Shown: positions 1 through 32,000 of the stretch, one piece after another
Layout of the letters: every line of letters starts with the position of its first letter
How positions within the stretch are numbered: position 1 is the stretch's first letter
Assembly: GCF_003010495.1 (NCBI RefSeq)
Contig: NZ_CP027570.1
Coordinates: 1,980,001-2,012,000, forward strand
Length of the DNA: 32,000 nucleotides
Source of the DNA: Megasphaera elsdenii DSM 20460
Lineage (GTDB): Bacteria; Bacillota; Negativicutes; Veillonellales; Megasphaeraceae
Reading direction: 5' to 3'
Translations under genes and position numbers: made by a program
The notes under the pieces: model-generated
The model's database searches: none
Told to the model about the DNA's origin: nothing
Seen by the model: only the letters and a program-made list of their open reading frames with translations

Positions 1-1
1 A

Positions 2-130
2 GATAACAAAATTATTTACTCCCTCAAGATACACACTGGAAGGTATATAGCATACCAATACGTTATCAACGAATACAAAGAGTGGAACTTACCCGAAAAT
101 AGTAAGGGGATACACGAGGAGAAAATTTGA
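2..130 (+). CDS. 3' end of a CDS entering from upstream; paralog of the next gene (HTH_36-like winged-helix protein)
   Basis: Frame is open from the window edge to TGA at 128-130. It reads DNKIIYSLKIHTGRYIAYQYVINEYKEWNLPEN, colinear with the C-terminus of the 173..646 product (NIINKLKIYTGKNVSYQYYITDYGKWILPKN). Confidence 0.5.
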   Translation, partial: DNKIIYSLKIHTGRYIAYQYVINEYKEWNLPENSKGIHEEKI

Positions 131-172
131 AAGTAGAACGTTCATAGGTAATAAGAAATGGAGGAAAGCACT

Positions 173-646
173 ATGAACACAGAAAAGAAGAATATGATTT
201 CGGTATATCCGGTTAATAAGTGGGTGAACAAGTGGGTCATAAAGAGAGGTGCTAGAGACTTCGTTTGGAGAATATCTACAAAAGCTCCTACAGATTCTTT
301 ACATATATCTCCAGACCAAATGATGGTTTTAACAGAATCTGGATTATCTCCTACAGCTAAAAGTATATTTGCTTTTCTTTTCCATCACCGTTTTTCAACC
401 ACAAGAGTTTGTCTATATGGCTCGTTGACCATTGCACGAATGTACGGATGTGCGAATAATACTGCCAAAAAAGCTCTGAAAGAACTCGAAGCTAGTAACA
501 TTATAAATAAATTGAAGATTTACACTGGGAAGAATGTATCGTATCAGTATTACATTACCGACTATGGCAAATGGATTCTCCCTAAAAATAGGCGTTCTGG
601 TGAAAATATTGAAGCCCCTATGCAAGTGATTGAATTAGATGAGTAG
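173..646 (+). CDS. HTH_36-like winged-helix DNA-binding protein (replication-initiator or regulator-like)
   Basis: ORF 158..646. The ATG at 173 lies 8 nt after GGAGG (160-164). The motif LSPTAKSIFAFLFHH...LTIARMYGCANNTAKKALKELEASNIINK resembles the HTH_36 family seen in phage and plasmid replication proteins. Confidence 0.6.
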   Translation: MNTEKKNMISVYPVNKWVNKWVIKRGARDFVWRISTKAPTDSLHISPDQMMVLTESGLSPTAKSIFAFLFHHRFSTTRVCLYGSLTIARMYGCANNTAKKALKELEASNIINKLKIYTGKNVSYQYYITDYGKWILPKNRRSGENIEAPMQVIELDE

Positions 647-668
647 GGTGTCAATAATTAATCTCTAT

Positions 669-692
669 CTAAACTTCTAAACCTCTAAACCT
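669..692 (+). repeat. Iteron-like tandem 8-mers CTAAACYT x3
   Basis: ctaaactt, ctaaacct and ctaaacct read directly at 669-676, 677-684 and 685-692. Confidence 0.6.
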
Positions 693-732
693 GTCCGAGG
701 TAACGCACCTCTTACGAGGTGCTACCTCGGAC
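693..732 (+). other. Long imperfect hairpin downstream of the HTH gene (terminator-like, but no U-tract)
   Basis: gtccgaggtaacgcacctc / ttac / gaggtgctacctcggac. This gives about a 17-bp stem with a 2-nt bulge. It is followed by aataagag rather than a T run. Confidence 0.4.
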
Positions 733-1172
733 AATAAGAGATTCGTTCGCTTTCGCTCTCTCATCTCTCTAGTATTACATACTAGTTAATTAATTAATTT
801 AAATTCTAAAGTTCTACACTAACTCTAGAATTACAATCTTAAAATAGCTCGTTGACCACAGGCCAATGAGTTATCTTAATTAATTAAATATAATAAGTTG
901 GTATGATTCTTTATCTGGAGGTAGAAAGAACGATACCAAGTAATTACTTGTATATGTTAGATTGATAATAGAGAAATTCTTAACCGGTTAAAAGATTAGA
1001 TAAAGAAGATGTATCCCCAACCACGGGCGGGGGATAGATATTAATTAAATGAATGTTTTTAATCTCCTCATTTTCTCCCGGTTAATGTTTTACTCATCAT
1101 TAGATGAGTTGGTATGGTTCGTTCTACCGCCCGTGAATGAATCATACCAAGTAATTAATATAGGAGGTAGAA

Positions 1173-1481
1173 ATGAACAAAGACACTGAACGAGATAGGT
1201 TAGCTCAACTCTACCTTGACCAGACCGTCGGCAAAGAATGTTGGGGGTATCAGAACTACGAGAATGTAATGGAAGCTTTCAACAAGAGCCCTGACGGGGA
1301 CATCACAAATATGATAAACTATCTACAGACCCATGTGATGCCTCTAGGTACACCTCTCCGGGAACTGTATCATGAAGCTTCCTCATGGAGAGCTTTCGAC
1401 TACTACAAGGAACAGCCTCGTCCCAAACTGACTGACGAGGTGGCTTACTCCATTGACATGCTGATGAAATTAAGGGGGTAA
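1173..1481 (+). CDS. hypothetical protein (102 aa)
   Basis: ORF preceded by AGGAGG (1162-1167) and tightly packed with downstream genes. Confidence 0.7.
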   Translation: MNKDTERDRLAQLYLDQTVGKECWGYQNYENVMEAFNKSPDGDITNMINYLQTHVMPLGTPLRELYHEASSWRAFDYYKEQPRPKLTDEVAYSIDMLMKLRG

Positions 1482-1485
1482 TATT

Positions 1486-1698
1486 ATGACAGAACAGGAA
1501 AGACAGGATAAGATTTTTAAAGGATTGGTCATGTTATTGATGCAAGTCGATAAATACTTTGAACGGGAGGATGATGGTGCCGAGAAAGGAGAATTGGTTA
1601 TTCTCAAAGGCCTTATCCGGAAACGGAAAGATAGTTTACTTGACTTACTGGAGAGAAAGAATGATAACATCATCCAGTTCCCGGGATTGAAAGACTGA
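1486..1698 (+). CDS. hypothetical protein (70 aa)
   Basis: ORF starts 5 nt after the previous stop. Charged, coiled-coil-like composition. An antisense ORF of similar size looks like junk. Confidence 0.55.
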   Translation: MTEQERQDKIFKGLVMLLMQVDKYFEREDDGAEKGELVILKGLIRKRKDSLLDLLERKNDNIIQFPGLKD

Positions 1699-1714
1699 TA
1701 TTCAGGAGGCACAC

Positions 1715-3694
1715 ATGGACATCCAAAACATCATCATTCAGAAAATAGATTTACCACAGTTCATCAAAGATTACGCTCATGTGGAACTTGTACGCAAAGG
1801 GAATGGCTGGCGGTGTAAATGCCCCATCCATGAGAACTCTGTCAATCCAGAGGCTATGTATGTTGACGACCGTGGCGGTTACTACTGCTTCGCCTGCAAC
1901 TCGGGAGGGAATGTCATCAACTTCCTTTCTGATTACGAGCATATCAGCTACAGTGCCGCCACAGAACGTCTTGCCTCTATGCTGAATATCAACCTCAAAG
2001 ATGACGCCGAGTACCAGGACCAGAAACGGTTGGAGGATAAATTCAACGGCTATAAGAAGAGAGGACTGGCTGGGGTAGATAATGTAAAACAGTATTTGAC
2101 GGAGAAGAGAGGGTTCACCGAGGAAACCATCCAAACGTTCGAGCTGGGTATGTGGGACGGGAAAATGACAATCCCGTTACTGGATGCCAATGGACGGACG
2201 GTAGGCATGGCAGTACGGCAGTTCGACGCCAAGCCGAAGTACATGAACAGCCGTAACAATATCCTCTATGATAAGTCTGAATTCCTCTTTGGCCTCGATA
2301 AGGCACGTCGCCTTATAAAGAATACCGTCTACGTCGTAGAAGGCTATATGGACGCAATCAGTGGCTATCAAATGGGTATTCCTACGGTAGCCTATTGCTC
2401 CAATGAGCTTCACCGTGACCAGATCCGGATGCTGAACAGTTACCTCCGCAGGGATACGACGGTTGTCATCTGCCCGGACAATGATGAAGCTGGTAAGAAA
2501 CGGATTCCGAGGGTCCGCGATTACTTCAAAGCTATTTCTCCTTCCCGTCAGGTGCGAGTCGTCCTTATGCCTGACGGCTACAAGGATATGAACGACCTTT
2601 TATTAGCCGGTATTGACGCTCAGACGCTTCCAACAGAACATATCGATAAATATGTCGCAAGACTTATTATCGAGGCTTGTAAGACCATTGAGGAAGAATA
2701 TCAGAGAGCAGAAGAGTATCTGAAGACTGTCAAATCGGAAATGATTCGTCTTGATATCATTAAATACCTCGCAGAGCGCTGGAACAAGGATGTAGAAGAC
2801 TTAAAGAAGTATTTCAACACAGTCGGGGAAGACAGCAACGACATCTTGAGTGAAGCCTCTGACATTACCGGATGTATCAACGACCTCAGAAAGATTTATT
2901 CCATCGGAGGGTACAAGACACACTTCCAGCAGATTGATAACTGCATCCGGAAAGTAGAGAAGAAACAGGTTGTGGTTATCGGGGCTTACAGTGGTGTGGG
3001 CAAAACTGATTTCGCTATCGAGTATATGCTACGGGCTATTTGTCAGGATAATATGAGAGTAGCGTTCTTTTCCCTAGAAATGCCGAAAGGTAAGCTTATC
3101 GAACGTTGTTTGGCGAAACTCATCAAATGTTCTACTCCAGAAGTAGAGGGGTACATTGCCAGCAATGACACAGCTGTACAGAAGGTCATTGCGAAGCTCC
3201 AGAACCGCCTTGTCGTATTCGATGGCAACGATTACTCCATGGGTGATATTCAGAAGCGTATAGAACTTGTCAACACGAAGAATATCCTAGGTGGCCCTAT
3301 TGATATGGTGTTCGTCGACTACTTTGGGTATATGAAAGGAACTTCTGAGTTCGAGGGAGCCTCTGCGGCGGCCACGAAGATGAAGGCGGTAGCTAAGGAG
3401 AACGACCTCATCTTTGTTATGTTGAGCCAGCTGAACCGAGGCGGTAATCCTTATGGAGAACCGAACATGCAACAGCTAAAACTGACCGGTGACTTGGAGG
3501 CTTCGGCAGATGTTATTATGCTCTTGTGGAGACCAGGGAAAGACCCTAACTTATCCCTCGAAGAGAAAGACCAGTTGGAGAACGTAACCCGTATCAAGAT
3601 TGACAAAACTCGTGATGGGATGTATGGGAATCCGGTATCTGAGTATTACTACAACAAGGCTACATCCCGTTTGGAAGAGAAATATCTGGAGTAG
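1715..3694 (+). CDS. bifunctional DNA primase / DnaB-like replicative helicase (T7 gp4-like)
   Basis: CHC2 zinc finger (CKCPIHE...YYCFACNSGGNVINF). TOPRIM motifs (VVEGYMDA, CPDNDEAGKK). Walker A GAYSGVGKTDF, Walker B MVFVDYFGYM and the DnaB-type SQLNR motif. Confidence 0.9.
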   Translation: MDIQNIIIQKIDLPQFIKDYAHVELVRKGNGWRCKCPIHENSVNPEAMYVDDRGGYYCFACNSGGNVINFLSDYEHISYSAATERLASMLNINLKDDAEYQDQKRLEDKFNGYKKRGLAGVDNVKQYLTEKRGFTEETIQTFELGMWDGKMTIPLLDANGRTVGMAVRQFDAKPKYMNSRNNILYDKSEFLFGLDKARRLIKNTVYVVEGYMDAISGYQMGIPTVAYCSNELHRDQIRMLNSYLRRDTTVVICPDNDEAGKKRIPRVRDYFKAISPSRQVRVVLMPDGYKDMNDLLLAGIDAQTLPTEHIDKYVARLIIEACKTIEEEYQRAEEYLKTVKSEMIRLDIIKYLAERWNKDVEDLKKYFNTVGEDSNDILSEASDITGCINDLRKIYSIGGYKTHFQQIDNCIRKVEKKQVVVIGAYSGVGKTDFAIEYMLRAICQDNMRVAFFSLEMPKGKLIERCLAKLIKCSTPEVEGYIASNDTAVQKVIAKLQNRLVVFDGNDYSMGDIQKRIELVNTKNILGGPIDMVFVDYFGYMKGTSEFEGASAAATKMKAVAKENDLIFVMLSQLNRGGNPYGEPNMQQLKLTGDLEASADVIMLLWRPGKDPNLSLEEKDQLENVTRIKIDKTRDGMYGNPVSEYYYNKATSRLEEKYLE

Positions 3695-3697
3695 TGC

Positions 3698-3726
3698 TTG
3701 ACAAAATACTCACTTAGAGTTATAAT
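3698..3726 (+). promoter_or_regulatory. consensus sigma-70/sigma-A type promoter
   Basis: TTGACA (3698-3703), a 17-nt spacer and TATAAT (3721-3726), all read directly. The 15-mer atactcacttaRagt from the spacer recurs at 3799-3813 in a degenerate second unit (CTTACA...AATAAA). Confidence 0.6.
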
Positions 3727-4097
3727 AAATACGTAAGGTGAGGCAAGGGAGTTTCCGAACAACAGCTCCGAGGAGGCTCCCAAAAATTTTATCTTACAAT
3801 ACTCACTTAAAGTAATAAAAAACAAAGGAGAGATAAAATGCCCTACGATTCTTACAAATGCCCAGATGGGGGCGTTATAAAAATTGAAGATTGTTTGAAG
3901 CAGTGTAGGCTAGTCGGGAAGATAAATCCCGTGACTGGGATGCTCTATGTACCGTGTGGCAGATGCTTGTCAGCCCCTACGTTACGGAAGATAGCCGAAC
4001 AGAGGGAGTGGACGGGTAAACCTTCTACAACTCAGTGCCTCAGAGGTATGGTCCTATGTCAAGATTTCGGACAAATTAAATTGAGGTTTTTCGTTTC

Positions 4098-5012
4098 TTA
4101 GATTCCCAGACGCATATTATGTTTCTGGAAATCAGCATACAGCTTTTCATAGTCATCCGGTGACATGTAGTTGCAATGGCTATGAATGCGTACGGTGTTG
4201 TAAAAGGTATTGATGTATTCAAACACCAACAAGTACGCTTGCTGATAATTTTGAATCTTGAAGCGATTGAGCCATTCCCGTTTAATCAGGGAGTGGAAGG
4301 ATTCGATGCAGGCATTGTCCCATGGATAGCCTTTCTTCGAATAGCTGCGGCGCATTTGGGATGTCTCCCGAATATATGCCTGCGAAACATACTGGCAGCC
4401 ACGGTCCGAATGGATAACCAACAGCTGTCCGGGTTTCCGGCATTGTTTGGCTTCCTGCAGCATCTTGACGATGCCGGCGACGTCCAGATTACGGGCCAGA
4501 TTCCAGGCGATGATTTTCCTGGAGAACAAATCCATAATGCTTTCCAAATAGACGAAACCTTCAGCTGTCCAGATATAGGTGATGTCGCTGCACCATACTT
4601 GATCCGGTTCTTCAGGATTGAAGCATTCCTGAAGGATATTCACCAGCGCCACGTCAAAGTCACTGTTACGGGTCGTTACGGTGTAATGCTTTACCCAGCA
4701 GGCCTGAATGCCCATTTGCCGCATGTATACGCCAACTGTGCGTTCAGAGATACTGTCCCCGTTCTGCTGCATAACTTGGGCAATCTTCGGGGCTCCGTAA
4801 ATCTGCTTGGAATCGTCGTAGATAGTTTGAATCTTTTTCTTCATCTCCTTGCGGTGCTGGGCCTGTTTCGATGGTTTGCGCGCCGCCCAGTCATAATATC
4901 CTGAAGAAGAAACGTCGAGTTCAGAAAGCACTCCGGACACCGAAAAACGACGTTCTGCCTGATGGGCATTTTCGGCTTCTTCCTGGACACTGCGATAGAT
5001 GGCAATGGTCAT
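4098..5012 (-). CDS. IS3-family transposase OrfB (DDE integrase core), probably made as an OrfAB fusion by -1 frameshifting
   Basis: DDE motifs WCSDITY, HSDRGCQY and DNACIESFH, with D-35-E spacing counted by hand. The orfB frame is open back through the A7G slippery site. Confidence 0.9.
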   Translation of the reverse strand: MTIAIYRSVQEEAENAHQAERRFSVSGVLSELDVSSSGYYDWAARKPSKQAQHRKEMKKKIQTIYDDSKQIYGAPKIAQVMQQNGDSISERTVGVYMRQMGIQACWVKHYTVTTRNSDFDVALVNILQECFNPEEPDQVWCSDITYIWTAEGFVYLESIMDLFSRKIIAWNLARNLDVAGIVKMLQEAKQCRKPGQLLVIHSDRGCQYVSQAYIRETSQMRRSYSKKGYPWDNACIESFHSLIKREWLNRFKIQNYQQAYLLVFEYINTFYNTVRIHSHCNYMSPDDYEKLYADFQKHNMRLGI

Positions 5013-5290
5013 TTGTCCAGAATGCTGATAGCTTTTTTTAGGACATTCAACGCATCCTTCGCATCCCGCAGTTCACGCTGCAGACGGGCGATTTCCTTAG
5101 CTTCATCCGAAGCATAGTTGCCGGAACCACGATAAGGCATTTCGCCATTGTCCTTCAGCTGCTTTTGCCAACGGGACAAGGTTTGTGGAGCAATACCTAG
5201 ATTCGTAGCACAGCCAACCAAGCCGAGTTCCCGATGTTCATGATAATATTTAACTGCGTTGATTTTGAATTCTTTGTTGAATTTTGCCAT
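5009..5290 (-). CDS. IS3-family transposase OrfA (HTH)
   Basis: 93-aa ORF with an HTH (GIAPQTLSRWQKQ) and a leucine-zipper-like C-terminus. AAGGAGG lies upstream of the ATG. Confidence 0.9.
   Translation of the reverse strand: MAKFNKEFKINAVKYYHEHRELGLVGCATNLGIAPQTLSRWQKQLKDNGEMPYRGSGNYASDEAKEIARLQRELRDAKDALNVLKKAISILDK
5032..5039 (-). promoter_or_regulatory. programmed -1 ribosomal frameshift site (A AAA AAA G) of the IS3 transposase
   Basis: The - strand reads cta aaa aaa gct near the orfA end. Slipping by -1 gives KKSYQHSGQMTIAIY, which joins the orfB frame with no stop. Confidence 0.7.
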
Positions 5291-6047
5291 ACTGAGGCCT
5301 CCTTAGTTAATCCTATTGTACCACCATTAGGAACCTCAGTTTGACTTGTCCTATTTATATGCTAACACCAGTACTAGGGAAGCCTACCTTATGCTAACTC
5401 ATGATTACGCTATAGACCCAAAGAGCATGATGTTTGCCCTGTTGGGGACCCAGACCCACGCCAACCTAGAACATGGTATGGAAGAGGGGGATTTAGGAGA
5501 ACAGAGATTGGATGACGGAGTATCTACTGGGGCTTTCGACTTCTACTCTCCGGAAAACGGGGGACTCTATTCGACTACAAAACGTATGGGTCATATGTAG
5601 CCGCTAAGACAATGGGAATGGGGACTCAAAAGGTTTTAGTGGGCCATTATAAAAACGGCAAACCGAGGTACAGAACAATCATCACATATGGAAATGCGAA
5701 GCATATGTTTGACTTAGCCGTACAAATGAATGACTACCGTATGAAAATAGAGAACATCCTCCACAAGCCAGTAGCGAATATGGTTTGTGAAATAATCGTC
5801 AGGGATGGCAATACCTACATGGCCACAAGCCGTGGAGTAACAGAAAATGCATATCTGGTTCCGGTTGGTAAGATTTCGGACCGTTGGATGAAACGATATA
5901 TGGAGAAAAAGGCTGGGGATTTAATAAAAGCCTTGGAAACTAAGACGCTCCCTCCACCTTGTAAAACAAGGGAATGTTGGGGTGGAAATAAATGTGAAAA
6001 GTTTTGCGCGGTAAACAAGTTTTGCGATGCTTATGGAGGTAAATAAT

Positions 6048-6440
6048 ATGGAAAATTTTGAAGTCACTTTTGATAAATTTGAAAAGGCTGTTGCAGAAGG
6101 TCTCAAAGTATCATTGTCGATGAAGAAAATCGACGGCAATAAGGTAGCTTGCACTATCAAAGGCTCGGTAAATGACCGCTCTTTAGTTTGTCTCGCTATT
6201 ATCTCTAGTTTGGCACAGATTATGAATGTCGATGCTATTGACTTGGTGGATGTTTTGGCAGAAAACGCACCGAAGCTTAGAGGGGATTACAAAGATGAAA
6301 TTCCGGAAGACTTTCTGGAAACATTAAAAGACCTCGGTGTCGAGGTGAAACAGCCCTCTGACGACGAAGAGGACGACGAAGATGAAGAAATTGAAGAACT
6401 GGCAAAAATCATCGCCAAAGCTCTTAAAAATGAATTGTGA
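6048..6440 (+). CDS. hypothetical protein with strongly acidic C-terminal tail
   Basis: The ATG at 6048 lies 7 nt after GGAGG. The C-terminus reads DDEEDDEDEEIEELAKII. Confidence 0.7.
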   Translation: MENFEVTFDKFEKAVAEGLKVSLSMKKIDGNKVACTIKGSVNDRSLVCLAIISSLAQIMNVDAIDLVDVLAENAPKLRGDYKDEIPEDFLETLKDLGVEVKQPSDDEEDDEDEEIEELAKIIAKALKNEL

Positions 6441-7074
6441 GGTGAGAGATAACTGTCTAAAGAAATATGATTGTGACTGGTGCCGGGACTACGAAGAGTA
6501 CACCCCGGTTGACCGGTCCATCAAATCTCCTAGACAGCTAGCTAAGAAGGAAGAGAAGAAAAAGAAAAAGAAGGTCAAAAAATTAAGTGACGCCTCAAAG
6601 AGAGGCAAGGCAAACCGAAGAAACGGGAGAAAAGCGGAACGAGATATTGAAAACCTCCTAAAGGACATGGGGTTGGACGCACAAAGAACCCCGATGTCGG
6701 GAGCGTTAAAAGCGGCCCATTTGATTCCTCAGCTCAAAGACCATATGTCCGGCGATATCCGGATTCAATTCAAGGGGAAAGAGCTTATTGTGGAGTGTAA
6801 AAGGAACATAAGGAGCGACCGCTGGTACAGACTGTCGGCCACCGGTATTGTCCATATAGATGGGTTCTGCTATGTGCTTCGGAAAGACCTTTTTGAATAT
6901 CTGGTAAATGGGCTCCTCGATGGGAAAGTACATGATGTTCCAGATAGTAGGTTCAAATTACTCCATAAGTATTTTGACCAAGACAATTCGGACATGGTAG
7001 TCGTAACAAGACCTTACTATGAACCACTATTCTTTTTGAAAGAAGATACATACAAATTGTTTGGAGGCAAATAA
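6430..7074 (+). CDS. Hjc-like (archaeal-type PD-(D/E)XK) Holliday junction resolvase with N-terminal Cys-rich and poly-Lys segments
   Basis: GRKAERDIENLLKDMGLDAQRTPMSGA...GDIRIQFKGKELIVECKRN matches the Hjc pattern (ER...G..v.R..SG...D...E-x-K). The N-terminus has CEVRDNCLKKYDCDWC followed by KKEEKKKKKKVKK. The start is uncertain (6382 or 6430). Confidence 0.55.
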   Translation: MNCEVRDNCLKKYDCDWCRDYEEYTPVDRSIKSPRQLAKKEEKKKKKKVKKLSDASKRGKANRRNGRKAERDIENLLKDMGLDAQRTPMSGALKAAHLIPQLKDHMSGDIRIQFKGKELIVECKRNIRSDRWYRLSATGIVHIDGFCYVLRKDLFEYLVNGLLDGKVHDVPDSRFKLLHKYFDQDNSDMVVVTRPYYEPLFFLKEDTYKLFGGK

Positions 7075-7075
7075 C

Positions 7076-7321
7076 ATGATCGTACTTAGTGAAAATGGCA
7101 AAGTTTTGATGGATGCAAAATCCATCTTCATTTCTGAAATCAAAAATAAGGAAGACAAGAACCTGATTGACGGCTACCGTATTTTAGGCTCGTGTGAAAC
7201 AAGTCCGCGCCCGGCAGTATTGAGAACATTCAATGGCGAAGACAGCCTGAAAGATGCTCAGGAAGTCCTTAGTCGGATTGGAGATGCTTTCCATGGGGTC
7301 AATATCGTCAACAACTTATGA
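7076..7321 (+). CDS. hypothetical protein (81 aa)
   Basis: The ATG at 7076 lies 8 nt after GGAGG (7063-7067). ORF 7061..7321. Confidence 0.6.
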   Translation: MIVLSENGKVLMDAKSIFISEIKNKEDKNLIDGYRILGSCETSPRPAVLRTFNGEDSLKDAQEVLSRIGDAFHGVNIVNNL

Positions 7322-7742
7322 TGAAATACTGGCCATGTTTGATGAGGTGAGGCTACGGTACGAAGATTTGAATGATACCGATGTACTGGAGGCTTTCTCT
7401 TTAATGAGAGATTCCTCCTCCCTCTTGGCCAGTTACGACACATTGGCCGCAGATGCCTATAAAATGTCAGCATTGCTCGAACGCAATGCAAAGGCTACGG
7501 AAGCGAGGAAAAGCCTTGAACTTTCCAATAAGCCTACAGACGGGGCAAGAAGAGCGGCCTCTAACGAAGAAGTAATTAAAGCGTGGCAGGATTACGTAGA
7601 AAGCGTTACAAGGCAGAAATACGTAGAAGCCAATGCTAGATTCTTGAGCCGAGTATATTTTGACGCAAAGATGATTGTCGAGAATTGCTACCGAAAGGAA
7701 CGGCCCCCGGTAGGAAATGACAGAATCGTAGGGAGGACATAA
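7293..7742 (+). CDS. hypothetical protein (about 149 aa); start uncertain (7254, 7284 or 7293)
   Basis: ORF 7254..7742 overlaps the previous gene's end. Helical, charged composition. Confidence 0.6.
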   Translation: MGSISSTTYDEILAMFDEVRLRYEDLNDTDVLEAFSLMRDSSSLLASYDTLAADAYKMSALLERNAKATEARKSLELSNKPTDGARRAASNEEVIKAWQDYVESVTRQKYVEANARFLSRVYFDAKMIVENCYRKERPPVGNDRIVGRT

Positions 7743-7743
7743 C

Positions 7744-8193
7744 ATGAAGAAAAAAAGAGGATTCGAAGTTATTTCTAGTTACGCAAAGAAAGGTATCCAT
7801 ATTCCCGAACGTAAAACCTCCAGAAGTTCTGGATATGATTTAGAAGCCGCTAAAGATACGGTTATCCAGCCTCATGATTTAACACGAGTGTATACAGGTA
7901 TTAAAGTTTATATGCCTGAGGACGAATACCTTTTAATTTCCATTCGTTCCAGCCTGGCCTTTAAAAAGGGCCTTATCTTGGCAAACGGCCCAGCAATCAT
8001 TGATAGTGACTACTACAACAACGAAGACAATGAAGGTCATTTGATTATTGGTATTTACAATCCCGGTGACAACCCTGTGTTAATTAAAAAGGGGGACCGC
8101 ATCGCTCAAGGTATTTTCATGAAGTATAAAACGACGGACGACGACACGGCTACAGGAAAACGTGTTGGTGGTATCGGAAGTACGGGCAAATAA
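7744..8193 (+). CDS. dut: dUTP diphosphatase (trimeric dUTPase)
   Basis: Motifs SSGYDL, IRSS, IIDSDYYNNEDNEG, GDRIAQG and a C-terminal GGIGSTGK. Confidence 0.9.
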   Translation: MKKKRGFEVISSYAKKGIHIPERKTSRSSGYDLEAAKDTVIQPHDLTRVYTGIKVYMPEDEYLLISIRSSLAFKKGLILANGPAIIDSDYYNNEDNEGHLIIGIYNPGDNPVLIKKGDRIAQGIFMKYKTTDDDTATGKRVGGIGSTGK

Positions 8194-8203
8194 AAGGAGT
8201 TCA

Positions 8204-8893
8204 ATGGGTTACATGATTAATGACAATGCGGATATTATTACTGGTAATTGTGTTGATTATATCAATGACGTTGTGTCGAAAGCACACAATCCGATAATCG
8301 TAAGCGATCCGCCATTCAATGTCGGGTATCACTACGGCAAATACAAAGACCGCATGGATGACACTGAATACTATGAAATGATGGGAGATATCTTTTCCCT
8401 TTGCCCGTCTGTAATCGTTCACTATCCTGAAAGTTTATATAAGATTTCGTTTCAGATGAAAGTTACTCCGAACAGGGTTGTTTCATGGGTATATAACTCG
8501 AACACTAAAAGGCAACACAGAGATATTGCATTTTTTAACATTGAGCCTGATTTTGAAAAAGTCAGACAGCCTTACAAGAACCCTAATGATAAACGTATAA
8601 AAGCGTTGATTTCCAAGGGGCATAAGGGGGCGGCTCTATACGATTGGTGGAATATCAACCAGGTCAAAAACGTATCTAAACAAAAGACTGGCCACCCTTG
8701 CCAAATGCCACTAAAGGTTATGGAAAATGTTATAGGCGTTCTTCCTGATGATGTTACGATCATCGACCCATTTTGTGGTAGCGGGACGACGTTAGTGGCG
8801 GCAAAAAAGCTGAACAGGAAATACGTTGGAATAGAAATAGACGAAAATTATGTAGCGATTGCTAATGAAAGGCTTTCGTTTGATGTGGCATAA
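8204..8893 (+). CDS. orphan beta-class DNA methyltransferase (N6-adenine or N4-cytosine)
   Basis: Motif IV SDPPF comes before motif I DPFCGSGTT (beta permutation). The ATG at 8204 follows AAGGAG. No adjacent restriction endonuclease gene. Confidence 0.85.
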   Translation: MGYMINDNADIITGNCVDYINDVVSKAHNPIIVSDPPFNVGYHYGKYKDRMDDTEYYEMMGDIFSLCPSVIVHYPESLYKISFQMKVTPNRVVSWVYNSNTKRQHRDIAFFNIEPDFEKVRQPYKNPNDKRIKALISKGHKGAALYDWWNINQVKNVSKQKTGHPCQMPLKVMENVIGVLPDDVTIIDPFCGSGTTLVAAKKLNRKYVGIEIDENYVAIANERLSFDVA

Positions 8894-8915
8894 ATATTAT
8901 ACAAAGGAGAAAATC

Positions 8916-9134
8916 ATGGAAAAAGATTACTTGAAATTAATGGAAATTAGCAGTCAAGCATCTACTATTAGCGGCATCACAAGAACTCTGACTAAAGATA
9001 TTCAAGAGGGGGAACATGGTAATTACACTTTCGGATATGTTCCTGCGGCTAGCACTAAGACCAGAATCCACAACAAGATTGTTATGTTGCGCGGTGAACT
9101 TAACCGCTTAGACAAGATGATTCAGGGGGTATAA
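8916..9134 (+). CDS. hypothetical protein (72 aa)
   Basis: The ATG at 8916 follows AAGGAG. Lies within ORF 8859..9134. Confidence 0.6.
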   Translation: MEKDYLKLMEISSQASTISGITRTLTKDIQEGEHGNYTFGYVPAASTKTRIHNKIVMLRGELNRLDKMIQGV

Positions 9135-9137
9135 ATT

Positions 9138-9344
9138 ATGAGTTTTGCTTCTGCTGTGTTCTCCCTTATGAGAGGACACAAAGTTAAACGGCGTCATTGG
9201 ACTGGATACTGGTATTTCGATAAGGAAAGAAACACCGTTATTATGCATATGCATGATGGCAGAGAACAAGATATTCGTGAAACGCAGGATATCCTCGACA
9301 CTCTTTCTAATTGTGCCGCAGACGATTGGGAGGTTATTGTCTAA
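9138..9344 (+). CDS. DUF2829-like small protein (family that includes the Thoeris anti-defence protein Tad2)
   Basis: FASAVFSLMRGHKVKRRHWTGYWYF...CAADDWEVIV matches the DUF2829 pattern as I recall it (A...l..Gkkv.R..W ... DW.vi). Confidence 0.55.
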   Translation: MSFASAVFSLMRGHKVKRRHWTGYWYFDKERNTVIMHMHDGREQDIRETQDILDTLSNCAADDWEVIV

Positions 9345-9574
9345 TGGTAACTACTGCTATTATTACGTTACAGATGTTATTTATTATTTTAAAGGTTGTA
9401 GGAGTTCTTGTTTGGAGTTGGCCAGTAATCTTTACTCCTATTATTGTTTTGGCTGTACTTAGTGTTCTAAGTCTACTTCTAGCTGCCTTAATTGCCAAAT
9501 TATTCGGTATTAATTTGAGTTGGAGTAAGAAAGACAAATGTTTTTATTACAGACACCACGAGGAGGAGAAATGA
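9344..9574 (+). CDS. small membrane protein (two predicted TM helices)
   Basis: The ATG overlaps the previous stop (TAATG). Hydrophobic stretches are TAIITLQMLFIILKVVGVLVW and IIVLAVLSVLSLLLAALIAKLF. Confidence 0.55.
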   Translation: MVTTAIITLQMLFIILKVVGVLVWSWPVIFTPIIVLAVLSVLSLLLAALIAKLFGINLSWSKKDKCFYYRHHEEEK

Positions 9575-9840
9575 AACAGCAAGTTGATTTAGCAGAAGGG
9601 ATTCCGAAACCGGAGTGGTACGGGGAACATTATGAAGGTGATGTTCAGCCTATCGAGCTTATGCAGGCTCAGTTCAACACCGAAGAGTTCACCGGTGGGC
9701 TTCTGTTTAATATCATCAAGTACGCGTCCCGGTTTGGTAAGAAAGATGAACCGATTAAGGATGCCAAGAAGATTCTCCGGTATGCAGAATGGCTCGTAGA
9801 CCATTGCGAGGGGAAAAAAGTAGACCCTAGAAAGGACTAG
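9571..9840 (+). CDS. DUF3310-like phage protein
   Basis: The ATG at 9571 follows GAGGAGGAG. HYEGDVQPIEL...FNIIKYASRFGKKDEPIKDAKKILRYAEWL matches the DUF3310 pattern as I recall it. Confidence 0.6.
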   Translation: MKQQVDLAEGIPKPEWYGEHYEGDVQPIELMQAQFNTEEFTGGLLFNIIKYASRFGKKDEPIKDAKKILRYAEWLVDHCEGKKVDPRKD

Positions 9841-9844
9841 ATAT

Positions 9845-10342
9845 ATGATGTTGTATGCCCATGATATTGCACTTATTTTTGACATGGAGCCAAACAAGAC
9901 TTTTGCTGTTCGCCGTTTCAACTGCGAAAACGATTTAATCGGCTTCTTCTACTTCGACATGGATAAGGGATTGCGTAATGCCACCAACGACGCCGTATCC
10001 AAAAACGTACTCTTGAATCTGTTGGATGGAGAATATTACATCGACAAATGCACCGTGCAGGAAAAGAAGGAAGAGAAAGTTAAACCTAGTTCCAAAGAGA
10101 AGTTCAAACCTCATATCGGGGAACGGTATTGGTATATTCCTCTTCCTAGCCACACGGAAAAGAGTGCCATCTTTGGCAGTGTTAAAAGCTTTGAACAGAG
10201 CTTGAGTAGTAATTTCTTCCGTACGAGAGAGGAAGCTCGAAAAGGTAAGAAGGAAATCATTGCACAATACGAATCTTTCCAGAAAGAATGTGGAAAGTAT
10301 ATTCAGGACAAAAAGAGATTGGAGGCGTTCTTCGTTGACTAG
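9845..10342 (+). CDS. hypothetical protein (165 aa)
   Basis: ORF with Lys/Glu-rich, phage-like composition. The 182-aa antisense ORF looks non-coding. Confidence 0.65.
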   Translation: MMLYAHDIALIFDMEPNKTFAVRRFNCENDLIGFFYFDMDKGLRNATNDAVSKNVLLNLLDGEYYIDKCTVQEKKEEKVKPSSKEKFKPHIGERYWYIPLPSHTEKSAIFGSVKSFEQSLSSNFFRTREEARKGKKEIIAQYESFQKECGKYIQDKKRLEAFFVD

Positions 10343-10787
10343 TTTAGAAAAGAATCTTTTAGACCAAGTAACATTTATCGTAGATAAAGAAAACCGGATC
10401 GTAAAATGCCTCCCGAAATATGCGAAAGAAATGGGACTGCAAAGAGCTACGGAATGTATCGTAGCAAATATGGTTAATGACAAGATGGAAATTTATGCGG
10501 TATCAGAGAGTGGACTTCTTTTTACCCCGGCGTTTAAACAGTATCGGCTCAATAAGAATCAGTGCTTTGCTGTTGCGAAATGCTCACCGAATGATACCTT
10601 CGACGAGAAGGTTGGCAAGCGGGTAGCCTTCAATAAGCTGAAACTCCGATTGGTAAGGGTAGCGGCGAAAGTGTCAGCTAAAATTTCGTATAACGCATCC
10701 CAAGCTTGTATATGCTTCGATTTAGATACCATTGATGCTTTAGATAATTTAGCTGACACCATGTACAATAACAAAAAGAAGGAGTGA
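10335..10787 (+). CDS. hypothetical protein; probable TTG start
   Basis: ORF 10260..10787. The TTG at 10335 lies 9 nt after GGAGG (10321-10325). Contains the AVAKCSPNDTFDEKVGKRVAFNK motif, which is common in small phage proteins. Confidence 0.55.
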   Translation: MTSLEKNLLDQVTFIVDKENRIVKCLPKYAKEMGLQRATECIVANMVNDKMEIYAVSESGLLFTPAFKQYRLNKNQCFAVAKCSPNDTFDEKVGKRVAFNKLKLRLVRVAAKVSAKISYNASQACICFDLDTIDALDNLADTMYNNKKKE

Positions 10788-10792
10788 TTCTA

Positions 10793-11332
10793 ATGAATTC
10801 TTTCAATCCAATGGATGTTTCTAATTGTAAACTACCGGTTGTAAATAAAGGAATTACCCTTACAGAGATACCTAATCGTATCTCTGTATTTTTTGAAATC
10901 GGCAACTGTACCTGTCATTGTGATGGGTGTCACAGTCCAGAGCTTTGGGACACTAACTACACAATACCGAATATGACGGTTCAGGAAATCGTTGATTATG
11001 TCGATGAACAGTACAAGCTCGGAGCAAATGCCGTAGTTCTCATGGGCGGGATGAATAATAAAGATGTTTCAAAGGATGTATTTACTATTTTATTACTTGA
11101 ACTGTCTACTAGACAAGTTGGTATTTACGTTGGTTCAGATGATTTAAAGTGGTTGCCATTGCTTCCGGTTAGATGGATAAAAGCTGGTGGGTATGAGAAA
11201 GACAAAGGAGGGCTTGATTCTCCGACAACGAACCAGCGGTTCTATGAATATGATCCCACTAATCGGGTGTGGGAGGATAAAACCAAAGAATATTTCCAGA
11301 GGAGTGATAATAATGAAGAAGAAAATCTGTAA
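10793..11332 (+). CDS. nrdG: anaerobic ribonucleotide reductase activating protein (radical SAM, NrdG-like)
   Basis: Cys cluster GNCTCHCDGCHSPELW near the N-terminus. About 180 aa, located immediately upstream of nrdD. The ATG at 10793 follows GGAG. Confidence 0.7.
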   Translation: MNSFNPMDVSNCKLPVVNKGITLTEIPNRISVFFEIGNCTCHCDGCHSPELWDTNYTIPNMTVQEIVDYVDEQYKLGANAVVLMGGMNNKDVSKDVFTILLLELSTRQVGIYVGSDDLKWLPLLPVRWIKAGGYEKDKGGLDSPTTNQRFYEYDPTNRVWEDKTKEYFQRSDNNEEENL

Positions 11333-11576
11333 GTTCTATATTGACAACTGTTTCCATTGCAATCGAATCAGCGGCACATTCGCAAAGCTGGCTGAAAAGT
11401 ATAAAAACGAGATTGATTTTGAGAATAAAAGGGTAGAATCCTCCCTAATGGAGAAAAAATACAATCTGCACATTTACCCGACAGTTGTTGTCTATGATGG
11501 CGATAAAGAGATTGACCGGATTGAGGGGGTTATTCCACCGGAAGTATTAAAAGATTTTGTTGAGGAGGCTCTTTGA
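11313..11576 (+). CDS. thioredoxin/glutaredoxin-like redox protein
   Basis: CxxC motif (DNCFHCN) plus a cis-Pro-like IYPTVVVY. 87 aa. The ATG at 11313 follows GGAG. Confidence 0.65.
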   Translation: MKKKICKFYIDNCFHCNRISGTFAKLAEKYKNEIDFENKRVESSLMEKKYNLHIYPTVVVYDGDKEIDRIEGVIPPEVLKDFVEEAL

Positions 11577-12187
11577 TGACAAATAAAAAATCGTTCTTTA
11601 ACTATCTTACACCGGAACAGATTCAGAAAAAGGTAGATTTCATTAATTTTTATATCGGGGCCACCAATAACGCATCGGCTTCCTTGGTAGACCCTAACTC
11701 CAATGTCTCTGAAAAGAATATGGGTACACTCAAGGAAGAGATGTATAAATTCGAGAACATCCAAGTCAGCCGCAAAATCATCAAAGACAAAATCACGGAA
11801 ATGTTTGGAGATGATTTAGCCGACCAGTACGAGGAAGATATTGAAAGCCATCTTCTGTATTGCCATGATGAAACATTGGCCGCTTTTCTCCCTTATTGCG
11901 CTTCTGTCACGATGTATCCATTTTTGTTGAATGGGACGAAATGTTTGGGTGGTACAAGTAAAGCACCGAAGAATCTCCAATCTTTCTGCGGCTCGTTTGT
12001 TAATCTGGTGTACCAGCTGGCTACGAACTGGGCTGGAGCAACGGCGACCGTAGAATTCCTTATGTATTTTGACTATTTTGCCCGGAAACAGTATGGGGAC
12101 AACTACCTTTCTGTAGCTAGAGACCGCATTGCCCAAGAGTTGCAAGGTGTTGTCTACGCTCTTAACCAACCAGCGGCGGCACGTGGT
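11576..12187 (+). CDS. nrdD: anaerobic ribonucleoside-triphosphate reductase NrdD, exon 1
   Basis: The ATG at 11576 lies 7 nt after GAGGAGG. The product ends ...VYALNQPAAARG, which continues as NQSVFWNIS at 12440. T4 and E. coli NrdD have an RGGNQVVFSS / RAGAQVPFSS type motif, as I recall it. Confidence 0.8.
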
Positions 12188-12439
12188 AAGTAATATTGCC
12201 ACTACACATCTAATCGTTTATCAGCGAAGTCGTTGATTATTCAACGGCTGTCGGGGAAAGCTAAAGCCATTCAGGTATGCTAATCCCGAGCCAAGCTAAA
12301 CTGAAAGCAGTTTAGAAGGTGTATCGACTATCCCCTGTTGTGGGGGAGTAGGGGAGCTATTGATACGTTCCTCGAAATGGTGTGCTAACATTTGTTAGTA
12401 AGAGATAGTCAGAGCCTACGTGAAAGCGTGGGGTACTCG
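12188..12439 (+). ncRNA. group I intron (252 nt, no ORF) in nrdD
   Basis: The 5' exon ends in U (12187). A 5-bp P1 pairs 12183-12187 (GUGGU) with 12198-12202 (GCCAC), with a G.U wobble at the splice site. The last intron nucleotide is G (12439). Internal hairpins include ctaaactg/cagtttag and a GAAA tetraloop stem at 12415-12433. Splicing restores the NrdD frame. Confidence 0.7.
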
Positions 12440-14173
12440 AATCAATCGGTGTTTTGGAATATCTCTGTGTTCGATAAATATTACTTCGATAGTATCTTCG
12501 GTGGTTTCCGTTTCCCCGATGGCACTCAGCCAGATTACGATAGTTTGAGCCGGTTACAGAAATTCTTTATGGAATGGTTCCGAAAAGAGCGAAAGAAAGA
12601 ACTCCTCACTTATCCGGTACTTACTGCCGCTGTATTACTGGACGAGGACAAGAAACCGAAAGATGGGGATTTCGCGTGGTTCCTTGCCGAGGAAATGTCT
12701 AAAGGATTGTCCTTCTTCATCTATGAATCTCAGAGTGCAGACTCTCTTGCGTCGTGCTGTTTTGACGCTAATCAACGAGTATTAGTACGTAACGAAGATG
12801 GCGTTAAACTTATCCGAATTGGTGATTTTAAACCAATGAGCAATTTAACTATATTCTTCGATGGGAGTTGGGTAAAAGGTAGTTTTGTGAAAGCAACTCC
12901 TACCGATAAAATGTATCGAATTGTAACGTCCAATAAAAAAGAAGTTTTTTGCACATCTAATCACATTTTCCCAACGATGGATGGAGATAAAAGGGCAGAT
13001 GAAATTACTACTGACGACTGGCTTATGTTCAACGATAGAGCTTATAAAGAAGGCAGTGGGGAGTATAAAGATGGATTCCTTATTGGAATGTATTTGGGAG
13101 ACGGTTCTATTTACGAACGGGAAAAATGTAATTCTGTCGAAGTTACCCTCTCACTGAATGAGGATAAGGTTAAGAAATGTATTGAATACCTACCCGGTTG
13201 GCATTTATACAGCTCTAAAAATAACGTTATATTTGCCAAGACAACTGACAAGAACATTGCTGAATTTATTAAATACTGGGTTAAGGGAAGTAGATGCAAC
13301 ACCAAAGAGCTTAATATGGATGTTTGTAATAAAAGCTTAGATTTTCGTCGGGGTATTCTTGATGGATTTTACGCAACCGACGGAGGAAATAGCAACAGAA
13401 TTTATACAACATCTAAAAAACTAGCAGAACAAATGGAAGCTATGCTTACCACAATGGGTATCCAGACTATCTTGGATGTAAGCGATAGGACTAACGAAAA
13501 GGTTGTCGTTCGCGGGGAAGAGTTTACTCGCAATTTCCCTTTGTATTGCATCCGTTGGTATGAACCTAAAAATAAACGCTCTATGGGTGATGTATATAAA
13601 ATAACAATTAACGGAACTTTCTTTAAAGTATCCGAGGTTCAGGAAATAACGAACTACGATGAACCTGTATATTGCTTTAATATGGCAGATGGCAAGGAAC
13701 CATATTTCACATTGGCTAATGGTATTCAGACGCATAACTGTCGACTCCGCAACGAACTGGCCGACAACACATTTTCCTATACGTTAGGCGCTGGTGGTGT
13801 ATCTACTGGTTCTTTCCGAGTTATTACCATCAACATGAACCGATATGTTCAGCAGTATGAAAGTAAGTTGCCATTTGGTGATTTGATTAGTCGTATCCAT
13901 AAATACCTCGCCGCTCATCGAGCTGTAATCAAACATTACATCGAGCTGGGTATGTTACCGGCTTATACGGCGCAGTTCATTAACTTTGATACACAGTTCG
14001 GGACTATTGGTATCAACGGTATGTTGGAAGCTATGGAATATAAAGGCTTCTCCCCGACAGTAGATAAAGAAACATATCAGCAAGCAGTATCCAAATACCT
14101 TAAAGCGATTTACGACCTCAATAAGGCGGACATGGTTGTATATGGGTTCCGGTTTAACACCGAGTTCGTGCCT
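12440..14173 (+). CDS. nrdD: NrdD exon 2 (contains an in-frame intein at 12758..13738); the gene then breaks off at a second intron
   Basis: NQSVFWNISVFD... SLASC-[intein]-CRLRNELADNTFSYTLGAGGVSTGS ... FRFNTEFVP. The annotated ORF tail KMRGHIAA* is intron read-through. Confidence 0.8.
12758..13738 (+). mobile_element. intein (327 aa) with LAGLIDADG homing endonuclease domain, inserted in the NrdD SCCRL motif
   Basis: Block A CFDANQRVLV, block B CTSNHIF. LAGLIDADG motifs GFLIGMYLGDGSI and RRGILDGFYATDGG. C-terminal ...IQTHN is followed by a +1 Cys. Removing the intein gives SLASC-CRLRN. Confidence 0.85.
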
Positions 14174-14566
14174 AAAATGCGTGGGCACATAGCGGCATAA
14201 TACATAAACCGCTATAAGAAAACTCCTTTTAATTGACTTGAAGTCCCAGAAGTGGGTAACAAGGCGCAAGCGTAATGGTAGCGTGAACGACTAAATAAAG
14301 GAGGGCCACTTCGGTGGTTGTGCGATAGTCTGAACCGACGATATAACAAAATGAAACGTCGGAGTCGTGGTCAAGTGTAAAGACACTTTTGGAAGAACCA
14401 CGACCGCCTATAAACCTTACCCTCCGGGAAGGAGGGCTTATGAAAAAATGTTGTTTTTGTGGTGTTACTGAAGAAAATGCAAGAGTAGAAAAGTATCATG
14501 GAAAATACTTTTGTCACAAACACTACATACAATACATGAGGCATGGTAAATGCTTCGATAGAACTA
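14174..14566 (+). mobile_element. 5' part of a second group I intron in nrdD carrying an HNH-type homing endonuclease gene; cut off by IS copy 2
   Basis: The exon ends in U (14173). A 6-bp P1 pairs 14168-14173 (GUGCCU) with 14183-14188 (GGGCAC), with a G.U wobble. Stems include atagcgg/ccgctat, a gccac-UUCG-gtggt hairpin, cgacg/cgtcg and gtcgtggt/accacgac. The NrdD frame stops making sense after NTEFVP. Confidence 0.65.
14440..14566 (+). pseudogene. N-terminal 42 codons of an intron-encoded HNH/zinc-ribbon homing endonuclease, truncated by the IS
   Basis: MKKCCFCGVTEENARVEKYHGKYFCHKHYIQYMRHGKCFDRT carries the C..C...C.KHY.....G repeat typical of phage HNH endonuclease N-termini. Its GGAGGG RBS (14431-14436) pairs with CCCTCC (14420-14425). 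Confidence 0.55.
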
Positions 14567-14615
14567 TGGTCCTATGTCAAGATTTCGGACAAATTAAATT
14601 GAGGTTTTTCGTTTC

Positions 14616-15530
14616 TTAGATTCCCAGACGCATATTATGTTTCTGGAAATCAGCATACAGCTTTTCATAGTCATCCGGTGACATGTAGTTGCAATGGCTA
14701 TGAATGCGTACGGTGTTGTAAAAGGTATTGATGTATTCAAACACCAACAAGTACGCTTGCTGATAATTTTGAATCTTGAAGCGATTGAGCCATTCCCGTT
14801 TAATCAGGGAGTGGAAGGATTCGATGCAGGCATTGTCCCATGGATAGCCTTTCTTCGAATAGCTGCGGCGCATTTGGGATGTCTCCCGAATATATGCCTG
14901 CGAAACATACTGGCAGCCACGGTCCGAATGGATAACCAACAGCTGTCCGGGTTTCCGGCATTGTTTGGCTTCCTGCAGCATCTTGACGATGCCGGCGACG
15001 TCCAGATTACGGGCCAGATTCCAGGCGATGATTTTCCTGGAGAACAAATCCATAATGCTTTCCAAATAGACGAAACCTTCAGCTGTCCAGATATAGGTGA
15101 TGTCGCTGCACCATACTTGATCCGGTTCTTCAGGATTGAAGCATTCCTGAAGGATATTCACCAGCGCCACGTCAAAGTCACTGTTACGGGTCGTTACGGT
15201 GTAATGCTTTACCCAGCAGGCCTGAATGCCCATTTGCCGCATGTATACGCCAACTGTGCGTTCAGAGATACTGTCCCCGTTCTGCTGCATAACTTGGGCA
15301 ATCTTCGGGGCTCCGTAAATCTGCTTGGAATCGTCGTAGATAGTTTGAATCTTTTTCTTCATCTCCTTGCGGTGCTGGGCCTGTTTCGATGGTTTGCGCG
15401 CCGCCCAGTCATAATATCCTGAAGAAGAAACGTCGAGTTCAGAAAGCACTCCGGACACCGAAAAACGACGTTCTGCCTGATGGGCATTTTCGGCTTCTTC
15501 CTGGACACTGCGATAGATGGCAATGGTCAT
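14616..15530 (-). CDS. IS3-family transposase OrfB (copy 2); A7G frameshift site at 15550-15557
   Basis: Predicted product identical to that of 4098..5012. Confidence 0.9.
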   Translation of the reverse strand: MTIAIYRSVQEEAENAHQAERRFSVSGVLSELDVSSSGYYDWAARKPSKQAQHRKEMKKKIQTIYDDSKQIYGAPKIAQVMQQNGDSISERTVGVYMRQMGIQACWVKHYTVTTRNSDFDVALVNILQECFNPEEPDQVWCSDITYIWTAEGFVYLESIMDLFSRKIIAWNLARNLDVAGIVKMLQEAKQCRKPGQLLVIHSDRGCQYVSQAYIRETSQMRRSYSKKGYPWDNACIESFHSLIKREWLNRFKIQNYQQAYLLVFEYINTFYNTVRIHSHCNYMSPDDYEKLYADFQKHNMRLGI

Positions 15531-15808
15531 TTGTCCAGAATGCTGATAGCTTTTTTTAGGACATTCAACGCATCCTTCGCATCCCGCAGTTCACGCTGCA
15601 GACGGGCGATTTCCTTAGCTTCATCCGAAGCATAGTTGCCGGAACCACGATAAGGCATTTCGCCATTGTCCTTCAGCTGCTTTTGCCAACGGGACAAGGT
15701 TTGTGGAGCAATACCTAGATTCGTAGCACAGCCAACCAAGCCGAGTTCCCGATGTTCATGATAATATTTAACTGCGTTGATTTTGAATTCTTTGTTGAAT
15801 TTTGCCAT
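15527..15808 (-). CDS. IS3-family transposase OrfA (copy 2)
   Basis: Predicted product identical to that of 5009..5290. Confidence 0.9.
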   Translation of the reverse strand: MAKFNKEFKINAVKYYHEHRELGLVGCATNLGIAPQTLSRWQKQLKDNGEMPYRGSGNYASDEAKEIARLQRELRDAKDALNVLKKAISILDK

Positions 15809-15888
15809 ACTGAGGCCTCCTTAGTTAATCCTATTGTACCACCATTAGGAACCTCAGTTTGACTTGTCCTATTTATATGCTAACACCA

Positions 15889-17745
15889 TGGTCTAAGCCA
15901 ATCCCAAAAGCTCCCCAAGCATTAACTGTTAATACCGAGTTCCAAGGGTTGCTTATTTCTTACAGCCCTATTCCCGAAGACTGTATCGGTATCTGTATCT
16001 CTATTAACGGGGAAAAACATTTTACCTCCGATGATTCTTTCCATTACTACTGTGTCATGGGGGATTTTACGGTCAAGGCTGCTTATTATGATTGCTTTGG
16101 GGAGGGAACGTGGACTAAAGAACAAACTGTCAGTCTTGTGACTCTGGTGGACCCGGCTTGGTTAAAGAGGGAAAGTATTACGCTAGAAAAAGTTGACAAG
16201 AGCATACAAACAGCCGTAAAAGATGCTCAGGATAGTGTAACAGGAATCGCGGAGCTTAAAACGACTACAGATTCCATCTCATCTACTGTTTCCTCGAATA
16301 AAGCTGCTCAGGACGCCCAAAACAAGAAGTTTGTTTCTCAGATTTCCCAGACAAGCTCCCAAGTTTCCTCCGTTGTTACAGATTTGTCTAACGCTAAAAC
16401 AGATTTAAGCAATACCAAGGCACAGGTGAACAGTAATTATACAGCCATCCTCCAGAATCAAAACGATATTGCTCTAAGGGTAAAGACTGGAGAGCTTATC
16501 CAGCAAATAAACCTATCGAAAGAGGGGGTTGCGATAAATGGTAGCAAGGTTCATATTACTGGAGAGACTGTGTTTGATAACGGTGTAATCGTATCTTCGT
16601 ACCTTGGTGACAAGCAGATAGTTGGGACCAAGATTGCTGACGGAGCTATTACGACCGGAAAATTGTCGGCAAATAGTGTCACAGCAGGAAAGTTGGCTTC
16701 TAACTCAGTGACGACTGACAAGATTGCGGCGGGAGCTATTAAATCAGATAAACTCGACACAGGAGCGGTTACAGCGGACAAAATCAAGGCTGGGGCTATT
16801 ACTGCTGATAAACTCACTTCCGGTGCCGTAACCGCTGATAAGCTAGCCGCCAATACGATTAATCTGGCAGGAGCTTTAAAGATTGTTGGCGGTAACGTTA
16901 CACTGGACGAAGACGGTATGACAGTCAAAGAAACAAATGGGAGTTCCGTTCTGTTTGGTGAAAATGGTATGTCATTTGTCGATAGCAATGGTCACACGTT
17001 TTCAGGTATTGGGAGATTTTGTACAGGAATCGTGAACGACGGCCAGACTGTTAAATTCGCTAACCCGTGGGACATCACTCCAACCGTCTTTTTATTCCCT
17101 ATAAGACTACAAACTTCGGCTGTTGGGTACACCAATATCAATATGTATCAAGACGTAGAAGCCATTAATGTGTCGGCTAATGGGTTCACCGCAGTTTGTA
17201 AATCGGTTTTGAAAGCTGGTAGTGGCTCTAATATCCCAGTTTCATGGGAATGTCGTGGTAGTAATGAAAACCCAGGCGGCAATGGTAAAAATGAAAGTTA
17301 TAAATATAACATTAACGTCCCAACGTCTGCCACCCATATTTGGATTTCCATAGAAATCTCTGCCTTTTATCAAAGCTATGTTCGGGTAGGCAAAAATGAC
17401 TATCACGCGTTTGTCGCTTGGGACGAAGGGTCTGTTTCTGTTTCGACAAACACTGGTGTAAGTGAAGCCCGTAACAATTGTGTTAATGGATATGATGGGC
17501 AAAGTGCAGGGGAAGATACTTATAGTCACTATAAAAGAGATACCAAGAGTTTTACGTTTGACATGGACCTCTCACATGTTTCAACTGTAACGGTTACATT
17601 TTCGTTTAGCGGGGCATGTGATTCTCGGTCGTATGGAAAAATACTATCATACCGTACTAACCTAAATTCTGATGTCACGGTTTGTAGAGGGACAGCTGGC
17701 TTTATTGCTATTGACCCGAATACAGTTCCTTACACTATTTCATAG
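15889..17745 (+). pseudogene. 5'-truncated tail / minor structural protein (C-terminal about 619 codons)
   Basis: The reading frame enters directly from the IS end. The phage-derived part starts mid-domain (WSKPIPKAPQALTVNTEF...). It then has a coiled-coil-like Ser/Thr/Gln region, seven decapeptide repeats and a C-terminal beta-rich domain. The first 10 codons of ORF 15859..17745 are IS sequence. Confidence 0.7.
16636..16845 (+). repeat. seven tandem 30-nt (decapeptide) repeats inside the tail protein
   Basis: ADGAITTGKL / SANSVTAGKL / ASNSVTTDKI / AAGAIKSDKL / DTGAVTADKI / KAGAITADKL / TSGAVTADKL. Confidence 0.85.
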
Positions 17746-17754
17746 GAGGAGATT

Positions 17755-17913
17755 ATGGAATATAAAAAGTATGTTCAAAAGCCATTTGAAGTAGAAGCAT
17801 ATCAAAATGATTCTGGCGACTATGTGTTTCGCTATAAAACGAACGGCGAATATATAGAAAGTACAATGCCTAAAGAATCTTTTGAATCTATATACGAATT
17901 AAAGGAGGAATAG
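17755..17913 (+). CDS. small hypothetical protein (52 aa), below the ORF-track size cutoff
   Basis: The ATG lies 4 nt after AGGAGGAG (17744-17751). The stop TAG at 17911-17913 abuts the next gene's ATG at 17914. Reads MEYKKYVQKPFEVEAYQNDSGDYVFRYKTNGEYIESTMPKESFESIYELKEE. Confidence 0.5.
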   Translation: MEYKKYVQKPFEVEAYQNDSGDYVFRYKTNGEYIESTMPKESFESIYELKEE

Positions 17914-18303
17914 ATGGCTAAAATAAAACAAACTACCCCCACCCACGACTTTGTAGTCCCTCAGGGTGAGGATTTTATTTTCCAGCTCAAACTATATACC
18001 GGGGACAACACAGGCAAACAACCTCTCAACATAACAGGATATCAATTCCGGTGTGAGGTGAGAGAGGAAGCTGGCGATGATTCCCCCGCCATGACAGCCG
18101 ATTGCCATATCGTGAATAATGTAAGCGGTATCGTGGAAATCCATTTTAAGGCGGATGATAGTGACACCCTGGAATTAGATGGCACTTATTACGGGGAATT
18201 ATCCCAGTATACATACGACGTATTTGAAGTAGATTCAGATGGACTCGAAAAAAGAATCCTTTGCGGATACTTATACGTTTCTCCGTCTGTATCAAATCGG
18301 TGA
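17914..18303 (+). CDS. hypothetical virion-associated protein (129 aa, beta-rich)
   Basis: The ATG at 17914 follows AAGGAGGA. Located between the tail genes. Confidence 0.7.
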   Translation: MAKIKQTTPTHDFVVPQGEDFIFQLKLYTGDNTGKQPLNITGYQFRCEVREEAGDDSPAMTADCHIVNNVSGIVEIHFKADDSDTLELDGTYYGELSQYTYDVFEVDSDGLEKRILCGYLYVSPSVSNR

Positions 18304-18304
18304 G

Positions 18305-20614
18305 GTGAGACAAATAGAAACAATCGAAGTTATTCTCCCTAAAGAGAAGGAGTTAGTTGAACTGAGTACCGGTTTAAAAGGAGAAACCGGGGTTAGTATT
18401 ACAGACTTTGTTCTAAACGAAGATGGGACGACGATAACCACTTTTGATAACGGAGAAAAGAGGGAAGCCAAACTAACCAGCTTTGTTAAGGTAAAAGAGG
18501 AAGCTGATAAAGCTCAGAAGAGTGCAGAGGCAGCTTACACGTCTATGGTGGCGGCGCAGGACTCCGAACGAAAAGCATCCGTCAGTGAGATTAACACCAA
18601 ATCCTCTGAGCAAGCTTCTAAATTAAGTGAAACCAATGCCCGAAAAAGCGAAGAAAGTGCGGCATCATCTGCGGCAACAGCCACTGGGCAAGCCTCTAGT
18701 GCCAGAACTTCTGCGTCTAATGCTTCTGTGAGTGAGGCTAACTCAAAAGCCTCTGAGAAAGCGGCTTCAGTCTCCGCATCCAATGCAAAGGCAAGTGCCG
18801 ATACCGCTTCCACTCAAGCATCAGCCTCGGCCTCTAGTGCGACTAGTGCAAAAAATTCAGCCACGTCTGCTAGTCAATCAGCTTCCAGTGCCTCTTCTAG
18901 TGCCTCCTCCGCAAGCAATAGTGCATCTTCGGCAGCTAGTAGCGCGGCTTCTGCTAGCGATTCAAAAGATAAAGCTTCTGAATATAAGACATCGGCAAGT
19001 GGTAGTGCCACAGCGGCGGCTTCTTCGGCATCTTCTGCTAGCACATCGGCCACAAATGCTAAAGCGGCCATGAACACTGCTAATACAGCGGCATCTTCTG
19101 CAAGCACATCGGCTACGAGTGCAAGTACTTCTGCTAGTAATGCCTCTAAGTCGGAGGTAGCCGCCAAGTCTGCTCAGGCTGAAGCAGAAAAAGCTAGAGA
19201 CGAAGCAAATAGTGCTCTTGCGAAAATCTCTGGTGCCCTCAAATATATGGGGCAGGTAGATAACTATAACGACTTACCTTCCACTGGTAATTCTAAAGGG
19301 GATACTTGGAATGTAGTCAATGCCGACCTCTCGCACCATATCAAAGCCGGAGATAATGTGGCATGGAATGGGACAGAGTGGGATGACTTATCTGGGGTAG
19401 TAGATTTATCGGCTTATGCAGAAAAAACTGACTATCAGAAAGCAATCACTTCGGCCACAGCCAATGGAGCCACGATTACCTTTAATCACAAAGATGGTAC
19501 AACTTCTACAGCTACGGTCAACAATGTGGCTTCTGCCACAGCGGCTACAAATGATGCCAAAGGACAGAAAATTGATACCACTTACGAAAAGATTTCCGAT
19601 GCTTCTAACGTCCACGCATCTTTGCAGAATAGTATTAATACCAAGTTAGATAAAACGGGAACTGCTGTTTCTGCAACAAAGCTAAGTACAGCCAGAACAA
19701 TTCAAATTAACCTTGCAAGCACAACAGCAACCGCTTTTGACGGAAGCGCTAATATTACTCCGGGAGTTACTGGAACATTATCAGTCAGTAATGGCGGTAC
19801 CGGTTCAAATTCATTAGCTAATATTATAGTTGGTAGAGCGACATCTGATGATCATGGCAATAATATTGCTAACACATATCTAAAAAAGGCTTCTGCATTA
19901 GGAAAGAATAATTTAAATACAATTACAGCTGAAGGCATTTATTATCAGAACGGTAACGATGCTTCTAACGTAACGGATTCTAACTACCCATGTAATAGAG
20001 CAGGTTCTTTAATAGTAACTACTAATTATGCTGACGGTGATAGTGGATGCTCTCAAATTTATATTCCATATGATAATAATACTATATATATTAGACATCA
20101 TATGGCAAGAAGTGGTATATGGTCTTCCTGGTCTAATTTAGCGACTACTGACAGTAATGTAAATAGTGCTAATAAATTAGCTACAGCTAGAACGATAAGC
20201 CTAACGGGCAACGCGACTGGTTCTGCTAGTTTTGACGGTAGTGGAGACATTAGTATTAGTACTACTGTTAATGAAAGTAAGCACGCGGCGGCGGCGGATA
20301 TAGCAAAGACGTTGCAGTTAGTAGAAGGCGACAGATCAACGAGTCAGGCTACGTTTAACTGGATTGGAAAGGACGGACAGCCGGCGTGGCTATGGGGCGG
20401 TAACGGCATGAACAATATGTATGTCTACAACCCGTCAAATTTCTACGTCGCGAGAGCTAAAAGTGCGGATACGGCTACGAAAGCTAATCAGGATGCTTCC
20501 GGGAATGTTATCACAGATACCTATGCTAAAAAAACATATGTAGATGAACGTATTGCAGCTCTTGAGGATGCTGTCAACACCTTAAAGAAAGGAGCGACTA
20601 CTACAAATGGCTAA
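18305..20614 (+). CDS. tail fiber protein with long Ser/Ala-rich low-complexity stalk
   Basis: ORF 18239..20614. A GTG at 18305 just after the upstream stop is the likeliest start. Motifs include KGDTWNV...GDNVAWNGTEWDDLSG and two K(L)(S/A)TARTI...FDGS..I repeats. Also LSVSNGGTGS, typical of phage fibers. Confidence 0.8.
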   Translation: MRQIETIEVILPKEKELVELSTGLKGETGVSITDFVLNEDGTTITTFDNGEKREAKLTSFVKVKEEADKAQKSAEAAYTSMVAAQDSERKASVSEINTKSSEQASKLSETNARKSEESAASSAATATGQASSARTSASNASVSEANSKASEKAASVSASNAKASADTASTQASASASSATSAKNSATSASQSASSASSSASSASNSASSAASSAASASDSKDKASEYKTSASGSATAAASSASSASTSATNAKAAMNTANTAASSASTSATSASTSASNASKSEVAAKSAQAEAEKARDEANSALAKISGALKYMGQVDNYNDLPSTGNSKGDTWNVVNADLSHHIKAGDNVAWNGTEWDDLSGVVDLSAYAEKTDYQKAITSATANGATITFNHKDGTTSTATVNNVASATAATNDAKGQKIDTTYEKISDASNVHASLQNSINTKLDKTGTAVSATKLSTARTIQINLASTTATAFDGSANITPGVTGTLSVSNGGTGSNSLANIIVGRATSDDHGNNIANTYLKKASALGKNNLNTITAEGIYYQNGNDASNVTDSNYPCNRAGSLIVTTNYADGDSGCSQIYIPYDNNTIYIRHHMARSGIWSSWSNLATTDSNVNSANKLATARTISLTGNATGSASFDGSGDISISTTVNESKHAAAADIAKTLQLVEGDRSTSQATFNWIGKDGQPAWLWGGNGMNNMYVYNPSNFYVARAKSADTATKANQDASGNVITDTYAKKTYVDERIAALEDAVNTLKKGATTTNG
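18510..19230 (+). repeat. Ser/Ala/Thr-rich low-complexity coding region (GCN/TCN-rich)
   Basis: Runs such as SASSASSSASSASNSASSAASSAASAS. This produces spurious ORFs in other frames and on the opposite strand. Confidence 0.8.
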
Positions 20615-20723
20615 ATATTTGGCGTACCAGATTATCTTACACAAACCGATGTATAACAACATTATTGCAAGGTTCCCTAAGTACAAAGAAGGTATTGACA
20701 AGGTACTTGACGATATGGGGTAG
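20607..20723 (+). CDS. small protein (38 aa) downstream of the tail fiber
   Basis: The ATG overlaps the fiber gene's end. Reads MAKYLAYQIILHKPMYNNIIARFPKYKEGIDKVLDDMG. It resembles the short conserved proteins that often follow fiber genes in Firmicute phages. Its stop overlaps the next gene's SD. Confidence 0.4.
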   Translation: MAKYLAYQIILHKPMYNNIIARFPKYKEGIDKVLDDMG

Positions 20724-20732
20724 GTGATATAA

Positions 20733-22244
20733 CTGGCTAAACAAGTAGGAAAATCAAAAAGGGTCAAAGAGTTTGATGTTGGCTCTCTGGTCGGAGGGAT
20801 GGATGTAGCCACTGACCCCTGGCTCCTTCATTCAAAAGAAAACCGGGCCCAAGTTATTGAGAATATGGAATTCGATGCAGAGGGGGAACGCCTCATATCT
20901 CGTCGAGGATTAGGCTCTCCACTCTATACATTCCCGGCTGATATTTTTTATATCTGGTACGACTACGGATTGAATAACTATATCGTTTTCCTAAAAAATA
21001 AAAATGTGTATACTTACGAGTTCGGTAAGACCCCGACGTTCATAGGAACCATTAACGGAGATGTTACCCATAAACCACAACTAGCTAGGTTTACAAACGC
21101 AAACGGGACAAAATTACTTATTTCGAGTGGCTCAAAATTGCAATACTACGAATATAGCGGTACGAGTATAAATACCAATGAACAGATGCCAGAATGTGAC
21201 GAAGTTATGGAACGGTTTAGTCGTGTTCTTGTTACTCACTCTAGCACGAATAATATAAAATATTCCGGAGTCCTTGACCCAATGAACTGGACAGAAAACA
21301 GTAACGACGCATCCGCAATGAAAGATTTGGATGTAGGCGACGTTTCAGCTGTAGTTGGAATTTACCCCTTGGCCTCTGAGCTGATCGTCTTCAAGGCTAA
21401 TGGTCGTATATATAAAATAGCTAATGAACCGGAAGATTGGAATGTCACTTTGGTTGGAACGGATAGTGATTTTATCGCCCGGGACGCTATGACTAACCTT
21501 GGGGAAGATGTTGTTTATTTCTCTCGGCAAGGGCTTAGGTCACTCCAGACCACAGAAACATATGGCAACTTCAAATCGCAGGAAATCGGGGAAGCCATGA
21601 ATCCAGAAATGAAAAAGGATACAGGGGCCCCATGGCTTTTCAAGAGTCAGAGAACGCATCAGCTGTTTGTCAATCCAAACAATGGCCCGGTAATCTATGT
21701 ATATCATTACCAACTTGGAGCTTTTACAAAGTGGATTTTCCCCAAACCTATCCAGACAATCGCCGAGGGGACAGAAAAGACCTTAGTCGGATGTGGGAAA
21801 GAGCTTTTTGAATTATCATCATCGAATCATACAGACGTAGTGGCAGGAACAGAGACTAAAATTCACCAGAGAATCGTTTCCGCTATCCTCGGTGATTTAA
21901 ATGTCATGACATTATACCGCTCCCATCTCATTATAGATAGTGAAGATGCAGGCACAGCCAAACTCACGGTTAATGACGTGTCTTGGGATTGGAACTGGAC
22001 AAAAGAAAAACAGAGAGAAGAGTTTAAGACGCAAATAAGAGCCGATAAGATGACTTTTACCTTCGAGACAGATGATATTATTGTATGGCATTTATGGGCC
22101 GCTGTTATCGTCCAGCAATACGTAACAATGACATCGGAGGGAACATCCTCCGGGAGAGGAAGTAGCTGGAGTAAAGGTAGTAGTTGGGGCCAAGGTACAT
22201 TCGATGGTTCGGTCAGTGATTCAGATGGGAGTCCTTATGGTTAA
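20733..22244 (+). CDS. virion structural protein (about 503 aa); possible CTG start, otherwise ATG at 20799
   Basis: ORF 20799..22244. The frame is open back to the stop at 20730-20732. A CTG at 20733 lies 5 nt after AGGTGA (20722-20727). The ATG at 20799 has GGAGGG immediately adjacent, with no spacer. Confidence 0.7.
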   Translation: MAKQVGKSKRVKEFDVGSLVGGMDVATDPWLLHSKENRAQVIENMEFDAEGERLISRRGLGSPLYTFPADIFYIWYDYGLNNYIVFLKNKNVYTYEFGKTPTFIGTINGDVTHKPQLARFTNANGTKLLISSGSKLQYYEYSGTSINTNEQMPECDEVMERFSRVLVTHSSTNNIKYSGVLDPMNWTENSNDASAMKDLDVGDVSAVVGIYPLASELIVFKANGRIYKIANEPEDWNVTLVGTDSDFIARDAMTNLGEDVVYFSRQGLRSLQTTETYGNFKSQEIGEAMNPEMKKDTGAPWLFKSQRTHQLFVNPNNGPVIYVYHYQLGAFTKWIFPKPIQTIAEGTEKTLVGCGKELFELSSSNHTDVVAGTETKIHQRIVSAILGDLNVMTLYRSHLIIDSEDAGTAKLTVNDVSWDWNWTKEKQREEFKTQIRADKMTFTFETDDIIVWHLWAAVIVQQYVTMTSEGTSSGRGSSWSKGSSWGQGTFDGSVSDSDGSPYG

Positions 22245-22608
22245 TACGAAAGATGTATTGTTCTACATAGAAAAATATGATAAGAAGTTGAAATCTCACT
22301 TCTTTGAAGATTGGGATTTAAAGAGGTTCCCGTTCGTGCTATTAATGCCGGACGGGAGCTTTTCTACATACGGTGTTAAGCCAGACGCTATAGAGATTGG
22401 GCCAACCAGTGGACATCTCAGAACAATGCTGACCATCTACGAGGGAATGGCAAGGCACATTGGTATAGCCAAGCTTAGGACATTCACGACGAGAAATCCT
22501 ATAGCTTACGCTAAACTTAGTGGTGCCACTCTGGTGGATTCGATTGAAGAATATGGCCAGCCCACGGAATATATTTTTGAAAAGGAGGTTTTAAATGGGG
22601 AAAAGTAA
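22237..22608 (+). CDS. hypothetical virion protein (123 aa)
   Basis: The ATG at 22237 overlaps the upstream stop. GGGAG lies 6 nt upstream. Confidence 0.65.
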   Translation: MVNTKDVLFYIEKYDKKLKSHFFEDWDLKRFPFVLLMPDGSFSTYGVKPDAIEIGPTSGHLRTMLTIYEGMARHIGIAKLRTFTTRNPIAYAKLSGATLVDSIEEYGQPTEYIFEKEVLNGEK

Positions 22609-23284
22609 GACTGAGTACCACGAAAGACCGTTGTCACCGGAAGAAAGACAACTTTATGCACAGCAGGTCCAGTATATGCAAACCATCCAACCCGGGATTG
22701 ACGCCTTAATTGCTAAAGGGATGTCTAACATTAAGAAAACATACGATCCAGACTGGGGAAAGGTGTTTGATACATATTCTAGCAATATTCAGGACATTCT
22801 TGACCGACAGGCCAACCTTCTCGATGGAAATTTACCTTCCCAATGGCAGACGGCCAGACAGAATTACTATAACCGGTTATATGAAAATACCATGGGACAG
22901 GGCCTTCAGCAGATGGCTAAGAATGGGGTTGTTGGTAGTTCTCGAATGAATACGGCGACAAACGATTGGCAGAAGAACCTGTCAGCTCAGATGAGTAAAG
23001 ATTACACAAATGACGTGAACCTCTATAATAATCTTCTCAATACCCGTGAAAGCTGGTTGCAGAACGGATTCAATACACAAGCACAAGCAGCCGAACAGAG
23101 CCGCAGACAGGCTACGGACTACTTCAATGCTGCTAGAGGTACTCAGCAATCGAATACAGCGGCCCTTTCGGCTATCGGTAATAACGAAAACGGCCGTGGC
23201 TATCTCACACAGTCAGGCGGTGGCTTCGGTAACTTATTGGGCGGCTTAGTTGATATGGGTAGCAGTTTCTTCGGTAGACGATAG
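22595..23284 (+). CDS. internal-virion-like protein (Gln/Asn-rich, Gly-rich C-terminus)
   Basis: The ORF overlaps the previous gene by 14 nt. Its composition resembles podovirus ejection or internal proteins. Confidence 0.65.
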   Translation: MGKSKTEYHERPLSPEERQLYAQQVQYMQTIQPGIDALIAKGMSNIKKTYDPDWGKVFDTYSSNIQDILDRQANLLDGNLPSQWQTARQNYYNRLYENTMGQGLQQMAKNGVVGSSRMNTATNDWQKNLSAQMSKDYTNDVNLYNNLLNTRESWLQNGFNTQAQAAEQSRRQATDYFNAARGTQQSNTAALSAIGNNENGRGYLTQSGGGFGNLLGGLVDMGSSFFGRR

Positions 23285-23295
23285 GAGGCAAGTAG

Positions 23296-24060
23296 ATGTT
23301 ATATATCCCAAATGATAAAACGTCTGACCCTCGGTACAACCTTGGGCAGATTGCCGGTCTTGCTTTAGGTAAAGCTTATGAAGCTAGAACATCTCGTGAG
23401 GCTGGGAAACAGGTTCAGAATCAGAGAGCCAAAGAGGCTTATGATATCCAGAATCAGCAGAATCAAGCTCTTCAAGGAGCTTACAACGCATATATTCAAG
23501 CCAAACAGAAAGAACAGGATGAAGGCCAGTTAGCGGCAAAAAATTATAATGATAACCCAACCCCTGAAAACTTCCAGAAGTTAGTCGACTTCGTTCATAA
23601 AGTTCATCCCGGAGCTGAAATCAATAATACGGCTATGACGGATGCACTTAATTATTCAAAGAGTGGCCAATCGGCCTCCTTGCAACCATACCGTCAGGCG
23701 GCAATGAGTGCGGCACAGGTTATCAATCCTTATGTAGATTTCTCTTCCTCTGATTGGGGGACGGATACCTATAACATGGGGTTGAACCGAGCCAACTATA
23801 CAAAGAACTTTGAGGAATCGAATAAAGGTAAGACCATTAATGGGAAGGGCGATAAGAAGTACCGGGAGTTCGTAGATTATAATAGTACCAACCCGTATAA
23901 TGCAGGAATCCAAGGCCCCTTACAGCCGAACCTTCCTCAAGCACAGCCTTTGAACTTGAAACTAAATACACCGAGCCCGACCCCTATGACTTTACAGGAT
24001 GCACAGCCTCTTGGTAATTATTTTAACTTTGGTGGATTACAAAAGTATGTCAATCAATAG
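23296..24060 (+). CDS. internal-virion-like protein (Gln/Asn/Pro-rich)
   Basis: ORF preceded by AGGAGG. Confidence 0.65.
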   Translation: MLYIPNDKTSDPRYNLGQIAGLALGKAYEARTSREAGKQVQNQRAKEAYDIQNQQNQALQGAYNAYIQAKQKEQDEGQLAAKNYNDNPTPENFQKLVDFVHKVHPGAEINNTAMTDALNYSKSGQSASLQPYRQAAMSAAQVINPYVDFSSSDWGTDTYNMGLNRANYTKNFEESNKGKTINGKGDKKYREFVDYNSTNPYNAGIQGPLQPNLPQAQPLNLKLNTPSPTPMTLQDAQPLGNYFNFGGLQKYVNQ

Positions 24061-24069
24061 GAGGAATGA

Positions 24070-25053
24070 ATGGCAGGATATGCAAGTTACATCGTAGATG
24101 CAGCCAATCAATATGGGATAGACCCGAATATTGCTCTTGCTATCGCTGCTCGTGAAACTGGTGGCGACGACGTAAACGCAATCAATATGGCTGACGGTGG
24201 CGGTTTAATGCAGATTACCGACGGTTCAGCCGCAGACTATGGGGTTAATGACTTATACCCTGACTGGGCCACGGACCCCCAACAGAACGCCTTAGGTGGT
24301 ATGCTCATTCTAAAGAAAAAAATTGATGAACAAGGTGGGGACGTATGGGCTGGGGTTAGAGCTTATAACGGAGCTGGCCCGATGGCTGACCAGTATTTGG
24401 CTCAGGTACAGCAGAACTATAACAATCTGGGTGGTTCAGGAAAGGGTACGTTTAACTTTCAAGCAAAAGATGCGCAGAATCGTCCTTTCTTAAATATCCT
24501 GACACACTTGCGAACGAGCGACCCAAACGAGCCTTTTGACTACAAAAGCATCTCTGAAATCATGGCTCAGTCTAATCCAGATGTGCGGAACGCTATTGAT
24601 GCCCAAAAGCTGACAAGTCGGGATTATGTCAACGATACGAACTTTATGAGTCCAGACGTAGCCAAGCTGGTTAGGCCGACATCTCAGACTTTGATGCAGA
24701 ACCGTATCGATGAAATCAAGGATAACATGGGTCAGCAGATGCTCCAGGATAATTTACGAAAGGGAATCAGTGCTATCAACCTAATTAATAAAAGTAACAA
24801 CGTAGACAATAAAGGGATGTACTCTGGGTTAATGAAATCTATTGGCATTGATGTTCCCAGTAACGTCGACCAATACGCTAATAGCGGGGATATGCTCGAT
24901 AGCATGATACAGGACGCAGAGAACGACCGGAAATATAATATGCAGGTACAGAAAGCGCAATTCGCACAACAGCAAAGAACAGCCCAGCAGGGGCTTTTAC
25001 AGGATAAATTGAATCACATGAATAAAATGTATTCCATGATGGGAGGTGCATGA
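24070..25053 (+). CDS. virion-associated lytic transglycosylase (SLT domain) with C-terminal module shared with the next gene
   Basis: AARETGG (catalytic Glu), GLMQI and RAYNGAG motifs. Confidence 0.8.
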   Translation: MAGYASYIVDAANQYGIDPNIALAIAARETGGDDVNAINMADGGGLMQITDGSAADYGVNDLYPDWATDPQQNALGGMLILKKKIDEQGGDVWAGVRAYNGAGPMADQYLAQVQQNYNNLGGSGKGTFNFQAKDAQNRPFLNILTHLRTSDPNEPFDYKSISEIMAQSNPDVRNAIDAQKLTSRDYVNDTNFMSPDVAKLVRPTSQTLMQNRIDEIKDNMGQQMLQDNLRKGISAINLINKSNNVDNKGMYSGLMKSIGIDVPSNVDQYANSGDMLDSMIQDAENDRKYNMQVQKAQFAQQQRTAQQGLLQDKLNHMNKMYSMMGGA

Positions 25054-26423
25054 GAATCTCTTATGCAGATGGCTTCTTAGGCCAGACGATGAAGAATGGC
25101 ACTAATGGATGTGCGGAAGCTGTCGGCCTTATGGGGGCCGGTAACAGCCAATTCCTTGCTAACGAGTATAATAATGGTCAATATTCAGTTCCCGGTATGG
25201 TGTCCGACGCCCAGCAGGCCGGAATCCCGGTCATCCCTTACCAAGCAGGAGCAGCTAACCCCAATGATGTAATCGTGTACGGGGACAATGACCACGTTGT
25301 TCTATCTGATGGTAATGGTGGTTATTACGGGAACTCTAGCTCACAGAACCAGATCGTACACGGTAGTGACGCTACGCAAATGGGAGGACTTCAACCGACG
25401 GCTATCATTAAAACCGGTGGCCAAGGTGGCAGTTTCAATTTCCAAGCCAAGGATGCGAACGGGAACCCATTCATTAATTTAGCCGCGAAAATCAGGACAA
25501 GTAATCCGAACGAACCATTCGACCAACAGAGCCTTATGGACATATTGTCTCAACCGACTCGTTCATATGCCCATGAAAAACGAATCCATTACCTGACCGA
25601 CCGAGATTATCAGGGAGACCTTTTGTTCTTGAATCCAGATGTAGCCCGATGGATGAAAGACAGCGCTAAACAACTGAATGATAATCGTGACGCAGATTTA
25701 AAAGAACAAATCGACCAAGCAAACCAGCAGACTAGGTTGAAGCAGGCTATGCAGTTAGCACAGCTTATTAACGGGAGCGGCAGTGTAGATAATCGACGTG
25801 GTTACGCGGCTATGGCCAAGATGTTTGGGATTAATTTGCCGACGAATGATGACCAATTCGTTAATAGCAGTGACCTCTTAAAGACACAGGTACAAATGAA
25901 TAATGCTGAACGGAACTATAACTTCCAGCAACAGCAGGCTAAACAGGCACAGGATAACTGGCAGAAGGAATTCGACCTCAAGAAAGCAATCCAAGACCGA
26001 CAGGCTCAAATCGAAGAACAGAGATTGGCTCTTGCCGCCGCTAGAAGTGCTGGTGGCGGAAGTAGATATGGAGGCGGAGGCAGTTCAGGTAAGGGACCTC
26101 ATTACTCCATTGGGGATATTGCAAAGATTAAAGAAACTCTCAACGCTCCGTTCCAGCAAGTATACGATGCCGCCGCCGATGGTAGTATGTCTGGTGATGA
26201 AATTAGAGAAGCTCTCAAGAACGCTGAGTACGAAAATATCAATACCTTGTCTATGCTTGAACCTGACGGTGGCCCGGGCAGTGCATACGGGCAAGAAGTA
26301 GAAGATAACTATGTGAACAAATTGAAGGATAAATTCGGGGAAGACTTGAGTGACCAAGAACATACATGGACAAATAACCCGATTACAAGAACACTTCATG
26401 ATATTTTCCCTAGTGTATTTTGA
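25050..26423 (+). CDS. putative Cys-His peptidase/amidase (papain-like) with the same C-terminal module as the SLT protein
   Basis: N-terminal NGTNGCAEAVG ... DNDHVVLSDGNGGYYGN (Cys/His pair). The C-terminal FNFQAKDA...RTSNPNEPFD...DRDY...NPDVA...VDN...NSSDLL segment parallels residues of the 24070 product. Confidence 0.6.
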   Translation: MRISYADGFLGQTMKNGTNGCAEAVGLMGAGNSQFLANEYNNGQYSVPGMVSDAQQAGIPVIPYQAGAANPNDVIVYGDNDHVVLSDGNGGYYGNSSSQNQIVHGSDATQMGGLQPTAIIKTGGQGGSFNFQAKDANGNPFINLAAKIRTSNPNEPFDQQSLMDILSQPTRSYAHEKRIHYLTDRDYQGDLLFLNPDVARWMKDSAKQLNDNRDADLKEQIDQANQQTRLKQAMQLAQLINGSGSVDNRRGYAAMAKMFGINLPTNDDQFVNSSDLLKTQVQMNNAERNYNFQQQQAKQAQDNWQKEFDLKKAIQDRQAQIEEQRLALAAARSAGGGSRYGGGGSSGKGPHYSIGDIAKIKETLNAPFQQVYDAAADGSMSGDEIREALKNAEYENINTLSMLEPDGGPGSAYGQEVEDNYVNKLKDKFGEDLSDQEHTWTNNPITRTLHDIFPSVF

Positions 26424-26441
26424 TTGATTAGGAGGGGTTAG

Positions 26442-29400
26442 ATGGCAGGAAGAACTACAGAAGATTATCTTCAGGCCTTATACGATAGAGCCGAAGCAAA
26501 TGACCAATACCTCGATAGCGTCATTGCCCCGGATGATGGGGGGACGTATGATTCCTTCGGTGACGGTGGTTTTTTAGATTCGGCTATTAACGGTGCTCTC
26601 AACGGGTTAGGGTCTAGCCTCGGTTCTATCGGCACTTACATGAATCAGGAATTTGGGTTTGGACAAGGCCTTGAGGATTTTGGGGATGCCATTTCACAGG
26701 GCAGGCAGGCAAGACGGCAGTTCACCCGTAATGATCGCCTCTTTGACTTTATCACAGACCCGAATGGTCTTACATATACAGCTTTTAATCTTGTAGGTTC
26801 TTCCGCCCCTGACTTAGCTGTCACTGGCGCTGTTGGTGCCGCTACAGGTGGTATTGGAGGAGCGGCTGTAGGACTTGGTTTAAAAGCGGCCAAGGCCGCA
26901 AGATTGGCCAAGACCGCTTCTTCCTTAGAGAAAGCAATTGCCGTAGGTACAGACGCTAGTGAATTGAGTACGGGGGCAAGGATTGCCAGAGCCGCCTTCA
27001 ATGCCGCTCCAGAAATAGCCGGTAACGTAGCTGGTGGCTATCTTGACGCCGCATCAGAAGCAGGTGATACATACAATCAGGCTATCCAGAACGGGGCTAC
27101 TCAAGAAGAAGCTCGTAATGCTATGGATACTGACTTCATGGATAACATCGGTATGTCAATTGCCTCCAATGCTGTTGAAATGGGAATGTTCAAAGGGGCC
27201 GCAAATGCTCCGAAGAGACTCCTCAGCAGTGCGACAGAATCTACCGAACAGAAAGCTGGAGAGGGCTTGCTTGGTTCCTTATCCGATTTTGGGGGTAAGG
27301 TAGCAGACTTCGCAGACAAGAGGTATTCTACTAGGGTTCTTGCTCATAGCGTTCCCGGAATGGCAGTAGAGTCCTATACAGAAGGCCTACAGAATGAATT
27401 CCAAAACAGTTCCATTACTGGAGAAGATGTTAATTATAATCCTCTCGAAATGGGAGATGAATCTAAAGACCAAATGTTTATGGCTGGCATGGGTATGATT
27501 CCTACAGGTCTCCTTGGCGGGATTGGCCATCGCAGAGCAAGAAGAGTATCCCCGGCTGACGAGGTTAGTAATCCTGTTGAAGTGGTTAATAGTCCGGTCG
27601 AAGAAACGGTTAGAAATACTCCGAATACCATTCAAGAGGAATCTCCGATTAGAGAAGATGTTCCGGTTACAGAAAATATTCCAGTTGATGAAACTGAACT
27701 TACTCAACAGGATTTGGATGCTATCCCGATGAACTCACAAGAAACAACGGCCCCTCAGCAAGTTGACGCGTCCTTAGTACAGGCAGGACCTAAAGACTTT
27801 GCCCAACAGCTCATAGACAAAATGAACAACCCTACGGAGTATGACTTAGCTGAACAGGAAGCTTACGGGAAGAGTGACAACCAGTACCAAGCTAACCAAG
27901 CTATTGCCAACCTGATTGATACCGAAGATGGAAACGTCCTTGGATACAACCCGGTACACGGTACGTCTATGATGACAGGCCCGGAACGGGACGACCTCGT
28001 TAAGGCCATGATAGAATCGCCAAATCTACCAATCATCTCTGACAGTAAGAGCGCACAACCAGTAGCCGCTATCCTCCAGCAACGGAATAATGACCGTTAC
28101 CGTCAAGCTACAGCCCAAAGTCTTATTCAGAAGAAAAATGAGTTAGGGCTTCCTATTTCCCAGCAGGAATTAGATAACGCTAATAGCATTTCTCCGAATA
28201 CAGGATTTTTCCCGGCACAGCGCAAAGAAATCCATGTGCAGGAAGTAGCGAACCGAAAGGCAGATAGAGAACAACACACACAGAATATAGCTACTGCCGT
28301 AAGTGCTATCCAAGAGGATATTAAGCAGAACGGGGTTTATAGCGATTTCTATAAACCTAAGAGCGGAGATATTTCTGATGCTGGTAAAGCACGTCTCAAT
28401 AAACTCGGAGTTACCCCTGATGACGCCGGTATCTCTAAAGTTTTAAGAACAAATTCGGCATCCGCAACACGTTCCTACGAATTACAGAAGAAAGAAAAAC
28501 AGAAGGCTACAGAACAGGTTATCAAAGATGATTTCTTGAAGAATGGGGTTCACTCTAAGTACTACACATCCGATGGTAAATTCGATTCGCTCCCCAATGA
28601 GGTAAAACAGGAAATCACTAAAGGAGCTGGTGGGGAAGTCACTCATGCAATCCGCAACCAGATTCAAACCTTATCTGGGAAAGCTCGTGCTGAAGATAGG
28701 GTCAAGACGCAGACTATCGCCAATAAAAAGAACCATATGGATACGGTTCAACGTATCAATTCCAGCCGTGAAAATAGAGGAGTTACGCTTGACGCTAAGA
28801 AAATGGAAGGTTTGTCTGCCAAGGAACAGCGCCGTCAAATCGAGATGGCTAATGCCCAGATTGCCAAGCGGAATAGGATTGCTGAAGTAGATGCTGTCCG
28901 AGGCTTTGAAAAACAGCGTATCGATAAATCCCATGAAGTAACTATTGAATCTCCATTTGCTCAAAAATTATCTCAATATGCAAATAAAGGCAGAGATAAA
29001 GAAGCTATTACCGAACTCCACAACTTCACAGAAAACTTCTTTAATTATAAAAAGGGCCTCAGTATGAGCCGCCTCCTGTCTAAGTTCCCTAAGAAATACC
29101 GCGAATCCGTCAAGGAAGCTGTTACTTCATACGTAAATGCCCGCACTCAAGATAAATACAATCCTCAAGACCACATCCAGAACATCGAGCAGAAGGTAGC
29201 TGAAGTAGATAGACAGGCAAAGCAGGTATCCGACGAAAAGAATAGAGAACGGGCACGGAGAAGTTATGAAAATAAAAAGGAAATCCAGAAGGCAGAACCT
29301 AAACCGGTACAGGGCAGTGCTCAGGATTTATTGAATATCATGTCAAAAGTCCAAGATGACGAAAGCAAATCAAAGCCAGAAGCAAAACCTGTCAAGGAAC

Positions 29401-32000
29401 TCTCCGGAGCTACAAAAGCCAAAAAGACAAGGGCTGCGCTCAATGAGGCGAAACCAAAAGGGAAAGAAGAAGAAATAAAAACTGTTCGTTCCGCTGGGAA
29501 GGCTCTTGCTAAGGAAATTCGTGGTAAGCACCTGGCTAAAAACGACCCTATCCACTATTTCCTCCATCACGAAGAACTTGAAAAGAAATACGGGGAACGT
29601 GCCGCCACTCTTAGTGGTAAAAATGCTTCGTTTGTCACTGTTGAGGATGGCAAAAACGTTAGGAAACCATATAGAGGGGAATACTTCCAAACAGGAAATC
29701 ATAGAGAACCACTTGTCCCTTCCATTGTTAACTGGGTTAATGATGGACCTGTCAAAGTAGCAAGAGCCGTAAATTTCCCCGGAGATAAAGCTCTCCAAAA
29801 TCTTGTGGAATCAGGGCAATACACACAAGAAGAAGTAAGTAAGGCTAAGACCGAATATGAAAAATACAAGAAACAAGCAGATGACGAAAAAGCAGAGGCT
29901 CAAGCTGAAACAAAAGAGAGGAAAGCTAGAGAAAGTGAAAATAACGCAGGTACATATTTAGCAAACACAAAAGAAAAAAGAATAACCTCTTCAGAACCTT
30001 TATCTTATAAGTACGAAGACGGAATGATAACTTCTTCTACCTCCGATATGGACGTTAAAATCCCTAACGGTGAAATTGAAGCATTCGGTGGAGATAAAGT
30101 GAAGTTAAAAGATGCCGATAAGCAGGATATTGCAGATTATCTCTCAGACTATTATAATATAGATACAGAACCGGATAACATCAAGGTTACGAAGGAAAAT
30201 GAAGTCCATGTCACAGATGCTTTCCGCTATTTCTTCCCGGACGATGTATCTAAAGATATTTTCAATCGCCTCGGCGAAGAAGACCAGAAGAAATTCCTTG
30301 CAGACGGATACGAAGTGAAAGGAGAAGATAAAAATGTACAGACCGACGAAACTACCTCCGATGCCAGAGGGAGTAACGGACCCGAGCATTTGGAGGGGGA
30401 TGTGGTGCAACGGAATTCTTACCCTCCCAGAAGGAATGACGCAGGAAGAAGTGGACAAGAAACTCTGGGAAGGAGACAAAGAGTTTCTGGACAAGTACAG
30501 CAAGCCAGTAGGGGGCTTGGACCCGAATATCGATTAACCAAACTCGGTAACAAACTAAAGAAAGCCATCCATTTGGCAACTCCAGAAGGAGTAAGTATCG
30601 ACGCACCCACTTTAAACAAATTAATAAATGACTCATTTGGAGATTTATCACCACGGTTGCAATCGAAAATTGCGGAAGCTCTTGACGATATGGCAACCGT
30701 GTTTATTTATGATGGGGAAAAAGAAAAGACCGGAGCTCTCGGTAGAACCTATTCTGAATATAACGTAATCAGAATTTTCAAAGATGCATTATCCGGGGAT
30801 AAAAGTACACCTACCGTACTCCATGAAACTATTCACTCTCTCCACGCCGCTATTGAACGTGGATTAGGGGATAAAGAATACGGGATTAATTACATCACGT
30901 CTAATAATTTCGTTGATAAAGAAAAAGACCAGTTAGAGGATTATAGGATTGAATATACAAACAGATTGATTGAGCAACTCCGCGAAGGAGAAGGTTTTAC
31001 CAATAGCTGGAGAATCTTAGTATACGACCATACCATAAGGAACCCCAAAATAGTTGATTATGTATGCGATAAAATATCTAAGAGTAAAACTTTACAAGAA
31101 TCATTAAAAAAGAATAAGGAATTATACGACGAACTTTTTGTAGCTAAAACTTTATCTCAACTTCAATTAGCATCAAAATATCCTCAATACAAATCCCAGT
31201 TAAAAGGTGTGGAAGACAGAATCATTGATATGGCAAACAAAGCGGTCGACGGAGCTGGGACATTGAGCTCTGCTAGAGCCTCTATATTGGAAAAGGCGAA
31301 GGTTCTGAAACCATTCTCAAACGGTACTTTCACAGATAAGGCTGTTAAAGCTTTTCTGAACTTTGTAGAAAATAGAAATACCCCATCCGCTGATGCTATG
31401 TCTATTAAGGAGCGTATAGATAAACAACTACACAAGGTCGGTATTCCCACTCACGAAGAAACAGCTCAAAGAGCAGCCCTGTATGCCGCTGGTGTCCTTC
31501 CGGGTAAAGAACGTATGAGTATCCTTCAGCGCCAATTTGAAGACCCCCTTCATATCTTCAAAAAATACTTCCCTGATGGTATGCCTATCTACCGGTTAGC
31601 AGATGGAGCCCGCCGCAAGATGGAAAAGTTCGTTGGAGATTACTCCCAGAAATTCTTGGACGTATTCAAAGGCCTCGATAAAGATGAACGGAAGGTATTC
31701 GACTCCCTCGTTTTGAAAGCCAATGAAATGCACCGAGACCCTATGCAGGTCATTAACCTTGACGATGGGATTCACCTCGCAGTCCGTCATGACGCCTTTA
31801 TTGAACATTACGATAGCGCTCCTGAAGCTATTAAAAAGATTCAGGAAATCCGTAACTCTGGTAAATATCGTCTGTCCAAGATGATTCAGGAGTCGGAAGA
31901 AAACGAAAACGCTGGATTCGGCAAAGGCTTCACAGTATTTGCTCTCCCTAAAGGCAGTGCCGCTTTCAAGTCTGAAGATGCCGCCCAGAAGTACGCAAAA
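26442..32000 (+). CDS. giant virion/ejection-type protein (at least 1853 codons, 3' end outside the window) with Gly/Ala-rich hydrophobic N-terminal segment and a zincin HExxH motif
   Basis: The ATG at 26442 lies 5 nt after AGGAGGGG. I translated the frame by hand to position 32000 and met no stop. It is missing from the ORF track because it has no stop in the window. Contains VTGAVGAATGGIGGAAVGLGL (about 26820-26880) and VLHETIHSLH (HETIH at 30822-30836). Confidence 0.8.
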   Translation, partial: MAGRTTEDYLQALYDRAEANDQYLDSVIAPDDGGTYDSFGDGGFLDSAINGALNGLGSSLGSIGTYMNQEFGFGQGLEDFGDAISQGRQARRQFTRNDRLFDFITDPNGLTYTAFNLVGSSAPDLAVTGAVGAATGGIGGAAVGLGLKAAKAARLAKTASSLEKAIAVGTDASELSTGARIARAAFNAAPEIAGNVAGGYLDAASEAGDTYNQAIQNGATQEEARNAMDTDFMDNIGMSIASNAVEMGMFKGAANAPKRLLSSATESTEQKAGEGLLGSLSDFGGKVADFADKRYSTRVLAHSVPGMAVESYTEGLQNEFQNSSITGEDVNYNPLEMGDESKDQMFMAGMGMIPTGLLGGIGHRRARRVSPADEVSNPVEVVNSPVEETVRNTPNTIQEESPIREDVPVTENIPVDETELTQQDLDAIPMNSQETTAPQQVDASLVQAGPKDFAQQLIDKMNNPTEYDLAEQEAYGKSDNQYQANQAIANLIDTEDGNVLGYNPVHGTSMMTGPERDDLVKAMIESPNLPIISDSKSAQPVAAILQQRNNDRYRQATAQSLIQKKNELGLPISQQELDNANSISPNTGFFPAQRKEIHVQEVANRKADREQHTQNIATAVSAIQEDIKQNGVYSDFYKPKSGDISDAGKARLNKLGVTPDDAGISKVLRTNSASATRSYELQKKEKQKATEQVIKDDFLKNGVHSKYYTSDGKFDSLPNEVKQEITKGAGGEVTHAIRNQIQTLSGKARAEDRVKTQTIANKKNHMDTVQRINSSRENRGVTLDAKKMEGLSAKEQRRQIEMANAQIAKRNRIAEVDAVRGFEKQRIDKSHEVTIESPFAQKLSQYANKGRDKEAITELHNFTENFFNYKKGLSMSRLLSKFPKKYRESVKEAVTSYVNARTQDKYNPQDHIQNIEQKVAEVDRQAKQVSDEKNRERARRSYENKKEIQKAEPKPVQGSAQDLLNIMSKVQDDESKSKPEAKPVKELSGATKAKKTRAALNEAKPKGKEEEIKTVRSAGKALAKEIRGKHLAKNDPIHYFLHHEELEKKYGERAATLSGKNASFVTVEDGKNVRKPYRGEYFQTGNHREPLVPSIVNWVNDGPVKVARAVNFPGDKALQNLVESGQYTQEEVSKAKTEYEKYKKQADDEKAEAQAETKERKARESENNAGTYLANTKEKRITSSEPLSYKYEDGMITSSTSDMDVKIPNGEIEAFGGDKVKLKDADKQDIADYLSDYYNIDTEPDNIKVTKENEVHVTDAFRYFFPDDVSKDIFNRLGEEDQKKFLADGYEVKGEDKNVQTDETTSDARGSNGPEHLEGDVVQRNSYPPRRNDAGRSGQETLGRRQRVSGQVQQASRGLGPEYRLTKLGNKLKKAIHLATPEGVSIDAPTLNKLINDSFGDLSPRLQSKIAEALDDMATVFIYDGEKEKTGALGRTYSEYNVIRIFKDALSGDKSTPTVLHETIHSLHAAIERGLGDKEYGINYITSNNFVDKEKDQLEDYRIEYTNRLIEQLREGEGFTNSWRILVYDHTIRNPKIVDYVCDKISKSKTLQESLKKNKELYDELFVAKTLSQLQLASKYPQYKSQLKGVEDRIIDMANKAVDGAGTLSSARASILEKAKVLKPFSNGTFTDKAVKAFLNFVENRNTPSADAMSIKERIDKQLHKVGIPTHEETAQRAALYAAGVLPGKERMSILQRQFEDPLHIFKKYFPDGMPIYRLADGARRKMEKFVGDYSQKFLDVFKGLDKDERKVFDSLVLKANEMHRDPMQVINLDDGIHLAVRHDAFIEHYDSAPEAIKKIQEIRNSGKYRLSKMIQESEENENAGFGKGFTVFALPKGSAAFKSEDAAQKYAK

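Follow-up and report, generated by a model that had tools for sequence, protein, structure and literature searches.

A truncated nrdD pseudogene in Megasphaera elsdenii DSM 20460 carries three homing elements and an IS3-family element at a probable deletion junction

The nrdD gene of Megasphaera elsdenii DSM 20460 is a truncated pseudogene from which an active reductase cannot be made. It lies in what is very probably a defective, phage-derived region, in which three homing elements (a group I intron, a LAGLIDADG intein and a second group I intron) appear to have struck nrdD before a deletion mediated by an insertion sequence (IS) took its 3′ end. The window, by which we mean the whole 32-kb stretch of DNA analyzed, belongs to the M. 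elsdenii DSM 20460 chromosome; nrdD is therefore a truncated pseudogene within a defective prophage. A preliminary description of the locus listed the two introns, the intein and the IS, and all four are present at the coordinates then given; the nesting that it proposed for them breaks down on the right-hand side. Coordinates refer to the plus strand unless stated otherwise.

nrdD exons and the missing 3′ end

Joining the three exons of the preliminary description, 11576..12187 (codons 1-204), 12440..12757 (codons 205-310) and 13739..14173 (codons 311-455), yields a 455-aa product with 97% identity over 100% of its length to uninterrupted 604-aa NrdD proteins such as P0001. The product is colinear with uninterrupted homologs at every junction, and the exon coordinates proved exact. 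Exon 1 is 97.5% identical to residues 1-204 of the intron-less P0001, exon 2 is colinear with it across AARG/NQSV (the slash marking a junction) and up to SLASC, and exon 3 is 97% identical to its residues 311-455. Residues 51-498 of the 651 in Thermotoga NrdD (PDB 4coi; E=5e-51) also align colinearly with the spliced product, which carries the NRDD domain with its Cys loop (PF13597, 199 bits, profile positions 7-414 of 562). The exact 205-aa product of reading through exon 1 is recorded in 25 collection blocks, M. elsdenii HE576794 among them. Upstream, the operon also contains two further genes, for an NrdG-like radical-SAM activase (10784-11332; Pfam Fer4_12, 23.3 bits; motif CTCHCDGC) and for a thioredoxin, ending at 11576 (Pfam Thioredoxin, 41.9 bits), and the order activase, thioredoxin, nrdD is the same in relatives.

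In DSM 20460, nrdD ends after exon 3, where P0001 runs on for 149 further residues beginning AEGLGVKN. These residues (456-604) match nowhere in the 32-kb window by tblastn, and there is no fourth exon. The gene is interrupted three times, at the starts originally proposed, and never resumes after the third interruption. Two marks of a functional nrdD, a zinc ribbon at the C-terminus of its product and a glycyl-radical motif (RVIGY in P0001), are missing from the window. Since its 3′ end is deleted, the surviving nrdD is a pseudogene.

An IS3-family element between nrdD and a tail gene

An IS3-family element of 1322 bp (copy B, 14567..15888, minus strand) begins at the position previously assigned to it. 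On the minus strand it carries orfA (15527-15808), encoding a helix-turn-helix (HTH) protein, orfB (14616-15530), encoding a DDE transposase of the rve type, and an A7 slippery site (15551-15557), upstream of which the orfB frame stays open in the -1 frame. The Pfam domains are HTH_Tnp_1, HTH_21, rve and rve_3, and the TG...CA ends form imperfect inverted repeats. The IS is very abundant in M. elsdenii, with several copies in HE576794 and matches in 745 index blocks, and identical copies sit in unrelated genes. The window holds a second copy that the preliminary description did not mention, copy A (4049..5370, minus strand). It is 100% identical to copy B and is a simple insertion, flanked by a GTA duplication (4046-4048 and 5371-5373), inside a homolog of a 295-aa gene that is continuous across the insertion point in two relatives (L001 and L149).

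Copy B is flanked by CTA on its left and TGG on its right, and so has no target-site duplication, whereas a perfect 3-bp duplication accompanies 10 of 11 other copies (copy A and 9 of 10 at other loci). Its right flank is in frame with codon ~259 of a gene for a gp58-like tail protein (15889..17745), of which the C-terminal 618 aa remain and ~258-261 N-terminal residues are missing; the fragment matches the 891-aa protein P0159 over residues 259-704 and P0125 from residue ~262 onward. In an intact relative (contig ERR13762918_2716), nrdD (7266-9080) and the gene for P0159 (34567-37242) share one orientation, and the tail gene lies ~26.7 kb downstream of nrdD. The lack of a target duplication, together with the tail gene at the right flank, points to copy B as the junction of a ~27-kb deletion (about 26.7 kb, as measured on the relative) that truncated nrdD.

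Two other routes to the same junction were weighed. In the first, an IS-mediated inversion or translocation would have left the missing ~27 kb elsewhere in the chromosome, with nothing lost. The genome does hold many IS copies, and the copy at another locus (L139) also has no target duplication, so recombination between IS copies does occur. Against this route, the flanks of copy B keep the order and orientation that they have in intact relatives, which is the signature of a direct-repeat deletion and not of an inversion; moreover, one scan of species-representative genomes with exact 8-residue peptides, in a collection that may omit DSM 20460, found no Megasphaera locus for exon 4. We consider this route improbable. 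Somewhat less credible still is a mis-assembly across the 1.3-kb repeat, with two separate IS copies in a prophage that is really intact. Identical, very abundant repeats of this kind commonly cause mis-joins, and the short-read contigs in which the left junction recurs (L151, L152 and L153) break inside the IS. However, two complete assemblies of the strain (2,474,718 and 2,478,942 bp) share the truncated tail gene, which starts inside the IS; the second, where the right junction is seen (P0121), annotates the fragment as C6362_09530, a 622-aa hypothetical protein. Ten genes are expected between the two flanks, and none matches the window; the negative exon 4 scan also speaks against a mis-join. 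A deletion at copy B is the reading that we carry forward.

Two group I introns and an intein

The first interruption (12188..12439) is, as originally proposed, a 252-nt group I intron with no ORF. The Rfam group I model RF00028 matches it at full length (12178-12432, model positions 1-253; 35.1 bits, E=2.1e-6), although below the gathering score of 50. In P1, the exon U at -1 pairs with G (GUGGU/AAGUAAUAUU GCCAC), and the last intron base (12439) is G. The second codon of the intron is an in-frame stop, and the minimum free energy z-score is -4.25. Removing the intron restores a colinear frame, AARG/NQSV being unbroken in 13 intron-less homologs (93-97% identity). The intron is absent from L001-L004 at this exact site, and the version in L150 carries a 216-aa GIY-YIG ORF. 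Intron 1 could still splice.

The 327-aa LAGLIDADG intein (12758..13738) lies where it had been placed, in the SCCRL motif, and separates the two cysteines there. LAGLIDADG_3 scores 39.8 bits (cut-off 22.5), and Intein_splicing, at 34.4 bits, falls just short of its cut-off of 35.8. Cys1, a block B TSNH and a C-terminal QTHN/C (His-Asn with Cys at +1) identify a class 1 intein, which also contains two LAGLIDADG motifs, LIGMYLGDGS and ILDGFYATDGG. With the intein removed, the extein reads SLASC/CRLRN, colinear with intein-free homologs. The intein is missing at the exact site from 13 NrdD homologs (P0001-13) and from L150, and present in L149. Protein splicing, too, may still be possible.

The second intron starts exactly at 14174, as first described, and we assign it to group I on covariation and a custom model (R1), not on RF00028. 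Its predicted ribozyme core, from the 3′ strand of P1 to P9.1, is intact (14174..14404). P1 pairs GUGCCU with GGGCAC, which puts U.G at the 5′ splice site; the pair formed by columns 3/19 changes together with a synonymous substitution in the exon (GUC to GUG, accompanied by GGGGAC to GGGCAC). Alignment A3 of the intron has eleven helices with 98.7% of cells paired, and 16 of its 61 pairs are changed on both sides, compared with 0-2 in slid controls; P3 and P7 form a pseudoknot (GACUA with UAGUC). For 36 independent class members, RNAalifold recovered P3, P4, P5, P6 and P8, with compensatory change in 19 of 25 pairs. Model R1 matches the window at 14217-14379 (130.5 bits, E about 1e-27), a score that arises in part by construction, because the training loci were fetched by a 21-nt motif from intron 2 itself; L039, assigned to group I by Rfam (E=9e-8), scores 128.5 bits with it. 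Introns homologous to intron 2 are found at this site in L005-L011 and L013-L017, in versions of 266, 397 and 897 nt among relatives, and their last base is G (...AGUAACAGAUUG/GCAGA).

RF00028 had been proposed as a test of both introns and found only the first: for intron 2 there is no match at E<=10, whether the window is searched or the intact introns of L005 and L013. This null result is what favors the view that 14174-14566 is some other intervening or intergenic sequence, at which nrdD is naturally split. Of 20 loci that share this core motif, however, the model overlooks 18 and calls the other two group I. The U.G pair at the 5′ site, the terminal G in relatives, the 16 compensatory pairs in P3 to P9.1, one of them offsetting a synonymous exon change, and the pseudoknot all weigh against that view, as do the presence/absence polymorphism at one exact site and an endonuclease gene in a terminal loop, and we regard it as highly unlikely. 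Intron 2 has lost its 3′ end. Neither the 3′ splice site nor the 3′ exon was found in the window, where the conserved 3′ end TAGGTCATAAAAGTAACAGA has no match at <=4 mismatches, the closest two candidates carrying five each. It could at most perform the first splicing step, the guanosine attack.

A remnant of the endonuclease gene

Comparison with relatives suggests that positions 14405..14439 hold the 5′ arm of P9.2, the peripheral hairpin that contains the nuclease gene, and a second hairpin that would sequester the ribosome-binding site (RBS) of that gene (CCCUCC, 14420-14425, with GGAGGG, 14431-14436). RBS sequestration is described for the intron endonucleases of phage T4 (PMC2988022). 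In minimal relatives P9.2 is closed by CCUAUU..AAUAGG, and in longer ones its loop contains the ORF. Only the first 42 codons of the homing endonuclease gene remain (14440..14566). They encode a zinc-finger-like N-terminus that shares 65% identity over 43 aa (E=3e-17) with that of a 201-aa ORF in the L010 intron, in which Pfam HNH_3 covers residues 120-147 (33 bits; cut-off 24.8). Pfam finds nothing in the 42-codon fragment, and the HNH catalytic motif is missing from the window. The label HNH given to this gene is therefore unreadable from the fragment, and it stands by virtue of a homologous ORF with HNH_3 that related introns carry at the corresponding position. Similarly, the gene was said to be split at 14567; the left end of the IS is indeed inside it, but no remainder follows the IS, residues 46-201 of the L010 ORF having no tblastn match in the 32-kb window. 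For practical purposes this rules out a simple insertion at codon 42, of the kind that copy A represents, with the endonuclease gene, intron and nrdD resuming past 15888 to complete the proposed nest of IS within endonuclease gene within intron within gene: besides those residues, NrdD residues 456-604 and the intron end are missing, copy B has no target duplication, and on its right a tail gene continues in frame that is found ~26.7 kb away in the relative.

Proposed history of the locus

M. elsdenii HE576794.1 (L148) is 99.995% identical to the window over 20.6 kb. Relatives at ~97% nucleotide identity form a natural series: four (L001-L004) have none of the elements, L150 has only intron 1 with its GIY-YIG ORF, L149 has intron 1 and the intein in a complete nrdD, and the window has all three homing elements. 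The search for intron-free and intein-free homologs succeeded, with L001-L004 and P0001-13 lacking the elements at the exact sites.

From this series and the flanks of copy B we infer an order of events and a route of two insertions followed by recombination. Three independent homing elements would have colonized a phage nrdD: a group I intron that entered after codon 204 and is now ORF-less, its GIY-YIG endonuclease gene being retained in a relative; a LAGLIDADG intein that settled in the catalytic Cys loop, between its two cysteines; and a second group I intron that entered after codon 455, with its endonuclease gene (HNH-type in relatives) in P9.2, past the complete core. With the phage DNA already established in M. 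elsdenii, the abundant host IS3-family element may have inserted at endonuclease codon 42, and a second copy in the tail gene near codon 259. Recombination between these two directly oriented copies would then have merged them into a single hybrid IS whose flanks do not match and removed ~26.7 kb. What remained of the endonuclease gene would have gone with that DNA, as would the 3′ splice site of the intron and the final 149 codons of nrdD, which encode the zinc ribbon and glycyl-radical motif. Genes for both terminase subunits (small and large), the portal, the capsid and the adaptor would also have been lost, along with a third of the tail gene at its 5′ end.

Comparison with known systems

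The IS itself matches the IS3 family in its size, TG...CA ends, orfA/orfB overlap, A7 -1 frameshift and 3-bp duplications, and no atypical feature of it was noticed. It is not part of an IStron. IStrons (CdISt1, BcISt1 and relatives, one of them in a Megasphaera species) join a group I intron to an IS, with IS200/IS605-family genes at the intron 3′ end, in one splicing-competent unit (PMC4227781). The window IS, unlike these, is an autonomous IS3-family element with its own inverted repeats and identical copies in unrelated genes, and the 3′ end of the intron is missing. An IS in a group I intron of a ribonucleotide reductase gene is reported, to judge by its title, in reference 36 of PMC4227781; compared with what that title describes, the window IS is also a deletion junction and its intron is incomplete.

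Phage T4 nrdD (sunY) offers a parallel, a mobile, self-splicing group I intron of a phage anaerobic reductase gene, with an endonuclease whose RBS is sequestered in a hairpin (PMC2988022). T4 I-TevII is a GIY-YIG enzyme, whereas the relatives of intron 2 encode an HNH_3 protein. In the T4 nrdD intron, too, the ORF is located 3′ of the catalytic core. No nucleotide similarity to any T4-like record was detectable.

The intein, extein flanks included, is ~40% identical to the NrdD inteins of Clostridium phage c-st and Desulfovibrio phage 7757. That of Clostridium phage c-st and D-1873, noted as a putative intein (PMC3653736), is also of the LAGLIDADG type (~40% identity over 94% of the query) and shares the insertion point, because the alignment begins in the extein. 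It differs in sitting in another host phage lineage, and the identity is just ~40%.

The density of elements had been called unusual, but ribonucleotide reductase genes with as many elements, or more, are in the literature (PMC3653736). The nrdE gene of Bacillus phage SPbeta combines a group I intron with an intein, and nrdE of Brochothrix phage A9 has three introns and an intein (PMC3653736). As in the window nrdD, both kinds of self-splicing element are stacked in one phage gene (PMC3653736). These nrdE genes are class Ib and described as complete, whereas the window nrdD is class III and has lost its 3′ end. Denser ribonucleotide reductase stacks are already on record, as is an IS within a group I intron, and the nrdD locus of DSM 20460 is a dead relic built of known kinds of parts.

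Exons and junctions of nrdD

Joining exons 11576-12187, 12440-12757, and 13739-14173, coordinates from the preliminary description that accord with both the ORF map and the raw sequence, yields an nrdD reading frame of 455 codons. Its product scores 199 bits against Pfam NRDD and is colinear with residues 51-498 of the 651-residue Thermotoga NrdD (4coi). A search of a 5.8-billion-protein collection returned 13 uninterrupted NrdD proteins of 604 aa (93 to 97% identity over 100% of the query), which are unbroken at all three junctions (AARG|NQSV, SLASC|CRLRN, and NTEFVP|AEGLG). Therefore, the three interruptions are real insertions, located exactly at the positions that these exon boundaries specify. 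Cultured phage records gave no megablast match to window positions 9500-18500.

Intron 1 and the intein

Intron 1 (12188-12439) aligned over its full length with the Rfam group I intron model RF00028 (positions 12178-12432; 35.1 bits, E = 2.1e-6); since this score falls below the model's gathering score of 50, a scan of the whole window against Rfam at the gathering threshold returned no match. The intron obeys group I boundary rules: in P1 (GUGGU/GCCAC), a G pairs with the U that forms the final exon base, and the last intron base is G. Its second codon is an in-frame stop. The predicted hairpins comprise P1, P2, P4-P5, P6, P8, and P9, and the fold is far more stable than those of shuffled sequences (z = -4.25). 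Among related loci, L149 (~97% nucleotide identity) shares the ORF-less form, L150 carries the intron with a 650-nt insert that encodes a GIY-YIG endonuclease of 216 aa, and L001-L004 lack the intron, a pattern of presence, absence, and ORF variation that further supports its identification as a group I intron.

The intein (12758-13738) separates the two SCCRL-loop cysteines and possesses Cys1, a block B with TSNH, a pair of LAGLIDADG motifs, and a C-terminal His-Asn followed by Cys+1. Pfam LAGLIDADG_3 scored above its cut-off, Intein_splicing fell 1.4 bits under its own, and a sequence search of the PDB gave marginal matches only, to DnaB and gp41-1 inteins (E of 0.03 to 0.4). With extein flanks included, the intein is ~40% identical to the insert in NrdD of Clostridium phage c-st, D-1873, and Desulfovibrio phage 7757; it is therefore an allele of a same-site intein noted before (PMC3653736). 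Proteins P0027 and P0028 have other inteins at the identical point.

Intron 2 and its endonuclease gene

With the threshold relaxed to E <= 10 or E <= 1, RF00028 gave no relevant match to intron 2, which begins at 14174, or to the introns of intact relatives. When phages were searched by blastn, intron 2 returned a single weak partial match. Read literally, the lack of an Rfam match is half of what the preliminary description had named as grounds for its own rejection, and the structure of intron 2 was therefore tested directly.

At exactly this site, relatives with ~78% identical NrdD carry homologous intron sequence of three lengths: a minimal form of 266-268 nt (L009, L013, L014), a 397-nt form with a remnant of the ORF start (L005-L008, L016), and an 897-nt form with a 201-aa HNH_3 ORF (L010, L011, L015, L017). 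In the 397-nt form (~7605-7736 in L007), the first ~16 endonuclease codons (MKKCCFCGEAEENAKT...) are fused to unrelated sequence, making it clearly a remnant of endonuclease gene loss. Helices P1, P2, P3, P4, P5, P6, P7, P8, P9, P9.1, and P9.1a could be assigned, with P7 (GACUA/UAGUC) pseudoknotted with P3. Across five distinct sequences, 98.7% of alignment cells were paired, and two-sided changes occurred in 16 of the 61 pairs, compared to 0-2 in controls in which the partner was slid by one to three columns; none of 500 shuffles reached the observed value. A synonymous exon change from GUC to GUG is matched by a compensatory change in the internal guide sequence. Covariation is evidence independent of motif-based retrieval. 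Our conclusion is that intron 2 belongs to the group I introns, in a class poorly handled by the Rfam model.

A motif scan recovered at least 120 metagenomic loci (L018-L137) with the core CGACUAAAU...GAUAGUCUGAAC plus UAAUUGACUUGG, common to intron 2, and this class shows strong covariation in P3, P5, P6, and P8. At the motif site, RF00028 matched two of the 20 class loci tested (43.4 and 27.6 bits). RNAalifold applied to 36 class loci, with the nrdD family excluded, recovered P3, P4, P5, P6, and P8, and 19 of 25 pairs were compensatory. The covariance model built from this 36-locus alignment scored 130.5 bits against window 14217-14379, part of which arises by construction because the class loci were retrieved with a motif from intron 2; the same model scored 128.5 bits against the Rfam-positive locus L039. 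The class looks like a large group of group I introns that standard scans under-detect. RF00028 recognizes it poorly, and intron surveys relying on this model will undercount.

The intron 2 ORF is positioned in the loop of the 3' peripheral hairpin P9.2, past the complete core, and its ribosome-binding site falls inside a predicted 6-bp hairpin; the ribosome-binding sites of T4 intron endonucleases are likewise buried in a hairpin (PMC2988022). Only 42 codons of the gene remain in the window (14440-14566). This fragment is 65% identical to the N terminus of the L010 ORF (E = 3e-17), whose HNH_3 domain spans residues 120-147; as the catalytic part is absent from the window, the HNH label is inferred from homology. 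An exact look-up of the 59-aa ORF fusing the endonuclease to the IS found none on record.

A probable IS3 deletion scar at the end of nrdD

The endonuclease fragment ends at an insertion sequence, copy B (14567-15888; 1322 bp), which belongs to the IS3 family by its features: TG...CA ends, an orfA with an HTH domain, an orfB with HTH_21, rve, and rve_3, and an A7 slippery site with the -1 frame open upstream. A second copy in the window, copy A (4049-5370), is 100% identical and is flanked by a 3-bp target duplication (GTA). The gene that it cleanly interrupts is homologous to one of 295 aa, intact in L001 and L149. The gene at the equivalent position in a more distant relative has a weak PDDEXK_15 match. 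Perfect 3-bp duplications flank nine of 10 further copies from M. elsdenii and metagenomes, whereas copy B has CTA as its left flank and TGG as its right.

Copy B had been read as an insertion within the HNH gene, the innermost of four nested or stacked elements in one gene. The remaining endonuclease residues, the conserved 3' end of the intron, and NrdD residues 456-604 were not found in the window. The sequence 3' of copy B continues in frame from residue ~259 of a gp58-like tail protein whose relatives, where full-length, comprise 860-897 aa (the 1856-aa L012 protein was rejected as a model in favor of these closer homologs). An exact look-up of the exon 1 product led to HE576794.1 from M. 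elsdenii DSM 20460, to which the window is 99.995% identical over 20.6 kb, and the truncated tail protein is also annotated, as P0121, in a second complete assembly of this strain. The left junction of copy B also occurs in contigs of another assembly and two sequencing runs, which stop 28-132 nt into the IS.

In an intact relative (ERR13762918_2716), nrdD (7266-9080) and the tail gene (34567-37242) lie on the same strand, and the interval between them holds a small terminase, a reverse-strand module, a large terminase, a portal, a major capsid protein, and an adaptor. The distance from the intron 2 site to tail residue 259 is ~26.7 kb, and none of 10 proteins sampled from the interval matched the window. 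The flanks of copy B are co-oriented and co-linear and lack a duplication, as would be expected if two IS copies in direct repeat had recombined. Were the missing sequence instead relocated, NrdD exon 4 might lie elsewhere; a scan of species-representative genomes for this exon gave no Megasphaera locus and only a distant Pustulibacterium match, weakly favoring deletion over relocation. A reading of the locus as an IStron was rejected, since in IStrons the 3' part of the splicing intron is integrally made up of an IS200/IS605 module (PMC4227781). Copy B is a deletion scar that ends nrdD, which in this genome is a dead gene. The preliminary description identified its elements well and was largely correct; the four-level nest in one gene was an overstatement, because the IS is such a scar.

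Other features of the prophage and its relatives

The interval at 26.4-32 kb had been considered as 5.5 kb of ORF-free, noncoding, or recoded DNA. This was rejected: positions 26442-32000 are A-rich DNA holding a single ORF of at least 1853 codons, which runs past the window end and so was unlisted by the ORF tool. A 54-nt inverted repeat (891-944/1104-1157; 80% complementary, arms 159 nt apart) occupies an AT-rich intergenic stretch upstream of replication genes. A 34-nt unit recurs five times at 18690-19143, in a 791-aa ORF after the tail gene; the copies are 65-88% alike, with uneven start-to-start spacings of 168, 168, 63, and 21 nt.

On the intact relative's contig (locus L156), packaging genes at 1-322 and 1397-4573 have homing-endonuclease-type matches, with Hom_end and LAGLIDADG_3 in the 812-aa large terminase and a faint LAGLIDADG_3 match in the 1058-aa portal; this phage lineage may therefore have further inteins in its packaging genes. 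The IS itself occurs at L139 3952-5273 without a target duplication, adjoining a YadA-like adhesin gene on a 170-kb metagenome contig, and this copy may be another product of IS-IS recombination. At L140 3952-5273, it has a 3-bp duplication and sits between tail and lysis genes of a 64.8-kb T7-like phage contig, and the terminal 39 nt of the IS lie at the end of a 60-kb relative of the phage behind this prophage (L150 20062-20100).

Successive invasions and comparison with known systems

Relatives at ~97% nucleotide identity represent earlier stages of the same history, with an empty nrdD, intron 1 with its GIY-YIG gene, or a nuclease-less intron 1 plus the intein, and the more distant relatives have intron 2 as a minimal form, with an ORF remnant, or with the HNH gene. 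The window shows the last stage of the series, final loss via IS recombination. The host IS3 element is present in this prophage in two copies, from at least three inferred insertion events, and appears to have entered phage genomes repeatedly. If the metagenomic contigs represent packaged, viable phages, Megasphaera phages could conceivably be IS vehicles in which IS-IS recombination is a routine route of inactivation once the phage is resident in a cell, a proposal we consider unlikely. To our knowledge, phages rarely act as IS vehicles.

As a case of successive invasions and decay, the locus is neat and completely resolved, and it leaves knowledge of introns, inteins, and IS elements unchanged. 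Its value is that the comparative series is unusually complete and that it demonstrates the failure of the Rfam group I model on a widespread intron class. It could be used for teaching or for benchmarking annotation pipelines, and the set of loci offers a start for work on homing among Megasphaera phages of the gut.

Every component of the locus is a member of a known family. A ribonucleotide reductase gene of Trichodesmium reportedly contains four inteins and three group II introns. Ribonucleotide reductase genes are a classic refuge of phage introns and inteins (PMC3653736), and in phage T4 a mobile group I intron that encodes I-TevII resides in nrdD (PMC2988022). The nrdE gene of SPbeta contains one intron and one intein, that of Brochothrix phage A9 three introns and one intein, and nrdD of Lactococcus phage 949 an intron with intein-like remnants (PMC3653736). 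The density of elements, initially described as unusual, therefore has comparable or denser published counterparts (PMC3653736).

Follow-up and report, generated by a model that had tools for sequence, protein, structure and literature searches.

The second of two insertion sequence (IS) copies in the window, which is the whole 32,000-nucleotide stretch of Megasphaera elsdenii DSM 20460 DNA analysed here, lies between two truncated genes without a target duplication, and the evidence supports its reading as the scar of a real internal prophage deletion of about 25-26 kb, not as a misassembly or the trace of a relocated block. This reading derives from (i) the roughly 25 kb that relatives carry between the two flanking genes, (ii) the lack of a capsid homologue on contigs longer than 1 Mb, and (iii) the presence of both junctions in independent assemblies. 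The break points coincide with the IS termini, show no duplication, and join flanks that are non-adjacent in intact relatives, supporting the deletion and showing its anchoring at the IS. In addition, both flanks resemble IS tips whereas the flanks of other copies do not, which suggests that the transposase may have chosen the end points; to the explanation as a whole, an IS-anchored deletion in a prophage with end points chosen by the transposase, we give an even chance.

The two copies, and the parts of copy 2, comprise:
Positions 4049-5370, minus strand: IS copy 1, 1,322 bp, an ordinary insertion with GTA/GTA at 4046-4048 and 5371-5373
Positions 14567-15888, minus strand: IS copy 2, IS3 family, 1,322 bp, without target duplication (CTA/IS/TGG), marking the deletion
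Positions 14616-15530, minus strand: orfB of copy 2, 304 aa, rve/DDE integrase core (IS positions 359-1273)
Positions 15527-15808, minus strand: orfA of copy 2, 93 aa, HTH_Tnp_1 (IS positions 81-362)
Positions 15550-15557, minus strand: A7G slippery motif AAAAAAAG, close to the orfA end (IS position 332, transposase orientation)
Positions 15849-15888, minus strand: IRL, the orfA-proximal, window-right end, from end-to-end alignment, with the tip ...CACCA
Positions 14567-14606, plus strand: IRR, the orfB-distal, window-left end, from end-to-end alignment, with the tip TGGTCC...

The copies are identical at 1322/1322 nt by sequence alignment, have the same orientation, and lie 10.5 kb apart. The shared identity stretches run from 4047 to 5370 and from 14565 to 15888, the element with TG...CA ends comprising 1,322 bp of each; the left boundary can be placed only to within 1-2 nt, since TA closes both left flanks and T was probably the next base of the native HNH codon. 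Direct reading of the flanks bears out the sequence-only reading, which had given GTA on both sides of copy 1, and CTA on the left and TGG on the right of copy 2, with no duplication. The two ORFs overlap by 4 nt, with orfB in the -1 frame. An A6G-type slippery site is the usual -1 frameshift site in IS3-family elements, and AAAAAAAG is a candidate for this function in copy 2. OrfB scores 277 bits against the NCBIfam model NF033516 (IS3 transposase; cut-off 160), OrfA aligns to positions 1-83 of the same model, and the Pfam matches in the IS ORFs include rve, rve_3, HTH_21, and HTH_Tnp_1. The imperfect IS ends of about 40 nt (TGGTCC...CACCA) align with each other and conserve the core GGACAA..TGAGGTT. 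The transposase model, two overlapping ORFs, TG...CA ends, length, and short duplications all fit the IS3 family, taken as 1.2-1.55 kb in length with a target duplication of 3 bp (3-5 bp).

This 1,322-bp element is a very active host IS. Full copies in M. elsdenii assemblies are all identical or one base apart, and at least eight identical copies occur in the M. elsdenii chromosome among the places listed; six other copies examined there preserve their duplications and are flanked by host genes. A perfect short duplication borders 14 of the 15 other full-length copies (3 bp in at least 13), and its absence at copy 2 is a true exception among copies of the IS. One copy with GAG/AAT flanks and no duplication (L107) probably arose by homologous recombination between IS copies, since its flanks are not tip-like. 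In near-identical, IS-free relatives (L212/L214), and also in L005/L008, the site of copy 1 is empty and GTA stands there once. A scan with the IS end matched five contigs, four of them labelled MAGs, the M. elsdenii chromosome not being among the matches, and a megablast comparison of the IS with plasmids gave no match. A composite transposon comprising copy 1, the intervening 9.2 kb, and copy 2 was rejected on the mismatch of its outer flanks (GTA/TGG) and on the collinearity of relatives across copy 1.

The element resides in an integrated temperate podovirus-like prophage, of a lineage with SU10-type portal and capsid. Host topA, a cysteine desulfurase-type aminotransferase gene (called from our reading of Pfam hits), and mnmA give way to integrase, Rad52, and primase, and the prophage adjoins mnmA in HE576794.1, which we take to be a Megasphaera elsdenii chromosome. 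The integrase and attL occupy the left extreme and precede the replication genes, which disposes of an attP within the missing interval. The nearest cultured relatives show a portal identity of only about 30%, and a megablast comparison of the region with cultured phages gave no match.

To the left of copy 2, the interrupted region comprises:
Positions 12433-14173, plus strand: nrdD exon 2, ending at position 414 of 562 of the NRDD profile
Positions about 12760-13738: LAGLIDADG intein in nrdD exon 2
Positions 14174-14566, plus strand: 5' part of nrdD intron 2, the frame departing from nrdD after ...RFNTEFVP and the 3' end missing
Positions 14440-14566, plus strand: 5' fragment of an HNH-AP2 homing endonuclease gene, 42 codons, cut by the IS ahead of the HNH motif

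The left flank had been taken for an interrupted HNH gene in an nrdD intron, which agrees with the break at codon 42 and with homology to L010/L011. The 42 codons show 65% identity to the start of the 199-aa HNH_3+AP2 ORFs of these two loci, where HNH_3 spans residues 118-145 and the intron occupies the same nrdD position, and by the same homology the break-point flank, 14547-14566, is native HNH coding sequence. In L010 the nrdD exon resumes past the HNH ORF; the window lacks nrdD exon 3, which encodes the glycyl-radical end. Intron-less nrdD alleles (L005, L212, and L214) read in frame ...VP/AEGLG..., and this precise joining, together with the HNH ORF, fits a putative group I intron with a homing endonuclease in nrdD. 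Neither the window's intron 2 nor its complete counterpart in L010 matched the Rfam group I model, and nothing in the window reached Rfam gathering thresholds; nrdD intron 1 (12178-12432) scored 35 bits (E 1e-6) against the Rfam group I model, where the gathering score is 50. Protein look-ups returned no record for the 59-aa HNH-IS fusion ORF or for P0001. The look-up of a 162-aa ORF gave its sole match on a 1-kb contig.

To the right of copy 2 lies a single truncated gene:
Positions 15889-17745, plus strand: 3' 70% of a tail protein gene, about residues 257-882 of full-length homologues

Full-length tail homologues comprise 860-890 aa (about 880) with highly conserved N-terminal 256 residues, and the flank enters them at about codon 257, mid-gene, as originally proposed. 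The apparent starts of the tail ORF, TTG 15859 and ATG 15877, fall within the IS, and the '628-aa' ORF is not native, being a fusion of the IS with the tail gene. The break-point flank, 15889-15908, is native tail-gene sequence: the same 26 nt recur in L192, whose tail gene is intact, and 25/26 in L191. The truncated tail gene accompanies the exact 129-aa neighbour protein at 4/4 distinct places shown (24 contigs read).

Both truncated genes have full-length versions in relatives, so that genes naturally ending at the junction could be discarded. Comparison with related phage genomes, as the sequence-only reading had recommended, discloses about 25 kb between the nrdD intron site and the tail site. 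In a composite of IMGVR_UViG_3300045988_106038, built from two overlapping loci with an exact 1,989-nt overlap, window position 14173 corresponds to 11677 and window position 15889 to 36938, with 25.3 kb between, and L212/L214 (99.7-99.8% identical in primase) continue beyond nrdD as the composite does. The interval in IS-free relatives comprises (i) the nrdD 3' exon, (ii) a small-terminase-like (terS-like) gene, (iii) a minus-strand block of about 10 kb, and (iv) terL, SU10 portal, SU10 MCP, and adaptor genes and the 5' end of the tail gene, its gene content including an SNF2 helicase and an antirepressor. The rest of the homing endonuclease gene, the 3' end of the intron, nrdD exon 3, and the 5' part of the tail gene had been correctly listed as missing, in a list that was far too short, the packaging/head module and the accessory block of about 10 kb being gone as well. 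All 116 of 116 capsid protein homologues lie on contigs of at most 527 kb and none on a 2.47-Mb contig; the homologue search, which covers called genes sharing 5-residue words with the query, found no SU10-type capsid gene on any contig longer than 1 Mb. A corresponding search for the missing tail N-terminus lacked sensitivity, giving one match and missing known positives.

The end points themselves carry a further signal. The right flank, TGGTCTAAGC..., mirrors the tip of the IS beside it (read inward, TGGTGTTAGC) at 8/10 and 10/14 positions, extending the earlier observation that TGGTC in this flank equals the start of the IS left end, whereas on the left the reverse complement of the flank, TAGTTCTATC..., resembles the abutting tip TGGTCCTATG at 7/10 and 12/20. 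The empirical frequencies are 8.5e-4 for the right match (8/10), and 6e-3 (7/10) and 2e-3 (12/20) for the left, giving a joint chance of both flank matches of about 1.5e-5, in statistics that are partly post hoc. The tip match exists at offset 0 only, and 0/46 flanks of other copies reach 7/10, the maximum being 6/10. The remark that the right flank recalls IR-like surrogate-end targeting is thus better supported, as both flanks mimic tips, although the mechanism is something that we infer rather than demonstrate. This two-sided tip mimicry is a new observation; the IS-anchored deletion itself is of a known kind. Several properties count against a choice by the transposase. The left pseudo-tip begins with TA, not TG, and the join lies at 0 nt from the pseudo-tip, while IS3-family circle junctions usually keep a 3-nt spacer. 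The mimicry is limited to the outer 10-20 nt or so, identity beyond position 14-20 being about 28-35%; in IS911 it is the subterminal region that binds transposase (PMC2909936), and here that region is not mimicked. Copy-out-paste-in alone is not expected to delete donor DNA (bioRxiv 10.1101/2023.06.07.543989), which likewise weighs against a transposase route.

Both junctions are reproduced by independent short-read assemblies: on the left, contigs 100% identical to the window end 28-30 nt into the IS (L216/L217, from SRR12996186/184, and L215), and the same applies to contigs on the right (L222, from DRR466868, with 11 samples and 18 similar places, L223, and L002). No read or contig spans the whole IS with both flanks except in the finished assemblies, on which the linkage of the flanks consequently relies. 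An assembly artefact, joining real junctions of two different IS copies through the 1.3-kb repeat at the finishing stage, with the intervening DNA dropped or misplaced, would find room in this pattern, in which every short-read assembly breaks within the IS and none links both flanks, and in the at least eight identical 1,322-bp repeats that allow misjoins. We regard it as extremely unlikely, because (i) no SU10-type capsid homologue occurs on contigs above 1 Mb, so that the block is not misplaced in either assembly, (ii) a second complete chromosome-size assembly (2,478,942 bp, only 4.2 kb longer) contains the same IS-tail fusion, its product starting MLTPWS, (iii) six other chromosome copies have intact duplications and no compensating swapped copy was seen, and (iv) the truncated tail gene recurs at all four distinct places shown for the 129-aa neighbour protein. 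An IS-mediated inversion or translocation that moved the 25-kb block elsewhere in the chromosome, to a place bordered by other IS copies, would have many IS copies as possible recombination partners, the copies surveyed being part of the chromosome's set; it is very unlikely in view of the absence of the capsid gene from chromosome-size contigs, and of the matched duplications and host-gene flanks of the six other copies examined. The sequence had first been read as a deletion, a rearrangement, or a misassembly; a real IS-associated deletion is retained on the strength of the 25 kb in relatives, the capsid search, and the recurring junctions, and misassembly and relocation are set aside given junctions that recur in independent read sets and chromosome-size contigs free of capsid homologues.

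How the deletion arose is a closer matter. Host RecA-type recombination between two ordinary, directly oriented IS copies, which had inserted with a CTA duplication in the HNH gene and a TGG duplication in the tail gene, would excise the same interval of about 25 kb with one IS and leave a hybrid, the tip-like flanks reflecting chance or a weak target preference. We consider this an appreciable possibility, well short of even: the IS is multi-copy and very active, with at least eight identical copies in the chromosome; copy 1, 10.5 kb away in the same orientation, indicates a prophage hit repeatedly; recombination between identical IS copies is a standard source of missing duplications (PMC11708052); and the duplication-less L107, without tip-like flanks, probably took the same route. 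Against it, 46 ordinary flanks reach at most 6/10, yet both flanks of copy 2 are tip-like, at the joint chance of about 1.5e-5, and no single-insertion intermediate (an IS with its duplication at either site) appeared among the contigs searched, a search of low power. Exact-pattern scans of viral contigs, also of low power, found no native flank sequence of this exact phage at either site. The deletion could instead have come first, through illegitimate recombination or a break independent of the IS, an IS circle then being captured there without duplication (DSB capture, Ngan et al. 2024), in line with the direct observation of duplication-less IS5 movements at the centre of large deletions (PMC11708052). 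Capture does not predict tip-like sequence at both break points, and an ordinary insertion at an old junction would give a 3-bp duplication, whereas the flanks match at 0/3 positions and the IS copies are identical and hence young; we hold this origin to be very unlikely. Plain insertion of the IS into an older junction was rejected on the missing duplication despite identical copies, and a microhomology-mediated deletion on the similarity between flank and IS end, which is inverted, not direct, and on the exact IS end.

In the favoured explanation, an IS-anchored deletion with end points chosen by the transposase, a host IS3-family element invaded the prophage at least twice, copy 1 being the plain insertion, and the deletion ends exactly at the two termini of copy 2. 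Each IS 3' end would have been joined, within the same molecule, to host sequence imitating a tip, in a tip-to-tip geometry as in an IS circle junction, through a one-ended 'adjacent deletion' strand transfer, or a pair of them, or through insertion with deletion, and replication would then have fixed the deleted strand. The material lost comprises the 3' two-thirds of the HNH gene, the intron 3' end, nrdD exon 3, small ORFs including the terS-like gene, the minus-strand accessory block of about 10 kb, the large terminase, portal, scaffold-position ORFs, major capsid, and adaptor genes, and the first 256 or so tail codons. More specifically, copy 2 may be a natural footprint of end-mimic targeting, a single transposase-catalysed pathway having made the deletion; such a pathway, joining both IS ends without spacer or duplication to pseudo-tips 25 kb apart, is a tentative proposal that we place a little below even.

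With its packaging and head genes lost, the prophage probably can neither package DNA nor build heads, and nrdD, deprived of exon 3, is dead; the event is ordinary prophage decay. The M. elsdenii prophage should hence be annotated as defective, without terminase, portal, and capsid genes and with a dead nrdD. The locus also provides a clean natural case of a duplication-less IS3-family copy set against many ordinary copies of the same element. If the mimicry holds up, it would support transposase-directed over RecA-directed large deletions, and a simple sequence test would separate the two routes in genomes; if the pathway is general, sequence would allow the end points of IS3-family deletions in genomes to be predicted in part. 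Until now such a pathway has been deduced chiefly from plasmid assays in E. coli, using IS911 and IS629.

Adjacent deletions by IS150, and deletions through IS-IS recombination, are known from the E. coli long-term evolution experiment (Ngan et al. 2024, PMC11708052) and were reportedly described by Cooper et al. (2001) as well. IS150, also of the IS3 family, forms duplication-less adjacent deletions, at a rate raised by fused OrfAB (Ngan et al. 2024, PMC11708052). As in that system, a multi-kb deletion here ends exactly at an IS3-family element, and the copy left behind lacks the duplication that ordinary copies have; unlike it, this case concerns a prophage in a Negativicute and is read from sequence, not from a time series showing the intermediate. 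Tip mimicry at both end points is found here and is unreported for IS150.

According to studies attributed to Loot et al. (2002, 2004) and Rousseau et al. (2008), IS911 is said to insert beside IS911 ends when OrfAB acts without OrfA. These targeting studies are cited in PMC2909936 and PMC7986276. In both cases an IS3-family transposase sets, or here may have set, an IS end beside end-like sequence. The IS911 targets were reportedly true 36-bp IRs next to further IS homology, with RecG doing the processing, whereas here only the outer 10-20 nt are alike, without adjoining homology and with a 0-nt join, and the outcome is a deletion instead of a simple targeted insertion.

For IS629, deletions have been ascribed to a 'sloppy' transfer of the first strand, to sequence that is not an IS end (Kusumoto et al. 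2011, cited after bioRxiv 10.1101/2023.06.07.543989). The chemistry proposed there is the same, a cleaved IS end attacking a non-partner site on the same molecule to give an IS-abutting deletion; the IS629 events took place on plasmids with OrfAB and IEE protein overproduced.

IS-driven decay gives rise to cryptic prophages, such as the IS629-rich prophages of E. coli O157. As in the latter (background in PMC5359411), a host IS has removed essential morphogenesis genes here; unlike in O157, the phage lineage concerned is SU10-type and podovirus-like.

The window carries two copies of the insertion sequence, 1,322 bp each and identical at every base, with the following features.

4049-5370: IS copy 1, flanked by GTA on both sides
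14567-15888: IS copy 2, left flank CTA, right flank TGG
IS ends: TGGTCC...CACCA, ~40-nt imperfect inverted repeats by end alignment
orfA: minus strand, 93 aa, HTH_Tnp_1
orfB: minus strand, 304 aa, overlapping orfA, rve

The slippery motif AAAAAAAG lies directly ahead of orfB, orfB scores 277 bits against the NCBIfam IS3-family transposase model (cut-off 160), and on every family feature open to testing the element is a member of the IS3 family. The sequence-only reading had described copy 1 as duplicated (GTA/GTA) and copy 2 as lacking a duplication (CTA/TGG), correctly at these coordinates. Transposase look-up yielded at least 10 further full copies, of which six share the chromosome with the window and four come from other assemblies (identity 1321-1322/1322), with a perfect 3-bp duplication in 9/10, and each of four additional full copies on metagenome-derived contigs also has one. 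Counting copy 1, the duplication is present in 14 of the 15 full copies other than copy 2, where its absence is unusual for this IS. The empty site of copy 1 is found in L212 and L214, database loci with a primase gene 99.7-99.8% identical to that of the window, in which the alignments share exactly three bases, GTA, and likewise in more distant relatives.

Copies of the IS at 99-100% identity occur in other assemblies and metagenome contigs (L106-L120, L197-L211), including a Blautia MAG (99.4%), and copies at 89-94% identity occur in Megasphaera MAGs and one Lachnospiraceae genome assembly; the plasmid collection gave no match for the IS. This distribution suggests recent horizontal spread. 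Another copy without duplication (GAG/AAT) lies on a JGI metagenome contig (L107, 2643-3964); its flanks do not mimic the IS tips, and it is therefore probably a product of IS-IS recombination. Copies 1 and 2 are direct repeats 10.5 kb apart, so that the 9.2 kb between them, encoding dUTPase, methyltransferase, thioredoxin and nrdD, is poised for further recombinational deletion.

The left flank of copy 2 lies in nrdD, which is split into pieces in the window.

12178-12432: nrdD intron 1, directly after exon 1; group I, sub-threshold (35 bits, E 1e-6)
nrdD exon 2: ends at position 414 of the 562-position NRDD profile; LAGLIDADG intein inside, about 12760-13738

Intron-less alleles (L005, L212, L214) read ...RFNTE(F/Y)VP|AEGLG... 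uninterrupted, and the window departs from the nrdD frame after ...FVP, at 14173. L010 and L011 depart at the same codon, their insert containing a 199-aa ORF that matches HNH_3 (residues 118-145) and AP2; after the insert comes a 151-aa exon 3 with the NrdD C-terminal end. The window ORF from 14440 shows 65% identity to the first 43 residues of this HNH protein, and the IS cuts it at codon 42. Rfam did not recognise intron 2, even in the complete L010 copy, and the evidence for an intron is thus the exon junction seen by comparison of alleles rather than a structure model. The window nrdD (11576-14566) hosts three selfish elements, intron 1, the LAGLIDADG intein and intron 2 with its HNH-AP2 endonuclease, and their presence differs between near-identical relatives: L212 lacks the intein and carries a GIY-YIG ORF at the site of intron 1, L214 has the intein without intron 2, L005 has neither intein nor intron 2, and L010 and L011 have intron 2. 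Among relatives, intein-like inserts also occur in the large terminase (L157 6039-8495; 818 aa, Hom_end and LAGLIDADG matches) and, in L004, in the portal (L004 1576-4752; 1,058 aa versus 717 aa elsewhere), so homing elements seem to be unusually abundant in these phages.

On the right, ORF 15859-17745 begins within the IS and, from 15889, aligns with residues 257-882 of an 882-aa protein at 66% identity. The 12 aligned relatives are mostly 840-900 aa, with strongly conserved N-terminal 256 residues that are missing from the window; in PHROGs, what remains is annotated as tail or tail fibre. The closest DNA relatives, L191 and L192 (92% identical), display the native sequence ...CTCTCTAAGCCT|TGGTCTAAGCCAATCCC, where, right of the bar, L192 equals the window over all 30 nt shown and L191 over 26, followed by a single mismatch. 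The start of the truncated ORF is called inside the IS, at TTG 15859 or ATG 15877, and databases therefore hold 622- and 628-aa IS-phage chimera 'proteins'. A word-indexed homologue search with the 257-aa conserved tail N-terminus returned one match and missed many known full-length proteins; negatives of this search with short queries should not be trusted.

Two loci of the 66-kb viral contig IMGVR_UViG_3300045988_106038, joined by an exact 1,989-nt overlap, served as the reference for the missing interval. Window 14173 corresponds to reference position 11677 and window 15889 to 36938, with ~25.3 kb in between, in this order.

1: 3' part of nrdD, then a 200-aa ORF and small ORFs
2: small-terminase-like gene
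3: ~10-kb minus-strand block with SNF2 helicase and Rha/ANT antirepressor
4: large terminase, intein-bearing
5: SU10-type portal, then two scaffold-position ORFs
6: SU10-type major capsid protein, adaptor proteins, tail gene

The interval begins alike in L212 and L214, and the terminase-to-tail order is alike in L004, L191 and L192. The items that the sequence-only reading had listed as missing (the rest of the endonuclease gene, the intron 3' half, nrdD exon 3 and the 5' part of the tail gene) are right, but the list was much too short, because the interval in relatives also holds terminase, portal, capsid and adaptor genes.

We thus read copy 2 as marking a deletion of ~25 kb whose ends are the IS termini, as had been proposed alongside rearrangement and misassembly: relatives hold the interval between the same flanks, and a search with the capsid protein of a relative returned no homologue on the chromosome. 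Relocation of the block elsewhere in the chromosome is very unlikely: of the 116 homologues obtained with the closest structural relative's capsid protein, none lies on this chromosome (2.47 Mb) or on the second assembly (2.48 Mb), the largest contig being 527 kb. Less probable still is a misassembly joining the flanks through the IS repeat, since contigs of independent sequencing runs, 100% identical to the window, run only 28-30 nt into the IS before they end, at the left junction (L216, SRR12996186; L217, SRR12996184; L215) and at the right (L222, DRR466868, 11 samples plus 18 similar places; L223; L002). Moreover, a protein starting MLTPWS, four IS-encoded codons and then tail sequence, is present on a 2,478,942-bp contig, and the exact 129-aa neighbour protein accompanies the truncated tail gene in 4/4 distinct places listed (24 contigs read). 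Matched duplications flank each of the six further IS copies seen in the chromosome, hence no compensating swapped copy is seen.

The window proteins are matched exactly in chromosome HE576794.1 (GCA_000283495.2; 2,474,718 bp). Upstream of the window lie the host genes topA, an aminotransferase gene, cysteine desulfurase-type on our reading of the Pfam hits, and mnmA, and after them come a minus-strand tyrosine integrase, an Xis-like HTH gene, Rad52 and primase-helicase, in that order, which identifies the element as a prophage integrated in the chromosome, its integrase lying at the left. The best match of the portal among 50,697 phage records has ~31% identity, the top matches listed being Photobacterium, Pelagibacter and LUZ24-like Pseudomonas phages, and the lineage is uncultured. 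In the early region, upstream of the primase-helicase gene, a 54-nt inverted repeat (891-1157) is 80% complementary with a 159-nt spacer. Five diverged 34-nt repeats (18690-19143; spacings 168, 168, 63 and 21 nt) lie inside a 791-aa tail-fibre-like gene. A giant ORF, preceded by an SLT transglycosylase gene, runs from 26442 past the window end at 32000 (2,698 aa in the record); a PHROG search with its 1,852 in-window residues gave no match, and its product may be an internal or ejection protein.

Both flanks of copy 2 resemble, in mirror image, the IS tip that they abut. The initial remark on TGGTC, shared by the start of the right flank and the IS left end, proved sound, and the match extends further, TGGTCTAAGCCAAT matching the inward-read abutting end TGGTGTTAGCATAT at 8/10 and 10/14 positions. 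Reverse-complemented, the left flank reads TAGTTCTATC... and agrees with the abutting tip TGGTCCTATG... at 7/10 and 12/20; the right-flank test was prompted by that remark, and the left-flank test is an independent replication. Across all window positions on both strands, scored against whichever IS end fits better, 8/10 occurs at a frequency of 8.5e-4, 7/10 at 6e-3 and 12/20 at 2e-3, and a random site pair reaches a summed score of at least 15/20 with P ~1.5e-5. The similarity is found at offset 0 only, 46 flanks of other IS copies reach a maximum of 6/10, and both flanks are coding DNA native to the phage rather than IS debris. Three points count against this reading: the mimicry fades past ~14-20 nt, the left pseudo-tip starts TA, not TG, and the 3-nt spacer is absent at the pseudo-tip joins.

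We give an even chance to a transposase-directed deletion to tip-like end points, a candidate route read from these junctions. IS3-family elements transpose by copy-out-paste-in, in which one 3' end, once cleaved, attacks its own strand immediately beyond the other end (PMC2909936, PMC7780238). In the candidate route, the part of that other end would be taken by a tip-like sequence elsewhere on the molecule, the attacked strand would yield a continuous strand without the interval, and replication would fix the deletion; tip-like sequence at both ends suggests either a pair of such events, starting from an IS first seated within the interval, or a single concerted one. Homologous recombination between two IS copies, each placed by an ordinary insertion, is the main rival and a somewhat weaker candidate: this common route requires no special assumption, but gives no reason to expect tip mimicry.

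The putative transposase-directed route corresponds to the idea of 'sloppy strand transfer' put forward for IS629 (summary in bioRxiv 10.1101/2023.06.07.543989), and agrees with published findings that adjacent deletions become more frequent with fused OrfAB and that those made by IS150 lack a duplication (PMC11708052). The event is also like IS911 IR-targeting, a process defined in addition by its dependence on OrfA and RecG, but lies outside its definition, the target here being short of a full IR. Should end points directed by IS tips turn out to be general, the case would be of wider interest. The copy 2 event itself belongs to a known class, the IS-anchored deletions that make prophages cryptic remnants.

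What the first reader, a model, noticed from the sequence alone, without database searches (positions are those of the whole stretch)
26442..32000. Giant ORF (at least 1853 codons, still open at the window edge) after the peptidoglycan hydrolases: candidate injected polyvalent protein
The ORF track omits this frame because it has no stop in the window. It follows internal-virion-like genes and two cell-wall hydrolases, which is a podovirus-like ejection-protein position. It has a Gly/Ala-rich hydrophobic segment near the N-terminus, long charged low-complexity linkers and a zincin HExxH motif (GRTYSEYNVIRIF...TPTVLHETIHSLH). The motif context resembles the metallopeptidase module described in large phage polyvalent proteins. 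Most of its length matches nothing I can recognise, so it could contain novel effector domains delivered into the host.
Basis: partly seen in the sequence, partly recalled or inferred. Interest (0 to 1): 0.7.

Follow-up and report, generated by a model that had tools for sequence, protein, structure and literature searches.

The report
Giant phage virion "delivery-scaffold" protein
The giant open reading frame is real and encodes the first two-thirds of a ~2,690-residue protein of a Megasphaera prophage, a very divergent member of the giant "PLxRFG / DarB-like" phage polyvalent-protein family that is probably packed in the phage head and ejected into the host, although here the part that normally carries known enzymes is uncharacterised.

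Summary
Window 26442-32000 is one open frame of 1853 codons with a strong ribosome-binding site and dN/dS of about 0.1. Orthologues show the full protein is 2,663-2,726 aa.

It matches no Pfam, PHROG, NCBIfam or PDB sequence model. Profile searches resolve three parts:
- a conserved Gly/Ala-rich N-terminal module (aa 1-370);
- a variable, charged middle of about 1,000 aa with no known domain;
- a conserved C-terminal super-module of about 1,250 aa that begins with an invariant HExxH.

The C-terminal module sits at the extreme C-terminus of more than 1,500 protein clusters, many of 3,000-5,855 aa. A sample of these carries hallmark polyvalent-protein domains (ART-PolyVal, ddrB-ParB, LPD1/3/5, PBECR, helicase, methylase, lysozymes). 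It is homologous to the PLxRFG region of the 4,433-aa protein of podovirus LASTA.

The related phage has a podovirus-like gene layout, with the giant gene last in the virion block, after an SLT gene and before the lysis genes. The tape-measure and virion-RNA-polymerase readings are rejected. A predicted-structure resemblance to T7 gp16-type internal core proteins is only a lead.

The family and position fit, but no effector domain is identifiable and injection is not shown. The window's copy lies in an element that has lost its head genes next to an IS element.

The parts
26430..26437 (+). Shine-Dalgarno sequence AGGAGGGG, 4 nt upstream of the ATG at 26442
   Evidence: sequence read directly
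26442..32000 (+). Giant ORF: first 1853 codons (about 69%) of a protein of about 2,690 aa. It runs off the window edge.
26442..27551 (+). Conserved N-terminal module (aa 1-370). It is also found at the N-terminus of 26 of 146-148 more distant proteins that carry the C-terminal module, including proteins of 3,000-5,342 aa.
26739..26921 (+). Gly/Ala-rich, mildly hydrophobic segment (aa ~100-160; GxxxG-like runs) inside the N-terminal module
27579..30461 (+). Variable, highly charged middle region (aa ~380-1340). It has no recognisable domain and no internal repeats, and is under purifying selection. It occupies the position that holds effector 'cargo' domains in relatives.
30573..32000 (+). Start of the conserved C-terminal super-module of about 1,250 aa (HExxH region, helical region, PLxRFG-like motif, C-terminal domain). 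Only its first ~475 aa lie in the window.
30603..30896 (+). Putative minimal zincin core (aa ~1388-1485). Predicted order: helix, helix, two strands, HExxH helix, helix.
30822..30836 (+). HETIH (aa 1461-1465). His, Glu and His are invariant in the family.
31527..32000 (+). First ~158 aa of the best-conserved C-terminal module (P0001 1690-2692). The PLxRFG-equivalent motif GYFPQIHLPYVV (P0001 1911-1922) and the widely shared last ~300 aa lie beyond the window.
24070..25053 (+). Context: SLT lytic transglycosylase gene (327 aa), two genes upstream
25050..26423 (+). Context: 457-aa protein of unknown function directly upstream, syntenic in all relatives examined
20799..24060 (+). Context: block of four co-directional genes (481, 134, 229 and 254 aa) between the tail fibres and SLT. 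The first has a weak amidase-like match. They are putative internal virion proteins by position only.

Best explanation
The ORF encodes a virion-internal 'delivery scaffold' protein of a temperate, podovirus-like Megasphaera phage. It is a very divergent member of the giant PLxRFG / 'DarB-like' phage polyvalent-protein family. It has three parts. (1) A conserved Gly/Ala-rich N-terminal module. (2) A variable middle of about 1,000 aa that, in relatives, is filled with effector enzymes but here is a charged region with no known domain. (3) A conserved C-terminal super-module of about 1,250 aa that starts with an invariant HExxH (a putative minimal zincin peptidase), continues through a PLxRFG-type motif, and ends in a domain with a conserved hydrophobic helix. 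Proposed mechanism, all of it inferred. The two conserved end modules direct incorporation into the capsid interior and passage through the portal and tail at infection, alongside the neighbouring SLT transglycosylase and small virion proteins. The Gly-rich and hydrophobic segments engage the envelope, in the way podovirus ejection proteins such as T7 gp14-16 do. The HExxH domain cuts the polypeptide, in the head or after ejection, to free or activate the middle region. What is shown: the ORF, its selection, the module map, homology to polyvalent-protein scaffolds and to LASTA's PLxRFG protein, HExxH invariance and fixed position, the podovirus-like layout, and prophage status in M. elsdenii.
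For: The ORF is real and constrained. Full-length orthologues are 2,663-2,726 aa, including Megasphaera elsdenii and M. hexanoica genome records. In M. elsdenii the element is integrated next to lepA/hemN.

The module map comes from distant homologues.

The C-terminal module is shared with an ART-PolyVal protein: hhalign probability 97.2%, E 4e-11. An exhaustive profile search finds 1,562 cluster representatives at E<=1e-3 and 237 at E<=1e-30. In 133 of 146 of those held locally, the module ends within 60 aa of the C-terminus. Their lengths have a median of 2,737 aa and a maximum of 5,855 aa.

A sample of 20 of these carries ddrB-ParB, ART-PolyVal, LPD1/3/5, PBECR1/3, ResIII/Helicase_C, Eco57I methylase, Phage_lysozyme2 and Glucosaminidase.

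There is collinear homology to the C-terminal ~870 aa of the 4,433-aa 'PLxRFG domain-containing protein' of Klebsiella podovirus LASTA: HMM E 1e-27; hhalign probability 96.4%. LASTA's GPYFPLARFGDYFV corresponds to the invariant NGYFPQIHLPYVVWV.

H, E and H of the HExxH are invariant. An HExxH is present in 162 of 189 family proteins of at least 1,400 aa, at a median of 1,239 residues from the C-terminus (interquartile range 1,202-1,274), preceded by a 95%-conserved Gly and a hydrophobic strand.

The N-terminal module lies at the N-terminus of 26 broader members of 1,889-5,342 aa.

The intact relative has this layout: TerL, portal, scaffold, major head protein, four small ORFs, 738-aa tail protein, fibres, small proteins, SLT, 451-aa protein, giant protein, GH25 lysis genes, DnaE. 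No tube, sheath or tape-measure gene is present.

LASTA is a podovirus by electron microscopy (PMC10052179). An analogous giant 'DarB-like' protein in the same gene position was found in purified virions of podovirus JC1 with 51 unique peptides (PMC9144972).

The AF2 model of P0001 1372-2571 (pLDDT 77, pTM 0.63) gives 42 significant matches in the viral predicted-structure library. These are C-terminal chunks of giant polyvalent proteins, plus ~1,300-1,500-aa podovirus proteins named 'Internal virion protein D' (CRP-5, E 1e-9) and 'putative internal core protein' (RSB3, E 1.7e-3).

Iyer et al. 2017 (PMC5512222) define polyvalent proteins, their MPTase hub domain and its proposed autoproteolytic role.
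Against: No effector domain is identifiable, so 'polyvalent' is not demonstrated for this protein.

Pfam MPTase-PolyVal and the NCBIfam PLxRFG model do not match it. The literal PLxRFG motif is replaced by P-Q-I-H-L-P.

The third zinc ligand is not evident in this subfamily. The 'EE..AD' helix that is common in the broad family is missing from its alignment.

No solved zincin or any other PDB structure is matched significantly.

The only mass-spectrometry-validated giant proteins (JC1 gp69 / Bcep22 gp75) are not detectably homologous to this C-terminal module. N4 vRNAP is not either.

The gp16 resemblance rests on predicted-versus-predicted structures with low TM-scores (0.2-0.4). It has no sequence-profile support. 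The solved PhiM1 ejectosome chain scores only E 0.74.

The window's copy lies in an element lacking terminase, portal, scaffold and head genes, so this particular copy may no longer be deployed.
Confidence: 0.55

Rival explanations
1. It is a purely structural internal-core or ejectosome protein, a functional analogue of T7 gp16 with long extensions. It builds the DNA conduit across the diderm Megasphaera envelope and carries no host-directed effector. The HExxH serves only maturation, or is a structural metal site.
For: No effector domain was found. The gene sits at the gp16-like position after an SLT gene. The structural matches include 'Internal virion protein D' and 'internal core protein' entries. 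The cargo-less, HExxH-less ICP2 protein 006 shows weak collinear similarity and the same motifs. Conserved Gly-rich and hydrophobic segments are present.
Against: The same end modules flank obvious effector enzymes in many relatives. This argues that the scaffold's general role includes delivering cargo. The middle ~1,000 aa are under purifying selection yet diverge quickly between lineages, which is typical of conflict-facing parts. There is no sequence-level link to gp16.
Confidence: 0.27
2. This copy is a relic. The window's element is a defective prophage, and the giant gene, though still intact in the window, is no longer used.
For: About 25 kb carrying TerL, portal, scaffold, the major head protein and the 5' end of a tail gene is missing exactly at the second IS3-family copy.
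Against: The frame has no stop in 1853 codons and is 92% identical to full-length orthologues. dN/dS is 0.10. The missing block could be an assembly collapse across IS copies, or the genes could lie elsewhere in the genome. This rival concerns this copy only, not what the protein is.
Confidence: 0.1
3. It is a tape-measure protein of a long-tailed phage.
For: It is very long, largely helical and charged, with Gly-rich hydrophobic segments, and a peptidoglycan hydrolase gene is nearby.
Against: No PHROG or Pfam tape-measure match exists. The intact relative has only four small ORFs between the head protein and the tail/fibre genes, with no tube, chaperone or sheath genes. The gene lies after the fibres, next to the lysis genes. 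Homologues of the C-terminal module occur in phages shown to be podoviruses (LASTA) or classified in a podovirus family (ICP2, Zobellviridae). The family spans 1,400-5,855 aa with enzyme domains inside.
Confidence: 0.03
4. It is a virion-packaged RNA polymerase (N4 gp50-like or crAss-like), or a P1 DarB-type methyltransferase-helicase antirestriction enzyme.
For: Its size and late-gene context fit. N4 vRNAP also contains an HExxH (HELVH 2228) and is classed as a polyvalent protein (PMC5512222). Relatives are often auto-annotated 'DarB-like'.
Against: No polymerase, methylase or helicase domain is found by Pfam, PHROGs, NCBIfam, PDB profiles or the structure searches. There is no similarity to N4 vRNAP beyond the HExxH register.
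Confidence: 0.03

Closest known systems
'PLxRFG domain-containing protein' / 'DarB-like antirestriction protein' of Lastavirus podoviruses (Klebsiella phages LASTA, SJM3, SopranoGao; 4,433 aa). Similar genes occur in Serratia phage Parlo, Agrobacterium Atu_ph08, Sinorhizobium PBC5 and Pseudomonas Itty13.
   Same: There is collinear homology over the C-terminal ~870 aa, including the PLxRFG-motif region. An HExxH lies 400-450 aa upstream of that motif in both. Both are the last gene of the virion block, after tail fibres and small proteins. Genome sizes are similar, about 60-66 kb.
   Different: Identity is too low for BLAST or the NCBIfam model to detect. The motif is FPQIHLP instead of FPLARFG. 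The protein is 1,700 aa shorter and lacks the helicase/methylase-type cargo. LASTA lacks the N-terminal module. The host is a Negativicute. The function of the PLxRFG region is uncharacterised in the literature.
Phage-type polyvalent proteins (Iyer, Burroughs, Anand, de Souza and Aravind 2017, J Bacteriol; PMC5512222)
   Same: It is a giant late-gene protein with a central HExxH 'hub'. Its C-terminal module is shared with proteins carrying ART-PolyVal, ddrB-ParB, LPD, PBECR, helicase, methylase and lysozyme domains. A packaged-and-injected logic is proposed for the class.
   Different: No recognisable effector domains are present here. Pfam's MPTase-PolyVal does not match. The shared N- and C-terminal 'bookend' modules have no Pfam model in the copy searched.
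T7 gp16-type internal virion protein D and podovirus ejectosome proteins (T7 gp14/15/16; RSB3 ORF42; PhiM1 ejectosome 8VB2)
   Same: The gene position is the same: last large internal-protein gene, next to an SLT activity and the lysis genes. The protein is largely helical. There are predicted-structure matches to RSB3 ORF42 (E 1.7e-3) and to a CRP-5 protein named internal virion protein D (E 1e-9).
   Different: There is no sequence-profile similarity. The SLT is a separate gene here rather than the N-terminal domain. The solved PhiM1 chain is not matched significantly (E 0.74). TM-scores are low. The protein is twice the size.
Bcep22 gp75 / JC1 gp69 giant 'DarB-like' virion proteins of Lessievirus podoviruses
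   Same: The synteny is the same: tail fibres, virion proteins, giant gene, lysis genes. Both have a single HExxH about 1,050 aa from the C-terminus. JC1 gp69 is virion-associated by mass spectrometry.
   Different: It is not detectably homologous to the N- or C-terminal modules. Only the G-strand-HExxH register aligns weakly.
N4 gp50 virion RNA polymerase
   Same: It is a giant, packaged and injected protein with an HExxH in the part needed for encapsidation (PMC5512222).
   Different: There is no polymerase domain here, and no detectable homology of the end modules.

Membership tests
Phage-type polyvalent proteins (Iyer et al. 2017) | Several (2-15) distinct effector, enzymatic or DNA-binding domains in one polypeptide | tested here: not met
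   Pfam, PHROGs and NCBIfam find no domain in the window ORF or in full-length P0001, P0059 or P0061. Only the HExxH region is interpretable.
Phage-type polyvalent proteins (Iyer et al. 2017) | Shares homologous modules with proteins that carry hallmark PolyVal domains | tested here: met
   The C-terminal module matches the ART-PolyVal protein P0079 with hhalign probability 97.2%. In a 20-protein sample, ddrB-ParB, ART-PolyVal, LPD1/3/5, PBECR1/3, helicase and methylase domains occur. BFVD matches include entries named LPD-, MuF-C- and ART-PolyVal-containing.
Phage-type polyvalent proteins (Iyer et al. 2017) | Encoded with late/virion genes of a portal-terminase phage | tested here: met
   The intact relative has TerL, portal, scaffold, MCP, tail, fibres, SLT, then the giant gene and lysis genes. 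In the window itself the head genes are missing.
Phage-type polyvalent proteins (Iyer et al. 2017) | Packaged in the virion and delivered into the host | not testable with these tools
   Only analogy is available: JC1 gp69 was found in virions by mass spectrometry, but that protein is not detectably homologous.
MPTase-PolyVal / zincin metallopeptidase | HExxH on a helix, invariant across the family | tested here: met
   H1455, E1456 and H1459 (P0001 numbering) are invariant. An HExxH is present in 162 of 189 long family members at a fixed distance from the C-terminus. In the AF2 model it lies on helix 81-97 with pLDDT about 85.
MPTase-PolyVal / zincin metallopeptidase | Three-stranded sheet with an N-terminal helix before the HExxH helix | tested here: inconclusive
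   The model gives two helices and two strands before the HExxH helix, but pLDDT is only 48-64 in the strand region. A conserved Gly and a hydrophobic strand lie upstream. Coordinates could not be inspected.
MPTase-PolyVal / zincin metallopeptidase | Third zinc ligand (Glu) on the following helix | tested here: inconclusive
   The broad family has an 'EE..AD' motif (E in 57-66%) 30-50 residues downstream. This protein's subfamily shows a gap there, and no invariant acidic or His residue.
MPTase-PolyVal / zincin metallopeptidase | Match to the curated model (Pfam PF18818) or to a solved zincin | tested here: not met
   There is no Pfam match at E<=0.1-1, and none among the 20 relatives at 1e-4. 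The PDB profile search gives only sub-threshold zincins: protease C at E 0.14, Ste24p at E 1.9. Foldseek against PDB gives nothing at E<0.5. hhalign to the N4 and Bcep22 HExxH regions gives probability about 20%.
PLxRFG domain proteins (NCBI naming) | Match to the NCBIfam model | tested here: not met
   NCBIfam finds 0 families for P0001, P0059 and P0061 at E<=1.
PLxRFG domain proteins (NCBI naming) | Homology to the PLxRFG-containing C-terminal region of an annotated member | tested here: met
   Against LASTA QIW86628: hhalign probability 96.4%, E 1e-9. The broadened HMM gives E 1e-27, collinear from LASTA 3568 to 4373 and spanning PLARFG at 3750.
PLxRFG domain proteins (NCBI naming) | The motif P-L-x-R-F-G itself | tested here: not met
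   The equivalent position reads F-P-Q-I-H-L-P-Y (P0001 1913-1920). The broad-family consensus is G-Y-x-P-H-x-F-H.
T7 gp16-type internal virion protein D | Sequence homology to gp16 | tested here: not met
   HMM and hhalign against T7 gp16 and RSB3 ORF42: probability about 2%, about 6 bits. Profiles against PDB sequences give no ejectosome chain.
T7 gp16-type internal virion protein D | Fold similarity | tested here: inconclusive
   BFVD: RSB3 U3TK92 at E 1.7e-3 and the CRP-5 'Internal virion protein D' at E 1e-9, but TM-scores are 0.2-0.3. The solved PhiM1 ejectosome chain 8vb2_A scores only E 0.74 and 1.7 in two searches.
T7 gp16-type internal virion protein D | N-terminal lytic transglycosylase domain in the same polypeptide | tested here: not met
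   The SLT is a separate 327-aa gene two genes upstream.
Tape-measure protein | Lies between tail tube/chaperone genes and distal tail genes; matches a TMP family | tested here: not met
   There are no TMP hits and no tube or chaperone genes in the intact relative. The gene follows the fibres and precedes the lysis genes. Homologues occur in podoviruses.
N4-like virion RNA polymerase | Single-subunit RNA polymerase domain | tested here: not met
   There are no polymerase hits by any sequence or structure search and no homology to N4 gp50.
P1 DarB | Methyltransferase plus helicase domains | tested here: not met
   Neither domain is found in this protein. They occur in some relatives only.

The most novel reading that the evidence does not exclude
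The conserved end modules form a previously undescribed, very widespread delivery chassis for giant phage proteins. The chassis is a Gly/Ala-rich N-terminal module plus a ~1,250-aa HExxH-PLxRFG-C-terminal super-module that has no Pfam model and no solved relative. The C-terminal super-module would be a distant structural relative of podovirus gp16-type ejectosome proteins: it anchors the protein in the capsid core and threads it through the envelope. The positionally fixed zincin would cut cargo free after ejection. On this reading, the ~1,000-aa charged middle of the Megasphaera protein is a new kind of cargo directed at a diderm Firmicute host.
Probability: 0.25. Interest if true: 0.75.

Novelty: new variant of a known kind. 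Interest (0 to 1): 0.5.

Why it matters
Giant polyvalent proteins take up 15-25% of many phage genomes, yet how they are packaged and delivered is unknown. The literature calls the 'PLxRFG' region uncharacterised.

This analysis shows that a protein invisible to every curated model still carries the family's conserved ends. Across more than 1,500 protein clusters, an HExxH sits at a nearly fixed ~1,240 residues from the C-terminus, while everything upstream varies from nothing to about 4,500 residues of enzymes.

That gives a concrete and testable architecture of chassis plus cargo, and a candidate link to podovirus ejection proteins.

For this window specifically, it assigns a role to about 8 kb of otherwise unannotatable prophage DNA in Megasphaera, a gut and rumen genus with almost no characterised phages.

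Tried and rejected
1. Direct annotation found no family. This covered Pfam, PHROGs and NCBIfam on the window ORF and three full-length homologues, phmmer and profile searches against PDB sequences (A1, A7, A9), and megablast/tblastn against INPHARED phages and PLSDB plasmids.

2. The first AF2 model of the C-terminal module used only 5 sequences. It was poor (pLDDT 57.5) and its PDB fold search was noise.

3. The N4 vRNAP link was rejected: hhalign probability below 1% for both ends.

4. Homology to Bcep22 gp75 was not detectable. Its virion mass-spectrometry evidence is therefore only analogy.

5. Sequence homology to T7 gp16 / RSB3 ORF42 was not detectable.

6. The last large-database search, with the N-terminal module profile, returned one fragment only, because Gly/Ala-rich words saturate the candidate filter.

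7. tblastn of a compact family member (P0091) against phages found no match.

8. Two scans of GTDB representative genomes found no relatives.

9. A search for internal repeats in the middle region found none.

10. The context of the ART-PolyVal relative P0079 was uninformative, as its neighbours are unannotated.

11. Rfam and tRNA scans of the window found nothing.

12. Model coordinates are not exposed, so the metal-site geometry could not be inspected.
Full report
**1.

- Window 26442-32000 (+) translates without a stop for 1853 codons. The other five frames of the same stretch contain 53-191 stops. From the window's composition (43% G+C, 6.2% stop probability per codon), the chance of such a run is about 1e-52.
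- The ATG at 26442 is preceded by AGGAGGGG at 26430-26437. The upstream gene ends at 26423.
- Against the 83%-identical orthologue in viral contig L001, dN/dS is 0.10 overall and 0.04-0.18 in each 150-codon block. The whole frame, including its poorly conserved middle, is therefore a constrained coding sequence.
  - a Gly/Ala-rich, mildly hydrophobic N-terminal stretch (aa 101-150: 44% G+A);
  - a long charged middle (30-44% K/R/D/E);
  - HETIH at aa 1461-1465.
- The neighbouring SLT transglycosylase (24070-25053) is solid (Pfam E 2.6e-14). The 'second hydrolase' is only a weak PHROG amidase match at 20799-22244.

**2. Full length and host**

- The large protein database returns 75 relatives. 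Fifty-five or so are full-length at 2,663-2,726 aa and 66-92% identical over the whole query. About 840 codons therefore lie beyond the window. Most come from viral-type contigs of about 65-69 kb.
- Two relatives come from NCBI genome records of Megasphaera elsdenii and M. hexanoica.
- In the M. elsdenii contig the element is integrated. After the giant gene come a GH25 endolysin, an HNH gene, DnaE and an HTH repressor-like gene, followed by chromosomal lepA and hemN. The phage is therefore temperate and its host is a Negativicute, a diderm Firmicute.
- No relative is present in GTDB species-representative genomes, in INPHARED phages or in PLSDB plasmids at BLAST sensitivity.

**3. No curated model sees the protein**

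- Pfam, PHROGs, NCBIfam and PDB sequence searches found nothing. This holds for single sequences and for profiles, on the window ORF and on full-length homologues.

**4. Module map**

Comparison with the distant homologues (30-50% identity) resolves the modules below. P0001 numbering is used; window numbering is +6 after about aa 400.

| Part | Residues | Character |
|---|---|---|
| N-terminal module | 1-370 | Conserved, Gly/Ala-rich |
| Middle | ~400-1650 | Poorly conserved and charged; only H1455, E1456 and H1459 and one glycine are invariant |
| C-terminal module | ~1690-2692 | Well conserved; about 42% identity even in the distant homologues |

Only the first ~158 residues of the C-terminal module are inside the window.

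**5. What the C-terminal module is**

- A profile of the module found a 1,176-aa protein with a Pfam ART-PolyVal domain. Its C-terminal 370 residues align to the module with hhalign probability 97.2% and E 4e-11.
- An exhaustive HMM search of 1.84 billion cluster representatives found 1,562 proteins at E<=1e-3 and 237 at E<=1e-30.
  - Most match the last ~300 residues of the module.
  - In 133 of 146 representatives held locally, the match ends within 60 residues of the C-terminus.
  - These proteins have a median length of 2,737 aa. Thirty-one exceed 4,000 aa and the longest is 5,855 aa.
- A Pfam scan of 20 of them found ddrB-ParB, ART-PolyVal, LPD1, LPD3, LPD5, PBECR1, PBECR3, ResIII/Helicase_C, Eco57I methylase, Phage_lysozyme2 and Glucosaminidase. 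This is the repertoire that defines the 'polyvalent proteins' of Iyer et al. 2017 (PMC5512222). No Pfam model covered the shared module itself.
- tblastn with one such C-terminus against cultured phages hit genes annotated 'PLxRFG domain-containing protein' or 'DarB-like antirestriction protein'. The phages have 55-63 kb genomes and infect Klebsiella, Serratia, Agrobacterium, Sinorhizobium, Pseudomonas, Microcystis and Vibrio.
- For Klebsiella phage LASTA (4,433-aa protein), homology to the Megasphaera module is robust and collinear over about 870 residues: hhalign probability 96.4%; broadened HMM E 1e-27.
- The eponymous motif aligns as well. LASTA GPYFPLARFGDYFV corresponds to the invariant NGYFPQIHLPYVVWV.
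- The literature calls the PLxRFG region uncharacterised.

**6. The HExxH**

- His-Glu-x-x-His is invariant in every alignment made.
- Across the broad family, 162 of 189 proteins of at least 1,400 aa have an HExxH at a median of 1,239 residues from the C-terminus, with an interquartile range of 1,202-1,274. Total lengths range from 1,435 to over 5,000 aa.
- The motif is preceded by a 95%-conserved glycine and a hydrophobic strand. In most of the broad family it is followed by an 'EE..AD' helix motif that could supply the third zinc ligand. In this protein's own subfamily that motif is not evident.
- A second AF2 model was built for P0001 1372-2571 with 53 sequences (pLDDT 77.2, pTM 0.63). It puts the HExxH on a confident helix preceded by two helices and two less confident strands. 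This is compatible with a minimal zincin as described by Iyer et al..
- Membership could not be confirmed:
  - Pfam MPTase-PolyVal does not match.
  - A PDB profile search gives only sub-threshold zincins.
  - Foldseek against PDB finds nothing.
  - The alignments to the HExxH regions of N4 vRNAP and Bcep22 gp75 share the same register but have only about 20% probability.
- I therefore treat 'zincin peptidase' as well motivated but inferred.

**7. The N-terminal module is also a shared end piece**

- It occurs within the first 181 residues of 26 of the broader representatives, whose lengths are 1,889-5,342 aa.
- The family architecture is therefore: conserved N-terminal module (in a subset), then variable cargo, then HExxH, then PLxRFG-type region, then the C-terminal domain.
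- In the Megasphaera protein the cargo position holds about 1,000 charged residues. These have no repeats and no recognisable domain, and are under purifying selection.

**8. Genome context and tail type**

- Walking along the related 65,985-bp viral contig (pieces L005, L182, L084, L001) gives this gene order:

  TerL → portal → 345-aa protein → scaffold → major head protein → four small ORFs → 738-aa tail protein → fibres → small proteins → SLT → 451-aa protein → giant protein → small ORFs and GH25 endolysin → DnaE

- There is neither space nor a match for tube, sheath, chaperone or tape-measure genes. The layout is podovirus-like, with the giant gene where T7 has gene 16.
- LASTA is a podovirus by electron microscopy. 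ICP2 is a Zobellviridae podovirus.
- In Bcep22-like podoviruses a giant 'DarB-like' protein in the same position is virion-associated by mass spectrometry. That protein is not detectably homologous to the modules studied here, so it counts as analogy only.

**9. Fold-level lead**

- The second model has no significant match among 350,542 PDB chains; the best E is 0.55.
- It has 42 significant matches in the viral predicted-structure library.
  - The best are C-terminal chunks of giant phage proteins named after helicase, methylase, LPD, MuF-C, ART-PolyVal or nuclease domains.
  - The list also contains ~1,300-1,500-aa podovirus proteins:

| Protein | E-value |
|---|---|
| 'Internal virion protein D', Roseobacter phage CRP-5 | 1e-9 |
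| Vibrio phage ICP2 protein | 3e-7 |
| Celeribacter phage P12053L protein | 1e-6 |
| 'Putative internal core protein', Ralstonia phage RSB3 | 1.7e-3 |

- The RSB3 protein does lie in the gp16 position of an Autographiviridae genome.
- ICP2 protein 006 sits at the distal end of its virion block. It shows weak collinear sequence similarity and the same three motifs, but has no HExxH.
- Evidence against over-reading this:
  - TM-scores are 0.2-0.4.
  - There is no sequence-profile similarity to T7 gp16 or RSB3 ORF42.
  - The solved PhiM1 ejectosome chain appears only at E 0.74 and 1.7.
- The gp16 connection is a lead, not a finding.

**10. Rejected readings**

- *Tape measure.* There are no family hits, the gene is in the wrong position, no tube genes are present, and homologues occur in podoviruses.
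- *N4-like or other virion RNA polymerase, and P1 DarB-type enzyme.* No polymerase, methylase or helicase domain was found by any method, and there is no homology to N4 gp50.

**11. Most likely mechanism, with steps marked**

- Shown:
  - a real, constrained giant gene at the end of a podovirus-like virion block of a temperate Megasphaera phage;
  - end modules homologous to those of bona fide polyvalent proteins;
  - an invariant, positionally fixed HExxH.
- Inferred:
  - the protein is packed inside the capsid and ejected at infection together with the SLT enzyme and the small virion proteins;
  - the conserved ends mediate packaging and passage, or envelope insertion;
  - the HExxH domain processes the polypeptide to release the middle region;
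  - the middle region acts on the host or on incoming DNA.
- I put about 0.55 on this reading. I put about 0.27 on the narrower alternative that the protein is a purely structural ejectosome component without effector cargo.

**12. State of this particular copy**

- The window is collinear with the related phage except at three places.
  - The first IS3-family copy (4046-5377) is a clean insertion.
  - An intein with a LAGLIDADG domain is present in nrdD.
  - At the second, near-identical IS copy (~14560-15868), about 25 kb is missing. The lost block comprises TerL, portal, scaffold, the major head protein, the small connector-size ORFs and the first ~250 codons of the tail protein gene.
- Either the element is a defective prophage or the assembly collapsed across IS copies. 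This does not change what the protein is, but it bears on whether this copy is still deployed.

**13. Novelty and score**

- Giant PLxRFG / DarB-like polyvalent proteins are known and auto-annotated, so the kind is known.
- This is a divergent variant. It is invisible to every curated model, has an altered motif, has a cargo region without known domains, and occurs in a host group with almost no characterised phages.
- I did not find the following general points described in the papers I read. I consider them the most useful outcome:
  - conserved N- and C-terminal end modules;
  - an HExxH fixed about 1,240 residues from the C-terminus in more than 1,500 clusters;
  - no Pfam model and no solved relative;
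  - a possible structural link to podovirus internal core proteins.
- Interest is 0.5.

Noticed in passing
window 4042-5377 and 14560-15868: There are two near-identical direct copies of an IS3-family insertion sequence (99-100% identity over the 300-nt reference). Each has orfA (93 aa, HTH_Tnp_1) and orfB (304 aa, rve integrase core) on the minus strand. Copy 1 is a clean insertion relative to the related phage contig.
   Followed up: yes
window ~14173-16549 (junction at IS copy 2): About 25 kb present in the related 65,985-bp phage contig is absent here. The missing block holds TerL, portal, scaffold, the major head protein, four small ORFs and the first ~250 codons of the 738-aa tail protein. 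The window's tail ORF 15859-17745 aligns from its residue 10 to residue 258 of the intact homologue. This is either a defective prophage or an assembly collapse across IS copies.
   Followed up: yes
window 11573-14200: The anaerobic ribonucleotide reductase gene nrdD is in two ORFs (11573-12193 and 12392-14200) with a ~200-nt gap that is also present in the relative. The second ORF carries an intein with a LAGLIDADG endonuclease (~12759-13739) that the relative lacks. No Rfam family, such as a group I intron, is detected in the gap.
   Followed up: partly
L001 19832-23725; L191 21400-25090: The phage-encoded DNA polymerase III alpha (DnaE) carries an intein with an HNH endonuclease in the IMG/VR relative (1,297 aa). 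In the M. elsdenii prophage it is intein-free (951 aa) with a free-standing HNH gene just upstream. Homing elements appear to be mobile among these phages.
   Followed up: no
L191 25337-28079 (M. elsdenii GCA_016899685.1, contig JACJJB010000003.1): The right end of the prophage lies next to an HTH repressor-like gene and the chromosomal lepA and hemN genes. This shows that the phage group is temperate and suggests an attachment site near lepA.
   Followed up: partly
window 8162-8893 and 10784-11332: The phage encodes an N6/N4 DNA methyltransferase (Pfam E 2.6e-28) and a radical-SAM NrdG-like activase (weak Fer4_12 match) upstream of nrdD.
   Followed up: no
L182 9338-11491 (portal) and the loci: The portal protein of the related phage has at least 79 relatives at 55-88% identity in IMG/VR contigs of about 60-70 kb. 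This points to a large, uncultured clade of similar-sized phages in gut, oral and rumen metagenomes.
   Followed up: no
P0001 2452-2475 (beyond the window): This is the only strongly hydrophobic helix of the protein (FLVPMFIMAGALGMPCANLV). V, P, G, G and P within it are invariant, and it is followed by conserved Gly-rich loops (YGAPSLAGINLSGNIGLGD). It could be a membrane-insertion or oligomerisation element of the C-terminal domain.
   Followed up: partly
PDB entries 8vb2_A and 9sfn_G: Podovirus internal virion or ejectosome chains recur just below significance in three independent searches: Foldseek E 1.7 and 0.74, and HMM E 0.78. Each is individually meaningless, but they are consistent with the BFVD matches to internal core proteins.
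   Followed up: partly
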